This document shows positions 1-32,000 of a stretch of 32,000 bases of DNA, piece by piece. This DNA comes from Candidatus Micrarchaeota archaeon (lineage in GTDB: Archaea > Micrarchaeota > Micrarchaeia > Micrarchaeales > Micrarchaeaceae): positions 15,533-47,532 of the forward strand of contig JAJZZO010000001.1 in assembly GCA_021797495.1 (NCBI GenBank), given 5' to 3'. The position numbers and the translations under genes were made by a program. The notes below the pieces were generated by a model. The model made no database searches, was not told the DNA's origin, and saw only the letters and a program-made list of their open reading frames with translations. Positions within the stretch are counted from its first letter, which is position 1, and each line of letters opens with the position of its first letter.

Positions 1-503
1 TGTATGTAATTTCCAGGGGTCGTTCCGCTCGGCACACCGAGACCGAAATAAATTATGCTGTTTGTGGCTGGTGTGCTAAGACTAGGAGCAGTTACTATCT
101 CGTTGGTATCAGCAAACGTCGTAGTGAGAGCGTTGCCTGCATACGAGGTCAATGATGTCGGGTTCCATAACGTGTTGCCAACGCTAAAAGTAACGGCAGT
201 ATTTGAAGTAAGTGCCCAAGAGGTGCCCTCCACGAGTATGTTAGCACCTATATTGCCTCCACTGTCCGTATCTGTTACGGGCACATTAGTGTTGTAGGAT
301 GTCCCTGGAAAAATGCTCCCGAAGTTTATGACGTTGCCTCCGGTAGAATTGGTAACTGATAAATATATGACATTGCCGACGTTGACGTTCGCAGCCAATG
401 CGGTGTTGCTGCTTGCATAGCTGAAGTGCAACGCCTGGAATGAAAATACAATCATCACTGCAAACGCAATAATTAATGATGTAAGTACAATCGCTGTTCT
501 CAT
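1..503 (-). CDS. Secreted beta-sandwich protein, N-terminus in window and C-terminus off the left edge; paralog of the C-terminal domain of the adjacent 1148-aa protein
   Basis: Absent from the ORF track because no stop lies in the window. ATG at 503 on the minus strand, with the frame checked codon by codon and open to position 1. MRTAIVLTSLIIAFAVMIVFSFQALHFSYA looks like a signal peptide. The mature part (INFGSIFPG..VTDTDSGGN..ILVEGTSW..FSVGNTLW..IYFGLGVPSGTTPGNY) aligns with aa ~1040-1140 of the 636..4082 product (IDFGTLYPN..VTDTNSGNT..ILVYGGNW..FGVSNTTW..IYFGLGIPDGAPDGHY). Supersedes track ORFs 55..297(+) and 286..516(-). Confidence 0.75.
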   Translation of the reverse strand, partial: MRTAIVLTSLIIAFAVMIVFSFQALHFSYASSNTALAANVNVGNVIYLSVTNSTGGNVINFGSIFPGTSYNTNVPVTDTDSGGNIGANILVEGTSWALTSNTAVTFSVGNTLWNPTSLTSYAGNALTTTFADTNEIVTAPSLSTPATNSIIYFGLGVPSGTTPGNYI

Positions 504-635
504 GAAGATCGTCCAATCAATAATGACAATATACATTTAAAAACTTATTTGCATCTAGCATCAGAAACACATAAGACAACTTAATGGTGTAAAAGGTAAA
601 CCCACATACCCTACCTGCGACAAACTCACTTAATT

Positions 636-3600
636 TCAGCAGCTATTCTCTATCGTTATTGTCTGAGAATAATGTCCGTCAGGCGCTCCATCAGGTATCC
701 CGAGACCGAAGTATATATCATTGCTTGAGGAAGCGGGTACCAATATCAGGGTATTGGTTGCAGTAGTAGAAAGCCTATTTGCGGGGAATGCAGCGTCGCT
801 GGTAGCTGCCCAAGTGGTGTTGCTCACTCCAAACGAGGTAGGTCCTATCCAGTTACCTCCGTAAACAAGGATTGATGCTTGTGTATTCCCAGAATTTGTA
901 TCTGTAACTGTTTCATCTGTTGGAATTGCCTGGTTCGGATACAAAGTTCCAAAATCTATGGTGTTCGGTGTTACTGATATTGTGCATGTTGACGTTATAG
1001 AATTAGATTTAAAATCTGCGGTTATTGTGCCATTGCCCGCAATTGTTAACGTCGTCGAGTCGGAATTTAGGTTTGCCACTGTCAAATTGATAGAATTAGT
1101 CACTTCCCAATTACTAAATGTATAACCGGGCGGGGGATTTGCAGTTATATTATAAGTTCCGATAAGTTCAGCTGATTGTCCATTTGTATATGATGTTGTA
1201 TTCAGTGTTATAGTTCCGTTACTTGGATTATCATCAAAAAAAACTTTATAAGGGGGAAATACATACGATGCCATTGAATAAGAAGAGTTACCGGACGGTG
1301 TAACTTCAGAGTTATACGAACCCGAATTCTGCCTACAGGCATATATTACAGTTTGTGCTGAACTTAAAGAAGTTAATGAATTACTAATCAAAGCGCAACT
1401 CGGAGGAACAGCCATAGAACTAAAATGATATGGTGTTACTGACTCAGCTAATATGACGAAGCTATTATTCTTTTGCACTGTATAGCTTAAGTTTTCAGAG
1501 ATTCCAGACAAACCACTTTTGTCGAATACATTCCCATTTTGTAATAGCACATCAGCCCCGATACCACTTAGTGAGAGATTGGATGGGTAATTTCCATAAA
1601 TCACAGTACCTACATTTTCTGTGCTGTGACCTATATTTGTCATGTTAAATCCGTATTCCTTGGAAATACATACTAGTAAATTTAATGTTTTTAAACCACC
1701 GTAGCCATTATATGGATTATTTAATAAATTAAAATTTGACTTTGAAAATATTACATTTTTACTGATTTTTGGATTGTTAGCAACTGTAGTGGTAGTAATT
1801 GTTGGGCAAAATTCATTTTCGTATGTATAGTTAGTTGTTGTTGACCAGTTATCTTCGAATGGCACCGGAGGAGTCAATAAAACTGCAGTTATGCCACCAT
1901 ATAAGTAAAAGTAGGTTTTATAATTTGGTTTTAAGATTAACGACAGTGGTGTGCTGGTTCCAGTAGTAGTATTTCCATAAGTTATATACTCATTTGAATA
2001 TATTGTAGTAAGCACTGTAGAGGTAGTAGATGTAGATGTTGTAGAGGTAGTAGATGTAGATGTAGATGTTGTAGAGGTAGTGAATGAAACATTAAGCGTA
2101 TTACTAGAAATAAGGTTGCCACTGGATGGTGATGGTACATAAGTAGTTCCAGATACAACCTGATTGGGGATTGTGTAACCATATGTACCAGGAGATGTAA
2201 AGAATTTTATAGTATTTGTAATGCTGAAGTTAAGTACTCCGTTATACGTCACGTTCCATTTTGAACCACTAGGAAGCCCTGTTTCTGTGAATGATGCCAC
2301 ACTATTCCAACTAGCAGTCACAATACCATTACCCATCACAGTTAAATTAGTTGTAGGAACAGTGCTTGATGAAAGAGTAAGGTTGGAATTACTAACAGTC
2401 CAGCCATTGAATACATAAGATCCTGTAGCTGGAGGATTTGCTGTCAATGTATTTGTGCCTATGGCGTTCATCGCAGCGCCGCTAGCATATGTATTACCGT
2501 TTGTTGCTATTGTTGCGGTGCTCGGGTTATCATTTAGTACTACGTGATATTCTGGGAATACATACGCCGCCATGGCAGATTGCGTGCTCGTTCCTACTGT
2601 AATGCCAGCGGTTTGCGAACCTGCAGCGGCTATGGTGCATATGGCAGCAATAGAAGATGTGATTGTGCTGTTGACATCCTGCTCTGTGGTGCATCCAGCA
2701 GGGAAAGATGTAGCTGTTATTTTGCTGCCTGCGGAATCAGCGAGAAGAACCACAAAACTATTGCTTGTGAGCGTTGTGAATGCAAGGCTCGGTGCCGTGG
2801 TGGTGTTGGTCTTGCTTGTGAAAATTACCCCGTTGTTAGCTAATATAACATTTGCACCTACGCCAGCGAGGGAAATATTATAAGAAGTTGCGCCTCCGAC
2901 AAGGAATACGCTTGCAGTGTCGTTTGTCGTATGGCCTATTATCGAGGAATTGGAGTTTCGGCCAGCTGGCTTCCCTCCAGTGACGAGCTCCTGTATGATT
3001 ACATCTTCGTTCACGTTAAATGATGGCGTCGCGCCGTTAACGCCACCCTCTTCTGCTCCTGTACCAAAGAAATATGCAGGATACCCAGAAGCCAGAGTGA
3101 GTGTGGTGCTGTTAGTGGTTGCTGTGGCGCCGCCAGTTACAAATCCAACTGCATATGTCGAAAGGGAGTTCGATACTGCAGAGTAGGTATAATAGGTCGC
3201 GCTTCTCCCTACAAAAGATGTCGGCAATGCCCGCCATCCATTATTATAATACTTGAAAAGCCTTATGTTGCCGTTTCCAGTGTGCTGAGCAGTTACCCAC
3301 GATCGAGTAACATTGAAAGTATATATGACGTTGGATATGTTCCTATCCAGATTTGCTGGCTCGGTTATTTTTATGTACCTGTAAACACCACTGGGAACCG
3401 GAACTCCTTCTGGATTGTTTGTGCTTGTATTAACCACTATGTTGGCAGCCATTCCTGATTTCATACTTATGTCTATACTGTCAAGTAATGTTGAATTGAA
3501 TGGTATTTTTTGCGAAAGGGCATTGTTTAGATATATGCTCGCTGGCAATCTTTCACCTTGCCGAATGGTTGTTGTAGGCGTTACGATGGAGGTTGTGGTG

Positions 3601-4082
3601 CTCTTAGATGTGGTAGATATGGAAGTCGTAGTCGAAGTAGAAACAGCGTTATAGGTCACTGAATTTGACGCTATCACTGCTTTTGAGTCCTCGATTGCTG
3701 CTTTGACTACGAATATCCCACTGCCCCATAAGGTGTTCTGCGTGAACGAGAGCGTATTTGACGTTGAATTTACTTCGGTATATAATGTATTTGCGACTTC
3801 AGTGTTTGAACTATTGTATATGGTAAAATTATACGAGTACGGTGGCACTCCGCCTATAACATTTGCTGTAAGAATTTCATTGCTTCCGGAGTAAAGCACG
3901 TTAGCACTAAGGTCAAGATGCACTGTAAACGCCGGACTATTGGGTTCCTGGAATGTTGCTTGAGTAGGGCTCAATATCTGCTGAGCTGGCACTGCAAGGA
4001 CTAAAGCTAGCATCGTAAAAAACAGCATCTTCGACGCGAAATTTGGTTTCATCGTATCATTCGGATATTGAAAGCAAAACAT
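636..4082 (-). CDS. Large secreted multi-domain surface glycoprotein: PKD/Ig-like, PGF-pre-PGF-like, two copies of a ~300-aa module each ending in an InlB-B-repeat-like unit, and a C-terminal beta-sandwich
   Basis: 1148-aa ORF; the more likely start is ATG 4052, giving signal peptide MKPNFASKMLFFTMLALVLAVPAQQ. Domain motifs: GGVPPYSYNF (PKD-like); YRYIKITEP..IRLFKYYNNGWRALPT..STYAVG (PGF-pre-PGF-like); FTETGLPSGSKWNVTYNG (repeat type seen in Sulfolobales/Thermoplasmatales surface proteins). Duplicated modules lie at aa ~325-595 and ~700-1025 (GHTTNDTASVFLVGG / GHSTENVGTVIYGN; VFPEYHVVLNDNPS..ANPPATGSYVFNGWTV / VFPPYKVFFDDNPS..ANPPPGYTFSNWEV). It also has Ser/Thr linkers and dozens of N-x-S/T sequons. 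Confidence 0.9.
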   Translation of the reverse strand: MFCFQYPNDTMKPNFASKMLFFTMLALVLAVPAQQILSPTQATFQEPNSPAFTVHLDLSANVLYSGSNEILTANVIGGVPPYSYNFTIYNSSNTEVANTLYTEVNSTSNTLSFTQNTLWGSGIFVVKAAIEDSKAVIASNSVTYNAVSTSTTTSISTTSKSTTTSIVTPTTTIRQGERLPASIYLNNALSQKIPFNSTLLDSIDISMKSGMAANIVVNTSTNNPEGVPVPSGVYRYIKITEPANLDRNISNVIYTFNVTRSWVTAQHTGNGNIRLFKYYNNGWRALPTSFVGRSATYYTYSAVSNSLSTYAVGFVTGGATATTNSTTLTLASGYPAYFFGTGAEEGGVNGATPSFNVNEDVIIQELVTGGKPAGRNSNSSIIGHTTNDTASVFLVGGATSYNISLAGVGANVILANNGVIFTSKTNTTTAPSLAFTTLTSNSFVVLLADSAGSKITATSFPAGCTTEQDVNSTITSSIAAICTIAAAGSQTAGITVGTSTQSAMAAYVFPEYHVVLNDNPSTATIATNGNTYASGAAMNAIGTNTLTANPPATGSYVFNGWTVSNSNLTLSSSTVPTTNLTVMGNGIVTASWNSVASFTETGLPSGSKWNVTYNGVLNFSITNTIKFFTSPGTYGYTIPNQVVSGTTYVPSPSSGNLISSNTLNVSFTTSTTSTSTSTTSTTSTSTTSTVLTTIYSNEYITYGNTTTGTSTPLSLILKPNYKTYFYLYGGITAVLLTPPVPFEDNWSTTTNYTYENEFCPTITTTTVANNPKISKNVIFSKSNFNLLNNPYNGYGGLKTLNLLVCISKEYGFNMTNIGHSTENVGTVIYGNYPSNLSLSGIGADVLLQNGNVFDKSGLSGISENLSYTVQKNNSFVILAESVTPYHFSSMAVPPSCALISNSLTSLSSAQTVIYACRQNSGSYNSEVTPSGNSSYSMASYVFPPYKVFFDDNPSNGTITLNTTSYTNGQSAELIGTYNITANPPPGYTFSNWEVTNSINLTVANLNSDSTTLTIAGNGTITADFKSNSITSTCTISVTPNTIDFGTLYPNQAIPTDETVTDTNSGNTQASILVYGGNWIGPTSFGVSNTTWAATSDAAFPANRLSTTATNTLILVPASSSNDIYFGLGIPDGAPDGHYSQTITIENSC
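2017..2082 (-). repeat. Intragenic tandem repeat (24-nt unit, 30-nt unit, 12-nt partial unit) encoding a Thr/Ser linker
   Basis: Plus strand reads gtagaggtagtagatgtagatgtt (2017-2040), then gtagaggtagtagatgtagatgtagatgtt (2041-2070), then gtagaggtagtg (2071-2082). On the minus strand this encodes TSTTSTSTSTTSTTSTSTTST between the GLPSG domain and module 2. Confidence 0.85.
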
Positions 4083-4103
4083 TATTTATTTATGGGAACT
4101 GGG

Positions 4104-4877
4104 CTAATGCCTACGTCTGCCGCCGAACAGCAGGGAAAGCAAGCCGCGCCTGCGCATCGTCGGCACTTTCGAGCCAGGCACAGCATAATATGTCTTTGCC
4201 AGCTTATCTATTCCCTTCGAAAAGTTACATCTCCTGCTGTATAAATATGCAGGTATGTGATCCTCTATGCTGAGAGGTACGATGTCGTCTTCTGGCAGTT
4301 TCCCGGTAATCCTGTTCTCATACATCTCTTCTATTTCCTTATCATGGAGTTCATAGCGCTTGCCCTTTACCTTGTTGAGCACGAGCTTGTGCTCCAGGTG
4401 CATCCTGTCGAACCATGCCGTGAGCCTTACTATATTGGCTACGCTAGCCATCTCCGGAGTGGATACAAGCAGCGCTTCGTTATAATACTTCCCCATATGT
4501 TCTACAGCATAGCCAGGGGCGGTATCCACTATAACGAAGTCGTAATTGCTGTTCTTCACGATAGCAGTGAACCTTTGCATCATTTCGTTGTTTACTATGT
4601 ACTCTTCCTGCGTGAGCACACCCGGAACAACATGCAGTCCGGAAGGCGCATGCGCCACCCTTGCATTGACCAGCTTCACCTTGCCCATAAGCAGCTCTTT
4701 GACACCTGTATTCGAGTCCTCAATACCTAGGTGAAATCCAACGGATGGATTTACTGTGTCACCATCGATGAGTAGTACTTGATATCCGCTGCACTGCAAG
4801 GCTATGGATAAGTTAACGGCTACGGTGGTTTTCCCTACGCCGCCCTTTTGCGATGACACTCTTATCAGGTATGGCAT
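4104..4877 (-). CDS. MinD/ParA-family P-loop ATPase (archaeal MinD-like)
   Basis: Deviant Walker A SSQKGGVGKTTVAVNLS, then LLIDGDTVNPS, and a Walker B-like FVIVDTAPG. The C-terminal RRRGLLSLLFGGRRRH resembles an amphipathic membrane-targeting helix. Its stop lies 21-51 nt upstream of the 1148-aa gene start, depending on which start is used. Confidence 0.9.
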   Translation of the reverse strand: MPYLIRVSSQKGGVGKTTVAVNLSIALQCSGYQVLLIDGDTVNPSVGFHLGIEDSNTGVKELLMGKVKLVNARVAHAPSGLHVVPGVLTQEEYIVNNEMMQRFTAIVKNSNYDFVIVDTAPGYAVEHMGKYYNEALLVSTPEMASVANIVRLTAWFDRMHLEHKLVLNKVKGKRYELHDKEIEEMYENRITGKLPEDDIVPLSIEDHIPAYLYSRRCNFSKGIDKLAKTYYAVPGSKVPTMRRRGLLSLLFGGRRRH

Positions 4878-5011
4878 TCTATCAACATCTCATAACGGGA
4901 CTCAATGTATAAGTATGGGGTTAATATCTGAATGGCGAGCACTCGGACTTTGTTGAACGGTGTTCAATGCCTGTTTATCTTCACGAAAACCATCTGATGC
5001 CGGTTAGAACA

Positions 5012-6976
5012 TTACTTAGTTCTTCTCATAGCCTCGCGGAGCCGTTTCAGCTTTGCGGCCCTTTGTGAGCTGTACTTTGGCTTGTTCATCGATTTTGCAA
5101 CTGCAATACTAATTATAATAATAACTAAAAATATTATACCATACACTCCGTACACCCCGTAGGCTATCAACGGCGCCTTGTGTGCCTGCTGTGTTGCAGG
5201 TATGGTAGTTGTCGTAACAGGTGGCTTAGCAAGCACCATCAGAGGTATCTCATAGCTCAGGTTTGCACCGATAGTCCCGATGTGCATGTTCATTATTGTA
5301 GTGCCTGCTGAACTAGGCTTGACTGCGAAGTTCTCTACGAATACGCTGTTTGGGGTGGCATTTACACGCTGCGTTGAATTGTATATTATTACGTCTGAAG
5401 GACCTGTTAGGTATGCGATCACGCTTTGCGGCACTATGCCACTGTAAAAGGCTGTAAGTGCTATGGTATTCTCTGTGCCTGCATAAAAAGTCGGTGCGCT
5501 TATGGATAAAACTCTCAATATGCTTGACGGAATGGCAGTTGAAGGTGCGGCTATTACTTCAGCAACGTGCGCCAGCGAGGGATAGTTCATCATATTTGCC
5601 AGAGTGAAGTATGCATATGTACTGGAATTCTTAGGCAGCGCTCCTATATACCAATTTATGACGTAACTTCCGTTAACAGTGCTTATAAAATGGGGAAGGC
5701 CGTATGCGCTTATATGCGAGCTGTTTTTCACAACACTACTAGGTATTATGGTCTTCACTACAACATTTGTCAGGTTTTTTGTTGTTGGATTGTTTATAAT
5801 CACGACACCAGTGGCATTGTTTGTATTGTTCACAAGCGTTATGCTATGCACTGCGGAAGCAAACATGGGATGGGATACCTCAAGAGTCACATAAAGCGTT
5901 TCTTTTGTGACAGTTTGTCCTATGCCTACTGTTACATTCACAGGTATTATGTACTGCCCCTGCGATAAGGTATTTGCCGCTGACACAACAGTGCTGATCC
6001 CTACTGTTTGTTTCGGTTCTATCGAGAGGTTTGTTGCAGATAAGCCCAACATACTTGAGTATACTGGGGCGACAGCGAAATCCACATATTCTGTGGCATT
6101 GCCATCGTTTCTTATACTCACAATCTCGGATTTGGAACTGCCAGTGAACAGCGAGACCAAGAACGGGAAGGCTAGCAAGGAAAACTTTGGTATTTGTATA
6201 AACGGTTCCGAAACCGGTTGACTGGTCCGCGGTGCAGAGACTGTATAGTTTATGCTGGCATATTTGCTTTGCGGAATTTTGTTAACTAAATATGTTATGT
6301 TAAGGATTGCGCGATACTTACCTGGCAATCGCGTAGAGTTGTATGATGTGACTGTAAAGCTATGGGTTTGCGAGGGAAGCAGCGAATAGTTAGATGGTAT
6401 TATTATTACTGAATCCACCGGTCCTGTAATGCGTATACGCACGTTTATAGAATTTGCTAAGGCGTAACTGCCCGTGTTATTGATTGTGAAGTAAAAATAT
6501 TGAGGACTGCGCTGCATGATGTTCTGGCTCGTGTTGAAGCTCGTTATATTAATGTTTGCCTGTTTGTATACGCGTATTGTGGCATTTTGCGTATTTGTAA
6601 AGTTAGCATATGAGAACAATAGCTTAGCTGTGTAATTGCCTGCAGGAACAGTGCTTGCGTCGAACTTGAAATTATATGGTACTGGGTTTTCGCTAACGTT
6701 TATGCTGCTGATTGGAAGAGTATATACCGAAGTGCCGTTGGATTCCAAGATAGAAAAATAGCCATTCATGTCATGTATAGTGCAATTGTAAGACGTGTAT
6801 ATTGTAAAGTTGCCAATCTGGTTAGAACTGGATGTATATACCGGATGAGCGCCTAGCCTGAGTATGAAAGGGCACTGCACTGTAACTCCTGCATTGAGCC
6901 CTGTTTGGTTTGAGCCATAAGCAAAACTGGAGATAGCGAGCAAACCCAATACTAACACTGCCAATGATGTATGCAT
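5012..6976 (-). CDS. C-terminally membrane-anchored surface glycoprotein with repeated CARDB/NEW3-like beta-sandwich domains (S-layer-like candidate)
   Basis: Signal peptide MHTSLAVLVLGLLAISSFAYG. Repeated motifs of the kind YFYFTINNTGSYAL, EIVSIRNDGNATEYVDF and GQYIIPVNVTV. Many N-x-S/T sequons. A Thr-rich stalk PPVTTTTIP is followed by a TM helix (IAYGVYGVYGIIFLVIIIISIAVA) and a basic tail KSMNKPKYSSQRAAKLKRLREAMRRTK. Confidence 0.8.
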   Translation of the reverse strand: MHTSLAVLVLGLLAISSFAYGSNQTGLNAGVTVQCPFILRLGAHPVYTSSSNQIGNFTIYTSYNCTIHDMNGYFSILESNGTSVYTLPISSINVSENPVPYNFKFDASTVPAGNYTAKLLFSYANFTNTQNATIRVYKQANINITSFNTSQNIMQRSPQYFYFTINNTGSYALANSINVRIRITGPVDSVIIIPSNYSLLPSQTHSFTVTSYNSTRLPGKYRAILNITYLVNKIPQSKYASINYTVSAPRTSQPVSEPFIQIPKFSLLAFPFLVSLFTGSSKSEIVSIRNDGNATEYVDFAVAPVYSSMLGLSATNLSIEPKQTVGISTVVSAANTLSQGQYIIPVNVTVGIGQTVTKETLYVTLEVSHPMFASAVHSITLVNNTNNATGVVIINNPTTKNLTNVVVKTIIPSSVVKNSSHISAYGLPHFISTVNGSYVINWYIGALPKNSSTYAYFTLANMMNYPSLAHVAEVIAAPSTAIPSSILRVLSISAPTFYAGTENTIALTAFYSGIVPQSVIAYLTGPSDVIIYNSTQRVNATPNSVFVENFAVKPSSAGTTIMNMHIGTIGANLSYEIPLMVLAKPPVTTTTIPATQQAHKAPLIAYGVYGVYGIIFLVIIIISIAVAKSMNKPKYSSQRAAKLKRLREAMRRTK

Positions 6977-7280
6977 TGCATCAACCTACTATTCAAGCGA
7001 AAAAACTAAAACGATATATACGGCGCAAAAATGCCATATGCTACGTTGCATATGTCCTGTGGCAATGGGGATAATATCTTGAAAGGCAATACCTTCCTAA
7101 AGCATTGATGGCATTACGCTCTACCAGAATATGGGAGATGAACTCCACCTCCAACAATTATAATGGGAAAGACTAAGAACGTTGAAGGTGATAGATGATT
7201 ATTGACTGCACAACGGCTAGCTTGTCGTTAAGAAGTTAACATAACGGGATGTCCTTGTACATGAATAGCGCTCCGGTGTT

Positions 7281-8327
7281 TTGTTGATAGAGGTCAGCTC
7301 TGGGTTCATAAGTGGACTATACGCTTCGGTTTATGGCTATCTCCTGCACTATATGCCGCAGCTGTTTGCTAACGTCCTTTCATTCATAATAGCATTTGCG
7401 GTATTCGCTGTGCTCCTTGCAATACTAATAGTGCTGTTCGTCTATATGTTCGGCTGGGGCGAAAGGAAGATAATGGGCCGCATGCAGTCCAGGCACGGGC
7501 CGACTTACACTGGCCCTTTCGGCATACTCCAGAATATGGCAGACGTGCTCAAGCTCCTTACAAAAGAGAATATAGTGCCGAAAAACGCAGACATGCCGTT
7601 ATTCGGTATGATACTTCCGATAGTATATGCGTTTTTCGTTTTCGCTTTGGCCTTCATACCTTTAACAGGCACATTCGTTGGCATAAACACCTCGCTGGCA
7701 CTTATAGCCGTGTTTCTGGTATTATCATTCATACCAATACTGATTTTCCTTGCAGGGTGGACAAGCGGCAACAAATTCGGTTCTATAAGCGCTCAAAGGT
7801 CGGTCATAATGCTGGTTAGCTACGAACTCCCTCTGATATTGGTTGTGGCTTCCGTGGCAATCGCAGCCCACAGTTTTTCATTCATAAACATAGTTTCTTC
7901 ACAGTCGCACATATGGTATGCCATAGCTCTGCCCATAGGATTTGTTCTGTTTTTCGTAATAATGCTGGCCGAGCTGGAAAGGCCACCATTTGACATCAGA
8001 GAAGCAGACAATGAGCTTATAGCAGGGTGGCTTACCGATGTCAGCGCGCCATATTACGGACTCGCCCTTTTCCTTGATTATACGCGCATGTTTACCGGAA
8101 CGCTTCTCATAACCATACTGTTCCTTGGCGGTTGGAACGGTCCGATACTTCCGCCCTTCGCATGGACCATGATAAAGGTAATAATATTAACGGTGTTCAT
8201 CATAGTGATAAGGGCTACAACAGTGAGGATGACGCTGAGAAGGCTCTTGAAAATAGGGTGGCTTTACCTTCTGCCGCTTGCAGTAATAAACATTTTGGCT
8301 TCATATATAATATTTGTGTGGTTCTGA
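7281..8327 (+). CDS. nuoH: NADH-quinone oxidoreductase subunit H
   Basis: GWGERKIMGRMQSRHGPTYTGPFGILQNMADVLKLLTKE and ELERPPFDIREADNELIAGW are NuoH/ND1 signatures; multi-TM. The track start is TTG 7281; the in-frame ATG at 7353 gives a more typical N-terminal length. Confidence 0.93.
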   Translation: MLIEVSSGFISGLYASVYGYLLHYMPQLFANVLSFIIAFAVFAVLLAILIVLFVYMFGWGERKIMGRMQSRHGPTYTGPFGILQNMADVLKLLTKENIVPKNADMPLFGMILPIVYAFFVFALAFIPLTGTFVGINTSLALIAVFLVLSFIPILIFLAGWTSGNKFGSISAQRSVIMLVSYELPLILVVASVAIAAHSFSFINIVSSQSHIWYAIALPIGFVLFFVIMLAELERPPFDIREADNELIAGWLTDVSAPYYGLALFLDYTRMFTGTLLITILFLGGWNGPILPPFAWTMIKVIILTVFIIVIRATTVRMTLRRLLKIGWLYLLPLAVINILASYIIFVWF

Positions 8328-8692
8328 TGACCGTTATAAAAGGGATTTACGAGGTGGGAAAGCAGCTTCTTAAAAAACCGTCCACTTTGGAATATCCTGA
8401 GAAAAAGGAAAACCTTGCGGACAACTACAGGGGCATACACAAGCTCGATATGGAAACGTGTATAAGCTGCGCTGCGTGTGCAAGGATATGCCCCAACCAG
8501 ACGATAGACATGGTAGATACCGAAACTGCCAAGGGGACGAAAAAGATGCCGCAGATAAACCTCGAACGCTGCCTTTTCTGCGCGTTGTGCGAAGAGGTCT
8601 GCCCACCTCAATGCCTAATACTCACGAAAGACTACGAATACGAAGCATATGACAGGAGGGACTACGTGCGCCGCCCTGAGGATCTGCAATGA
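8327..8692 (+). CDS. nuoI: NADH-quinone oxidoreductase subunit I (2x[4Fe-4S] ferredoxin-type)
   Basis: Two CxxCxxCxxxCP motifs (CISCAACARICP, CLFCALCEEVCP). The ATG at 8327 overlaps the nuoH stop (TGATG). The track start 8132 would overlap nuoH by about 200 nt and is rejected. Confidence 0.92.
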   Translation: MTVIKGIYEVGKQLLKKPSTLEYPEKKENLADNYRGIHKLDMETCISCAACARICPNQTIDMVDTETAKGTKKMPQINLERCLFCALCEEVCPPQCLILTKDYEYEAYDRRDYVRRPEDLQ

Positions 8693-8701
8693 GGCCTTGA
8701 G

Positions 8702-9184
8702 TTGTACGATATAACGATATACATACTTGCGATAACCGCAATATTCGAATTCGCAGCGATAGCGTTCGTATTCATATCCAAAAGCCTGCTGCATTCCGTC
8801 ATAAGCCTTACCCTCGCGTTTATTGTAAACTCCGCGCTATTTTTGGTAATGGGGCAACCCTTTCTTGCCATAATACAGTTATTCATATTTGTCGGAGGCA
8901 TTTCAACATATGCGCTGGTCGGGGTGGCATCCTCAAGCTTTTCCAAGTTTCCGCATACCAACAAGGCGGCGTTCGTAGCGGTTTTTGTCATATTCCTGGC
9001 TGTGATATCCTATCCGTTACTCACTGCGAATATTTCAAGCATTGGAACGAGCGCCTTTACCCCATTGCAGGTAAAAATCGGCATAACGAATTATATGGGA
9101 CTTTTCTATCTCATAACCGCGATGCTTTTTGGGGTGGCAATCTCAGCCATAATACTGTTCAAGTCGTTAGGGCGGTTGAAATGA
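8702..9184 (+). CDS. nuoJ: NADH-quinone oxidoreductase subunit J
   Basis: 160-aa, 5-TM protein in the nuoI-nuoK slot. Contains QPFLAIIQLFIFVGGISTYALVG, typical of NuoJ/ND6. TTG start. Confidence 0.85.
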   Translation: MYDITIYILAITAIFEFAAIAFVFISKSLLHSVISLTLAFIVNSALFLVMGQPFLAIIQLFIFVGGISTYALVGVASSSFSKFPHTNKAAFVAVFVIFLAVISYPLLTANISSIGTSAFTPLQVKIGITNYMGLFYLITAMLFGVAISAIILFKSLGRLK

Positions 9185-9480
9185 TAGAGCAGCTTTTCAT
9201 AATAATAAGTTTTGCCGTATTCGCCCTTGGGGTAGCTGGCATAGTGTCGAGCCGCAATATAGTTATAATGCTGCTGTCTACGGAAGTCATACTCTTATCG
9301 GCGACGCTTCTTGCTGTTGTATTCTTCAATTTTAATGCAGGAGGAGAGATACTGCCATTGCTGTTCACAATATGGGCCATAGCAGCAGCCGAGGCGATAA
9401 TGGTGATAGTGTTCTACAGGTATCTGGTTTCAAGCAAGTCGAGCCTTGACATAAAGGTGCTTTCCAAACTGAGGGAATGA
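9181..9480 (+). CDS. nuoK: NADH-quinone oxidoreductase subunit K
   Basis: 99 aa, 3 TM. Contains LLSTEVILLSATL and IAAAEAIMVIVFYRY (NuoK/ND4L pattern). Its ATGA overlaps the nuoJ stop. Confidence 0.88.
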   Translation: MIEQLFIIISFAVFALGVAGIVSSRNIVIMLLSTEVILLSATLLAVVFFNFNAGGEILPLLFTIWAIAAAEAIMVIVFYRYLVSSKSSLDIKVLSKLRE

Positions 9481-9481
9481 A

Positions 9482-11248
9482 ATGCTGACATTGCTCATAA
9501 TATTGCCGCTTCTTGCAGCCTCTTTCCTAGTACTGCTCACGTACGGAAGGGAGAAGTACACCGGTCCGTTAGTCCTTGCGGGAAGCCTCATCACATCGCT
9601 GATGATACTTTACGCTTCTATGAGCTCCTTCGGCAAAATACAGGAGCTTAACTGGTTCGGCATATCTGGATACACCATACACATAACCACGCAGCTGCTC
9701 CCGTTAAACGTAATACTGTCGCTTCTTATAGGGCTCATAACGCCTCTCATAATGTTCTACTCCATGGGTTACATGGAATACAAGACCGAAAGGCCGAGGT
9801 TCTTCTTCGAAATGGGGATATTTGCTTCGTCAATGCTGCTGTTCGCGATTGCCGGAAACTTCATAACAATGTTCATAGCGTGGGAAATGCTCGGTATAAC
9901 AAGCTATCTATTGATAGGCTTCTGGTACAAAAGGGAAAACGCACCGTATGCCGCCAGGAAGTCAATATCCACTATAATAATAGGGGATTTTGCTATGCTT
10001 GCGGCAATGCTCATCATATGGTCATCATACCATACCTTCAGCTTCGCCTCTATACTTGCCTCTCCGTCGTCGTTGTATCTCTCCATAGCCATGTTCATGG
10101 TACTGATCGCATGCTTCACGAAATCTGCGCAGTTCCCATTCCACGAATGGCTTTCGGACGCAATGGAAGGCCCAACTCCAGTTTCTGCATTCCTACACTC
10201 ATCCACGATGGTGAAGGCTGGTGTATTTCTTGTTCTCGTGCTGTTCCCGCTTTTCATGAAAGCCGGTTTGTCCGAACTGATACTGGCAATAGGTATAATA
10301 TCCGCGGTTTTGGGCGCATCCAATGCTATATCCTCGCACCATGTCAAGAAGATACTTGCATACTCTACCATAGAAGACCTTGGCCTGATGTTCGTTGCCA
10401 TAGGGCTGCATGCCATAGTCGCTGCTGTTTTGTTCTTCATAGTTCAGGCATTCTACAAGGCTCTGCTCTTCATGTCAGCCGGATCGATAATGCGCGCCAA
10501 CAACGAGGAAGAGGACATATACAAGCTTTATGGCTCGGCAAAAAGGAAACTCCTCTACATACCCACGGTTATAGGGGTTTTGTCCATAGCCGGGATATTC
10601 CCCTTAAGCGGCTTCTTCGGAAAGGCGGCGATAGATACAGCTGCGGCATCAAATGCGTATGCCTACATTATCCTTGTCATAATAGATTTTGCAACTAGCG
10701 CTTACATATTCCGTTGGTTATTCATACATTCCAGAAAGCCCTCAAAATCTGCAGCGGTTGACTATTCAAAAATACCGAAGAGCATGGTTTATGCCGGAGT
10801 TATAGCATCAATATTGGTTGTATTGGCAGCGTTCGCTTTTTTTGACATGGGCAGCGTCCAATCATATTCGGATTATTCATTGTCTATTTCGATAAGCGTT
10901 ATCGATTCCATAATAGAGACTGCGGCTGTCGCTTTCGGGCTTGTGGTATCATATCTGCTGTTTATGAAGGCTAAACCCACTGGCGAGATAAGGACAAAGG
11001 CTTACTATATACTGTTCAACAGCGTAGCGATCAATGCCGCATATCTGTACATATCAAAAGCGGTGATGTATTTCGCTGAGGGAATCAGCGTAATAGACGA
11101 ACTGATTTATGGGTTCTTCGCTTCAGGTGGCGAGGGGCTCCTTGCCATATCTGACAAGTTGAGGAAAATAGTCACAGGGGATTCTAACAATTACCTTATA
11201 GCGTTTGTAGCAGGTATAATACTGATAATATTGCTGCTGTTGGTGTAA
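9482..11248 (+). CDS. nuoL: NADH-quinone oxidoreductase subunit L (antiporter-like)
   Basis: FIAWEMLGITSYLLIGFWY, KSAQFPFHEWLSDAMEGPTPVSAFLHSSTMVKAGVFL and a long C-terminal extension fit the NuoL/ND5 family. Starts 1 nt after the nuoK stop. Confidence 0.92.
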   Translation: MLTLLIILPLLAASFLVLLTYGREKYTGPLVLAGSLITSLMILYASMSSFGKIQELNWFGISGYTIHITTQLLPLNVILSLLIGLITPLIMFYSMGYMEYKTERPRFFFEMGIFASSMLLFAIAGNFITMFIAWEMLGITSYLLIGFWYKRENAPYAARKSISTIIIGDFAMLAAMLIIWSSYHTFSFASILASPSSLYLSIAMFMVLIACFTKSAQFPFHEWLSDAMEGPTPVSAFLHSSTMVKAGVFLVLVLFPLFMKAGLSELILAIGIISAVLGASNAISSHHVKKILAYSTIEDLGLMFVAIGLHAIVAAVLFFIVQAFYKALLFMSAGSIMRANNEEEDIYKLYGSAKRKLLYIPTVIGVLSIAGIFPLSGFFGKAAIDTAAASNAYAYIILVIIDFATSAYIFRWLFIHSRKPSKSAAVDYSKIPKSMVYAGVIASILVVLAAFAFFDMGSVQSYSDYSLSISISVIDSIIETAAVAFGLVVSYLLFMKAKPTGEIRTKAYYILFNSVAINAAYLYISKAVMYFAEGISVIDELIYGFFASGGEGLLAISDKLRKIVTGDSNNYLIAFVAGIILIILLLLV

Positions 11249-11250
11249 CC

Positions 11251-12669
11251 ATGTTCCCTGTATTCTTTATCATGCTCGCCATTCTCGGCATCGCAGGCAT
11301 AGCGTCTGCGTTGTCCAACAGTTATAAACAAGCCAAGGACATAGCCATAGTCTTAAGCGGCATCGTTCTTCTTCTTGCACTGTATTCCGTTTTTCTGGCG
11401 CTATCGGTGAAAGGCTTCATCGGAAGCACGGAATCCATGGCGTACATAAGCCAATTCGGAATATACCTATCGTTTTCCGCCACGCAGTTCGGCATAATAC
11501 TGGCGCTTCTCGCATCCATAGTTTCTTTCTTAGCATCGATTGCAGTATCAAGCAAGTTTGAAAACAGCAAGAATCTTTATCCTCTTATAATGCTGTTCGA
11601 ATTTTCCGCGATAGGCCTATTCGTATCAGCAAACCTTTTCATATTCTACGTGTTCTGGGACATAGGCGTTGCAGCATCATATTTCCTGATAAGCTCTTTT
11701 GGAAAGGGCGAAAACAAGCATGCAGCCAACACCTTCCTGATATACTCCATATTCGCTAGTGCCGTGCTGCTGTTCGGAATAATGCTGATATATTTCTACA
11801 CTCCGGTGCACTCCTTTGATATAAGCTACATCACATCTCACAGTTATCTCATACCAACTGCGCTACAAGGAACAATATTCATACTTTTATTCATAGCTTT
11901 CATGGTAAAGATGCCGATATTCCCGTTCCATTCCTGGATGGCAAACGCATATTCAGAGGCCCCAACGCAGGGATCGATGCTGATATCTGGAGTGTTGTCA
12001 AAATTCGGTGCATACGGGATGCTTCTGCTGTTTTCCATGCTGACCTTCTCTTACGGGTTTGCCAAATACGCCTTTGTCCTGGGTTCGGTATCAGCCTTCT
12101 ATGCGGCTTTCGTTGTCATGCGCCACAAGGATCTAAAACGCATAATAGCATATTCAAGCATGCTTGAGTCCGGGATAATTCTTGTCGGGATATCATCGCT
12201 CAACGCCTTTGGCACAGCCGGTGCGGTTTACCTGATGCTCGCCCACGGGCTCGTCATGGCGCTAATGTTCGCTGTAATAGGCGGTATAGAAATATCATAC
12301 GGCAACCGGAATATAACCGTATTAAAGGGCATAGTAAAAGATTCGGTGGGTTCCGCATACTCCTTCCTCATAGGCACATTTGCCTCTACGGGCATACCTT
12401 TGACTGCGGGGTTCATAGCTGATGTCCTTGTGTTCATAGGTGCGATAAACGCCTACGGCCTTTATGGTGCCATACCCATCTTCAGCATAATGCTGTTGGG
12501 CTTCTACCTGTATTATGCCATAAACAAGTCATTCCTTTCGACAAGGGAATCTTCGGAGAGCATAGCGAGGCTTCCGAGGCAGATGGCAGTAACATACGCC
12601 TTGGCGATTCTTGCAATATTCGCATTTGGCATATTCCCGTATGTAATAATTTCGCTGTTCGGTCTATGA
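11251..12669 (+). CDS. nuoM: NADH-quinone oxidoreductase subunit M (antiporter-like)
   Basis: FYVFWDIGVAASYFLI, KMPIFPFHSWMANAYSEAPTQGSMLISGVLSKFGAYG and RIIAYSSMLESG match the NuoM/ND4 pattern. Position between L and N. Confidence 0.9.
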   Translation: MFPVFFIMLAILGIAGIASALSNSYKQAKDIAIVLSGIVLLLALYSVFLALSVKGFIGSTESMAYISQFGIYLSFSATQFGIILALLASIVSFLASIAVSSKFENSKNLYPLIMLFEFSAIGLFVSANLFIFYVFWDIGVAASYFLISSFGKGENKHAANTFLIYSIFASAVLLFGIMLIYFYTPVHSFDISYITSHSYLIPTALQGTIFILLFIAFMVKMPIFPFHSWMANAYSEAPTQGSMLISGVLSKFGAYGMLLLFSMLTFSYGFAKYAFVLGSVSAFYAAFVVMRHKDLKRIIAYSSMLESGIILVGISSLNAFGTAGAVYLMLAHGLVMALMFAVIGGIEISYGNRNITVLKGIVKDSVGSAYSFLIGTFASTGIPLTAGFIADVLVFIGAINAYGLYGAIPIFSIMLLGFYLYYAINKSFLSTRESSESIARLPRQMAVTYALAILAIFAFGIFPYVIISLFGL

Positions 12670-14073
12670 GTGATGTATATGCTTGCAATCTTTAACCTGG
12701 CTGTTCCGGTTCTTCTTGTGGCGCTGATAGTTTCTGGCCTTGCCGCTACAATGCATAAGTCAAAGAAGCTTTCATTCGCAACAAATAATGCAATATTCCT
12801 TCTGCTTCTGGCGTTAGGCATATATTATTCCGTATACGGTTCCTCGTTCAACGTACTGTCGCTTTACCACATATATCCGTTTTCGTCGTTCACGCTCGTA
12901 CTATTCCCTCTCGCGCTGCTGCTTGTCAATATCGCGGCTTATTACGTCGAAGATTCATACATAAAGTTCGGCATAATGCTGCCGATAATTTCTGTGGGTG
13001 TGCTCTCCGTAGGGCTTGCTTCTTCGCTCCTTACCATACTGGTAGCCATAGAACTGATGACCATACCCACGATAATACTCATAGCCCTTAACGGAAAGCA
13101 ATACGCCGAACCTGCCGCAAAGCTCTTCCTCATGGCTGCAATATCCGTTGCGGTTTTTGCCTTTTCCATAGCTCTGGCATTCCCATATGATTCCTCGTTA
13201 TCGCTCGTCCGTGCGGCCTCGGGCTCAACAGGCACATTGTATTTTCTTATACTCTCAATGGTGCTCCTTGTGGCTTCGCTCGGAACAGAGGCAGCGCTCT
13301 TTCCGTTTGATTTATGGATCCCAGACGTATACCAGGGCTCCCCCAACAGCATAAGCCCTATGCTCGCAGGAATAAACAAGAAGGTCGCCTTTATTGCCAT
13401 TATAGAAATAACCTTCATAGTTTTCATCGGGCAAAAAGCCAGCTTAACTTTGATATTCGGTGCGCTCGCGATACTCACGATGTTTTTTGGCAACCTTGGT
13501 GCAATGGTGCAGACAAACGTAAAGCGCATGCTTGCGTATTCGTCGATATCCCAAGCAGGGTACATAATGGTGGGTCTGGCAGCAGTAAGCGCGTTCGGTC
13601 TCCAAGCTGCGCTTTTCCAGATATTCGCGCATTCGTTCATGATAATAGGCGCGTTTATAATCGCAGGGTTTCTTGCCATGGAGGGCTTCATGAGCATAAG
13701 CGATTATTCCGGGCTGTATAAAAGGAGCCGCTTCCTGGCGTTTTCCCTAACGGTAATAATGCTTTCAATGGCAGGTATACCTGGGCTCATAGGTTTCGTG
13801 GGAAAATTCCTCCTCTTCTCAAGCGCAATAAGCTCGGGCCTTATCGCCCTCGCATTCATAGGGATAATAAACAGTTTCATATCGATATATTACTATGCGC
13901 GCCTGATAAGCAACATATATTCGAGCAGGGACCACAAGAGCATGCATGTGCCGCGCGAGATATACTTTACCGTGCTTTTGGTCGTGGCCATTGTCGTGTT
14001 CTTCGGTCTGTATCCTGCGCCATTAATGGCTCTTGCATCTGCCGCATCTTCCTCGATATTTTCCATCATTTAG
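12670..14073 (+). CDS. nuoN: NADH-quinone oxidoreductase subunit N (antiporter-like)
   Basis: LFPFDLWIPDVYQGSPNSISPMLAGINKKVAF and RMLAYSSISQAGYIM match the NuoN/ND2 pattern. Starts directly after the nuoM stop (GTG 12670, or ATG 12673). Confidence 0.9.
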   Translation: MMYMLAIFNLAVPVLLVALIVSGLAATMHKSKKLSFATNNAIFLLLLALGIYYSVYGSSFNVLSLYHIYPFSSFTLVLFPLALLLVNIAAYYVEDSYIKFGIMLPIISVGVLSVGLASSLLTILVAIELMTIPTIILIALNGKQYAEPAAKLFLMAAISVAVFAFSIALAFPYDSSLSLVRAASGSTGTLYFLILSMVLLVASLGTEAALFPFDLWIPDVYQGSPNSISPMLAGINKKVAFIAIIEITFIVFIGQKASLTLIFGALAILTMFFGNLGAMVQTNVKRMLAYSSISQAGYIMVGLAAVSAFGLQAALFQIFAHSFMIIGAFIIAGFLAMEGFMSISDYSGLYKRSRFLAFSLTVIMLSMAGIPGLIGFVGKFLLFSSAISSGLIALAFIGIINSFISIYYYARLISNIYSSRDHKSMHVPREIYFTVLLVVAIVVFFGLYPAPLMALASAASSSIFSII

Positions 14074-15172
14074 ACATGCCGCGAAGGAAGAAGCGCTTGA
14101 GCATAAGCGACGGGCTGTCCATATCACCATAACGTGAAAAGAAACCCTCTGCGCCGAGCGCCTTCGCGATGCCTATGAATCTTTGCATGTGCTTTTCTTC
14201 CATCATGGAATAATATCTGTGCAGTGCTGCGTGCATTTTCAGGTCTGTGCCATAAGAGCGTCTCCAATCCTTCTCGTAAAGCCCAAGTTTTCTTCCTTTG
14301 CTAATGTTCAGGTAAATATCTCTGGCAGCAACCTTTGCACAAGCTATTCCAAATATTATCCCCCCTCCTGTCGTGGCTTTGGTCTGCCCTGCAGCATCTC
14401 CTACCAGCAATACATTGCCCTTAACCGTCTTCTTCCTGCTCGAAACCGGTATTATGCTCGCATGCCCATCTATGAGCTCTGCGTTTCCAAGCCTTTTTTC
14501 CATTTCCTCAATTTTTACGAAACTCTGGAATGCAGACATACTGTGCCTTTTTACTGTGTCCGTTATCCCTATCCCTATCTCGGCTATTGATTCTGTGTAC
14601 GGCGCCACCCAACCGAAGAACCCCTGTGCATATGCTTTGGAAAAATACAAGTCGACGATTCCCCTGTTTTCCGTTTTTACATTCTTGTATTCCGCTTTGT
14701 ATGTGAGCACGAAATTGCTTATACTGGGGAAGGCGAACGCCCTGGCGACGCTCGAAACCGCGCCGTCGGCTCCAACTATCACGGTATTGCCGTCATCAAA
14801 ATCCTTTATATCATCTATCCCGAGCCTCTTCCCGAGCTCAATTTTTACTCCTGAATCCGTGGCGGCTTCATAGTTCTCTCTTGCAAGGCTTCCTCTGTCG
14901 AGTATATAAGCCTGTATCCTATCAGTCCTTATTCTCATAGATTGGTTCCCGAAATGAAGTACTGCCCCATACAGCGTGTTCACTATCGAATCCTTGTACT
15001 GTATGCCGCTGAGTTCAAGGCCCCTTTTCGACAATATTCCTGATGCCTTTTTCGAGCCCTCTTCCACGCTGCGTTTCCCGTCATAAACTGTCACGTCTAT
15101 GCCGTATTTCGCAATCTCTTTGGCTACGGCGAGTCCTATTATACCTGCACCGATTACTACCGCCCTTTTCAA
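14066..15172 (-). CDS. Geranylgeranyl reductase family FAD-dependent oxidoreductase (archaeal lipid saturation)
   Basis: N-terminal Rossmann motif VVIGAGIIGLAVAKEIAKYGIDVTVYD, plus VLLVGDAAGQTKATTGGGI, characteristic of GGR/ChlP-family enzymes. Its 3' end overlaps the nuoN stop by 8 nt (convergent). Confidence 0.85.
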   Translation of the reverse strand: MKRAVVIGAGIIGLAVAKEIAKYGIDVTVYDGKRSVEEGSKKASGILSKRGLELSGIQYKDSIVNTLYGAVLHFGNQSMRIRTDRIQAYILDRGSLARENYEAATDSGVKIELGKRLGIDDIKDFDDGNTVIVGADGAVSSVARAFAFPSISNFVLTYKAEYKNVKTENRGIVDLYFSKAYAQGFFGWVAPYTESIAEIGIGITDTVKRHSMSAFQSFVKIEEMEKRLGNAELIDGHASIIPVSSRKKTVKGNVLLVGDAAGQTKATTGGGIIFGIACAKVAARDIYLNISKGRKLGLYEKDWRRSYGTDLKMHAALHRYYSMMEEKHMQRFIGIAKALGAEGFFSRYGDMDSPSLMLKRFFLRGMSK

Positions 15173-15293
15173 TCCAAAACGCCTCCGCAGTATTTATAAC
15201 TTTCTATTTAAATTTATTATAGTTAACTACGGTGGTTTAACGGCAAACAAAAAAGACGCAAAAAAAAGCATCAAAAGCACTAAAAAGAGCGAA

Positions 15294-15620
15294 GTGAAGC
15301 CTACCGGTTCACACGAAGGGAACCTGGAATCCCCGAAGATATCGATTTATAACATAGTTGTTAGTGCAGATCTGCATGCTACCGTGGATTTATACACCCT
15401 TTCGAAAGAGGTCAAGGCCGTAGACTATGAGCCTGAGCAGTTTCCCGGGGCGATATTCAAGATTTCCGAATCCAGAACCGTAATACTCTTCAAGAACGGA
15501 AAGATGATATGCACTGGCGCCAGGACGGAACCGGAAGTAAAAAGCATATTGGAGTATGTTGCGAAAGTAATGGCCAAATACGTAATATCGCTGAATCCTC
15601 CTGAGAAAGAAAAAAGCTGA
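15294..15620 (+). CDS. Single-repeat TATA-box-binding-protein (TBP) fold protein
   Basis: ISIYNIVVSADLHATVDLYTLSKEVKAVDYEPEQFPGAIFKISESRTVILFKNGKMICTGARTEPEVKSILEYVAKVMAKY matches exactly one TBP repeat (I-x-N-I-V, YEPEQFPG, GK-x-x-x-TGA). The start is uncertain. The track start 15099 overlaps the GGR gene. The first canonical in-frame start after the GGR start codon is GTG 15294. The in-frame Lys-rich stretch 15183-15293 has no ATG/GTG/TTG. Confidence 0.7.
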   Translation: MKPTGSHEGNLESPKISIYNIVVSADLHATVDLYTLSKEVKAVDYEPEQFPGAIFKISESRTVILFKNGKMICTGARTEPEVKSILEYVAKVMAKYVISLNPPEKEKS

Positions 15621-15630
15621 GCGCATAAGC

Positions 15631-16770
15631 TCAGGCTTCGGCTACGGCTTTTAAGTATTTGTCGAATTCCCTGAAGAAATGTTCCCAAGAGTAGTTTTTC
15701 ATAACGCGTTCCCTTCCTAATTTTCCCATGTTTTTCGTCAATTTTTCATTATTTGCTACTCTGAGCATGGCATTGCTCATCGAATGTGCATCTTTTACCA
15801 AGAATCCGGTCTTTCCGTCGATTATGGTTTCCCTTGGCCCGCCTTGGTCCAACGCTATTACTGGCTTCGAACTCGCCATGGCCTCCAAAGGCACCAGGCC
15901 GTAATCCTCGTCCAACGGCGGGTACAGCACGGCTGTCGCTTTGGAATAGGCATTACGAAACTCTTTTTCGCTGACATTTGTCATTATGCTTATATCCCTA
16001 TTGCGTTTCGCCATCTCCTTTATGCGGTTATAATAATCGCTGTAAAATTTATCCTTTGATACCGCCCCTATTATCAGAAGCTTGTAGCCTTTCTTGTGCT
16101 TGCTGAATTCCTCGAATGCTCGTATTGCCATCTCCTGGTTTTTGTTCGGCGATATTCTGGAAGGGTATACAAAATACGAATGATCGCCAAGATTCCTGTA
16201 AAGCTCGTAGTCTATGCCACCTCCAAGTACTTTTGCGTCATTTCTCCCCAAGTATTTTTCTATCCTTGCCTTGGTGTTCGCGCTGTTTGCCACTATGCCC
16301 TCTATGTTCTTCACGACCTTCCTATCGAGATATTTCACGGCTTTTATGCCAAGGAAGTGCACAGGCTTTTGGTAAAACTTCTTCATCGACATGCGGAACC
16401 TGTACATGTCGTACGCGTCTCTAAGCGGTGTATGGCAATACCATAACACGCGCTTGTTGTTGTTTCGTATCCAGTGGCTCGGGGCTATGTGCGCATTTAT
16501 TACGTCATAATCGCTGTCGACGTGCATATTGTAAAATCCCAAGCCGTACTTGAGCCCCTGGAAAACCCTGCCGTAAGCCGGAAAGCCTGTCCTATTGCCC
16601 CCTATTACTTCTACATCGAGTTTTCCGAACTCCGGAAACGTGTTTTCCGGATCATACTCTGCTGTTATTATTTTTGCACGGTAGTGTTGCGCTATCTTGA
16701 GCACCACTTTCTCCGCTCCGCCTTTCAACGTAAGGTTTGCCTGCGCCATCAGCACTTTCAAGGAAATCAC
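15631..16770 (-). CDS. Glycosyltransferase family 4 (GT-B, Glycos_transf_1)
   Basis: C-terminal EDYGLVPLEAMASSKPVIALDQGGPRETIIDGKTGFLV (E-x7-E motif region), and an N-terminal GGAEKVV typical of GT4. Confidence 0.88.
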   Translation of the reverse strand: MISLKVLMAQANLTLKGGAEKVVLKIAQHYRAKIITAEYDPENTFPEFGKLDVEVIGGNRTGFPAYGRVFQGLKYGLGFYNMHVDSDYDVINAHIAPSHWIRNNNKRVLWYCHTPLRDAYDMYRFRMSMKKFYQKPVHFLGIKAVKYLDRKVVKNIEGIVANSANTKARIEKYLGRNDAKVLGGGIDYELYRNLGDHSYFVYPSRISPNKNQEMAIRAFEEFSKHKKGYKLLIIGAVSKDKFYSDYYNRIKEMAKRNRDISIMTNVSEKEFRNAYSKATAVLYPPLDEDYGLVPLEAMASSKPVIALDQGGPRETIIDGKTGFLVKDAHSMSNAMLRVANNEKLTKNMGKLGRERVMKNYSWEHFFREFDKYLKAVAEA

Positions 16771-16875
16771 TATAATAAAAACTATTACAAATTTAATAAC
16801 ATGTGCACAACGTGCAGCATAAGGTTAAATTAATAAACATAAAACAACTAATTACAATACTTGAGAGCTGTTTTT

Positions 16876-18171
16876 ATGGATTTGGGAGAAGGCATAAGGA
16901 AGGCAATGGCTAAACTGTCGCGAGCCACCATAATAGACGCAAAAACCATAAAGGAGTTCAACAAGGAGCTTCAAAAGACGCTCATAAGCAACGACGTGGA
17001 CGTGGCGCTAGTACTGAAACTAACGAACAGCATAGAAAGCAAGGCACTAAAGTCAAACCCGCCTGCCGGGGTGTCTCCTCACGATTATATAACGGACATA
17101 GTATACAACGAACTCGTATCCTTCATGGGGAGTACATACGAGCCGGAGCTCAGACCAAAAAGGATAATGCTCCTAGGGTTATACGGCTCAGGAAAGACCA
17201 CAACGGCGGCCAAGCTCGCAAAATATTACCAGGACAGGGGTTTGAGCGCAGGCCTCATATGTTGCGACGTTACAAGGCCTTCGGCATACGAGCAATTGGA
17301 AACCCTCGCATCGCAGGCAAACGTGGCTTTCTTTGGCGTTAAGGGAAGCACCGACGCAAGCAATATAGCGAAAGCTGGCATGGAAGCCCTTAAAGGTAAG
17401 CAGGTGGTGATATGCGACACAAGCGGCAGGAATTCGATAAACGAGCAACTGATAAAGGAACTCAAGGACATAAACAGGGAATTCAAGCCAGACGAGACCA
17501 TACTGGTCCTCAGCGCTGACATAGGCCAGGTGGCTGGGCGCCTTGCCAACGAGTTCAGCGAGGCTGTGGGAATAAGCGGTTTGATAATAACCAAGATGGA
17601 TGGTTCAGGCAAGGGAGGAGGTGCACTAAGCGCCGCCAATGCAGCCAATGCAAAAGTCATGTTCATAGGTAGCGGCGAAAAACTCTCCGATATCGAACCG
17701 TATAACTCCGAAAGGTTCATAGGTTCGCTACTTGGAATGCCGGACATAGCCAACTTGTTGGAGAAAGTGCAAAGCGCGGTAGCCGCGGAGAATATAAATC
17801 CGGAAGAGGTGGAAGTGGAAAAGCTGAATTTCGAGAGCTTTTACGCACAGCTTAAAGCCTTGAACAGGATGGGTCCGCTCAAGAACGTTTTTGGAATGCT
17901 GGGCGCTTCCGACATGCCGAAAGACGTCGTGGAAAAGGGTGAGGAGAAGCTTAGCAAGTACAAGGTGATAATATCATCAATGACTAAAGCGGAGCGCCAT
18001 GACGAAAAGCTTTTGCATCAGGATGGCCGCATAAGGAGGATAGCGTTGGGAAGCGGCACTTCGGAAAAAGAGGTTAGGGAATTGCTGGCAGACTTTGCAA
18101 AGATGAAAAAGTCTTTCAACATGCTCAAGAACGACAGGAATATGAAGAGATTCATGTCCAAGTTTTCGTGA
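16876..18171 (+). CDS. srp54: Signal recognition particle protein SRP54
   Basis: N domain MDLGEGIRKAMAKL. G domain LLGLYGSGKTTTAAKLA, CDTSGR, TKMDGSGKGGGALS. M domain with MGPLKNVFGMLG. ATG 16876 is preferred over the track TTG 16861. Confidence 0.95.
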   Translation: MDLGEGIRKAMAKLSRATIIDAKTIKEFNKELQKTLISNDVDVALVLKLTNSIESKALKSNPPAGVSPHDYITDIVYNELVSFMGSTYEPELRPKRIMLLGLYGSGKTTTAAKLAKYYQDRGLSAGLICCDVTRPSAYEQLETLASQANVAFFGVKGSTDASNIAKAGMEALKGKQVVICDTSGRNSINEQLIKELKDINREFKPDETILVLSADIGQVAGRLANEFSEAVGISGLIITKMDGSGKGGGALSAANAANAKVMFIGSGEKLSDIEPYNSERFIGSLLGMPDIANLLEKVQSAVAAENINPEEVEVEKLNFESFYAQLKALNRMGPLKNVFGMLGASDMPKDVVEKGEEKLSKYKVIISSMTKAERHDEKLLHQDGRIRRIALGSGTSEKEVRELLADFAKMKKSFNMLKNDRNMKRFMSKFS

Positions 18172-18187
18172 ATAAAAAAGAAAAAAA

Positions 18188-18228
18188 AGAAAAAGAGCAA
18201 ATAAGGTAACAACCTTATCTCTTTTTCT
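18188..18228. terminator. Bidirectional hairpin plus oligo-A/T tracts between the convergent srp54 and mini-ORF
   Basis: agaaaaagag (18188-97) pairs with ctctttttct (18219-28), and ataaggt (18201-07) pairs with accttat (18212-18), with loop aaca. There is a T-tract downstream on the plus strand. Long T-tracts lie on the minus strand (plus-strand A-runs 18173-18197). Confidence 0.5.
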
Positions 18229-18307
18229 TAGAAGACTTTGACTTTGATTTCGGCTTCGCTTTCTTTGAGCTTTTCTTCGAAGCCTTCTTTTTTGCTGCCT
18301 TTGCCAT
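18215..18307 (-). CDS. 30-aa Lys/Ser-rich basic mini-protein (candidate small ORF)
   Basis: Below the ORF-track cutoff. Encodes MAKAAKKKASKKSSKKAKPKSKSKSSKKKR. A TATA-like element (plus-strand tataaaaaat, about 18340-18349) lies about 35-40 nt upstream on the minus strand. Strong oligo-T follows the stop on the minus strand. Confidence 0.35.
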   Translation of the reverse strand: MAKAAKKKASKKSSKKAKPKSKSKSSKKKR

Positions 18308-18400
18308 TTATCTCACTTTTAAATCTATCATACTACAAAAGTAATCTATAAAAAATGTACTTAATAAAATAAAGTATAAAGTGGATTAAATTTTATCTAG

Positions 18401-18410
18401 ATATATAAAA
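18401..18410 (+). promoter_or_regulatory. TATA-box-like element upstream of the DRG GTPase gene
   Basis: atatataaaa lies about 35 nt upstream of ATG 18445 and only about 14 nt from ATG 18424. This favours 18445 as the start codon. Confidence 0.4.
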
Positions 18411-18444
18411 TTTACTAAAATAAATGAAATTTATCAGTGTAACA

Positions 18445-19548
18445 ATGGACAAGAAAGAGATTGCAAGCCAAAGGCTGGAAGAGCTTGAAGAAGAGCTTTC
18501 GAAAACAAAAGACAACAAGGCCACCAACAAGCACCTCGCAAAGCTGCGTTCCAAGGTCGCCGAAGCCAAGCGCGACCTTGTAGAAGCCGGAAAACGCCAG
18601 CACGGCAAGGGATTTTTCATAAAGAAAACCGGGGACGCCACGGTTTCCCTGCTCGGCTTTCCAAGTGCGGGAAAGTCGTCCCTATTGAACATGCTTACCA
18701 ATTCCAGGTCAAAAACGGCAGCCTACGCCTTTACGACGACCACCATAATACCAGGGACAATGCTTTATAACGGGGCGCACATACAGATCCTTGACATGCC
18801 AGGCATAATCGAAGATGCCCATCTGGGCAAGGGCGGTGGCAAAGCCGTGATAGCGCAGATGCGCGTATCCAATCTTGTGGTGTTTGTAATAGACGCTACG
18901 AACACATGGCAGCTCGATTCATTGATGGATGAGCTAAAAGGACTGAACATACACATAAACGAGGAAAAACCAAGGATTTCGGTAATAGAAAGAAAGGAGG
19001 CAAACGGCATAATGGTCGAAGTCAACAAATCAGGTATGTCTGCGGACGATATAAAGGAGATACTTAATGCATTCGGGATATACAAGGCAATCGTAAAGAT
19101 ATGGGATAAGGTAAGCGAGGATGACATGATTGCGATAATATCAGAAAAGGCGTACTACATGCGCGGCATAATAGCCCTGAACAAGGTTGATCTGGTAGCT
19201 GATGGCAACGCCCTTGCAATGGAGCTCTCAAAACGTTATGGTATGCACTCTTTTCCGATAAGTGCTACAACAGGGCACGGGGTAAGCGCACTAAAGAATG
19301 GCATATATGAAAATTTGGGCATAATGAGGATATTCCTCAAACCAAAAGTGGGTGGTAACTCCGAACCGATAATAATACGCAAGGGTGCAAGCGTCGGTGA
19401 ACTTGCGTCAAAGATACATACATCAATAATAGATGAGCTCAAATGCGCGTTCGTAGAAGGCCCCAGCGTCAAATTCAGGAACCAAAGAGTGGGCATAAAG
19501 CACGCATTAAAGGATGGTGACACGGTTACATTCATAAAGGAACGCTGA
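18445..19548 (+). CDS. DRG/Obg-family GTP-binding protein with C-terminal TGS domain
   Basis: MDKKEIASQRLEELEEELSKTKDNKATNKHLAKLRSKVAEAKRDL is a DRG-type N-terminus. G1 GFPSAGKSSLLN, G3 DMPGII, NKVD, and a C-terminal TGS-like LKDGDTVTF. The track start 18424 adds 7 aa. Confidence 0.9.
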   Translation: MDKKEIASQRLEELEEELSKTKDNKATNKHLAKLRSKVAEAKRDLVEAGKRQHGKGFFIKKTGDATVSLLGFPSAGKSSLLNMLTNSRSKTAAYAFTTTTIIPGTMLYNGAHIQILDMPGIIEDAHLGKGGGKAVIAQMRVSNLVVFVIDATNTWQLDSLMDELKGLNIHINEEKPRISVIERKEANGIMVEVNKSGMSADDIKEILNAFGIYKAIVKIWDKVSEDDMIAIISEKAYYMRGIIALNKVDLVADGNALAMELSKRYGMHSFPISATTGHGVSALKNGIYENLGIMRIFLKPKVGGNSEPIIIRKGASVGELASKIHTSIIDELKCAFVEGPSVKFRNQRVGIKHALKDGDTVTFIKER

Positions 19549-19617
19549 ATCTTTCCGGAACACGCTCTGAATGATAAGAATATATACTTTTTATCCTATA
19601 AATGGATTGGCGTTTGT

Positions 19618-20058
19618 ATGGCTATAAAATATTGGGAATTCGAAGACGCTCCGTTCAAAGAGAAGGTCAAAAATCCTAAAGTAGCCGAAATCGCACGCAT
19701 ATTCTTTGACAACGAAACGGAAGCATACCGCTTTGCCACTTTGCTGGGCTTGGCAAAGAAAAGCGGCTTAAGGCTGAAGGATGTCCCGGATAATATACCG
19801 ATAGCTACAGCGAAGAGATACCTTGACTATGCTGTCCAGATAGGTTTGCTAAAGCACGAAAATTCGGTATACGAGCTCACGGACAGGTATACAAAACCAT
19901 TGCGCAACATAGCAGCATACATAAAGGCGTGGATGGATTCCAATTCCGAAGAAGACCTCGCCATAGAGTTTGTAAATGCAAAACAGGAAAAGCAAAACAA
20001 GCGCGGCGGCAGGAATGCCAACGCAGACACGGATACGGGCCCGGCGGGAATATCATAG
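19618..20058 (+). CDS. Hypothetical protein, possible winged-helix DNA-binding fold
   Basis: 146-aa ORF with TATA-like sequences 15-35 nt upstream, so possibly leaderless. IATAKRYLDYAVQIGLLKHENSVYELTDRY resembles a recognition helix plus wing. The last ~7 codons overlap the antisense tRNA 3' exon and intron. Confidence 0.5.
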   Translation: MAIKYWEFEDAPFKEKVKNPKVAEIARIFFDNETEAYRFATLLGLAKKSGLRLKDVPDNIPIATAKRYLDYAVQIGLLKHENSVYELTDRYTKPLRNIAAYIKAWMDSNSEEDLAIEFVNAKQEKQNKRGGRNANADTDTGPAGIS

Positions 20059-20143
20059 GCTTAGCGATTGCCAATTCCATATTTTGAACCCGCGACCGTC
20101 AGCTTAGAAGGCTGCTGCTCTGTCCAAGCTGAGCTACGGGCCC
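20036..20143 (-). tRNA. tRNA-Arg (anticodon UCU) with a ~33-nt intron in the T-loop
   Basis: Minus strand reads GGGCCCG-TA-GCTC-AGCTTGGACA-GAGC-A-GCAGC-CTTCTAA-GCTGA-CGGTC-GCGGG-TTCAAA..[intron]..T-CCCGC-CGGGCCC-G. The 7-bp acceptor stem is perfect (20143-20137 with 20043-20037). The T stem GCGGG (20093-20089) pairs with CCCGC (20048-20044), but 40 nt lie between the arms instead of 7. No CCA is encoded. Confidence 0.85.
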
Positions 20144-20944
20144 TTAAATCCGTCGAATTAGATTGTGTACGCTAATATTAAAGAACCTTTTTGTATTGTC
20201 CGCAATCGCCACGGCGCAGCTCTCAAAATCCATACCTTTTGCTTTCGCTATGAGCATTACCGATTTGTCTATGTCATAAATATGCATGCCTGCAGTTGGA
20301 GAATCGGTTTCTGCCATTATGTTCGCTATCGGAAGCGCTGTAATCGCATCCATTCTTTTAGCGGAATGCATAGGCGGTATCGATACCATAAAACCAAGGC
20401 TTTCAACGCGTTTTGCCTGTTTGGCATTCCCTTCAAAAAAATGTATGTGCGCCTTTTTTATGCCTGTGTTTTCAAGTATGTCCAGAACGTCGTCAATCGC
20501 TTCGCGCGAATGCACGCTTACGGGTTTGTCGAGCTCTATTGCCAGTTCCACGAACCTCTTAAAAAGCTCTTTTTGCTTGTTCTTTTCGTTTTCGTCTTTT
20601 GCAAACGCATAATCAAGGCCTATTTCCCCTATGGCTTTCACGCTCTTGCTGTTGGCCTTTATCAGGTTTATATTATACTCTATTTCCTCCTTGTTTATCT
20701 TTGCGGCGTTTTCCGGGTGTATCCCCAACGCCGGAAATATCCCAGTCCTGTTGTTCAATCCCAATACGGACATGTTCGAGGCGGTATCAACGCCATTTAC
20801 AACCAGTGCTGTGACTCCGCGCGCCATCGCCGTGTCAAGCTCTTCATCGCTAAGCATATCTGCATGGCAGTGCGCATCTAGGAGCTCCAGCCTCTGCTTA
20901 TACTTCATCTCGTCTTTTTTGGTGCTTATCTGTGCGAACGCCAT
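20144..20944 (-). CDS. tatD: TatD-family metal-dependent hydrolase/DNase
   Basis: LLDAHCHADML, IGEIGLDY, VSVHSREA, HIHFFEGN and AETDSP are the TatD/amidohydrolase metal-ligand motifs. The start is ambiguous (TTG 20974, ATG 20944, ATG 20908). The stop TAA at 20144-20146 directly abuts tRNA nucleotide 1. Confidence 0.88.
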   Translation of the reverse strand: MAFAQISTKKDEMKYKQRLELLDAHCHADMLSDEELDTAMARGVTALVVNGVDTASNMSVLGLNNRTGIFPALGIHPENAAKINKEEIEYNINLIKANSKSVKAIGEIGLDYAFAKDENEKNKQKELFKRFVELAIELDKPVSVHSREAIDDVLDILENTGIKKAHIHFFEGNAKQAKRVESLGFMVSIPPMHSAKRMDAITALPIANIMAETDSPTAGMHIYDIDKSVMLIAKAKGMDFESCAVAIADNTKRFFNISVHNLIRRI

Positions 20945-21090
20945 GGTGCTAACCCCGCTACTATAATAAACCAAGATTACTATGTTAAAAAATACCCGGT
21001 TAAAGGCATAAATATATTTATCTCAAAATATTAATAATAAGTGTTCTGGTATGCATAACACAAACCGGGTTTTTCAAGAGAGGTCTAAAA

Positions 21091-22053
21091 ATGGCACGTA
21101 GAAGCAGCAGCGCAAAGGTAAAGTCGCTTGTAAGGCAGAAAAATTATTACAAGGCAAGCACAATAATACTTTTAATTATTGTACTGGTCCTTGCTCTGGC
21201 GTTAATCAATCCGTTCAAGCCGCAAAAGCTCAACTTCGGCTCAAGGCTGACCAATATAGATGCGCCATTCAGCCAGCAGTATCTATCAATAATAAACAAT
21301 GCACCCAATTCATATTTTAACACTGCAGCTTTGAAGCTCCTAAACGGTTCTCTTACTGATGAAATACTGGATACTCCTCCAACCGCTCTTGCAAACAAAC
21401 CGTTCACTGTAAACGGAAAGCCGAGCGTGATATATATAGGTGCGATATCCTGCGTGTTCTGCGGTGAAAACAGATGGGCGATGGCTCTGGCTCTATCGCG
21501 CTTTGGCAATTTCTCAAATCTTTACGAAGGCTACAGCAGCTTCGGTGATCATGACCTGCCAACCATATATTGGATCAAGGACAATTACACAACTCCAGAA
21601 GGCGTAGGTTTTGGAAATTCCTACAACAGCAAATACATAAATTTCATATCTGCGGATTATGAATCTCCGATAGTTGACGGGTTCGAGGTGCAGCCGTTAT
21701 CCTATTTTGTAAGCCAGGCACCCAATTCTACTTATAGGTCGGCAATGTCATTTATGAATTCGACCAACGATTTCCAGGGGACGCCGTTCACCCTATGGGG
21801 CAATGTCATAGTCCCTGGGGCAACAGGCATAGTTTTCGGGAATACCACTCCGACAACACCCACACTCCCATTGACAAACGAAACCCACGCACAGGTTTTG
21901 TTGCAACTCAAGAACTTCAATGATCAATTCGCGTGGGGCGAGTATGCCGCAGCGGATGTATACATAGCGTACCTATGCCCTACGCTGAACAATACCCCTT
22001 CGGTTTGCCAGCTCCCAGGGATAAAAGCGCTGGAAGCCAAAATGGGTCTTTGA
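21091..22053 (+). CDS. Membrane-anchored extracytoplasmic DUF929-like thioredoxin-fold protein with CxxC
   Basis: Basic N-terminus plus TM helix (ASTIILLIIVLVLALALI). Then GKPSVIYIGAISCVFCGENRWAMALALSRFGNFSNL, which I recall as the DUF929 core (CxxC followed by RW..ALsRFG). A second Cys pair is at CPTLNNTPSVC. Confidence 0.65.
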   Translation: MARRSSSAKVKSLVRQKNYYKASTIILLIIVLVLALALINPFKPQKLNFGSRLTNIDAPFSQQYLSIINNAPNSYFNTAALKLLNGSLTDEILDTPPTALANKPFTVNGKPSVIYIGAISCVFCGENRWAMALALSRFGNFSNLYEGYSSFGDHDLPTIYWIKDNYTTPEGVGFGNSYNSKYINFISADYESPIVDGFEVQPLSYFVSQAPNSTYRSAMSFMNSTNDFQGTPFTLWGNVIVPGATGIVFGNTTPTTPTLPLTNETHAQVLLQLKNFNDQFAWGEYAAADVYIAYLCPTLNNTPSVCQLPGIKALEAKMGL

Positions 22054-22581
22054 ATGAGCGTTTTCAAAACATTTGAATCCATATACATAAAAAAGCCCAG
22101 ATATATCGCCTTGAATGCGATAGCGTTAGTTGCTTATTATTTCATAATGCGCAGCCTTGTGCTGTTAAACAACAAGATAATACTTTTCAACGGTGCAATA
22201 TCGCAATATGCCTTTTACAGCATAGCTATCACCTCTTCGGTGTTGGTCACGATTGCTGTATTTTCTGCATTCAACACAAGGAACAACAAGGCCAAAGTTT
22301 CCGCATCTGCCTCAGGCAGCGCAATAGCCGTAGCCGGGAGCTTCGCGGTTAGCTGCGGGTGCAGCTTCTCAATGCTTTCGTACCTCGCAGTGCTTGGAAT
22401 AAGTTCAGGGTCTATAATAAGCATTGACGGCGCAATAGCCACATACCAGACGCCATTGATACTGGCTGCACTGCTTTTGAATGTCATAATAATAGCGTAC
22501 TATTTCAACAAGCTTTCAAAGCCCATATGTTCAATAAAATCTGCAAGACGCAGAAAACAAAATAAGAGACGCAGTAAATAA
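22054..22581 (+). CDS. 4-TM membrane protein with intramembrane CGC motif, family unknown
   Basis: ATG immediately follows the upstream TGA (tgaatg at 22051-22056). Four hydrophobic segments. SFAVSCGCSFSML lies in TM3. An additional Cys (PICS) and a basic tail ARRRKQNKRRSK are present. Confidence 0.7.
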   Translation: MSVFKTFESIYIKKPRYIALNAIALVAYYFIMRSLVLLNNKIILFNGAISQYAFYSIAITSSVLVTIAVFSAFNTRNNKAKVSASASGSAIAVAGSFAVSCGCSFSMLSYLAVLGISSGSIISIDGAIATYQTPLILAALLLNVIIIAYYFNKLSKPICSIKSARRRKQNKRRSK

Positions 22582-22823
22582 ATCGCCCATATCTATGGGG
22601 GTGTTCCACGGTCTGGACAATGCAGCATAACAACAATTTTGTCGACAACCATACGTTTGCCTCACTGCAAGGTGATTAGACGAAGACAAGAAAAGCCAAA
22701 AGCGATCCAATAAATGCAAAGAAGCGCAAAAAGGCAAACTCTAAAGCAGGTTCCACAAATCCTAAAGCGAAGTCAGGTTTAAAACAGTCTAAAAAAGCGA
22801 AGAGACACGTTAAAAAACAACCG

Positions 22824-23831
22824 TTGGCCAAGCGCAAGCAGCATCCCAAAATTCCAAAAGCAAAAAAAGTACAAAAGCAAATGCCACAATTCTATCCTGA
22901 TGCACCAGAGTCGTATTATCACGCCTTGGTAAAAACCCTGTCTTCCGAAGTGCAACCGCGTGAGGGTTCTGTATCTGCAGAATCAATAATGTTCTCAAAG
23001 CTTCTGGCGCTCTCAGCCATAAGGGACGAAGAACAATACAAAGCGGGTTTCAGGATTGGAAAGCTCTACTACGCTAAAGCATACAAGCCCGCGAAGTACA
23101 AGTGGTACGAGGACGCCATCCCGATTCTAATGTCACTTTTACAGCATTTGGGATATAAAGCAACATACCGGATGTCGAGCTTGGGCAATCCCATTATAAC
23201 CTTAAAACAGTCGCACAGCATATACCTGGGTTACGATATGCATTCCTTCGAATCCGGAATCATCTCTGGTTTTCTAAGCAGGGCAAAAAACTCATACGTG
23301 CGCATGTACGAACGCGAATGTTCCTGCAATGGTTACGAGGAATGCGTTTTCGGGCCCGGAGTGCAATCAAGGCAGACCATGGATTCTGCAATTCTGCTAA
23401 AGCGCTTTGCATTGCATCTGCAAGGATCACACTTAAAAGCAGTACACAACGATTTCTCTCCGGCATACAACGCCGTCATACTCGCTCCCATAAAACACGC
23501 AAAAGTCCAGTACAGCAGCATGTATCTGCTTGGTGAATATGTGCAAAATGAATTCGGCTTTCTTAATACCAACACACTTCCAGTACGCATGATTATGGAG
23601 ATTATAAAGAAAGTATCGGCATATGAAAGCTTAGAAAGTTCCGAAGGTTCGGTAAGCATGGTGTTTGACCCGCTGAATTCAGATTCTAGCTATATAGAAT
23701 CCCTTTCCCAGTTCATAAAAGGGCTCACAGGCAATATCGCAACCGTGTCGCAAGGGCTTTCGGATTCTGGGCTCAACTACACACTCACCATCGACTTCGG
23801 CGCAAAGCTTTTAAAACTGAAGAATAAATAA
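22824..23831 (+). CDS. Hypothetical protein with V4R-like (4-vinyl reductase type) domain and Lys-rich N-terminus
   Basis: HSFESGIISGFLSRAKNSYVRMYERECSCNGYEECVF fits the V4R C-terminal pattern (G..G......v.v.E..C...G...C.F). The start is uncertain (TTG 22824 or ATG 22881). Confidence 0.55.
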   Translation: MAKRKQHPKIPKAKKVQKQMPQFYPDAPESYYHALVKTLSSEVQPREGSVSAESIMFSKLLALSAIRDEEQYKAGFRIGKLYYAKAYKPAKYKWYEDAIPILMSLLQHLGYKATYRMSSLGNPIITLKQSHSIYLGYDMHSFESGIISGFLSRAKNSYVRMYERECSCNGYEECVFGPGVQSRQTMDSAILLKRFALHLQGSHLKAVHNDFSPAYNAVILAPIKHAKVQYSSMYLLGEYVQNEFGFLNTNTLPVRMIMEIIKKVSAYESLESSEGSVSMVFDPLNSDSSYIESLSQFIKGLTGNIATVSQGLSDSGLNYTLTIDFGAKLLKLKNK

Positions 23832-23938
23832 CCTAAAATGCAGGCGTTTCAGTCTAAACAAGGCTGCAAATGATATTTACTGGGCATTAGGTGCGGTTGC
23901 CCATGCCCGAATGTCTGGGATAAATCAGAACATAAAAC

Positions 23939-23944
23939 GGAGGT
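23939..23944 (+). promoter_or_regulatory. Shine-Dalgarno-like GGAGGT upstream of secY
   Basis: ggaggt is separated from ATG 23949 by aata. Confidence 0.5.
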
Positions 23945-23948
23945 AATA

Positions 23949-25403
23949 ATGACACTTGAATTCATGGACAAGATAGCTCCATACATACCAACGATACGCG
24001 GTCCTAAAAAGCCGCTTTCGTTAAGGGAAAAGATGTATTGGACTGGTGGCATAATGGCCATCTATTTTGTCCTGTATAACGCTTATGCTATAGGGGTAAG
24101 CCCAACGGCAGTGACACAGCCTGTGCTTCAGCTCATAAGCATAATATTCGCCGCAAAGATAGGCAGCCTGATAACCGTCGGGATAGGTCCGATAGTGCTT
24201 TCGAGCATAATATTACAGCTGCTCAACGGCTCAGGCCTTTTGAAAATGGACATGAACGACACCACCCAGAAATCAAGGTTTCAGGCTATGCAGAAACTGG
24301 CAGCAATGTCTATAGCCATAATAGAATCTGCGGTGTTCGTAATAAGCGGCTATGTCCCTGTGATAAGCTCAGCGCAGATAGGCATAGTCATACTACAGCT
24401 TGCTATAGGCGCCCTGATAATCATATTCCTTGACGAAATAATGACAAAATACGGCATAACCTCGGGGATAAACATGTTCATAGCAGGCGGCGTATCCTTC
24501 GCCATAGTTGCCGGAACTATAAAGATACTTATACCAGAAGCGATAGCTGCGATACAGGCAGGTGGTGCGGCGGCGCTATCCAATGCGATAATGGCGTTCG
24601 GCCCTCTGTTCTTTGCAATAATAATATTCCTGATAAGCATATACGCCTACGGCATGAAGATAGAGCTCCCGCTAAGCTTCGAGCAGCTAAGGGGCGTAGG
24701 TGGCAGGCTTCCCATACCGTTCCTTTACGTCAGCGTGCTTCCCGTGATACTCGCCACGGCGCTGGAAGAGAGTTTAAGCGTGTGGTTCAAGCCATTGCTC
24801 TACAATGTAGGGGGGTCTATCGGCAACGTGGCCAAGTTCATAGGCCTTTATCAGAACATAGGCGGCACTGTAACGCTGAACGGCGGCCTGCTATACTTGA
24901 TATCTCCAAATTTCCCGCTTCCATATGCCGCACCATACGGTATAGGCAACTACGCGACATATTTCACATACATAGTTACGCACACCACGCAGCTCTTCCT
25001 TCCTTGGGGTGGTGTCGTCCTGGTTCCCGAATGGATGCACATGATAATATACGTGCTCGTTTTCGTGGTATTGTGCGTGATATTCGGCAAGTTCTGGGTA
25101 GAGATGACAGGACAGTCGCCAAAGAATATGGCGCAACAGCTCGGCGAAATGGGTTGGCAGATCCCAGGTTTTAGGCGCGATCCGAGAATAGTGGAGAATG
25201 TCCTGAACAAGTACATACCCACGATAACCGTACTCGGCAGCATATTTGTTGGGCTTTTGGCAGCGGTAGCAAACCTTACAGGAGCCATAGGCACAGGGAT
25301 AGGGATACTCCTTACTGTAGGAATAATATACATGCTTTACCAGCAGCTGGAGCAGGAAAGCCTTTTTGAGACATACCCGCTGCTGGACAAGATTACAAAA
25401 TAG
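23949..25403 (+). CDS. secY: Preprotein translocase subunit SecY
   Basis: 484 aa, about 10 TM. The N-terminus IPTIRGPKKPLSLREKMYWTGGIMAIYFVLYNAYAIGV matches the archaeal SecY/Sec61alpha pattern. C-terminal GQSPKNMAQQLGEMGWQIPGFRRDPR is also typical. Confidence 0.93.
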   Translation: MTLEFMDKIAPYIPTIRGPKKPLSLREKMYWTGGIMAIYFVLYNAYAIGVSPTAVTQPVLQLISIIFAAKIGSLITVGIGPIVLSSIILQLLNGSGLLKMDMNDTTQKSRFQAMQKLAAMSIAIIESAVFVISGYVPVISSAQIGIVILQLAIGALIIIFLDEIMTKYGITSGINMFIAGGVSFAIVAGTIKILIPEAIAAIQAGGAAALSNAIMAFGPLFFAIIIFLISIYAYGMKIELPLSFEQLRGVGGRLPIPFLYVSVLPVILATALEESLSVWFKPLLYNVGGSIGNVAKFIGLYQNIGGTVTLNGGLLYLISPNFPLPYAAPYGIGNYATYFTYIVTHTTQLFLPWGGVVLVPEWMHMIIYVLVFVVLCVIFGKFWVEMTGQSPKNMAQQLGEMGWQIPGFRRDPRIVENVLNKYIPTITVLGSIFVGLLAAVANLTGAIGTGIGILLTVGIIYMLYQQLEQESLFETYPLLDKITK

Positions 25404-25419
25404 TAAATAGCATACAAAA

Positions 25420-25457
25420 CAATAAAAAAGCAAAAAAAGCTTGCCGGAACTTCCGGC
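25420..25457 (-). terminator. Hairpin plus oligo-T terminator downstream of eL41 (minus strand)
   Basis: gccgga-act-tccggc (25443-25457) is followed on the minus strand by aagcttttttt gctttttt attgtttt (plus-strand A-runs 25420-25440). Confidence 0.55.
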
Positions 25458-25493
25458 ATAAAGGAAAAGAGATGTTGCAAAACTAGGAGAAGC

Positions 25494-25625
25494 TCAAAGC
25501 TCTCCTACCCTGCGCTTCTGTGCTCTTTTCAAGCGCTTGCGCCTTTTCTTCTTCCATTTCCAGCGCATGCGGCCTTTCTTCTTCCATTTTCTAGGGATGC
25601 TTCCCAAATTAACACCTTTGAACAT
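25494..25625 (-). CDS. rpl41e: Ribosomal protein eL41 (archaeal long form)
   Basis: Below the ORF-track cutoff. Encodes MFKGVNLGSIPRKWKKKGRMRWKWKKKRRKRLKRAQKRRVGEL. The core RMRWKWKKKRRKRLKR matches the eL41 signature (human MRAKWRKKRMRRLKRKRRK). A TATA-like ttatttaaagg lies about 45-50 nt upstream of ATG 25625. An internal ATG at 25568 would give a 24-aa form. Confidence 0.7.
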   Translation of the reverse strand: MFKGVNLGSIPRKWKKKGRMRWKWKKKRRKRLKRAQKRRVGEL

Positions 25626-26024
25626 CTCTGCGTCTAGGTTGTCGCAGCGTATAGTATTTAGCCATTAGCCTTTAAATAAGTTCTGCATTATATAATGTAA
25701 ACGGGAAAGAACATTATCCGAAACCCGCAAATTCATTAGCGGAAAAATTCCGTATATGGTGTTTTATAATATTCCGGTGTCTGAACGCACAAAGGCATAG
25801 TAGCATATATCGCGGTAATAATTATAATAATAGCCCTGTGGTACTTCACGCTAGGGCTTAGGTTTCCTACAAAGCTAACAACTTCTTCTACACTTACGAG
25901 TACCATAAAGCCCAACTCTACAGCAATAAATAATACCACTTCTACCACTTCGGTTAGCTCAACGATATATTATCTGAGCGATTGCGGGAACCTTGGGATA
26001 TTCAATTCAACAAGCAACAGCGTA

Positions 26025-26840
26025 GTGACGGACTACTGCCTGTGGCACGGCGGACTTTTGGGCGTGTGGGTTGCATCAGGAGATACAAAAAGTATAAGCT
26101 ATTCTATAAGAGGGCTCAAGAACAACATTACGTATGTAAACGGCTCTTCGACATATTCGTGCGTAACGTTTCTACAAAACGTATCGCTTCCAGCGCAAAC
26201 CTACAATGTTACGCTTAGGACAGGCCTTCCAGGCGGCAACTGCACCGACAAGTACGCATTTCTGAAGTTAAATACCACCACCACAGCTCCATCAAATGCA
26301 TTATACTCCCAGGTATACAATGGCAATTTCAGTACAGGCGAATATAACGGCTGGACGCTCAGCGGTCCAGGGTTCGGTACTGCGCCCTTAAGCATAGCCA
26401 AAGCTGACGCCGAGGGTTGCTACCAGTCGGCCCCATGGGCGGGCTATAACGGCAGCTATTTCGCCACAACATTCAACTGCGGCCTTAGCAATTCCCCTGG
26501 CAACATAACGTCGAGCCTTTTCACCGTAAACAAGCCGTTCCTCAATTTCAAGATAATAAGCCCTGAAGACGCGAGCCTCTACGTTGAGGTATTGTACAAC
26601 AACACACCTGCAGTTATAGCGCATTACAACACCTACAACATATCGCAGTTTGGCGCTACCGCTCCATACACTTTCAGGAACGCAAGCCTTCCTCTGATAT
26701 CGCTAGCGGGAAAACCGGTGCAGATAAGGGTCGTGGCTACGACGTTGAAGCACCATAGCTATATTGCAGTTACGGGATTCCATATGTCAAACACACCATC
26801 CTCAACCCCTGGCATACTGGTAAATCTCACTACCAGCTGA
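26025..26840 (+). CDS. Secreted Cys-containing glycoprotein, possible jelly-roll/LamG-like domain; N-terminal signal anchor appears out of frame
   Basis: 271-aa track ORF from GTG 26025 with many N-x-S/T sequons. YNGNFSTGEYNGWTLSGPGFG..GNITSSLFTV resembles lectin/jelly-roll N-termini. The frame stays open upstream to 25785 and encodes a TM segment (GIVAYIAVIIIIIALWYFTL) plus a Thr/Ser stalk, but with no canonical start codon. ATG 25756 is offset by one frame (see findings). Confidence 0.7.
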   Translation: MTDYCLWHGGLLGVWVASGDTKSISYSIRGLKNNITYVNGSSTYSCVTFLQNVSLPAQTYNVTLRTGLPGGNCTDKYAFLKLNTTTTAPSNALYSQVYNGNFSTGEYNGWTLSGPGFGTAPLSIAKADAEGCYQSAPWAGYNGSYFATTFNCGLSNSPGNITSSLFTVNKPFLNFKIISPEDASLYVEVLYNNTPAVIAHYNTYNISQFGATAPYTFRNASLPLISLAGKPVQIRVVATTLKHHSYIAVTGFHMSNTPSSTPGILVNLTTS

Positions 26841-27002
26841 ACCAAGGCGCCACTGTTTATTGAATGCTCTTGCAAACATTGCTGTAAATATATCTTTGGG
26901 ATTCTTCATAACCGACATAAGAAATCCAAGTTTAACGCAACAACCAAAATGCGCGGAATTTACCGCTCACAGGGTTAAATAACTTGATGCCGAATTATTA
27001 TC

Positions 27003-28100
27003 ATGCAAAGAGTAAGCATATTGCCATTGCACGGCGGCCATGCCCCAAAATGGCTTTTCCCGAGAATGGTGAAGCTGTCCAAGCTCATAAGCGACGTGAT
27101 AATAAGAGACTACGGGGAAAAGGAGCTTATATCAAGGCTCGCCAATCCCTACTGGTTCCAGGCCCTTTCCTGTGCGATAGGCTATGACTGGCACAGCAGC
27201 GGCACTACTACCGTGACAATGGGTGCGCTCAAGGAGGCATTGAACTACAACTCAAGTATATTCATAGCAGGAGGCAAGGGAAGGCAGGGCACATCCACGC
27301 CAGAGCAGATAATACAAGGGCTAGAATACCTGTCAAAGCAGTCTCGGGCTGAAGAATACATAAGGATGAGCAAGCTAGCGGCAAAGATAGACTCTGCGCT
27401 AGTTTACGACGATATAGGCATATATCACCATACCTTTGCATTTGCAAGCAACGGGGACTGGTGCGTGGTACAGCAGGCTATGCAGGGCTCGACATCAAAC
27501 GCCATAAGGTTCCAGATATACTCGAAGGAGATAAACAAAAGCGACATAACAAACGAAACCAACAACGGCGTGAGCGCAAGCAAAAGCACGGAGACGATGG
27601 ATCTAACGTTCGAAAAAAACAAGGATATCAAAAGCGCCAGCCTGAATGCGGTCAACGAGGACATAAGTGCGGTGATGAACATAGACAGGAACATTTACAA
27701 GCTGCCGCATAGGCATGCGATACTGGAAAATATCGACATGTCGAAGAGGGCTCTAGAGACGCTCAAGTATGCGAGCGAGATGAAGCCCGAAAGTTACGAA
27801 CAGCTTTTGTCCATAAAAGGCATGGGAAGAAAAACGCTGCGATCCCTGGCATTGGTGTCGTCGCTAATATACGACAAGGAAGCCTCGTACAGGGATCCGG
27901 TAATGTATTCATACAATGTGGGAGGCAAGGATGGGATACCATATCCTATAAACCTAAAGGAGTACGATGCTGTGATAAGCGCACTTTCAGAGGAGATAAA
28001 ATCATCCGAAATGGGCTCAGACGATTCGAGGAAAGCCCTGCAGAGGCTGTCGAGCGACCTAAGCCGGCAATACAGGCTCGCCGGCGCAAATGACTCATAA
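27003..28100 (+). CDS. DUF763-family protein with C-terminal helix-hairpin-helix-like motif
   Basis: ILPLHGGHAPKWLFPRMVKLSKLI..LANPYWFQALSCAIGYDWHSSGTTTVTMGALKEAL is, as I recall, the conserved DUF763 N-terminus. LLSIKGMGRKTLRSLALV is HhH-like. Confidence 0.7.
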   Translation: MQRVSILPLHGGHAPKWLFPRMVKLSKLISDVIIRDYGEKELISRLANPYWFQALSCAIGYDWHSSGTTTVTMGALKEALNYNSSIFIAGGKGRQGTSTPEQIIQGLEYLSKQSRAEEYIRMSKLAAKIDSALVYDDIGIYHHTFAFASNGDWCVVQQAMQGSTSNAIRFQIYSKEINKSDITNETNNGVSASKSTETMDLTFEKNKDIKSASLNAVNEDISAVMNIDRNIYKLPHRHAILENIDMSKRALETLKYASEMKPESYEQLLSIKGMGRKTLRSLALVSSLIYDKEASYRDPVMYSYNVGGKDGIPYPINLKEYDAVISALSEEIKSSEMGSDDSRKALQRLSSDLSRQYRLAGANDS

Positions 28101-28108
28101 CTCATGAC

Positions 28109-28621
28109 TCATGCGGCATGCTGGTCGTCGTCATTCTTTCCGAGGAACTTCTTCCCCACTTCTGCGCGCGTATCCAAAGTCTTGCTCAGCGAGTCTATCT
28201 CCTCAGGTTTCATGACATGCTCAAGTATGTATTTCGAGTACGTAACGGAGATCTGCGAAAGCTCAAGAAGCAGGCTCTGCATTTCAGCCGTGGTGAAGTG
28301 CATCTCCTTCTCCGGCCTTAGGACTTCCACACCTGCAGGAGCGTAGTTAAACGCTACCCCTATGAGTGGGAAAAAGCTGTCGAAGAGCACTGTGATCATT
28401 GCGCTTGTCGTGTATACACCGTCTTTCTCAAGCGGTTCCTCTATGCTCCCGTAGCAATAGACTACGCCTTTCTCCTTCATCAACCTTTCGTTTATCAAAT
28501 CAGCCATGAGGGGCTGCAGCTTATCCTTTTCCTTGTGCTGCATATCAAAATAGAATTTGACCAAAATCCCTCCCTTAGCCACTTTTTCATCTGTTAGCTT
28601 TTCAACGTCAGACTTTCCCAT
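28109..28621 (-). CDS. Hypothetical protein
   Basis: 170-aa ORF with balanced, non-repetitive composition, downstream of hisS on the same strand. No family recognised. The antisense ORFs 28104..28346 and 28118..28321 are considered shadows. Confidence 0.6.
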   Translation of the reverse strand: MGKSDVEKLTDEKVAKGGILVKFYFDMQHKEKDKLQPLMADLINERLMKEKGVVYCYGSIEEPLEKDGVYTTSAMITVLFDSFFPLIGVAFNYAPAGVEVLRPEKEMHFTTAEMQSLLLELSQISVTYSKYILEHVMKPEEIDSLSKTLDTRAEVGKKFLGKNDDDQHAA

Positions 28622-28663
28622 AAAATTACCTGAATAATATAATCTATCCTTAAAAACTATAAA

Positions 28664-29935
28664 TCATTTCGACATCTGCTTTATCGCTTCTTCCACGCTG
28701 AGCTCCTTTTCCTCACCGCTCTCCATGTCCCTGAGTTTTACCGTTTTGTTTTTCTGTTCGGTATCCCCTACTATTATTGAATACGGTATTTTAAGCGAAG
28801 ATGCGTACGATAGTTGGTTGGATATGTTCCTGCTAGCTTGGTTGAGGTCCACGCATATGCCGGAATCTCTTATCCGGTTAGCCACGGATAAGGCATAACT
28901 GTAATTCTGCTCCTTTATGTATGCGACAAAAGCCCTTGCGTATGTGCGCCTCTCGCTTTTCTCGAAACCAAGGACTTCGAGAACTCTGTCTATGCCTATG
29001 CTCATGCCGACTCCCGGGAGTTTGCTTTCGCTGAATCGCGATACAAGGTTGTCATACCTTCCCCCTGAGCATATGGAGGATGTGCCGCCCTTGCCGCTGT
29101 TGTCAAGTGTCTCGACAACTATCCCTGTATAATAGTCTATGCCCCTCACTATAGACGGGTCTACTTTTATCTTGCCTTTTATGCCGTACTGGCTTAAAAG
29201 CTCCATGGTGCCTGATATCTCCGCGCAAGCCTCCTGGCTTCCGACCATGTCGTTTATCGCCTTTATCCTTTCGTCGTTTGTTCCTGAAACTCCGACAAAA
29301 GCGTTTATCTGGTCTATCTCATCGCTGCCTAGCCCTATGCTTTCAAGCTCTTTGCTCACGCCATCCTTGCCTATCTTGTCGGTTTTGTCCATGGTTCTCA
29401 TTATCTTCTGCGTGTGCTTTGTAAGGCCGATTTTTTCCATGAACATGTCCACCGTGCGCCTGCTGTTGAGCCTTATTGTATAATCGAGCCCGAGCGCATC
29501 CATTGCCTTGCATACCACGGCTATCGCTTCTGCGTTTGCCTTTATCGGGTCACCGCCAAGTATGTCGACGTCAGCCTGTGCGAATTCCCTGAGCCTCATG
29601 CGCTGCGGCTCGTCCATCCTCCACACCATGCCTATCGCGTATCTCTTGAACGGCAGTGGCATGCTGTTGTGCATGCTTATGTATCTCGCGAGCCCGACAG
29701 TGTGGTCATATCGCAACCCGTTGTTCTGCTCCTTCAATTCGAAAATGAGCTTGTTCTCCTCGCCTATGACGTCCTTGGCCTTGAGCACGTCCAGGCTTTC
29801 CATGTACGGTGTGTATATTGGCAGGAAGCCGAAGCTCCTGTATACCTGTTCAATCTTCTCTATGGCCTCGTTCCTTGCTATCGCTTCGTTCGGCATCAGG
29901 TCCCTTACTCCGCGTGGGAACGGTATCTCGCTCAT
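28664..29935 (-). CDS. hisS: Histidine--tRNA ligase
   Basis: Class II motifs: RGVRDLMP, LRYDHTVGLARY, WRMDEPQRMRLREFAQADVDILG, GGRYDNLVS, GMSIGIDR. C-terminal anticodon-binding domain. Confidence 0.95.
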   Translation of the reverse strand: MSEIPFPRGVRDLMPNEAIARNEAIEKIEQVYRSFGFLPIYTPYMESLDVLKAKDVIGEENKLIFELKEQNNGLRYDHTVGLARYISMHNSMPLPFKRYAIGMVWRMDEPQRMRLREFAQADVDILGGDPIKANAEAIAVVCKAMDALGLDYTIRLNSRRTVDMFMEKIGLTKHTQKIMRTMDKTDKIGKDGVSKELESIGLGSDEIDQINAFVGVSGTNDERIKAINDMVGSQEACAEISGTMELLSQYGIKGKIKVDPSIVRGIDYYTGIVVETLDNSGKGGTSSICSGGRYDNLVSRFSESKLPGVGMSIGIDRVLEVLGFEKSERRTYARAFVAYIKEQNYSYALSVANRIRDSGICVDLNQASRNISNQLSYASSLKIPYSIIVGDTEQKNKTVKLRDMESGEEKELSVEEAIKQMSK

Positions 29936-29943
29936 GTAAACAC

Positions 29944-29965
29944 ATCAAAAGCCCATTCCTGGGCT
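29944..29965 (-). terminator. Hairpin plus T-tract downstream of thioredoxin gene
   Basis: agccca-ttcc-tgggct (29950-29965). On the minus strand the hairpin runs into TTTTG. Confidence 0.45.
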
Positions 29966-30009
29966 TGAACACAGGTATTCTGTAAGGAAAAGAATAAAAA
30001 GAAGCGCAA

Positions 30010-30330
30010 TCAGAGGTTCTTTTCTATCCATTTCTTGAGCACTTCCTTCGGCACTGCGCCAACGCTCTGGGCCTTTACCTTGCCGTTCTCTATAAGCAAA
30101 GTAGTTGGTATGCTCATTACGCCGTATTTTGCTGCTATGTTCTCGTTTTCGTCGGCGTCCACCTTAACGAACTTTACCTTGCCCTCATAGTCGTTCGATA
30201 CCTCGTCAACTATCGGGGAGTACATCCTGCATGGTCCGCACCATGTAGCCCAAACGTCCACTAAGACTGGGGTCTTGGATTTCAGTACCTCTTCTTCAAA
30301 GTCCTTTTCATTTACATCCTTAACACTCAC
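30010..30330 (-). CDS. trxA: Thioredoxin
   Basis: VLVDVWATWCGPCRMYSPIV carries the WCGPC active site. 106 aa. GTG start. Confidence 0.93.
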   Translation of the reverse strand: MSVKDVNEKDFEEEVLKSKTPVLVDVWATWCGPCRMYSPIVDEVSNDYEGKVKFVKVDADENENIAAKYGVMSIPTTLLIENGKVKAQSVGAVPKEVLKKWIEKNL

Positions 30331-30508
30331 TCTATCACCAATTTCATATATATTCTTTTTTATATGTTATTTAAATTTATCGTAAATTAGCTCATATGCC
30401 AATAAAAGAAAAGTGCATGCGCTACATCCTTTATCGCTTCGCATAAATATACTTCCGCTATAACCGCATTGCGCATATTTTTATATGTTGAATTGCTATA
30501 AATATGCA

Positions 30509-30561
30509 GTGATGACGAAAGCGCACTGAGCAATAGCTGTGATGTGGATCTTGAGTGCTGA
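30509..30561 (+). ncRNA. Candidate C/D box sRNA (2'-O-methylation guide)
   Basis: C box GTGATGA (30509-15), 10-nt spacer cgaaagcgca, D' CTGA (30526-29), 10-nt spacer, C' TGATGT (30540-45), 12-nt spacer ggatcttgagtg, D box CTGA (30558-61). This is 53 nt in total, a typical archaeal size. The TATA-like tttttatat at 30478-86 would place a TSS at about 30505-30512. Confidence 0.45.
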
Positions 30562-30573
30562 TTGTGTGGTTGT

Positions 30574-30783
30574 ATGGGGATATCCATTGCATCTGTCAAA
30601 AAACTGGTCAGGGAGAGATACGGCATAAAAATAGACGATGAGGCTGCGCAGGAGATGGCCAAAATGCTGGAAGACAAGGCTTCGGAGATAGCCAAATACG
30701 CTGTGGAGCATGCAAAATCGTGCAAAAACAGCAAGGTTACTGCTGAGGACATAGATGCTTACAAGGTAAATTCCGGTAATTGA
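30574..30783 (+). CDS. Archaeal histone (histone-fold DNA-binding protein)
   Basis: MGISIASVKKLVRERYGIKIDDEAAQEMAKMLEDKASEIAKYAVEHAKSCKNSKVTAEDIDAYK aligns with the HMf-type pattern (IAPIGRIIK..RVSDDA...L...LEE....IA..A...A.HAGRKT...EDI). ATG 30574 is preferred over the track TTG 30562. Confidence 0.85.
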   Translation: MGISIASVKKLVRERYGIKIDDEAAQEMAKMLEDKASEIAKYAVEHAKSCKNSKVTAEDIDAYKVNSGN

Positions 30784-31329
30784 ATGGTTTCTGGCAACAT
30801 ATCGGAAAGCCCCGACCACAAGGTAAAGTTGGAGTACGAAGCTGAAGACGGCACCGTTGTGGTGCTGTGGGAACCTAAGGAGGGCAAATACCTGCTCCAG
30901 ACGAGCTTTGACGGCAGTGGTGCCATACTGGACCAGAGGCTCCTAAAGCTCGAATCTCATTCACAGAACGAGGTGATAGAAGCCTTCCTGGAATCCAACG
31001 GCATAGAGCCGAAGGAGAGCGTTTACGAATCCATAGAATTCAACGGCTCATGCCCCTCGTGCAGCACGCCGGCGCTTGTCAGGTACGCGTCCATAGAGGA
31101 AAAGGCCTCGAAAATACCCATAATGCCCATATACACCTGCAAAAATTGCGGGACGAAAGCTTACCACCTTACCGACAAATATCTGAAAAAGCTCGTTGCT
31201 TCAAACAAAGGGCTCTTTGAAAACGTCGATATGCAGGAATTTGCGGCGGACGAGCAAAAGTTTATAAATGAGCTAGAAGCCTATATAATAAGGATATTTG
31301 CCTCAAAGCACATACTTAAGGTAAAATAA
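30784..31329 (+). CDS. Hypothetical zinc-ribbon protein
   Basis: ATG abuts the histone stop (tgaatg). The CPSC..(27 aa)..CKNC pair suggests a 4-Cys zinc ribbon. No family recognised. Confidence 0.65.
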   Translation: MVSGNISESPDHKVKLEYEAEDGTVVVLWEPKEGKYLLQTSFDGSGAILDQRLLKLESHSQNEVIEAFLESNGIEPKESVYESIEFNGSCPSCSTPALVRYASIEEKASKIPIMPIYTCKNCGTKAYHLTDKYLKKLVASNKGLFENVDMQEFAADEQKFINELEAYIIRIFASKHILKVK

Positions 31330-31338
31330 GGTTTTGAT

Positions 31339-31587
31339 ATGGTATTACTCTCGGATATGTATGGGAAGCAGATAATAAGCAACGATGGAAAGAGGCTCGG
31401 CAGTGTGGAAGACCTGATACTCGATTTCGAGGAGGGCAAGGTGGTGAGCATGCTTACCACTAAGATAGACAACCTCATAAAAAGCGAGCACACCTCGCAA
31501 ATGCTTAAGAAGAACAGTGTGAGCTATGACCGCGTAAAGAACGTATCAGAAACGGTAATAGTTGGCGCTTCAGAGCAGAAGCGCTGA
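31339..31587 (+). CDS. PRC-barrel domain protein
   Basis: LSDMYGKQIISNDGKRLGSVEDLILDFEEGKVVSMLT is the typical small archaeal PRC-barrel pattern (G..V....G..lG.v.D..id...g.v). Confidence 0.8.
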   Translation: MVLLSDMYGKQIISNDGKRLGSVEDLILDFEEGKVVSMLTTKIDNLIKSEHTSQMLKKNSVSYDRVKNVSETVIVGASEQKR

Positions 31588-31610
31588 AACACAATTCAAA
31601 GCCTGGAGGA

Positions 31611-31742
31611 TCAGTCTGTTGGAACTTCCCTAGGTATGCTTGGCCTTTTCTTCAAGAGCCTGCGTCCTCCGCAGTACGGGCATCTGACGAAGCCCTCTAT
31701 TTGCTCTACTTCCCTGTTGCAGTTCATGCATACATAGCTCAT
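31611..31742 (-). CDS. rpoP: DNA-directed RNA polymerase subunit P (Rpo12/RpoP)
   Basis: Below the ORF-track cutoff. Encodes MSYVCMNCNREVEQIEGFVRCPYCGGRRLLKKRPSIPREVPTD. The C-x2-C..(13)..C-x2-C-G zinc ribbon followed by a basic stretch is the RpoP/RPABC4 signature. 43 aa. Confidence 0.8.
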   Translation of the reverse strand: MSYVCMNCNREVEQIEGFVRCPYCGGRRLLKKRPSIPREVPTD

Positions 31743-31788
31743 TTTGACACCTTGAAAATAAACATGCGATAAGATTTACCAAAGCCTA

Positions 31789-32000
31789 TTATTTATTGCT
31801 TTCTTTTGCCGGCTTGCTGTTGCTTTTCAGCCACTTGATGAAATCGCTGTGCAGTGCTGACCTGCTCGTGTCTATAACGCGTATCTTCATGCTTCCGTTG
31901 TAGTGCTCGTCGTTCAGCTCCAATACCTCCTTGTAATCCGCCATGTCGGCGTAGTGCACTTCCATCCAGTGTATCTTGCCGTTCAGGTAGTCGTCGAGCA
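31789..32000 (-). CDS. Hypothetical protein, C-terminal 70 aa only (N-terminus beyond the right edge)
   Basis: Open frame from the window edge to TAA (31789-31791): ..LDDYLNGKIHWMEVHYADMADYKEVLELNDEHYNGSMKIRVIDTSRSALHSDFIKWLKSNSKPAKESNK. Not in the ORF track because no start lies in the window. Family not recognised. Confidence 0.55.
   Translation of the reverse strand, partial: LDDYLNGKIHWMEVHYADMADYKEVLELNDEHYNGSMKIRVIDTSRSALHSDFIKWLKSNSKPAKESNK

What the first reader, a model, noticed from the sequence alone, without database searches (positions are those of the whole stretch)
1..6976. Co-directional surface locus: MinD/ParA ATPase embedded between three sequon-rich secreted or anchored proteins
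Four minus-strand genes form a compact block: a 654-aa C-terminally anchored multi-beta-sandwich glycoprotein, a MinD/ParA ATPase, a 1148-aa secreted mosaic protein, and a secreted single-domain paralog of its C-terminus.

The ATPase stop lies only 21-51 nt from the giant gene's start, which suggests co-transcription. The ATPase ends in an Arg-flanked amphipathic segment (RRRGLLSLLFGGRRRH), like the membrane-targeting helix of MinD.

Archaeal MinD homologs are known to position surface machineries such as archaella and chemosensory arrays in haloarchaea. No secretion ATPase, prepilin peptidase, class III signal peptide or sortase-type signal is present here.

A positioning ATPase hard-wired to a giant adhesin-like protein, a putative polymerisable subunit and a membrane anchor is not a described archaeal appendage system. 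It could be a cell-cell attachment or filament module. That function is inference.
Basis: partly seen in the sequence, partly recalled or inferred. Interest (0 to 1): 0.75.

Follow-up and report, generated by a model that had tools for sequence, protein, structure and literature searches.

The report
Micrarchaeota surface-protein module with MinD ATPase
A gene set found only in the tiny host-dependent Micrarchaeota archaea links a membrane-binding MinD-type ATPase to membrane-anchored and secreted Ig-domain surface proteins. It is undescribed and is a testable candidate for how these cells build or place a host-contact structure.

Summary
The four minus-strand genes are real. They are part of a five-gene module; the fifth gene and half of the fourth lie beyond the window start.

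The module contains:
- a 654-aa stalk of five Ig domains with a C-terminal TM helix and a conserved cytoplasmic helix ("anchorA")
- a MinD-type ATPase with a conserved MinD-like C-terminal amphipathic motif
- a variable giant glycoprotein
- a 328-aa secreted protein made of two copies of the giant's C-terminal Ig domain
- a 250-aa TM-anchored ASH-type Ig protein with a polybasic tail

The same set recurs in about 70 loci from Micrarchaeota genomes, in different flanking contexts. This includes the cultured Ca. Micrarchaeum A_DKE. AnchorA is followed by the MinD gene in 36 of 40 cases, often with overlapping stop and start codons.

No type IV filament, sortase or usher genes are linked. All non-ATPase parts are annotated "hypothetical".

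The small subunit's best structural matches are chaperone-usher pilins, though weakly. A conserved N-terminal strand motif is shared by the small subunits, their interdomain linker and anchorA, but is absent from the giants. This suggests strand-complemented assembly.

My best reading is a MinD-coupled surface adhesin or fibre complex. Function is inferred, not shown. Interest 0.7.

The parts
5012..6976 (-). anchorA: 654-aa sequon-rich surface stalk. It has a signal peptide, five Ig-like (ASH/MG-type) domains, a Thr-rich linker, a TM helix and a cytoplasmic helix.
   Evidence: ORF. AF2 model has mean pLDDT 66.6, five beta-sandwich blocks, and helices 605-629 and 637-653. Foldseek matches tandem ASH/MG Ig arrays. 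Orthologs are present in 40+ loci.
6869..6913 (-). Mature N-terminal motif of anchorA (SNQTGLNAGVTVQCP). It is shared with the small subunits.
   Evidence: A29, V31, V33, C35 and P36 are invariant. The motif is conserved phylum-wide. It is the only stretch aligned by hhalign between the anchorA and p328 profiles. It has low pLDDT in the monomer model.
5090..5164 (-). TM helix of anchorA (residues 605-629).
   Evidence: Predicted helix in the AF2 model; hydrophobic stretch in all orthologs.
5015..5089 (-). Conserved cytoplasmic tail of anchorA (P-K-Y-x3-R-A-x2-L-K-R-L-R-E-x-M-R-R). It is the candidate docking or activating peptide for the ATPase.
   Evidence: P633, Y635, R639, A640, L643, R647, E648 and R652 are invariant. 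The same motif occurs in about 40 loci. Modelled as helix 637-653. The binding role is inferred.
4104..4877 (-). MinD-type P-loop ATPase (257 aa).
   Evidence: Pfam ParA/AAA_31/CbiA hits. TIGR01969 minD_arch scores 113.7 bits against a cutoff of 201.75. PDB best hits are archaeal MinD. 293 homologs; every source-named one among the 120 listed is from Micrarchaeota-type MAGs.
4824..4856 (-). Deviant Walker A motif SSQKGGVGKTT, including the signature lysine K11.
   Evidence: Invariant in 22 family members.
4107..4154 (-). C-terminal amphipathic segment RRRGLLSLLFGGRRRH. It is the putative membrane-targeting sequence.
   Evidence: The motif character is conserved after a variable linker, e.g. 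GFLRRLFRW, GVLSRLFGRR, GFWRRILHRF. Hydrophobic moment is 0.41 for the 11-mer. Membrane binding was not tested.
636..4082 (-). Giant secreted glycoprotein (1148 aa; probable start at 4052 gives 1138 aa). It is the variable cargo or tip.
   Evidence: ORF. 33 sequons. PGF-pre-PGF domain and two InlB-type B-repeats. Its body shares only about 38-40% identity with orthologs whose ATPases are 60-75% identical to the window's. Related giants range from 700 to more than 4600 aa.
3147..3497 (-). PGF-pre-PGF domain (residues 196-312) in the giant.
   Evidence: TIGR04213, E 8.8e-13, above the curated cutoff.
1002..1223 (-). InlB-type B-repeat (residues 954-1027). A second weaker copy lies near residues 556-595.
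   Evidence: Pfam Flg_new_2, E 4.6e-10. TIGR02543 for the second copy, sub-threshold (E 0.0033, 17.7 bits vs cutoff 20.95).
639..1028 (-). C-terminal Ig domain of the giant (STCTISV...TITIENSC). It has the same domain type as the small subunits and ends in Cys as the last residue.
   Evidence: 48% identity to p328 domain 2. All domains of this type end in Cys. 708 cluster representatives carry it, always at the extreme C-terminus.
1..503 (-). 5' part (167 codons) of the 328-aa small-subunit gene (p328). It covers the signal peptide, the N-terminal strand motif and domain 1. The rest lies outside the window.
   Evidence: AF2 mean pLDDT 90.9. Foldseek top hits are CfaB, CfaE, LpfD and CsuE pilins.
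372..413 (-). Mature N-terminal motif of p328 (SSNTALAANVNVGN).
   Evidence: A38 is invariant and V42 is 90% or more conserved. The same motif occurs at the N-termini of single-domain subunits and in the interdomain linker, and is absent before the giants' domain.
7011..7020 (-). TATA-like box (TATATATCGT) about 41 nt upstream of the anchorA ATG.
   Evidence: Read directly from the sequence. Promoter function was not tested.
4083..4094 (-). A/T-rich TATA-like box (ATAAATAAATAA) just after the ATPase stop, about 36 nt upstream of the ATG at 4052.
   Evidence: Read directly from the sequence. It suggests the giant gene may have its own promoter.

Best explanation
This is a Micrarchaeota-specific, Sec-exported cell-surface complex whose membrane anchor is coupled to a cytoplasmic MinD-type ATPase.

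Shown:
- Five gene families travel together across the phylum. They are anchorA, the MinD-type ATPase, the small Ig subunit(s), the p250 anchor and, usually, a giant glycoprotein.
- The giant and the small subunits share a C-terminal Ig domain. An N-terminal Cys and a Cys as the very last residue are conserved together in it.
- AnchorA carries an invariant cytoplasmic helix.
- The ATPase has intact ATP-binding motifs and a conserved MinD-like C-terminal amphipathic motif.

Inferred:
- The variable giant is the exposed adhesin or cargo.
- Its C-terminal domain joins to the small subunits and to anchorA through the conserved N-terminal strand motif, which would insert into the neighbouring Ig domain as in chaperone-usher pili and archaeal threads. 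I put this step at about 0.4.
- The ATP-bound MinD dimer sits on the membrane through its C-terminal motif and binds the anchorA tail. It thereby clusters, positions or gates the complex, by analogy with TadZ/CpaE, FlhG, BcsQ and haloarchaeal MinD4.
- The likely biological role is contact with the Thermoplasmatales host or with biofilm partners.
For: - Gene order is conserved at 44-75% ATPase identity with unrelated flanks.
- 73 loci were found from the small subunit alone, all Micrarchaeota. AnchorA is followed by minD in 36/40 cases; minD is preceded by anchorA in 35/39; a small subunit is followed by p250 or another subunit in 69/75.
- AnchorA and minD frequently overlap or abut.
- There are several anchorA-minD pairs per genome, including two within 20 kb in cultured A_DKE.
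- The anchorA tail motif is invariant.
- The ATPase motifs and C-terminal motif are conserved.
- The p328 model is high-confidence (pLDDT 90.9) and its top PDB matches are chaperone-usher pilins, including donor-strand-complemented CfaB fusions.
- The strand motif is shared by the small-subunit N-termini, the p328 linker and the anchorA N-terminus, and is absent in the giants. It is the only similarity hhalign finds between anchorA and p328.
- The motif is unpaired or low-confidence at free N-termini but forms a strand in the linker.
- In domain 1 the two Cys are either both present or both absent.
- The giant body diverges fastest. Orphan giants with the same C-terminal domain occur elsewhere in the same genomes.
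- A look-alike gene run in A_DKE is transcribed at typical housekeeping level, TPM 0.93-1.40 (PMC8975820 Suppl. Data S5).
Against: - There is no experimental datum on any of these proteins.
- Fold similarity to pilins is weak (TM 0.41-0.48), and generic Ig folds score nearly as well.
- I could not inspect model coordinates, so strand pairing is inferred from the DSSP strings only.
- The domain has its own C-terminal strand, probably disulfide-linked to strand A. It may therefore be a complete Ig fold with no acceptor groove.
- One A_DKE module lacks a small subunit.
- TATA-like boxes lie before each gene, so the genes may be separate transcripts.
- The ATPase could serve a general cellular role.
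- The anchorA model has only moderate confidence (pLDDT 66.6, 9-sequence alignment).
Confidence: 0.5

Rival explanations
1. The proteins form a non-filamentous display complex. The shared C-terminal Ig domain is a docking module, comparable to cohesin-dockerin or a sorting domain. It attaches diverse cargo proteins to the anchors by ordinary domain-domain contacts. There is no strand exchange and no polymer. MinD still acts on the anchor.
For: - The domain always lies at the extreme C-terminus of many different giants, including unlinked ones.
- The paired Cys suggest a closed, complete fold.
- Small-subunit copy number is low and fixed at 1-3.
- One A_DKE module has none.
Against: - It does not explain the conserved N-terminal strand motif shared with anchorA and the p328 linker but missing in the giants.
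- It does not explain why the top fold hits are donor-strand-complemented pilin fusions.
Confidence: 0.25
2. The ATPase is a housekeeping MinD/ParA for division-site or chromosome positioning. Its neighbourhood with surface-protein genes has no mechanistic meaning.
For: - Sequence and fold are canonical MinD-like.
- In two loci FtsZ and Rad50 genes flank the module.
Against: - Adjacency to anchorA holds in 35/39 cases across different contexts, often with overlapping codons.
- There are multiple copies per genome, each with its own anchorA.
- It falls well below the archaeal MinD family cutoff, 113.7 against 201.75 bits.
- No MinC or MinE genes are linked.
- Recent work attributes archaeal division-site placement to the unrelated Arco system (bioRxiv 10.64898/2026.07.23.738820).
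Confidence: 0.1
3. The module is an S-layer accessory set. The giant and anchorA would act like Sulfolobales SlaA and SlaB (lattice plus TM stalk), or they would anchor the known Micrarchaeota S-layer protein.
For: - The architecture matches SlaB: signal peptide, beta-sandwich domains and a C-terminal TM helix. The partner is a large glycosylated protein.
- In A_DKE a look-alike gene run (Micr_00289-00294) includes the S-layer gene Micr_00292 and abuts AglB.
- The S-layer paper proposes an unidentified TM stalk (10.1101/2021.04.28.441871).
Against: - No PF05123/TIGR01564 S-layer domain is present in any module protein.
- No S-layer gene appears in the other loci annotated.
- Giants vary from 700 to more than 4600 aa and are sometimes absent, which is unlike a lattice protein.
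- In A_DKE the run is transcribed about 100-fold lower than slp.
Confidence: 0.1
4. It is an accessory cluster of a type IV filament (TFF) system encoded elsewhere. This would resemble TFF subsystem 4G, which couples a MinD-like ATPase with Ig-rich adhesin-like proteins.
For: [quoted passage not shown]
Against: - No TFF ATPase, platform protein or prepilin peptidase occurs in any of the flanks inspected.
- The small subunits have Sec-type signal peptides with an A-x-A-like site after the hydrophobic region. They lack the class III [KR][GA] motif.
Confidence: 0.05

Closest known systems
MinD/ParA-type positioning ATPases of surface machines (TadZ/CpaE, FlhG, BcsQ; Haloferax MinD4 for archaella and chemosensory arrays)
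   Same: It has the deviant Walker A P-loop fold and a C-terminal amphipathic membrane motif. It is genetically coupled to a cell-envelope structure (MinD4 role cited).
   Different: The partner is a single-pass Ig-stalk protein with a conserved cytoplasmic helix, not a pilus platform, flagellar switch or synthase. No MinC, MinE or FlhF genes are linked. It scores below the minD_arch family cutoff.
Archaeal TFF subsystem 4G (Pyrobaculum/Thermoproteus): a MinD-like ATPase plus large Ig-rich adhesin-like proteins (bioRxiv 10.64898/2026.04.22.720090)
   Same: A MinD-like ATPase co-occurs with large Ig-rich surface proteins.
   Different: Subsystem 4G has type IV pilins, an assembly ATPase and a platform protein. 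None of these is linked here, and the subunits are Sec-type rather than class III.
Bacterial chaperone-usher pili (CFA/I CfaB/CfaE, Csu, Lpf)
   Same: These are the best structural matches of the small subunit. The logic is also similar: a tip protein lacking the N-terminal strand motif, subunits carrying it, and PapD-like/ASH-type Ig domains in the anchored proteins.
   Different: There is no sequence homology, no usher or outer membrane, and no two-domain soluble chaperone. The system is anchored by TM helices and linked to a cytoplasmic ATPase. TM-scores are only 0.41-0.48.
Archaeal donor-strand filaments: Sulfolobus threads (Saci_0406), bundling pili (AbpA), cannulae and haloarchaeal Tat-fimbriae
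   Same: They use Sec- or Tat-exported Ig or jelly-roll subunits, with no type IV machinery and small gene clusters (PMC9715654; list).
   Different: No sequence relation was detected. None of those clusters is reported with a MinD/ParA ATPase or a TM anchor carrying a conserved cytoplasmic helix.
Split BY-kinase arrangement CapA/CapB
   Same: A membrane protein whose C-terminal cytoplasmic tail is encoded directly upstream of a MinD-fold ATPase. CapB-type chains appear among the PDB hits.
   Different: The ATPase has no C-terminal tyrosine cluster, and there is no polysaccharide co-polymerase domain.
Sulfolobales SlaA/SlaB S-layer pair
   Same: A large glycoprotein is paired with a beta-sandwich stalk that has a C-terminal TM anchor, and the genes are adjacent.
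   Different: The known Micrarchaeota S-layer protein is a PF05123 protein unrelated to the giant. The giant is hypervariable and optional.

Membership tests
MinD/ParA (SIMIBI) ATPases | Deviant Walker A (K-GGxGK[ST]) with signature lysine, Walker A' and Walker B aspartates | tested here: met
   SSQKGGVGKTT, D38/D40 and D118 are invariant. Pfam ParA, AAA_31 and CbiA score above cutoff.
MinD proper (archaeal TIGR01969 / bacterial TIGR01968) | Score at or above the curated family cutoff | tested here: not met
   113.7 bits against 201.75, and 78.4 bits against 212.9. It is a divergent MinD-like subfamily.
MinD proper | C-terminal amphipathic membrane-targeting helix | tested here: inconclusive
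   The motif G-[FLIV]-[WLF]-x-R-[LI]-[LF] flanked by basic residues is conserved. It resembles the E. coli MinD C-terminus as I recall it. Membrane binding was not tested.
MinD proper | Works with MinC/MinE or another defined partner | tested here: not met
   No MinC or MinE genes occur in any locus. The candidate partner is instead the anchorA tail, which is an inference.
Chaperone-usher pili | Pilin Ig fold lacking its last strand, completed by a neighbour's N-terminal strand | tested here: inconclusive
   Top fold hits are pilins but weak. The N-terminal motif distribution fits. Coordinates were not inspectable and no multimer model was possible.
Chaperone-usher pili | Outer-membrane usher and soluble two-domain PapD chaperone | tested here: not met
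   No such genes are present. Only single or tandem ASH/PapD-like Ig domains occur, on TM-anchored proteins.
Type IV filament (TFF) systems | Class III signal peptide, secretion ATPase, platform protein and prepilin peptidase | tested here: not met
   None is present in the window or the inspected flanks. Subunit N-termini lack the [KR][GA] class III site.
Archaeal thread / bundling pilus / TasA-like subunits | Sequence or profile homology to Saci_0406, AbpA or TasA | tested here: not met
   There are no PDB sequence hits with the single sequence or the profile. No such structures are among the top 50 Foldseek matches.
Archaeal S-layer proteins (PF05123/TIGR01564) | S-layer N-terminal domain | tested here: not met
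   No hit in the giant, the anchors or the subunits.
Archaeosortase/PGF-CTERM substrates | C-terminal PGF-CTERM sorting signal | tested here: not met
   The giant has a PGF-pre-PGF domain but ends ...TITIENSC with no PGF-CTERM.
BY-kinases (CapB/Wzc) | C-terminal tyrosine cluster | tested here: not met
   The C-terminus is an Arg-flanked amphipathic motif with no Tyr cluster.

The most novel reading that the evidence does not exclude
Micrarchaeota build a previously unseen kind of archaeal surface fibre. A hypervariable giant tip adhesin is joined by donor-strand-type complementation to one to three pilin-like Ig subunits. These join to a five-Ig stalk whose TM anchor ends in a cytoplasmic helix read by a membrane-bound MinD ATPase. 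A cytoplasmic ATP switch would then place or license a Sec-dependent, usher-less fibre at the host contact site. This would be the attachment organelle of these obligate episymbionts.
Probability: 0.3. Interest if true: 0.85.

Novelty: new variant of a known kind. Interest (0 to 1): 0.7.

Why it matters
How DPANN archaea recognise and hold on to their hosts is a central open question. For Micrarchaeota no attachment machinery has been named.

This module is phylum-wide and multi-copy, and it has a fast-evolving exposed component on a conserved base. That is the pattern expected for host-range determinants. It is present in the cultured Ca. Micrarchaeum harzensis A_DKE, so antibodies, surface proteomics and cryo-ET can test it directly.

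It would also extend the repertoire of MinD/ParA "cargo". The new cargo would be a single-pass surface protein with a dedicated cytoplasmic peptide.

If strand complementation holds, it would add an ATPase-coupled member to the small set of archaeal non-type-IV filaments.

Tried and rejected
- Pfam, NCBIfam and PDB sequence or profile searches on anchorA, p328 and p250 gave no family. They returned only weak ASH-type Ig hits.
- The Foldseek search with the anchorA model returned only generic tandem-Ig proteins such as Hydin, CFAP65 and alpha-2-macroglobulin. It is uninformative beyond the fold.
- A self-BLAST of the giant did not detect the internal duplication that is visible by eye.
- Pfam on six related giants found almost nothing.
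- Five literature searches found no description of this module. One of them was poorly specified.
- I looked for expression data for the L072 modules of A_DKE. The supplementary table is truncated before those genes. I could use only the look-alike run Micr_00289-00294, whose homology I could not verify.
- I rejected membership of BY-kinases, TFF pilins and PGF-CTERM substrates on tested features. For the known S-layer protein family I rejected only homology (no PF05123/TIGR01564 domain); an S-layer accessory or anchoring role remains a rival at 0.1.
- I did not do a phylogenomic placement of the MAG. NCBI labels it "Candidatus Marsarchaeota archaeon". Its closest orthologs are almost all in Micrarchaeota-labelled genomes and in A_DKE.


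Full report
**Observation**

The window carries four co-directional minus-strand ORFs:
- 5012-6976 (654 aa)
- 4104-4877 (257 aa)
- 636-4082 (1148 aa; gene callers prefer the ATG at 4052, giving 1138 aa and a canonical signal peptide)
- an ORF starting at 503 that runs off the window

An exact-sequence look-up places the window in MAG GCA_023484695.1, contig JAMDAO010000018.1. It also supplies the DNA beyond the window start as locus L002. There the fourth gene encodes 328 aa, not a single domain. A fifth co-directional gene encodes a 250-aa protein. On the other side a nuoH-N operon is transcribed divergently.

**The parts**

*ATPase.* It matches Pfam ParA, AAA_31 and CbiA. It is closest to archaeal MinD, but scores 113.7 bits against a TIGR01969 cutoff of 201.75. 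The best solved relatives are Pyrococcus and Archaeoglobus MinD. Across 22 family members the deviant Walker A SSQKGGVGKTT, D38/D40 and D118 are invariant. After a variable linker, the C-terminus always carries a G-[FLIV]-[WLF]-x-R-[LI]-[LF] segment flanked by basic residues. This resembles the E. coli MinD membrane-targeting sequence as I recall it.

*AnchorA (654 aa).* It has these features:
- a signal peptide
- an invariant mature N-terminus (…A-x-V-x-V-x-C-P-F)
- five predicted beta-sandwich domains
- a Thr-rich linker
- a TM helix (605-629)
- a cytoplasmic helix with invariant P633, Y635, R639, A640, L643, R647, E648 and R652

Foldseek finds only tandem ASH/MG-type Ig arrays. Sequon density is 4.1 per 100 aa, against 0.54 in other window proteins.

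*Giant.* It has 2.9 sequons per 100 aa, a PGF-pre-PGF domain and InlB-type B-repeats.

*p328.* It consists of two tandem copies of the giant's C-terminal domain. It is not sequon-rich.

*p250.* It has:
- a signal peptide
- an invariant mature N-terminus, QLGExAGQP
- one ASH-type Ig domain. Nine of 16 members hit Cep192_D6 and eight hit OCRL-ASH, and the profile hits CFAP65 at E 1e-5.
- a TM helix
- a 50-70-aa polybasic tail

**Is the arrangement meaningful?**

It is. ATPase homologs number 293 at E<=1e-10. Every one of the 120 listed that carries a source name comes from a MAG labelled Micrarchaeia, Micrarchaeota, Micrarchaeaceae or (one) Marsarchaeota.

I looked up the contigs of six homologs at 75, 60, 52, 49, 45 and 44% identity. 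Each sits directly after a 600-660-aa anchorA ortholog. Each is followed by a giant (996 to more than 4600 aa) and/or a ~325-aa and a ~245-aa protein. The flanks are unrelated: SOD and peptidase A4, Fic and TnpB, Rad50 and FtsZ, isoprenoid genes. BLAST confirms orthology.

I then searched independently from the small subunit in one genome per GTDB species. This gave 73 loci, all Micrarchaeota. One 2.7-kb contig binned as Gammaproteobacteria is probably a mis-bin. The set includes the complete genome of cultured Ca. Micrarchaeum A_DKE.

HMM scanning of all ORFs in these loci gave the following counts:
- anchorA followed by minD: 36/40
- minD preceded by anchorA: 35/39
- small subunit followed by p250 or another subunit: 69/75
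- loci holding all four families: 33. Many of the rest are cut short by contig ends.

AnchorA and minD frequently overlap or abut. The 134-nt gap in this window is an outlier.

The order is sometimes permuted (subunit-p250-anchorA-minD-giant) or split into divergent halves. Small subunits occur as one two-domain protein, two such proteins, or one to three single-domain ~175-aa proteins.

The giant is the variable element. It is absent from several loci, and orphan giants with the same C-terminal domain occur elsewhere in the same genomes. A_DKE has two anchorA-minD pairs within 20 kb, and one of its modules has no separate small subunit.

**The shared domain**

The p328 family has 109 hits, all annotated hypothetical. 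A profile search of 1.84 billion representatives finds 708 clusters. Among the 150 best hits listed there are three architectures: two-domain, single-domain, and giants with the domain at the extreme C-terminus.

Every domain ends in Cys as the very last residue ("ENSC" in 78 of about 105). Each also has a Cys about 128 residues upstream. In domain 1 of p328 the two Cys are either both present or both absent. This argues for an intradomain disulfide between the first and last strands.

AF2 with a 44-sequence alignment gives mean pLDDT 90.9. Foldseek against the PDB ranks chaperone-usher pilins first:
- donor-strand-complemented CfaB-CfaB fusions 3F85 and 3F84 (E 6e-8 to 2e-7)
- CfaE-CfaB
- LpfD
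- CsuE

However, TM-scores are only 0.41-0.48, and generic Ig domains follow closely. There is no sequence relationship to any solved structure.

**A strand motif that points to assembly**

A conserved segment, [ST]-x-N-[VTI]-[VIT]-x-A-x-[AV]-N-V-x3-C, lies immediately after the predicted signal-peptide cleavage site. It occurs at three places:
- the mature N-terminus of every small subunit
- the linker preceding domain 2 of p328
- the mature N-terminus of anchorA, as x-[IL]-x-A-[NS]-V-x-V-x-C-P-F

It is absent upstream of the giants' C-terminal domain.

Profile-profile comparison of anchorA and p328 aligns only these 13 residues and nothing else. In the AF2 monomer models the motif is unpaired or low-confidence at free N-termini, although it is invariant. 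The linker copy is modelled as a strand, residues 190-197.

This distribution matches chaperone-usher logic. The tip lacks the motif, the subunits and the anchor carry it, and an in-cis copy sits between fused domains.

It is suggestive only. I could not inspect coordinates or run multimer predictions. The probable disulfide may also mean the fold is already complete.

**Mechanism proposed**

Shown:
- co-inheritance of the five families
- the shared C-terminal domain
- the conserved cytoplasmic helix on anchorA
- the intact ATPase motifs and membrane-type motif

Inferred:
- The giant is displayed on the small subunits and anchorA.
- The ATP-bound MinD dimer on the membrane binds the anchorA tail and clusters, positions or gates the complex.
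- The role is contact with the host or biofilm.

The polybasic p250 tail is unexplained.

**Transcription**

Each gene has a TATA-like box 30-45 nt upstream of its start. Examples are TATATAT at 7014-7020 and ATAAATAAATAA at 4083-4094. Co-transcription is therefore not established.

In A_DKE a gene run with the same pattern reads as follows:
- Micr_00289, 669 aa, hypothetical
- Micr_00290, 249-aa MinD/FlhG, arCOG00589
- Micr_00291, 5095 aa
- Micr_00292, the S-layer protein
- Micr_00293, 709 aa
- Micr_00294, 175 aa

Genes 00289-00291 have TPM 0.93, 1.40 and 0.95. This is typical of housekeeping genes in that table, against 124.8 for the S-layer gene (PMC8975820 Suppl. Data S5). I could not verify that these proteins belong to the module's families.

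**Comparison with known systems**

- The ATPase is a MinD-like member of the ParA/MinD class but fails the MinD family cutoffs.
- The general principle of a ParA/MinD ATPase organising an envelope machine is known.
- The closest archaeal precedent is TFF subsystem 4G, which has a MinD-like ATPase plus Ig-rich adhesin-like proteins. That system is a type IV filament. No type IV component or class III signal peptide is linked here.
- Archaeal donor-strand filaments have no reported ATPase or TM anchor of this kind. These include threads, bundling pili, cannulae and Tat-fimbriae.
- The known Micrarchaeota S-layer protein is unrelated.
- I found no paper describing this module. That is limited to the library searched.

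**Verdict**

It is one of the most consistently conserved lineage-specific gene sets one could ask for.

It also needs re-centring on the anchorA-MinD pair and the small-subunit/p250 base, with the giant as exchangeable cargo.

I rate it a new variant of a known kind, namely MinD/ParA-organised surface structures. There is a 0.3 chance that it is a new class of strand-complemented, ATPase-coupled archaeal fibre.

Noticed in passing
window 20085-20143 (- strand): The Rfam tRNA model matches at 31.4 bits, just above its gathering score. The match spans only 59 nt for model positions 1-71. ARAGORN finds no tRNA anywhere in the window. It may be an unusually short or atypical tRNA.
   Followed up: no
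L002:15370-16122 and about 60 orthologs (just outside the window start): The p250 family carries a 50-70-aa cytoplasmic tail that is strongly Lys/Arg-rich. In nearly all loci it ends in a run of R/K. The mature N-terminus QLGExAGQP is nearly invariant. Neither feature is explained. The tail could bind nucleic acid or acidic lipid.
   Followed up: partly
window 7281-14073 (+ strand): Only the complex I genes nuoH-I-J-K-L-M-N are present as a block, divergent from the module. No nuoA-D or N-module genes are adjacent.
   Followed up: no
whole window / P0230: NCBI labels this MAG and several MAGs with similar isolate names (FK_Sedi bins) "Candidatus Marsarchaeota archaeon". The closest orthologs of every module gene are almost all in genomes labelled Micrarchaeota, Micrarchaeia or Micrarchaeaceae, and in cultured Micrarchaeum A_DKE. 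The taxonomic label is probably wrong.
   Followed up: partly
window 1001-2000: G+C drops to 0.346 within the 3' half of the giant gene, against 0.42-0.51 elsewhere in the window.
   Followed up: no
A_DKE genes Micr_00288-00294 (PMC8975820 Suppl. Data S5): In the cultured Micrarchaeon the S-layer gene (Micr_00292) lies inside a gene run that looks like a third copy of the module. The run sits directly next to the oligosaccharyltransferase AglB (Micr_00288). Homology was judged only from lengths and annotations.
   Followed up: partly
L002:16628-18337 (- strand), about 2.5 kb beyond the window start: A 569-aa, N-terminally anchored, very sequon-rich protein with a CARDB domain (E 1.9e-7) is encoded convergently just after the module. 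It is another uncharacterised surface protein.
   Followed up: no
L058 (CAZPPL010000063.1): A 2.7-kb contig carrying two small subunits and a p250 gene is binned in a "Gammaproteobacteria" MAG. This is almost certainly a binning error.
   Followed up: no
L047 (JAKAPJ010000002.1) 9292-13409: One genome has five single-domain small-subunit genes around the p250 gene. This is the largest expansion seen.
   Followed up: no

What the first reader, a model, noticed from the sequence alone, without database searches (positions are those of the whole stretch)
15183..15620. Half-size TBP: a protein consisting of a single TATA-binding-protein repeat
Canonical archaeal and eukaryotic TBPs contain two tandem ~90-aa repeats that form the DNA-binding saddle. 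This ORF contains one complete repeat: strand S1 ISIYNIVVSADL, the hallmark YEPEQFPG, LFKNGKMICTGA, and a C-terminal helix EVKSILEYVAKVMAKY. It then stops.

Upstream is only an A-rich, Lys-coding stretch with no canonical start codon. The likely start is GTG 15294, giving about 108 aa. It is not an obvious decayed fragment, because the repeat is intact and bounded by convergent and divergent genes with no second repeat in any frame.

A single-repeat protein could homodimerise into a symmetric saddle, the postulated ancestral TBP state. It could also act as a TBP antagonist or another nucleic-acid-binding factor.
Basis: partly seen in the sequence, partly recalled or inferred. Interest (0 to 1): 0.65.

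Follow-up and report, generated by a model that had tools for sequence, protein, structure and literature searches.

The report
Single-repeat TATA-binding protein of a Micrarchaeon
This gene encodes an intact, strongly conserved half-size TATA-binding protein, one of a large unreported family in Micrarchaeota archaea, which must pair up to form the DNA-binding saddle and so offers a living test of the idea that TBP began as a homodimer.

Summary
Window 15240-15620 (+) encodes one complete TBP repeat (Pfam PF00352, E 4e-21), and no second repeat exists in any frame of the 32 kb.

It is not a fragment or an assembly error. The identical protein occurs on 13 independent contigs, dN/dS is 0.02, and the gene order GGR-like | half-TBP | GT4 is conserved as far as Mancarchaeum Mia14.

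More than 100 sequence clusters of 90-145 aa homologues exist in Micrarchaeales. In sister lineages, other half-size TBPs sit at the canonical TBP locus next to L21e-Rpo4. Full-length Micrarchaeota TBPs have repeats 58-94% identical to each other, against 44-52% in other archaea. Repeat fission and fusion is therefore recurrent, and the half-size form is derived, not ancestral.

DNA-kinking and TFB-contact motifs are retained. The most likely function is a general TBP acting as a dimer.

The start is probably not GTG 15294. It is more likely a conserved ACG (15240) behind a Shine-Dalgarno-like GGTG(A/G)T, giving 126 aa.

One point is unresolved: whether the genome carries another TBP gene. Published tables list two TBP-family genes in Mia14. 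I found no paper describing this family.

The parts
15240..15620 (+). Proposed coding sequence of the single-repeat TBP (126 aa, ACG start to TGA stop)
   Evidence: Frame and stop. ACG start inferred from comparison of 13 loci. Identical 108-aa core on 13 contigs.
15339..15581 (+). The TBP repeat itself (strands S1-S5, helices H1 and H2). Contains NIV (S1), YEPEQFPG (stirrup and first kinking Phe) and LFKNGKMICTG (second Phe and DNA-contact Thr).
   Evidence: Pfam PF00352 E 3.8e-21, full-length profile match. PDB alignments. Top 18 Foldseek hits are all TBP. dN/dS 0.02.
15240..15335 (+). Lys/Ala/Ser-rich basic N-terminal tail (TANKKDAKKSIKSTKKSEVKPTGSHEGNLESP), predicted disordered
   Evidence: Tails of 22-43 codons are always in frame in relatives. 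A 21-nt in-frame indel separates the window from L001. dN/dS 0.13-0.57. pLDDT below 50. Homologues with ATG starts have similar tails.
15240..15242 (+). ACG, the probable non-canonical initiation codon
   Evidence: Aligned with the ATG start of Mancarchaeum Mia14. L004 and L005 have an in-frame TAA immediately upstream. L004 and L011 have no in-frame ATG/GTG/TTG before strand S1.
15231..15236 (+). Shine-Dalgarno-like GGTGGT (GGTGAT in most relatives), 3 nt upstream of the ACG
   Evidence: Motif [G/T]G[T/A]G[G/A][T/A]T-N2-3-A[C/T]G is present in 13 of 13 group-A1 loci. Complementarity to the 16S 3' end is from general knowledge and was not tested here.
15294..15296 (+). Not conserved.
   Evidence: ACG occupies this position in L001/L002. 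L003 has a GTG elsewhere.
15190..15222 (.). AT-rich divergent promoter region with two TATA-like boxes (TATTTATAA 15191-15199; TTTAAATTTATTATA 15208-15222), shared with the divergent GGR-like gene
   Evidence: Read directly from the sequence. Almost invariant between the window and L001/L002. Assignment of the boxes to strands is inference.
14066..15172 (-). Divergent FAD-dependent oxidoreductase (geranylgeranyl-reductase-like). Conserved left neighbour.
   Evidence: Pfam. Synteny in L001-L007, L011, L085, L090-93, L099, L108, L110.
15631..16770 (-). Convergent GT4 glycosyltransferase. Conserved right neighbour in both group A1 and A2.
   Evidence: Pfam. Synteny.
15616..15633 (.). 6-bp hairpin (CTGAGC-GCATAA-GCTCAG) spanning the two convergent stop codons
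   Evidence: Read from the sequence. Not tested.

Best explanation
The ORF encodes a functional single-repeat TATA-binding protein of a Micrarchaeum-like DPANN archaeon.

One repeat is half a saddle, so two chains must associate. The partner is most simply a second copy, giving a two-fold symmetric homodimer. Possibly it is a second half-size paralogue. The dimer would rebuild the ten-stranded concave sheet that binds and kinks TATA DNA.

Each subunit keeps the Asn/Val of strand S1, both DNA-kinking phenylalanines, the DNA-contact Ile/Thr, and the acidic YEPEQ stirrup that TFB binds. The dimer could therefore recruit TFB on either side, and promoter polarity would be set by TFB-BRE, as is already the case in archaea.

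The basic, disordered N-terminal tail probably adds non-specific DNA affinity.

Translation probably starts at a conserved ACG codon placed 3 nt behind a strong Shine-Dalgarno-like element.

Shown here: domain identity, intactness, purifying selection, conservation of family and synteny, half-size genes at the canonical TBP locus in sister lineages, and near-identical repeats in fused relatives.

Inferred: dimerisation, TATA and TFB binding, the role as general factor, and ACG initiation.
For: Domain identity:
- A single full-length PF00352 match.
- The best sequence and fold matches are bona fide TBPs only.

Not an artefact or fragment:
- The identical protein occurs on 13 contigs from independent assemblies.
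- dN/dS is 0.022 (window vs L001) and 0.005 (L001 vs L003), with dS near saturation.
- The order GGR | TBP | GT4 is conserved from the window to Mancarchaeum Mia14 at 67% aa identity, and in more than 15 other loci.
- There is no second repeat in the window.

Family size:
- 324 homologous clusters were found. About 100 of the 120 listed are 79-174 aa single-repeat proteins.

Half-size genes can be 'the' TBP:
- In sister Micrarchaeales lineages a 98-106 aa TBP (group B) lies divergent from the L21e gene. In several of these loci (L022, L086-L089) DUF655 and/or Rpo4 also lie nearby.
- Full-length Micrarchaeota TBPs lie divergent from the intact L21e-Rpo4-DUF655 cluster.

Fused forms are near-perfect internal duplicates:
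- N and C repeats are 58-76% identical in species representatives and up to 94% in P0153. Other archaea show 44-52%.
- All Micrarchaeota repeats form one clade.
- A symmetric saddle is therefore evidently functional in this phylum.

Conserved residues:
- S42, H46, D50, L51, YEPEQFPGAI, LFKNGK-ICTG are invariant across 43 homologues. Their roles are taken from yeast and Pyrococcus TBP structures (knowledge).

Monomer model:
- In the AlphaFold monomer, strand S1, the central strand that would abut the partner, is the least confident part of the domain.

Not a mobile-element gene:
- No close relative is present in 2.9 M viral contigs.

Start codon.
Against: - No direct evidence for dimerisation or DNA binding. 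The tools allowed no multimer model.
- I could not establish that this is the only TBP-family gene of its genome. Golyshina et al. 2017, Supplementary Data 4, lists two arCOG01764 (TBP) members in Mancarchaeum Mia14, and the second was not identified.
- Group A (this gene) is not at the canonical L21e-linked TBP locus. What sits at that locus in group-A genomes is unknown.
- One 2-kb contig (L109) carries an A/B hybrid gene that joins the flanks of both loci. If real, this implies that A and B genes coexist in one genome.
- The AlphaFold monomer is of low confidence (mean pLDDT 62).
- ACG initiation is unusual and unproven. Some relatives have an ATG just before strand S1 that could serve instead.
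Confidence: 0.68

Rival explanations
1. Split TBP. The genome encodes two different half-size TBPs: this group-A gene, plus a group-B-like gene next to L21e. The functional saddle is then an A/B heterodimer, or there are two alternative homodimers with different promoter sets.
For: - Mia14 is listed with two arCOG01764 genes.
- Groups A and B are sister clades. Both occur in MAGs labelled Micrarchaeaceae.
- Group A is not at the canonical locus.
- The hybrid A/B gene on L109 joins the left flank of the A locus to the right flank of the B locus, as expected from recombination between paralogues in one genome.
Against: - No assembly, MAG or contig was found to carry both types.
- 15 WGS prefixes with A and 13 with B do not overlap.
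- The long group-A contigs (0.41-1.21 Mb) are absent from the top 120 B-lineage L21e hits. The long B-lineage contigs (0.46-0.85 Mb) are absent from the listed group-A hits.
- A-B divergence of about 50% is similar to the L21e divergence between lineages, which fits orthology.
- Both A and B keep the same symmetric TFB-contact motif rather than diverging in complementary ways.
- L109 is a single low-coverage 2-kb contig, and its junction falls exactly in the most conserved stretch. That is typical of an assembly chimera.
Confidence: 0.2
2. Accessory paralogue or antagonist. A normal two-repeat TBP exists elsewhere in the genome. This half-size protein then modulates transcription, either by capping TBP or TFB or by binding other nucleic acids, as is assumed for the non-essential halobacterial TbpA.
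For: - Precedent: single-domain TbpA coexists with full-length TBPs in Halobacteria, and Thermococcales monopartite proteins coexist with TBP (Brindefalk 2013).
- Mia14 has two arCOG01764 genes.
- The gene is not at the canonical locus.
Against: - No full-length TBP from any group-A-bearing contig appears among the 120 best hits of either TBP search.
- The protein keeps every hallmark DNA- and TFB-contact motif under very strong purifying selection. The diverged Thermococcales proteins do not.
- Sister lineages have only a half-size gene at the TBP locus.
- Conservation across genera in fixed synteny points to a core function.
Confidence: 0.1
3. Truncated pseudogene or assembly/sequencing artefact that lost a second repeat.
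For: - There is no canonical start codon close to the promoter.
- A-runs in the 5' region vary between strains, and P0002 has a shifted N-terminus.
Against: - 13 independent contigs carry the identical protein.
- dN/dS is 0.02.
- More than 100 half-size clusters exist.
- The neighbours are tightly packed and conserved: only 10 nt separate the stop codon from the convergent gene.
- No second repeat exists in any frame.
Confidence: 0.02

Closest known systems
Canonical archaeal TBP (two tandem PF00352 repeats, e.g. Sulfolobus acidocaldarius 1MP9, Pyrococcus woesei 1PCZ/1AIS)
   Same: Same domain family, at 36-50% identity per repeat. The same hallmark motifs are present: NIV in S1, YEPEQFPG, and F-x-x-GK-x-x-x-TG. 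The presumed partners, TATA DNA and TFB, are the same.
   Different: - One repeat instead of two (about 126 aa against about 185 aa).
- A basic N-terminal tail instead of the usual acidic C-terminal tail.
- The saddle has to be built from two chains.
- A probable ACG start.
Full-length Micrarchaeota/Iainarchaeota TBPs (e.g. P0004, P0153, L017-L024)
   Same: These are the closest two-repeat relatives (50-54% identity). They share the clade-specific YEPEQFPGA and LLFKNGK motifs.
   Different: They are covalent tandems whose two repeats are 58-94% identical to each other, and they sit next to L21e-Rpo4-DUF655. The window gene is a single unit at another locus.
Group-B half-size TBPs of sister Micrarchaeales (L015, L016, L022, L027, L086-L089, L094-L098)
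   Same: Single repeat of 98-116 aa, the same motifs, and short basic N-termini. They are the sister clade of the window's group.
   Different: They are located at the canonical TBP locus, divergent from L21e. They are about 50% identical to the window protein and carry ICKI/YKI in place of IFKI/IFRI. They have ordinary ATG starts.
Halobacterial TbpA (single-TBP-domain protein; Brindefalk et al. 2013, PMC3597702)
   Same: A free-standing single TBP repeat that is close in sequence to genuine TBP repeats.
   Different: According to that paper, TbpA coexists with several full-length TBPs and is not essential. The Micrarchaeota family is chromosomal, syntenic and phylum-wide, and no full-length partner was detected here.
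Thermococcales monopartite TBP-domain proteins (e.g. P. furiosus NP_578195; Brindefalk et al. 2013)
   Same: Single TBP-fold proteins of 82-136 aa in archaea.
   Different: Those are highly diverged from TBP (a separate cluster with low pairwise similarity) and coexist with a normal TBP. The window protein scores 75 bits on PF00352 and keeps all the TBP motifs.
RNase HIII N-terminal domain and DNA-glycosylase N-terminal domain (TBP-like fold)
   Same: A single copy of the TBP-like fold that binds nucleic acid as one domain.
   Different: Those domains are parts of multidomain enzymes and are not detectable with PF00352 at this level. The window protein has no enzymatic domain and matches only TBPs.

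Membership tests
TBP repeat family (Pfam PF00352) | Significant full-length match to the repeat profile | tested here: met
   E 3.8e-21, 75.1 bits (cut-off 22.9), profile positions 2-85 of 85.
TBP repeat family (Pfam PF00352) | TBP fold (five-stranded sheet plus two helices) | tested here: inconclusive
   The AlphaFold monomer has mean pLDDT 61.7, and strand S1 is not modelled. Even so, the top 18 Foldseek PDB hits are all TBP, with probability 0.99-1.00 and TM about 0.42.
TBP repeat family (Pfam PF00352) | Conserved DNA-contact residues: S1 Asn/Val, two kinking Phe, Ile/Thr of S5 | tested here: met
   N38, V40, F68, F84, I90 and T92 (126-aa numbering) are present, and invariant or nearly so in 43 homologues. 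The mapping to yeast F190/F207/V213/T215 comes from knowledge and from the PDB alignments.
Canonical archaeal TBP (general transcription factor) | Two tandem repeats in one polypeptide | tested here: not met
   One repeat only. No second repeat in any frame of the window. NCBIfam whole-protein cut-offs are not reached.
Canonical archaeal TBP (general transcription factor) | TFB-binding acidic stirrup (E-P-E-Q/L before the first Phe) | tested here: met
   YEPEQFPG is invariant in the family. Its role is taken from TBP-TFB-DNA structures 1AIS and 1D3U (knowledge).
Canonical archaeal TBP (general transcription factor) | Binds and bends TATA DNA and supports initiation with TFB and RNAP | not testable with these tools
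   Needs EMSA or in vitro transcription.
Canonical archaeal TBP (general transcription factor) | Is the (or a) TBP gene of the genome at the lineage's usual locus | tested here: not met
   Micrarchaeota TBPs, both full-length and group-B half-size, lie next to L21e, and the full-length ones next to the intact L21e-Rpo4-DUF655 cluster. This gene lies between the GGR-like and GT4 genes.
Halobacterial TbpA-type accessory single-domain TBP | Coexists with full-length TBP paralogues very similar to it in the same genome | tested here: inconclusive
   No full-length TBP from group-A contigs appears among the listed hits. However, complete genomes could not be searched, and Mia14 is reported with two TBP-family genes.
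Thermococcales monopartite TBP-domain proteins | Strongly diverged from TBP repeats (a separate sequence cluster) | tested here: not met
   The window protein is 36-50% identical to true TBP repeats and carries all the motifs.
RNase HIII N-terminal / other TBP-like-fold domains | Best profile match to those families, and fusion to an enzymatic domain | tested here: not met
   PF00352 is the only Pfam hit. All 35 PDB sequence hits are TBPs. No other domain is present in the 126-aa protein.

The most novel reading that the evidence does not exclude
A whole order of archaea (Micrarchaeales, including cultivated Micrarchaeum and Mancarchaeum) runs all transcription initiation with a two-fold symmetric TBP. 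That TBP is assembled from identical half-size subunits. The TBP gene in this phylum repeatedly splits and re-fuses, and in the window's lineage the essential factor is translated from a conserved ACG start codon.
Probability: 0.4. Interest if true: 0.85.

Novelty: new variant of a known kind. Interest (0 to 1): 0.68.

Why it matters
TBP's two-repeat saddle is the textbook example of a pseudo-symmetric protein thought to descend from a homodimer, but no organism is known to use a homodimeric TBP as its general factor.

A natural, conserved, half-size TBP makes the hypothesis directly testable. Its relatives occupy the TBP locus, and its fused cousins are up to 94% internally identical. Three questions become open to experiment:
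- Does a symmetric saddle bind TATA DNA?
- How does TFB-BRE alone impose polarity?
- How easily do fission and fusion occur?

Cultivated members (Micrarchaeum harzensis A_DKE, Mancarchaeum Mia14) exist for such experiments.

There are also practical consequences. NCBI's pipeline labels these proteins 'hypothetical', and gene callers mis-start them, so genome surveys may mis-score TBP in DPANN. The conserved ACG start would be a rare case of near-cognate initiation on a core archaeal gene.

Tried and rejected
**1. Is there a second TBP gene in the same genome?** Not resolved.
- The genome-contig scan stopped at 600 rows, so absence means nothing.
- The group-B profile search listed only full-length proteins.
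- The L21e profile search reached only the B lineage.
- The near-equal contig lengths 586,870 and 586,910 bp belong to different organisms.
- An exact 74-nt scan of metagenome contigs found nothing, not even the JGI contig known to hold the sequence, so that collection is incomplete.
- Look-ups of P0085, P0074, P0094 and P0015 gave assemblies that do not overlap the B-type assemblies.
- The supplements of Krause 2022 and of the DPANN comparison held no TBP or L21e rows.

**2. Leaderless GTG 15232 as the start.** Rejected. It is out of frame and followed by TAA in the window.

**3. Mini-ORF with termination-reinitiation, or frameshifting at the A-runs.** Rejected. The feature is not conserved in L001, L004 or L005.

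**4. Viral or mobile origin.** Rejected. Only 11 distant hits (29-38% identity), mostly full-length, in IMG/VR.

**5. Homodimer modelling.** Not possible. The monomer model is of low confidence.

**6. Literature.** Nine searches were run in all. Seven looked for half-size or single-repeat TBP in DPANN or Micrarchaeota or for ACG starts in archaea. They returned only Brindefalk 2013 for other lineages, and nothing on this family. The other two located the Mia14 and A_DKE genome papers.

Full report
**What is there**

- Pfam finds a single, end-to-end TBP repeat: PF00352, E 3.8e-21, profile positions 2-85 of 85, nt 15339-15581.
- NCBIfam TBP models match only one half and fall far below their whole-protein cut-offs.
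- The repeat aligns about equally well to both repeats of solved archaeal TBPs. All 35 PDB sequence hits are TBPs.
- A repeat HMM run over all six frames of the 32-kb window hits this ORF alone.

The neighbours are a divergent FAD-dependent geranylgeranyl-reductase-like gene (14066-15172, -) and a convergent GT4 glycosyltransferase (15631-16770, -). Only 10 nt separate the two convergent stop codons. The rest of the window holds Nuo subunits, SRP54, a DRG GTPase, TatD, SecY and HisRS. These are ordinary chromosomal genes of a Micrarchaeum-like DPANN archaeon.

**It is real and under selection**

- The identical protein occurs on 13 contigs from independent assemblies, including NCBI GCA_023484695.1.
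- Against relatives at 92% protein identity, synonymous sites are near saturation while the domain hardly changes. dN/dS is 0.022 for window vs L001 and 0.005 for L001 vs L003.
- The order GGR-like | half-TBP | GT4 is kept in every group-A1 locus examined and in the complete genome of Mancarchaeum acidiphilum Mia14, where the protein is 67% identical.
- No close relative occurs in 2.9 million viral contigs.

Fragment, artefact and mobile-element explanations are therefore excluded.

**It belongs to a large family**

The protein search returned 324 clusters. About 100 of the 120 listed are 79-174 aa proteins with one repeat, named 'TBP' by IMG and 'hypothetical protein' by NCBI. Against 1.84 billion 50%-identity representatives there are 3,668 TBP-like hits, with several distinct short single-repeat representatives.

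A truncated scan of species-representative genomes shows several kinds of half-size TBP in Micrarchaeota and Iainarchaeota:
- the window's group A (L003-L013);
- a sister group B (L014-16, L022, L027);
- others (L018, L021, L026, L030, L038).

**Evolutionary context**

Full-length Micrarchaeota TBPs lie divergent from the conserved L21e-Rpo4-DUF655(-KsgA) cluster. Half-size genes of group B and of L030 occupy exactly this position, immediately divergent from L21e. L025, L026 and L038 lie within about 1.6 kb of L21e on the same contigs.

Two further B-lineage species were looked up through their L21e, in nine assemblies. One assembly includes a 586,910-bp contig. Each has one 98-106 aa TBP at that position. 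So a half-size gene can sit where 'the' TBP gene belongs.

A neighbour-joining tree puts all Micrarchaeota repeats (N, C and half-size) in one clade, apart from the N and C repeats of other archaea.

Within full-length Micrarchaeota TBPs, the two repeats are 58-76% identical in species representatives and up to 91-94% in P0152-P0155. Woesearchaeota, Pacearchaeota, Thermoplasmata and Sulfolobales show 44-52%.

Repeat duplication-fusion, or fission with homogenisation, is therefore recurrent and recent in this phylum. A protein with 94% identical repeats is in effect a covalent homodimer. This is the strongest indirect evidence that a symmetric saddle works. It also shows that the half-size state here is derived, not a relic of the ancestral TBP.

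**Function**

Across 43 homologues the invariant positions are S42, H46, D50, L51, L54, Y63-I72 (YEPEQFPGAI), L83-K88 (LFKNGK) and I90-G93 (ICTG).

From known TBP structures (yeast TBP; P. woesei TBP-TFB-DNA 1AIS and 1D3U; knowledge plus the alignments), these positions include:
- the S1 Asn/Val;
- both DNA-kinking phenylalanines;
- the S5 Ile/Thr;
- the acidic stirrup contacted by TFB/TFIIB.

The AlphaFold monomer is of low confidence (mean pLDDT 61.7). The central strand S1 and the tail are below 50, yet the top 18 Foldseek PDB hits are all TBP.

The most economical mechanism is that two chains form the saddle, bind TATA DNA and present a TFB site on each side, with polarity set by TFB-BRE. 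The Lys-rich tail, present in most family members, would add electrostatic DNA affinity. None of this is shown directly.

**Start codon**

L001/L002 have ACG there, with no other in-frame ATG/GTG/TTG between the promoter and strand S1. L004 and L011 have none at all.

All 13 group-A1 loci carry [G/T]G[T/A]G[G/A][T/A]T-N2-3-A[C/T]G upstream. The last codon is always in frame with the repeat, although the intervening tails range from 22 to 43 codons. That codon is ATG in Mancarchaeum and ACG in the other twelve. L004 and L005 have an in-frame TAA immediately before it. Indels in the tail are in frame (21 nt), and tail dN/dS is 0.13-0.57.

I therefore place the start at ACG 15240, behind the SD-like GGTGGT at 15231-15236, giving 126 aa. 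The assignment is comparative and awaits TSS or peptide data.

**What remains open**

I could not determine whether the genome has another TBP-family gene.

Golyshina et al. (2017), Supplementary Data 4, list two arCOG01764 proteins in Mia14.

Indirect evidence suggests that the A-bearing and B-bearing genomes are different clades:
- WGS prefixes and locus-tag prefixes do not overlap.
- Long-contig fingerprints do not overlap between the group-A hits and the top 120 B-lineage L21e hits.

Against this, a single 2-kb contig (L109) carries an A/B hybrid gene that joins the flanks of both loci. This is either an assembly chimera at the YEPEQFPGA stretch or a trace of recombination between coexisting paralogues.

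I put about 0.68 on 'genuine TBP that acts as a dimer and serves as a general factor'. That figure includes the homodimer case at about 0.45. I put 0.2 on an A/B split TBP and 0.1 on an accessory or antagonist paralogue.

**Comparison with the literature**

Single-domain TBP proteins are known from Halobacteria (TbpA, non-essential, alongside full-length TBPs) and from Thermococcales (diverged, alongside TBP) (Brindefalk et al. 2013, PMC3597702).

Seven of nine full-text searches addressed this question, and none found a description of half-size TBPs in Micrarchaeota or DPANN, or of ACG starts in archaea. A study that ranks TBPs by inter-repeat distance did not include these lineages (PMC4910066). 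DPANN genome surveys simply score TBP as present.

I therefore class the finding as a new variant of a known kind.

Noticed in passing
window 15231-15242, with L001, L003-L007, L011, L085, L093, L099, L108, L109: A conserved Shine-Dalgarno-like GGTG(A/G)T followed after 2-3 nt by ACG (ATG only in Mancarchaeum). The codon is always in frame with the TBP repeat. This is a probable near-cognate ACG start on a core transcription gene, missed by all gene callers, which start at various upstream or internal codons.
   Followed up: yes
L109 (ENA ERZ27236996 k141_903115, 2054 bp), gene 1100-1483: A hybrid half-TBP (P0420). Its N-half is group A and its C-half is group B, with the junction at YEPEQFPGAI. 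It is flanked on the left by the A-locus GGR-like gene and on the right by the B-locus DedA/VTT gene. This is either an assembly chimera or recombination between two paralogues in one genome.
   Followed up: partly
P0152-P0155, P0156, P0208 (proteins): Full-length Micrarchaeota TBPs whose N and C repeats are 88-94% identical to each other. These are very recent tandem duplications of a group-B-like half gene.
   Followed up: partly
P0416 (272 aa) and P0429 (702 aa): TBP-like proteins with three and four repeats. P0416 has two nearly identical N-type repeats plus a C-type repeat. P0429 has four diverged repeats plus a long C-terminal region. P0417 (four repeats, eukaryote-like) looks like a duplicated gene model.
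   Followed up: no
window 20040-20143 (-), just downstream of the TatD gene: A tRNA-Arg(UCU)-like gene found by Rfam (31.4 bits) but not by ARAGORN. The T-loop appears to be interrupted by an insert of about 32 nt (GCGGGTTCAAAA[...]TCCCGC). That would be a non-canonical intron of the kind reported for ARMAN-type archaea.
   Followed up: partly
window 15190-15222: Only 67 bp separate the divergent start codons (TTG 15172 on the minus strand, ACG 15240 on the plus strand). The spacer holds two back-to-back TATA-like boxes and is almost invariant between the window and L001/L002. It is a compact bidirectional promoter on the TBP gene itself, so autoregulation is conceivable.
   Followed up: no
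window 15245-15268 and P0002: A-runs (A6, A8) in the 5' coding region differ in length between strains. One 546-bp ENA contig (P0002) has a shifted N-terminal frame that joins the upstream GTG frame to the TBP frame. This is probably a homopolymer sequencing error or strain variation.
   Followed up: partly
L003, L090-L092, L012, L014 and names: Micrarchaeota contigs carrying this gene are deposited under wrong organism names: Methanothrix sp., Candidatus Baltobacteraceae bacterium, Candidatus Acidoferrales bacterium, Candidatus Marsarchaeota archaeon. This points to mis-binned or mis-classified MAGs.
   Followed up: no
window 15615-15633: A 6-bp hairpin (CTGAGC/GCTCAG, loop GCATAA) overlaps the stop codons of the convergent TBP and GT4 genes. 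It may be a shared terminator element.
   Followed up: no
L100-L102 (P0085 loci): In one group-A species the right-hand neighbour is not GT4 but a small RNAP subunit (Zn-ribbon RPAB4/RpoP-like), followed by L37ae and an exosome RNase PH subunit. There the half-TBP sits beside other information-processing genes.
   Followed up: no

What the first reader, a model, noticed from the sequence alone, without database searches (positions are those of the whole stretch)
20036..20146. tRNA-Arg(UCU) interrupted by a ~33-nt intron in the T-loop, abutting tatD and overlapping a convergent ORF
All tRNA elements are present and pair perfectly: a 7-bp acceptor stem, D arm, anticodon arm with loop CUUCUAA, and 5-bp T stem. 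However, the T stem arms are separated by 40 nt instead of a 7-nt loop (TTCAAA..T plus about 33 extra nt). This is a non-canonical intron position near 59/60, not the canonical 37/38.

Such introns require a splicing endonuclease with relaxed bulge-helix-bulge specificity. They are known mainly from Thermoproteales and ultrasmall (ARMAN-type) archaea.

Two additional oddities:
- tRNA nucleotide 1 (20143) directly follows the tatD stop codon (20144-46), implying co-transcription or processing from the mRNA 3' end.
- The intron plus 3' exon are antisense to the last codons and stop of ORF 19618..20058.
Basis: partly seen in the sequence, partly recalled or inferred. Interest (0 to 1): 0.6.

Follow-up and report, generated by a model that had tools for sequence, protein, structure and literature searches.

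The report
Arginine tRNA gene with T-loop intron
This is a working arginine tRNA gene of a tiny acid-mine archaeon (an ARMAN-2 relative) interrupted in its T-loop by a 33-base intron of a type, and at a position (59/60), already described and tested in vitro for this group, so it is real but ordinary for the lineage.

Summary
Window 20143->20036 (minus strand) encodes tRNA-Arg(UCU): exon 1 of 61 nt, a 33-nt insert, exon 2 of 14 nt. Removing the insert between positions 59 and 60 gives a 75-nt cloverleaf that ARAGORN calls tRNA-Arg(tct). It is 74/75 identical to an intron-less orthologue in a related genus.

[quoted passage not shown] Of 28 orthologues read from about 40 related genomes, 23 carry an insert of 13-41 nt at the same site with the same motif and covarying intron pairs. 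Five have none and read UUCAAAU.

The genome (0.96 Mb, mine-drainage samples) encodes a 390-aa three-unit epsilon2 EndA (E 2e-170 to PDB 4fz2, ARMAN-2) with its published key residues kept, and RtcB. About 17 of 42 tRNA hits are interrupted; at least four others have a T-loop insert at or next to 59/60.

Introns at 59/60 in ARMAN-2, and their cleavage by this enzyme, were published in 2011. This is a new member of a known kind.

The abutting tatD stop and the 23-nt antisense overlap with a conserved ORF are real and conserved in the genus. They look like genome compaction.

Splicing in vivo could not be shown. This scan has noted a T-loop intron in tRNA-Arg before, on other DNA.

The parts
20036..20143 (-). 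Whole tRNA-Arg(UCU) gene, 108 nt; no CCA encoded
   Evidence: Sequence; Rfam tRNA hit on the 5' part; ARAGORN calls tRNA-Arg(tct) after in-silico splicing
20083..20143 (-). Exon 1, tRNA positions 1-59 (61 nt, two extra D-loop bases)
20106..20108 (-). Anticodon UCU
20050..20082 (-). 33-nt intron between positions 59 and 60
   Evidence: Only this cut gives the T-loop UUCAAAU seen in intron-less orthologues
20036..20049 (-). Exon 2, tRNA positions 60-73 (14 nt)
20085..20088 (-). 5' strand of the central BHB helix (U54 U55 C56 A57)
   Evidence: Pairs with intron nt 28-31; 3 of 4 pairs here, 4 of 4 in 19 of 22 distinct orthologous introns
20052..20055 (-). 3' strand of the central BHB helix (intron U28 G29 A30 U31; U31 faces U54 as a mismatch)
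20082..20084 (-). 5' bulge A58 A59 | A(intron 1); predicted cut after A59
   Evidence: Bulge is AAN in all 22 distinct orthologous introns
20049..20051 (-). 3' bulge A32 U33 | U60; predicted cut before U60
   Evidence: Bulge is ANU in all 22
20061..20074 (-). Apical hairpin of the intron (UUGGC AAUC GCUAA)
   Evidence: Both the MFE fold and the BHB-constrained fold contain it
20144..20974 (-). TatD-family hydrolase gene; stop TAA 20146-20144 directly precedes tRNA nt 1
   Evidence: Pfam TatD_DNase, E 1e-51; zero gap in all 8 same-genus loci read (this window's included) and in one other genus
20175..20182 (-). TTTAATAT, a TATA-like box at -39..-32 of tRNA nt 1, inside the tatD codons F-F-N-I; putative tRNA promoter (inferred)
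   Evidence: Same distance as in many other tRNA genes of the genome; invariant in the genus while neighbouring synonymous sites vary
19618..20058 (+). Conserved 146-aa winged-helix-like protein gene; its last 7 codons and stop (GPAGIS*) are antisense to exon 2 and to intron nt 25-33

Best explanation
Window 20143-20036 (minus strand) is the only tRNA-Arg(UCU) gene found in a roughly 1-Mb Micrarchaeales (ARMAN-2-like) genome. It carries a 33-nt archaeal BHB intron between T-loop positions 59 and 60.

Proposed pathway:
1. The pre-tRNA is transcribed, probably from a TATA-like box embedded in the 3' end of tatD (inferred).
2. T-loop bases 54-57 pair with intron bases 28-31. This sets two 3-nt bulges, AA|A and AU|U, on either side of a 4-position helix between the T stem and the intron hairpin (shown in sequence and by comparison with orthologues).
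3. The genome's three-unit epsilon2 EndA homodimer cuts in both bulges (inferred from published in vitro work on the ARMAN-2 enzyme with another 59/60 intron).
4. RtcB joins the exons (inferred; the gene is present).
5. End trimming and CCA addition complete a 75-nt tRNA that reads AGA.
For: - **Exons.** In-silico splicing gives a 75-nt cloverleaf that ARAGORN calls tRNA-Arg(tct). It is 74/75 identical to the intron-less orthologue L014, which scores 68.5 bits in Rfam against 31.4 bits for the interrupted gene.
- **Orthologues.** Of 28 orthologous genes, 23 carry an insert of 13-41 nt at the same site and 5 have none, with T-loop UUCAAAU.
- **Selection.** Exons are 68-75/75 identical to the window's, with compensatory stem changes, while intron sequences differ freely.
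- **BHB pairing.** Among 22 distinct introns the central helix pairs 21, 20, 22 and 22 times. The first two intron-helix pairs pair 18/19 and 15/19 times with U-A, C-G, A-U and G-C variants. For pairs 56, 57 and the first intron-helix pair, a 1-nt shift drops pairing to 0-8 of 19-22.
- **Energy.** The BHB-constrained fold is -46.1 kcal/mol against an MFE of -49.2. In L013 the BHB fold is the MFE.
- **Enzymes.** EndA L001:1207-2376(-), 390 aa, matches PDB 4fz2 (ARMAN-2 epsilon2) at E 2e-170 over its full length. Y160, K161, K228, Y236, H251, R275, K282 and W384 are all conserved, by my own reading of that alignment (residue roles from PMC12397907). RtcB is present.
- **Need for the gene.** No other UCU tRNA was found. 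AGA makes up 19% of Arg codons.
- **Genome context.** The same genome has T-loop inserts at or next to 59/60 in Arg(CCU), Arg(UCG), Ala(GGC) and Leu(CAA).
- **Precedent.** PMC3239211 reports 59/60 introns in ARMAN-2 and their cleavage by the epsilon2 enzyme.
Against: - No RNA evidence. The one run labelled RNA holds the same contigs as its DNA twin and shows no spliced joint.
- This copy is the only one of 22 distinct introns with a U.U at the first pair of the central helix.
- The unconstrained MFE prefers a slightly different register within the insert.
- The genome is 89% complete, so a second Arg(UCU) gene cannot be fully excluded.
Confidence: 0.9

Rival explanations
1. It is a decaying tRNA pseudogene with a junk insertion in the T-loop.
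For: Default tRNA finders miss it or score it low. One U.U mismatch is unique to this copy.
Against: - It is the only UCU tRNA found, while AGA is 19% of Arg codons.
- The exons are nearly invariant across genera, with compensatory changes.
- An insert at the same site with a conserved BHB is present in 23 of 28 orthologues.
Confidence: 0.03
2. The insert is spliced, but through a relaxed register with wider bulges (5 nt on the 5' side, 4 nt on the 3' side), as the BHB-constrained ViennaRNA fold suggests. Cutting would then be inexact or slow, making this copy a poor substrate.
For: The constrained fold places U4-G6 against C25-A27 and leaves A58 to A3 unpaired. The U54.U31 mismatch enlarges the 3' bulge.
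Against: - Close relatives keep U2-A and A3-U pairs in the canonical register.
- The epsilon2 enzyme is reported to cut both strict and relaxed motifs correctly (PMC3239211).
- Only cuts at 59/60 give the T-loop UUCAAAU of intron-less orthologues.
Confidence: 0.05
3. The insert is kept in the mature RNA as an expanded T-loop or extra arm.
For: No RNA data exclude it.
Against: - The insert's length and sequence vary freely (13-41 nt in this isoacceptor, roughly 80 nt in Arg(UCG)), while its ends keep the BHB.
- Intron-less orthologues exist.
- It would disrupt the T-loop, whose sequence is otherwise invariant in every orthologue read.
Confidence: 0.02

Closest known systems
[quoted passage not shown] 2011, PMC3239211)
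   Same: Same lineage, same insertion site in the T-loop, same enzyme type (epsilon2 EndA, E 2e-170 to the crystallised protein). About 40% of tRNA genes are interrupted here, against 56% reported for ARMAN-2.
   Different: A different isoacceptor (Arg UCU), a longer intron (33 nt), and a near-strict hBHBh' with one U.U rather than the hBH form tested in vitro. I could not check whether ARMAN-2's own Arg(UCU) intron was listed, because the supplementary table is not held.
Non-canonical BHB introns of Thermoproteales and other archaea with (alpha-beta)2 EndA (reviewed in PMC4033280)
   Same: Introns outside 37/38, recognised by structure alone. They co-occur with an EndA that carries a specificity loop.
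   Different: The enzyme architecture differs (heterotetramer against three-unit homodimer), and so does the phylum.
Canonical archaeal tRNA intron at 37/38
   Same: Same 3-4-3 bulge-helix-bulge geometry and the same cut-and-ligate pathway (EndA, RtcB).
   Different: The position differs. Here the central helix is built from T-loop bases 54-57 rather than anticodon-loop bases, so standard tRNA finders fail.

Membership tests
Archaeal BHB tRNA intron (non-canonical position 59/60) | Removing the insert restores a complete cloverleaf with a 7-nt T-loop | tested here: met
   ARAGORN calls a 75-nt tRNA-Arg(tct); 74/75 identical to an intron-less orthologue
Archaeal BHB tRNA intron (non-canonical position 59/60) | Two 3-nt bulges separated by a 4-bp helix, with the splice sites inside the bulges | tested here: met
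   Bulges AA|A and AU|U; helix UUCA/UGAU with 3 of 4 pairs (U.U mismatch), so slightly relaxed; 4 of 4 pairs in 19 of 22 distinct orthologous introns
Archaeal BHB tRNA intron (non-canonical position 59/60) | Structure conserved while the intron sequence varies; orthologues with and without the intron | tested here: met
   23 orthologues with the insert and 5 without; covarying intron-helix pairs
Archaeal BHB tRNA intron (non-canonical position 59/60) | A splicing endonuclease and an RNA ligase are encoded in the genome | tested here: met
   EndA; RtcB
Archaeal BHB tRNA intron (non-canonical position 59/60) | The intron is absent from the mature tRNA in vivo | tested here: inconclusive
   Only assembled contigs were available; the run labelled RNA duplicates a DNA run; no joint across 20050-20082 was seen
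epsilon2-type (three-unit) EndA | A single polypeptide of about 390 aa with three units, aligned end to end with the ARMAN-2 enzyme | tested here: met
   390 aa; residues 13-390 align with 13-387 of 4fz2 at E 2e-170; two tRNA_int_endo stretches plus N-terminal domain hits
epsilon2-type (three-unit) EndA | Catalytic Y236/H251/K282 and the ARMAN-specific loop residues Y160/K161 | tested here: met
   All conserved, by my own reading of the alignment; residue roles from PMC12397907
tRNA pseudogene | Broken stems, or a redundant intact copy elsewhere | tested here: not met
   The stems are intact except for a lineage-wide G27.A43; no other UCU tRNA in 42 Rfam hits or 38 ARAGORN calls
Split or permuted tRNA | Halves encoded apart or in reversed order | tested here: not met
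   Both exons are collinear within 108 nt

The most novel reading that the evidence does not exclude
In this genus the tRNA gene is locked into a three-way overlap that may constrain its intron. The conserved TatD C-terminal codons F-F-N-I (TTCTTTAATATT) would double as the tRNA's TATA box. The convergent winged-helix gene reads antisense through exon 2 and takes its stop codon (TAG, 20056-20058) from inside the intron. Clean loss of the intron would remove that stop and extend the protein by at least 23 residues through the antisense of the tRNA. The intron would then be kept partly by selection on a protein gene on the other strand.
Probability: 0.2. Interest if true: 0.35.

Novelty: new member of a known kind. 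Interest (0 to 1): 0.15.

Why it matters
It matters little beyond annotation. Standard tRNA finders miss this gene (ARAGORN finds nothing, Rfam barely passes its cut-off), so genomes of this group would appear to lack the only reader of AGA codons.

The set of 28 orthologues, with inserts of 0 to 41 nt at one site, is a clean natural series for studying how the epsilon2 endonuclease tolerates variation and how T-loop introns are gained, resized and lost.

The kind of intron, its position and its enzyme were all published in 2011-2012 for ARMAN-2.

Tried and rejected
- **ARAGORN.** The default run found no tRNA in the window. With intron search on the whole genome it also missed this gene and mislabelled several interrupted tRNAs.
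- **RNA evidence.** One run labelled as transcriptomic (X9) held part of the stretch, but its contigs are identical to those of the DNA run X8 from the same sample. Contigs break inside exon 1, apparently because that sequence is shared with other tRNA-Arg genes in the samples. No joint skipping 20050-20082 was seen, so nothing can be said about expression or splicing.
- **Automated scan.** My own BHB scan followed by ARAGORN over all 42 Rfam hits recovered the 59/60 solution for this gene. It gave many ambiguous solutions for other genes, so intron positions elsewhere in the genome rest partly on reading by eye.
- **Literature.** The supplementary tRNA table of PMC3239211 is not held, so I could not check whether ARMAN-2's Arg(UCU) intron was listed.
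- **Pseudogene, retained-insert and split-tRNA readings** were considered and rejected (see rivals and membership test).
- **Co-transcription with tatD** was considered. It is not excluded, but it is not needed given the TATA-like box at the usual distance.

Full report
**Observation.** On the minus strand, window 20143 to 20036 reads as follows:
- acceptor GGGCCCG
- U A
- D arm GCUC, a 10-nt D-loop, GAGC
- A
- anticodon arm GCAGC, loop CUUCUAA, GCUGA
- variable loop CGGUC
- T stem 5' arm GCGGG
- 40 nt
- T stem 3' arm CCCGC
- acceptor CGGGCCC, then discriminator G

The 40 nt are UUCAAA, then 33 nt, then U. Rfam's tRNA model aligns only 20085-20143, at 31.4 bits against a cut-off of 29. ARAGORN finds nothing in the window. 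The 108 nt fold at -49.2 kcal/mol, z = -4.74, with no shuffle out of 200 folding as well.

Pair 27:43 is G.A. That mismatch is shared by most of the orthologues, some intron-less ones included.

**The exons make a proper tRNA.** Cutting out 20082-20050 leaves 75 nt that ARAGORN calls tRNA-Arg(tct), with all four arms and a T-loop reading UUCAAAU. A search of 40 related genomes with the 108 nt found matches in 39. I parsed 28 orthologous Arg(UCU) genes from the 30 loci fetched.
- Five have no insert and read UUCAAAU between the same T-stem arms (L014, L025, L028, L029, L032).
- 23 carry an insert of 13 to 41 nt at exactly that place.
- The spliced window sequence is 74/75 identical to the intron-less L014. 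L014 scores 68.5 bits in Rfam, while interrupted orthologues score 32-33 bits.
- The exons differ at few positions, several of them compensatory in the acceptor, anticodon and T stems. The inserts share little beyond their ends.

Moving both cuts one base either way would give UUCAAUU or UUCAAAA. Only 59/60 reproduces the intron-less T-loop.

**The junctions form a bulge-helix-bulge motif.** Numbering the intron 1-33:
- The T stem is the outer helix.
- A32 U33 | U60 is the 3' bulge.
- U54.U31, U55-A30, C56-G29 and A57-U28 make the central helix.
- A58 A59 | A1 is the 5' bulge.
- U2-A27, A3-U26 and G-C pairs lead into an apical hairpin (UUGGC/GCUAA).

The rule that cuts fall after the second base of each bulge is from my own knowledge of the motif. 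Applied here, it gives exactly 59/60.

Across 22 distinct orthologous introns:
- The four central positions pair in 21, 20, 22 and 22 cases, with U55-A alternating with U55.G.
- The first two intron-helix pairs are kept in 18/19 and 15/19 cases, as U-A, C-G, A-U, U.G and as A-U, G-C, G.U.
- For pairs 56, 57 and the first intron-helix pair, sliding the partner by one base drops pairing to 0-8 of 19-22.
- The bulges are always AAN and ANU.

The window's copy is the only one with U.U at the first central pair. Folds constrained to the motif lie 0 to 3 kcal/mol above the MFE. In L013 the motif is the MFE itself.

**The enzymes are there.** The genome is 0.96 Mb in 20 contigs and 89% complete. It has one EndA gene, a 390-aa frame at L001:1207-2376(-), with two catalytic-domain stretches and N-terminal domain hits.
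- It aligns end to end with PDB 4fz2, the three-unit epsilon2 EndA of Candidatus Micrarchaeum acidiphilum ARMAN-2, at E 2e-170.
- By my own reading of that alignment, catalytic Y236, H251 and K282, bulge-binding K228, R275 and W384, and loop residues Y160 and K161 are all kept. The residue roles are from PMC12397907.
- RtcB is present.
- DNA identical or nearly identical to the window occurs in mine-drainage and mine-tailings metagenomes.

The organism is therefore a Micrarchaeales archaeon (lineage).

**The gene is needed.** No other UCU-anticodon tRNA turned up among 42 Rfam hits, 38 ARAGORN calls or the BLAST matches in the genome. AGA makes up 19% of arginine codons in long open frames, and AGG 51%. 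That a CCU anticodon reads only AGG is established knowledge of wobble pairing.

**Genome context.** About 17 of the 42 tRNA hits are interrupted.
- T-loop inserts at 59/60, with the same UUCA/UGAA or UUCG/CGAA helix, occur in Arg(CCU) (22 nt), Arg(UCG) (roughly 80 nt, with a 9-bp intron helix) and Ala(GGC) (16 nt). Leu(CAA) has one at or next to 59/60 (17 nt).
- D-loop inserts occur in Gln(CUG), Leu(UAA) and Ser(GCU).

**Neighbours.**
- *tatD.* The ORF upstream on the same strand is a TatD-family hydrolase (Pfam E 1e-51). Its stop TAA at 20146-20144 touches tRNA nt 1. The zero gap holds in all eight same-genus loci read (the window's included) and in one other genus. Elsewhere the gap runs from -10 to +18 nt, with one locus at more than 100 nt.
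- *Possible promoter.* Many tRNA genes of this genome carry a TTTATA-like box starting 32-41 nt upstream of nt 1. Here TTTAATAT sits at -39..-32 (20182-20175), inside the TatD codons F-F-N-I. These 12 nt are invariant in the genus, while nearby synonymous sites vary. In other genera TatD ends FF[YH]I-stop, encoded by TTTTTTTATATATGA or a similar T/A-rich run, at the same distance. An internal promoter is thus plausible but inferred. Co-transcription is not excluded.
- *Convergent ORF.* ORF 19618-20058 is a real, conserved 146-aa protein with weak winged-helix and Sso10a-like hits. Its conserved core ends at KRGGR. Its last residues GPAGIS are the antisense of tRNA nt 86-108, and its stop TAG (20056-20058) lies opposite intron nt 25-27. 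The overlap of 23-29 nt is kept in the genus and in L019. In L012 the homologue stops 6 nt before the tRNA.

**Comparison with what is known.** Fujishima et al. 2011 (PMC3239211) report the following for ARMAN-2:
- 43 tRNA genes, 56% of them disrupted
- introns at 59/60 in pre-tRNA-Cys(GCA) and pre-tRNA-Pro(GGG)
- correct in vitro cleavage of the 59/60 substrate by the epsilon2 enzyme

Later structures explain the enzyme's broad specificity (PMC3488258; PMC12397907). The review PMC4033280 places this among the known non-canonical introns. The present gene is another instance, in a relative and in another isoacceptor. I did not test that note.

**What is not shown.** Splicing in vivo is not shown. 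The only run labelled RNA is a duplicate of a DNA run, kept as contigs, and is uninformative.

**Verdict.** The gene is a new member of a known kind, and its interest is low.

Noticed in passing
window 20173-20184 (minus strand): The TatD C-terminal codons F-F-N-I (TTCTTTAATATT) sit at -41..-30 of the tRNA, where many of this genome's other tRNA genes have their TATA-like box. The 12 nt are invariant in 8 same-genus loci (this window's included), while nearby synonymous sites vary. In other genera TatD ends FF[YH]I-stop, encoded by TTTTTTTATATATGA or a similar T/A-rich run, 15-18 nt before the tRNA. These may be codons that double as a promoter.
   Followed up: partly
window 20036-20058 (plus strand): The conserved 146-aa winged-helix-like ORF ends in GPAGIS-stop, encoded antisense to tRNA exon 2, and takes its stop codon from the intron. 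This is conserved in the genus. A homologue in another genus stops 6 nt short of the tRNA.
   Followed up: partly
own genome C9:43010-45799 (minus strand), outside the window: RtcB lies in one 992-aa open frame. The Pfam match is split into positions 1-58 and 48-426, about 1.3 kb apart, which suggests an intein.
   Followed up: no
own genome C18:51790-51928 (minus strand), outside the window: tRNA-Trp(CCA) carries a 66-nt intron at the canonical site that contains UGAUGA and CUGA-like boxes. It resembles the C/D-box guide introns that I recall for tRNA-Trp in other archaea.
   Followed up: no
own genome C17:28110, C18:25989 and C4:56069, outside the window: tRNA-Gln(CUG), tRNA-Leu(UAA) and tRNA-Ser(GCU) carry inserts of roughly 24-31 nt in the D-loop. 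Rfam aligns only their 3' two-thirds.
   Followed up: partly
own genome C20:35-96, outside the window: A tRNA-Glu(CUC)-like gene near a contig start lacks an adjacent 5' acceptor strand. It may have an intron near position 7/8, be a split gene, or be an assembly edge.
   Followed up: no
own genome C7:18927-19083, outside the window: tRNA-Arg(UCG) has an intron of roughly 80 nt at 59/60 with a 9-bp intron helix. ARAGORN wrongly calls an uninterrupted 76-nt tRNA there.
   Followed up: yes
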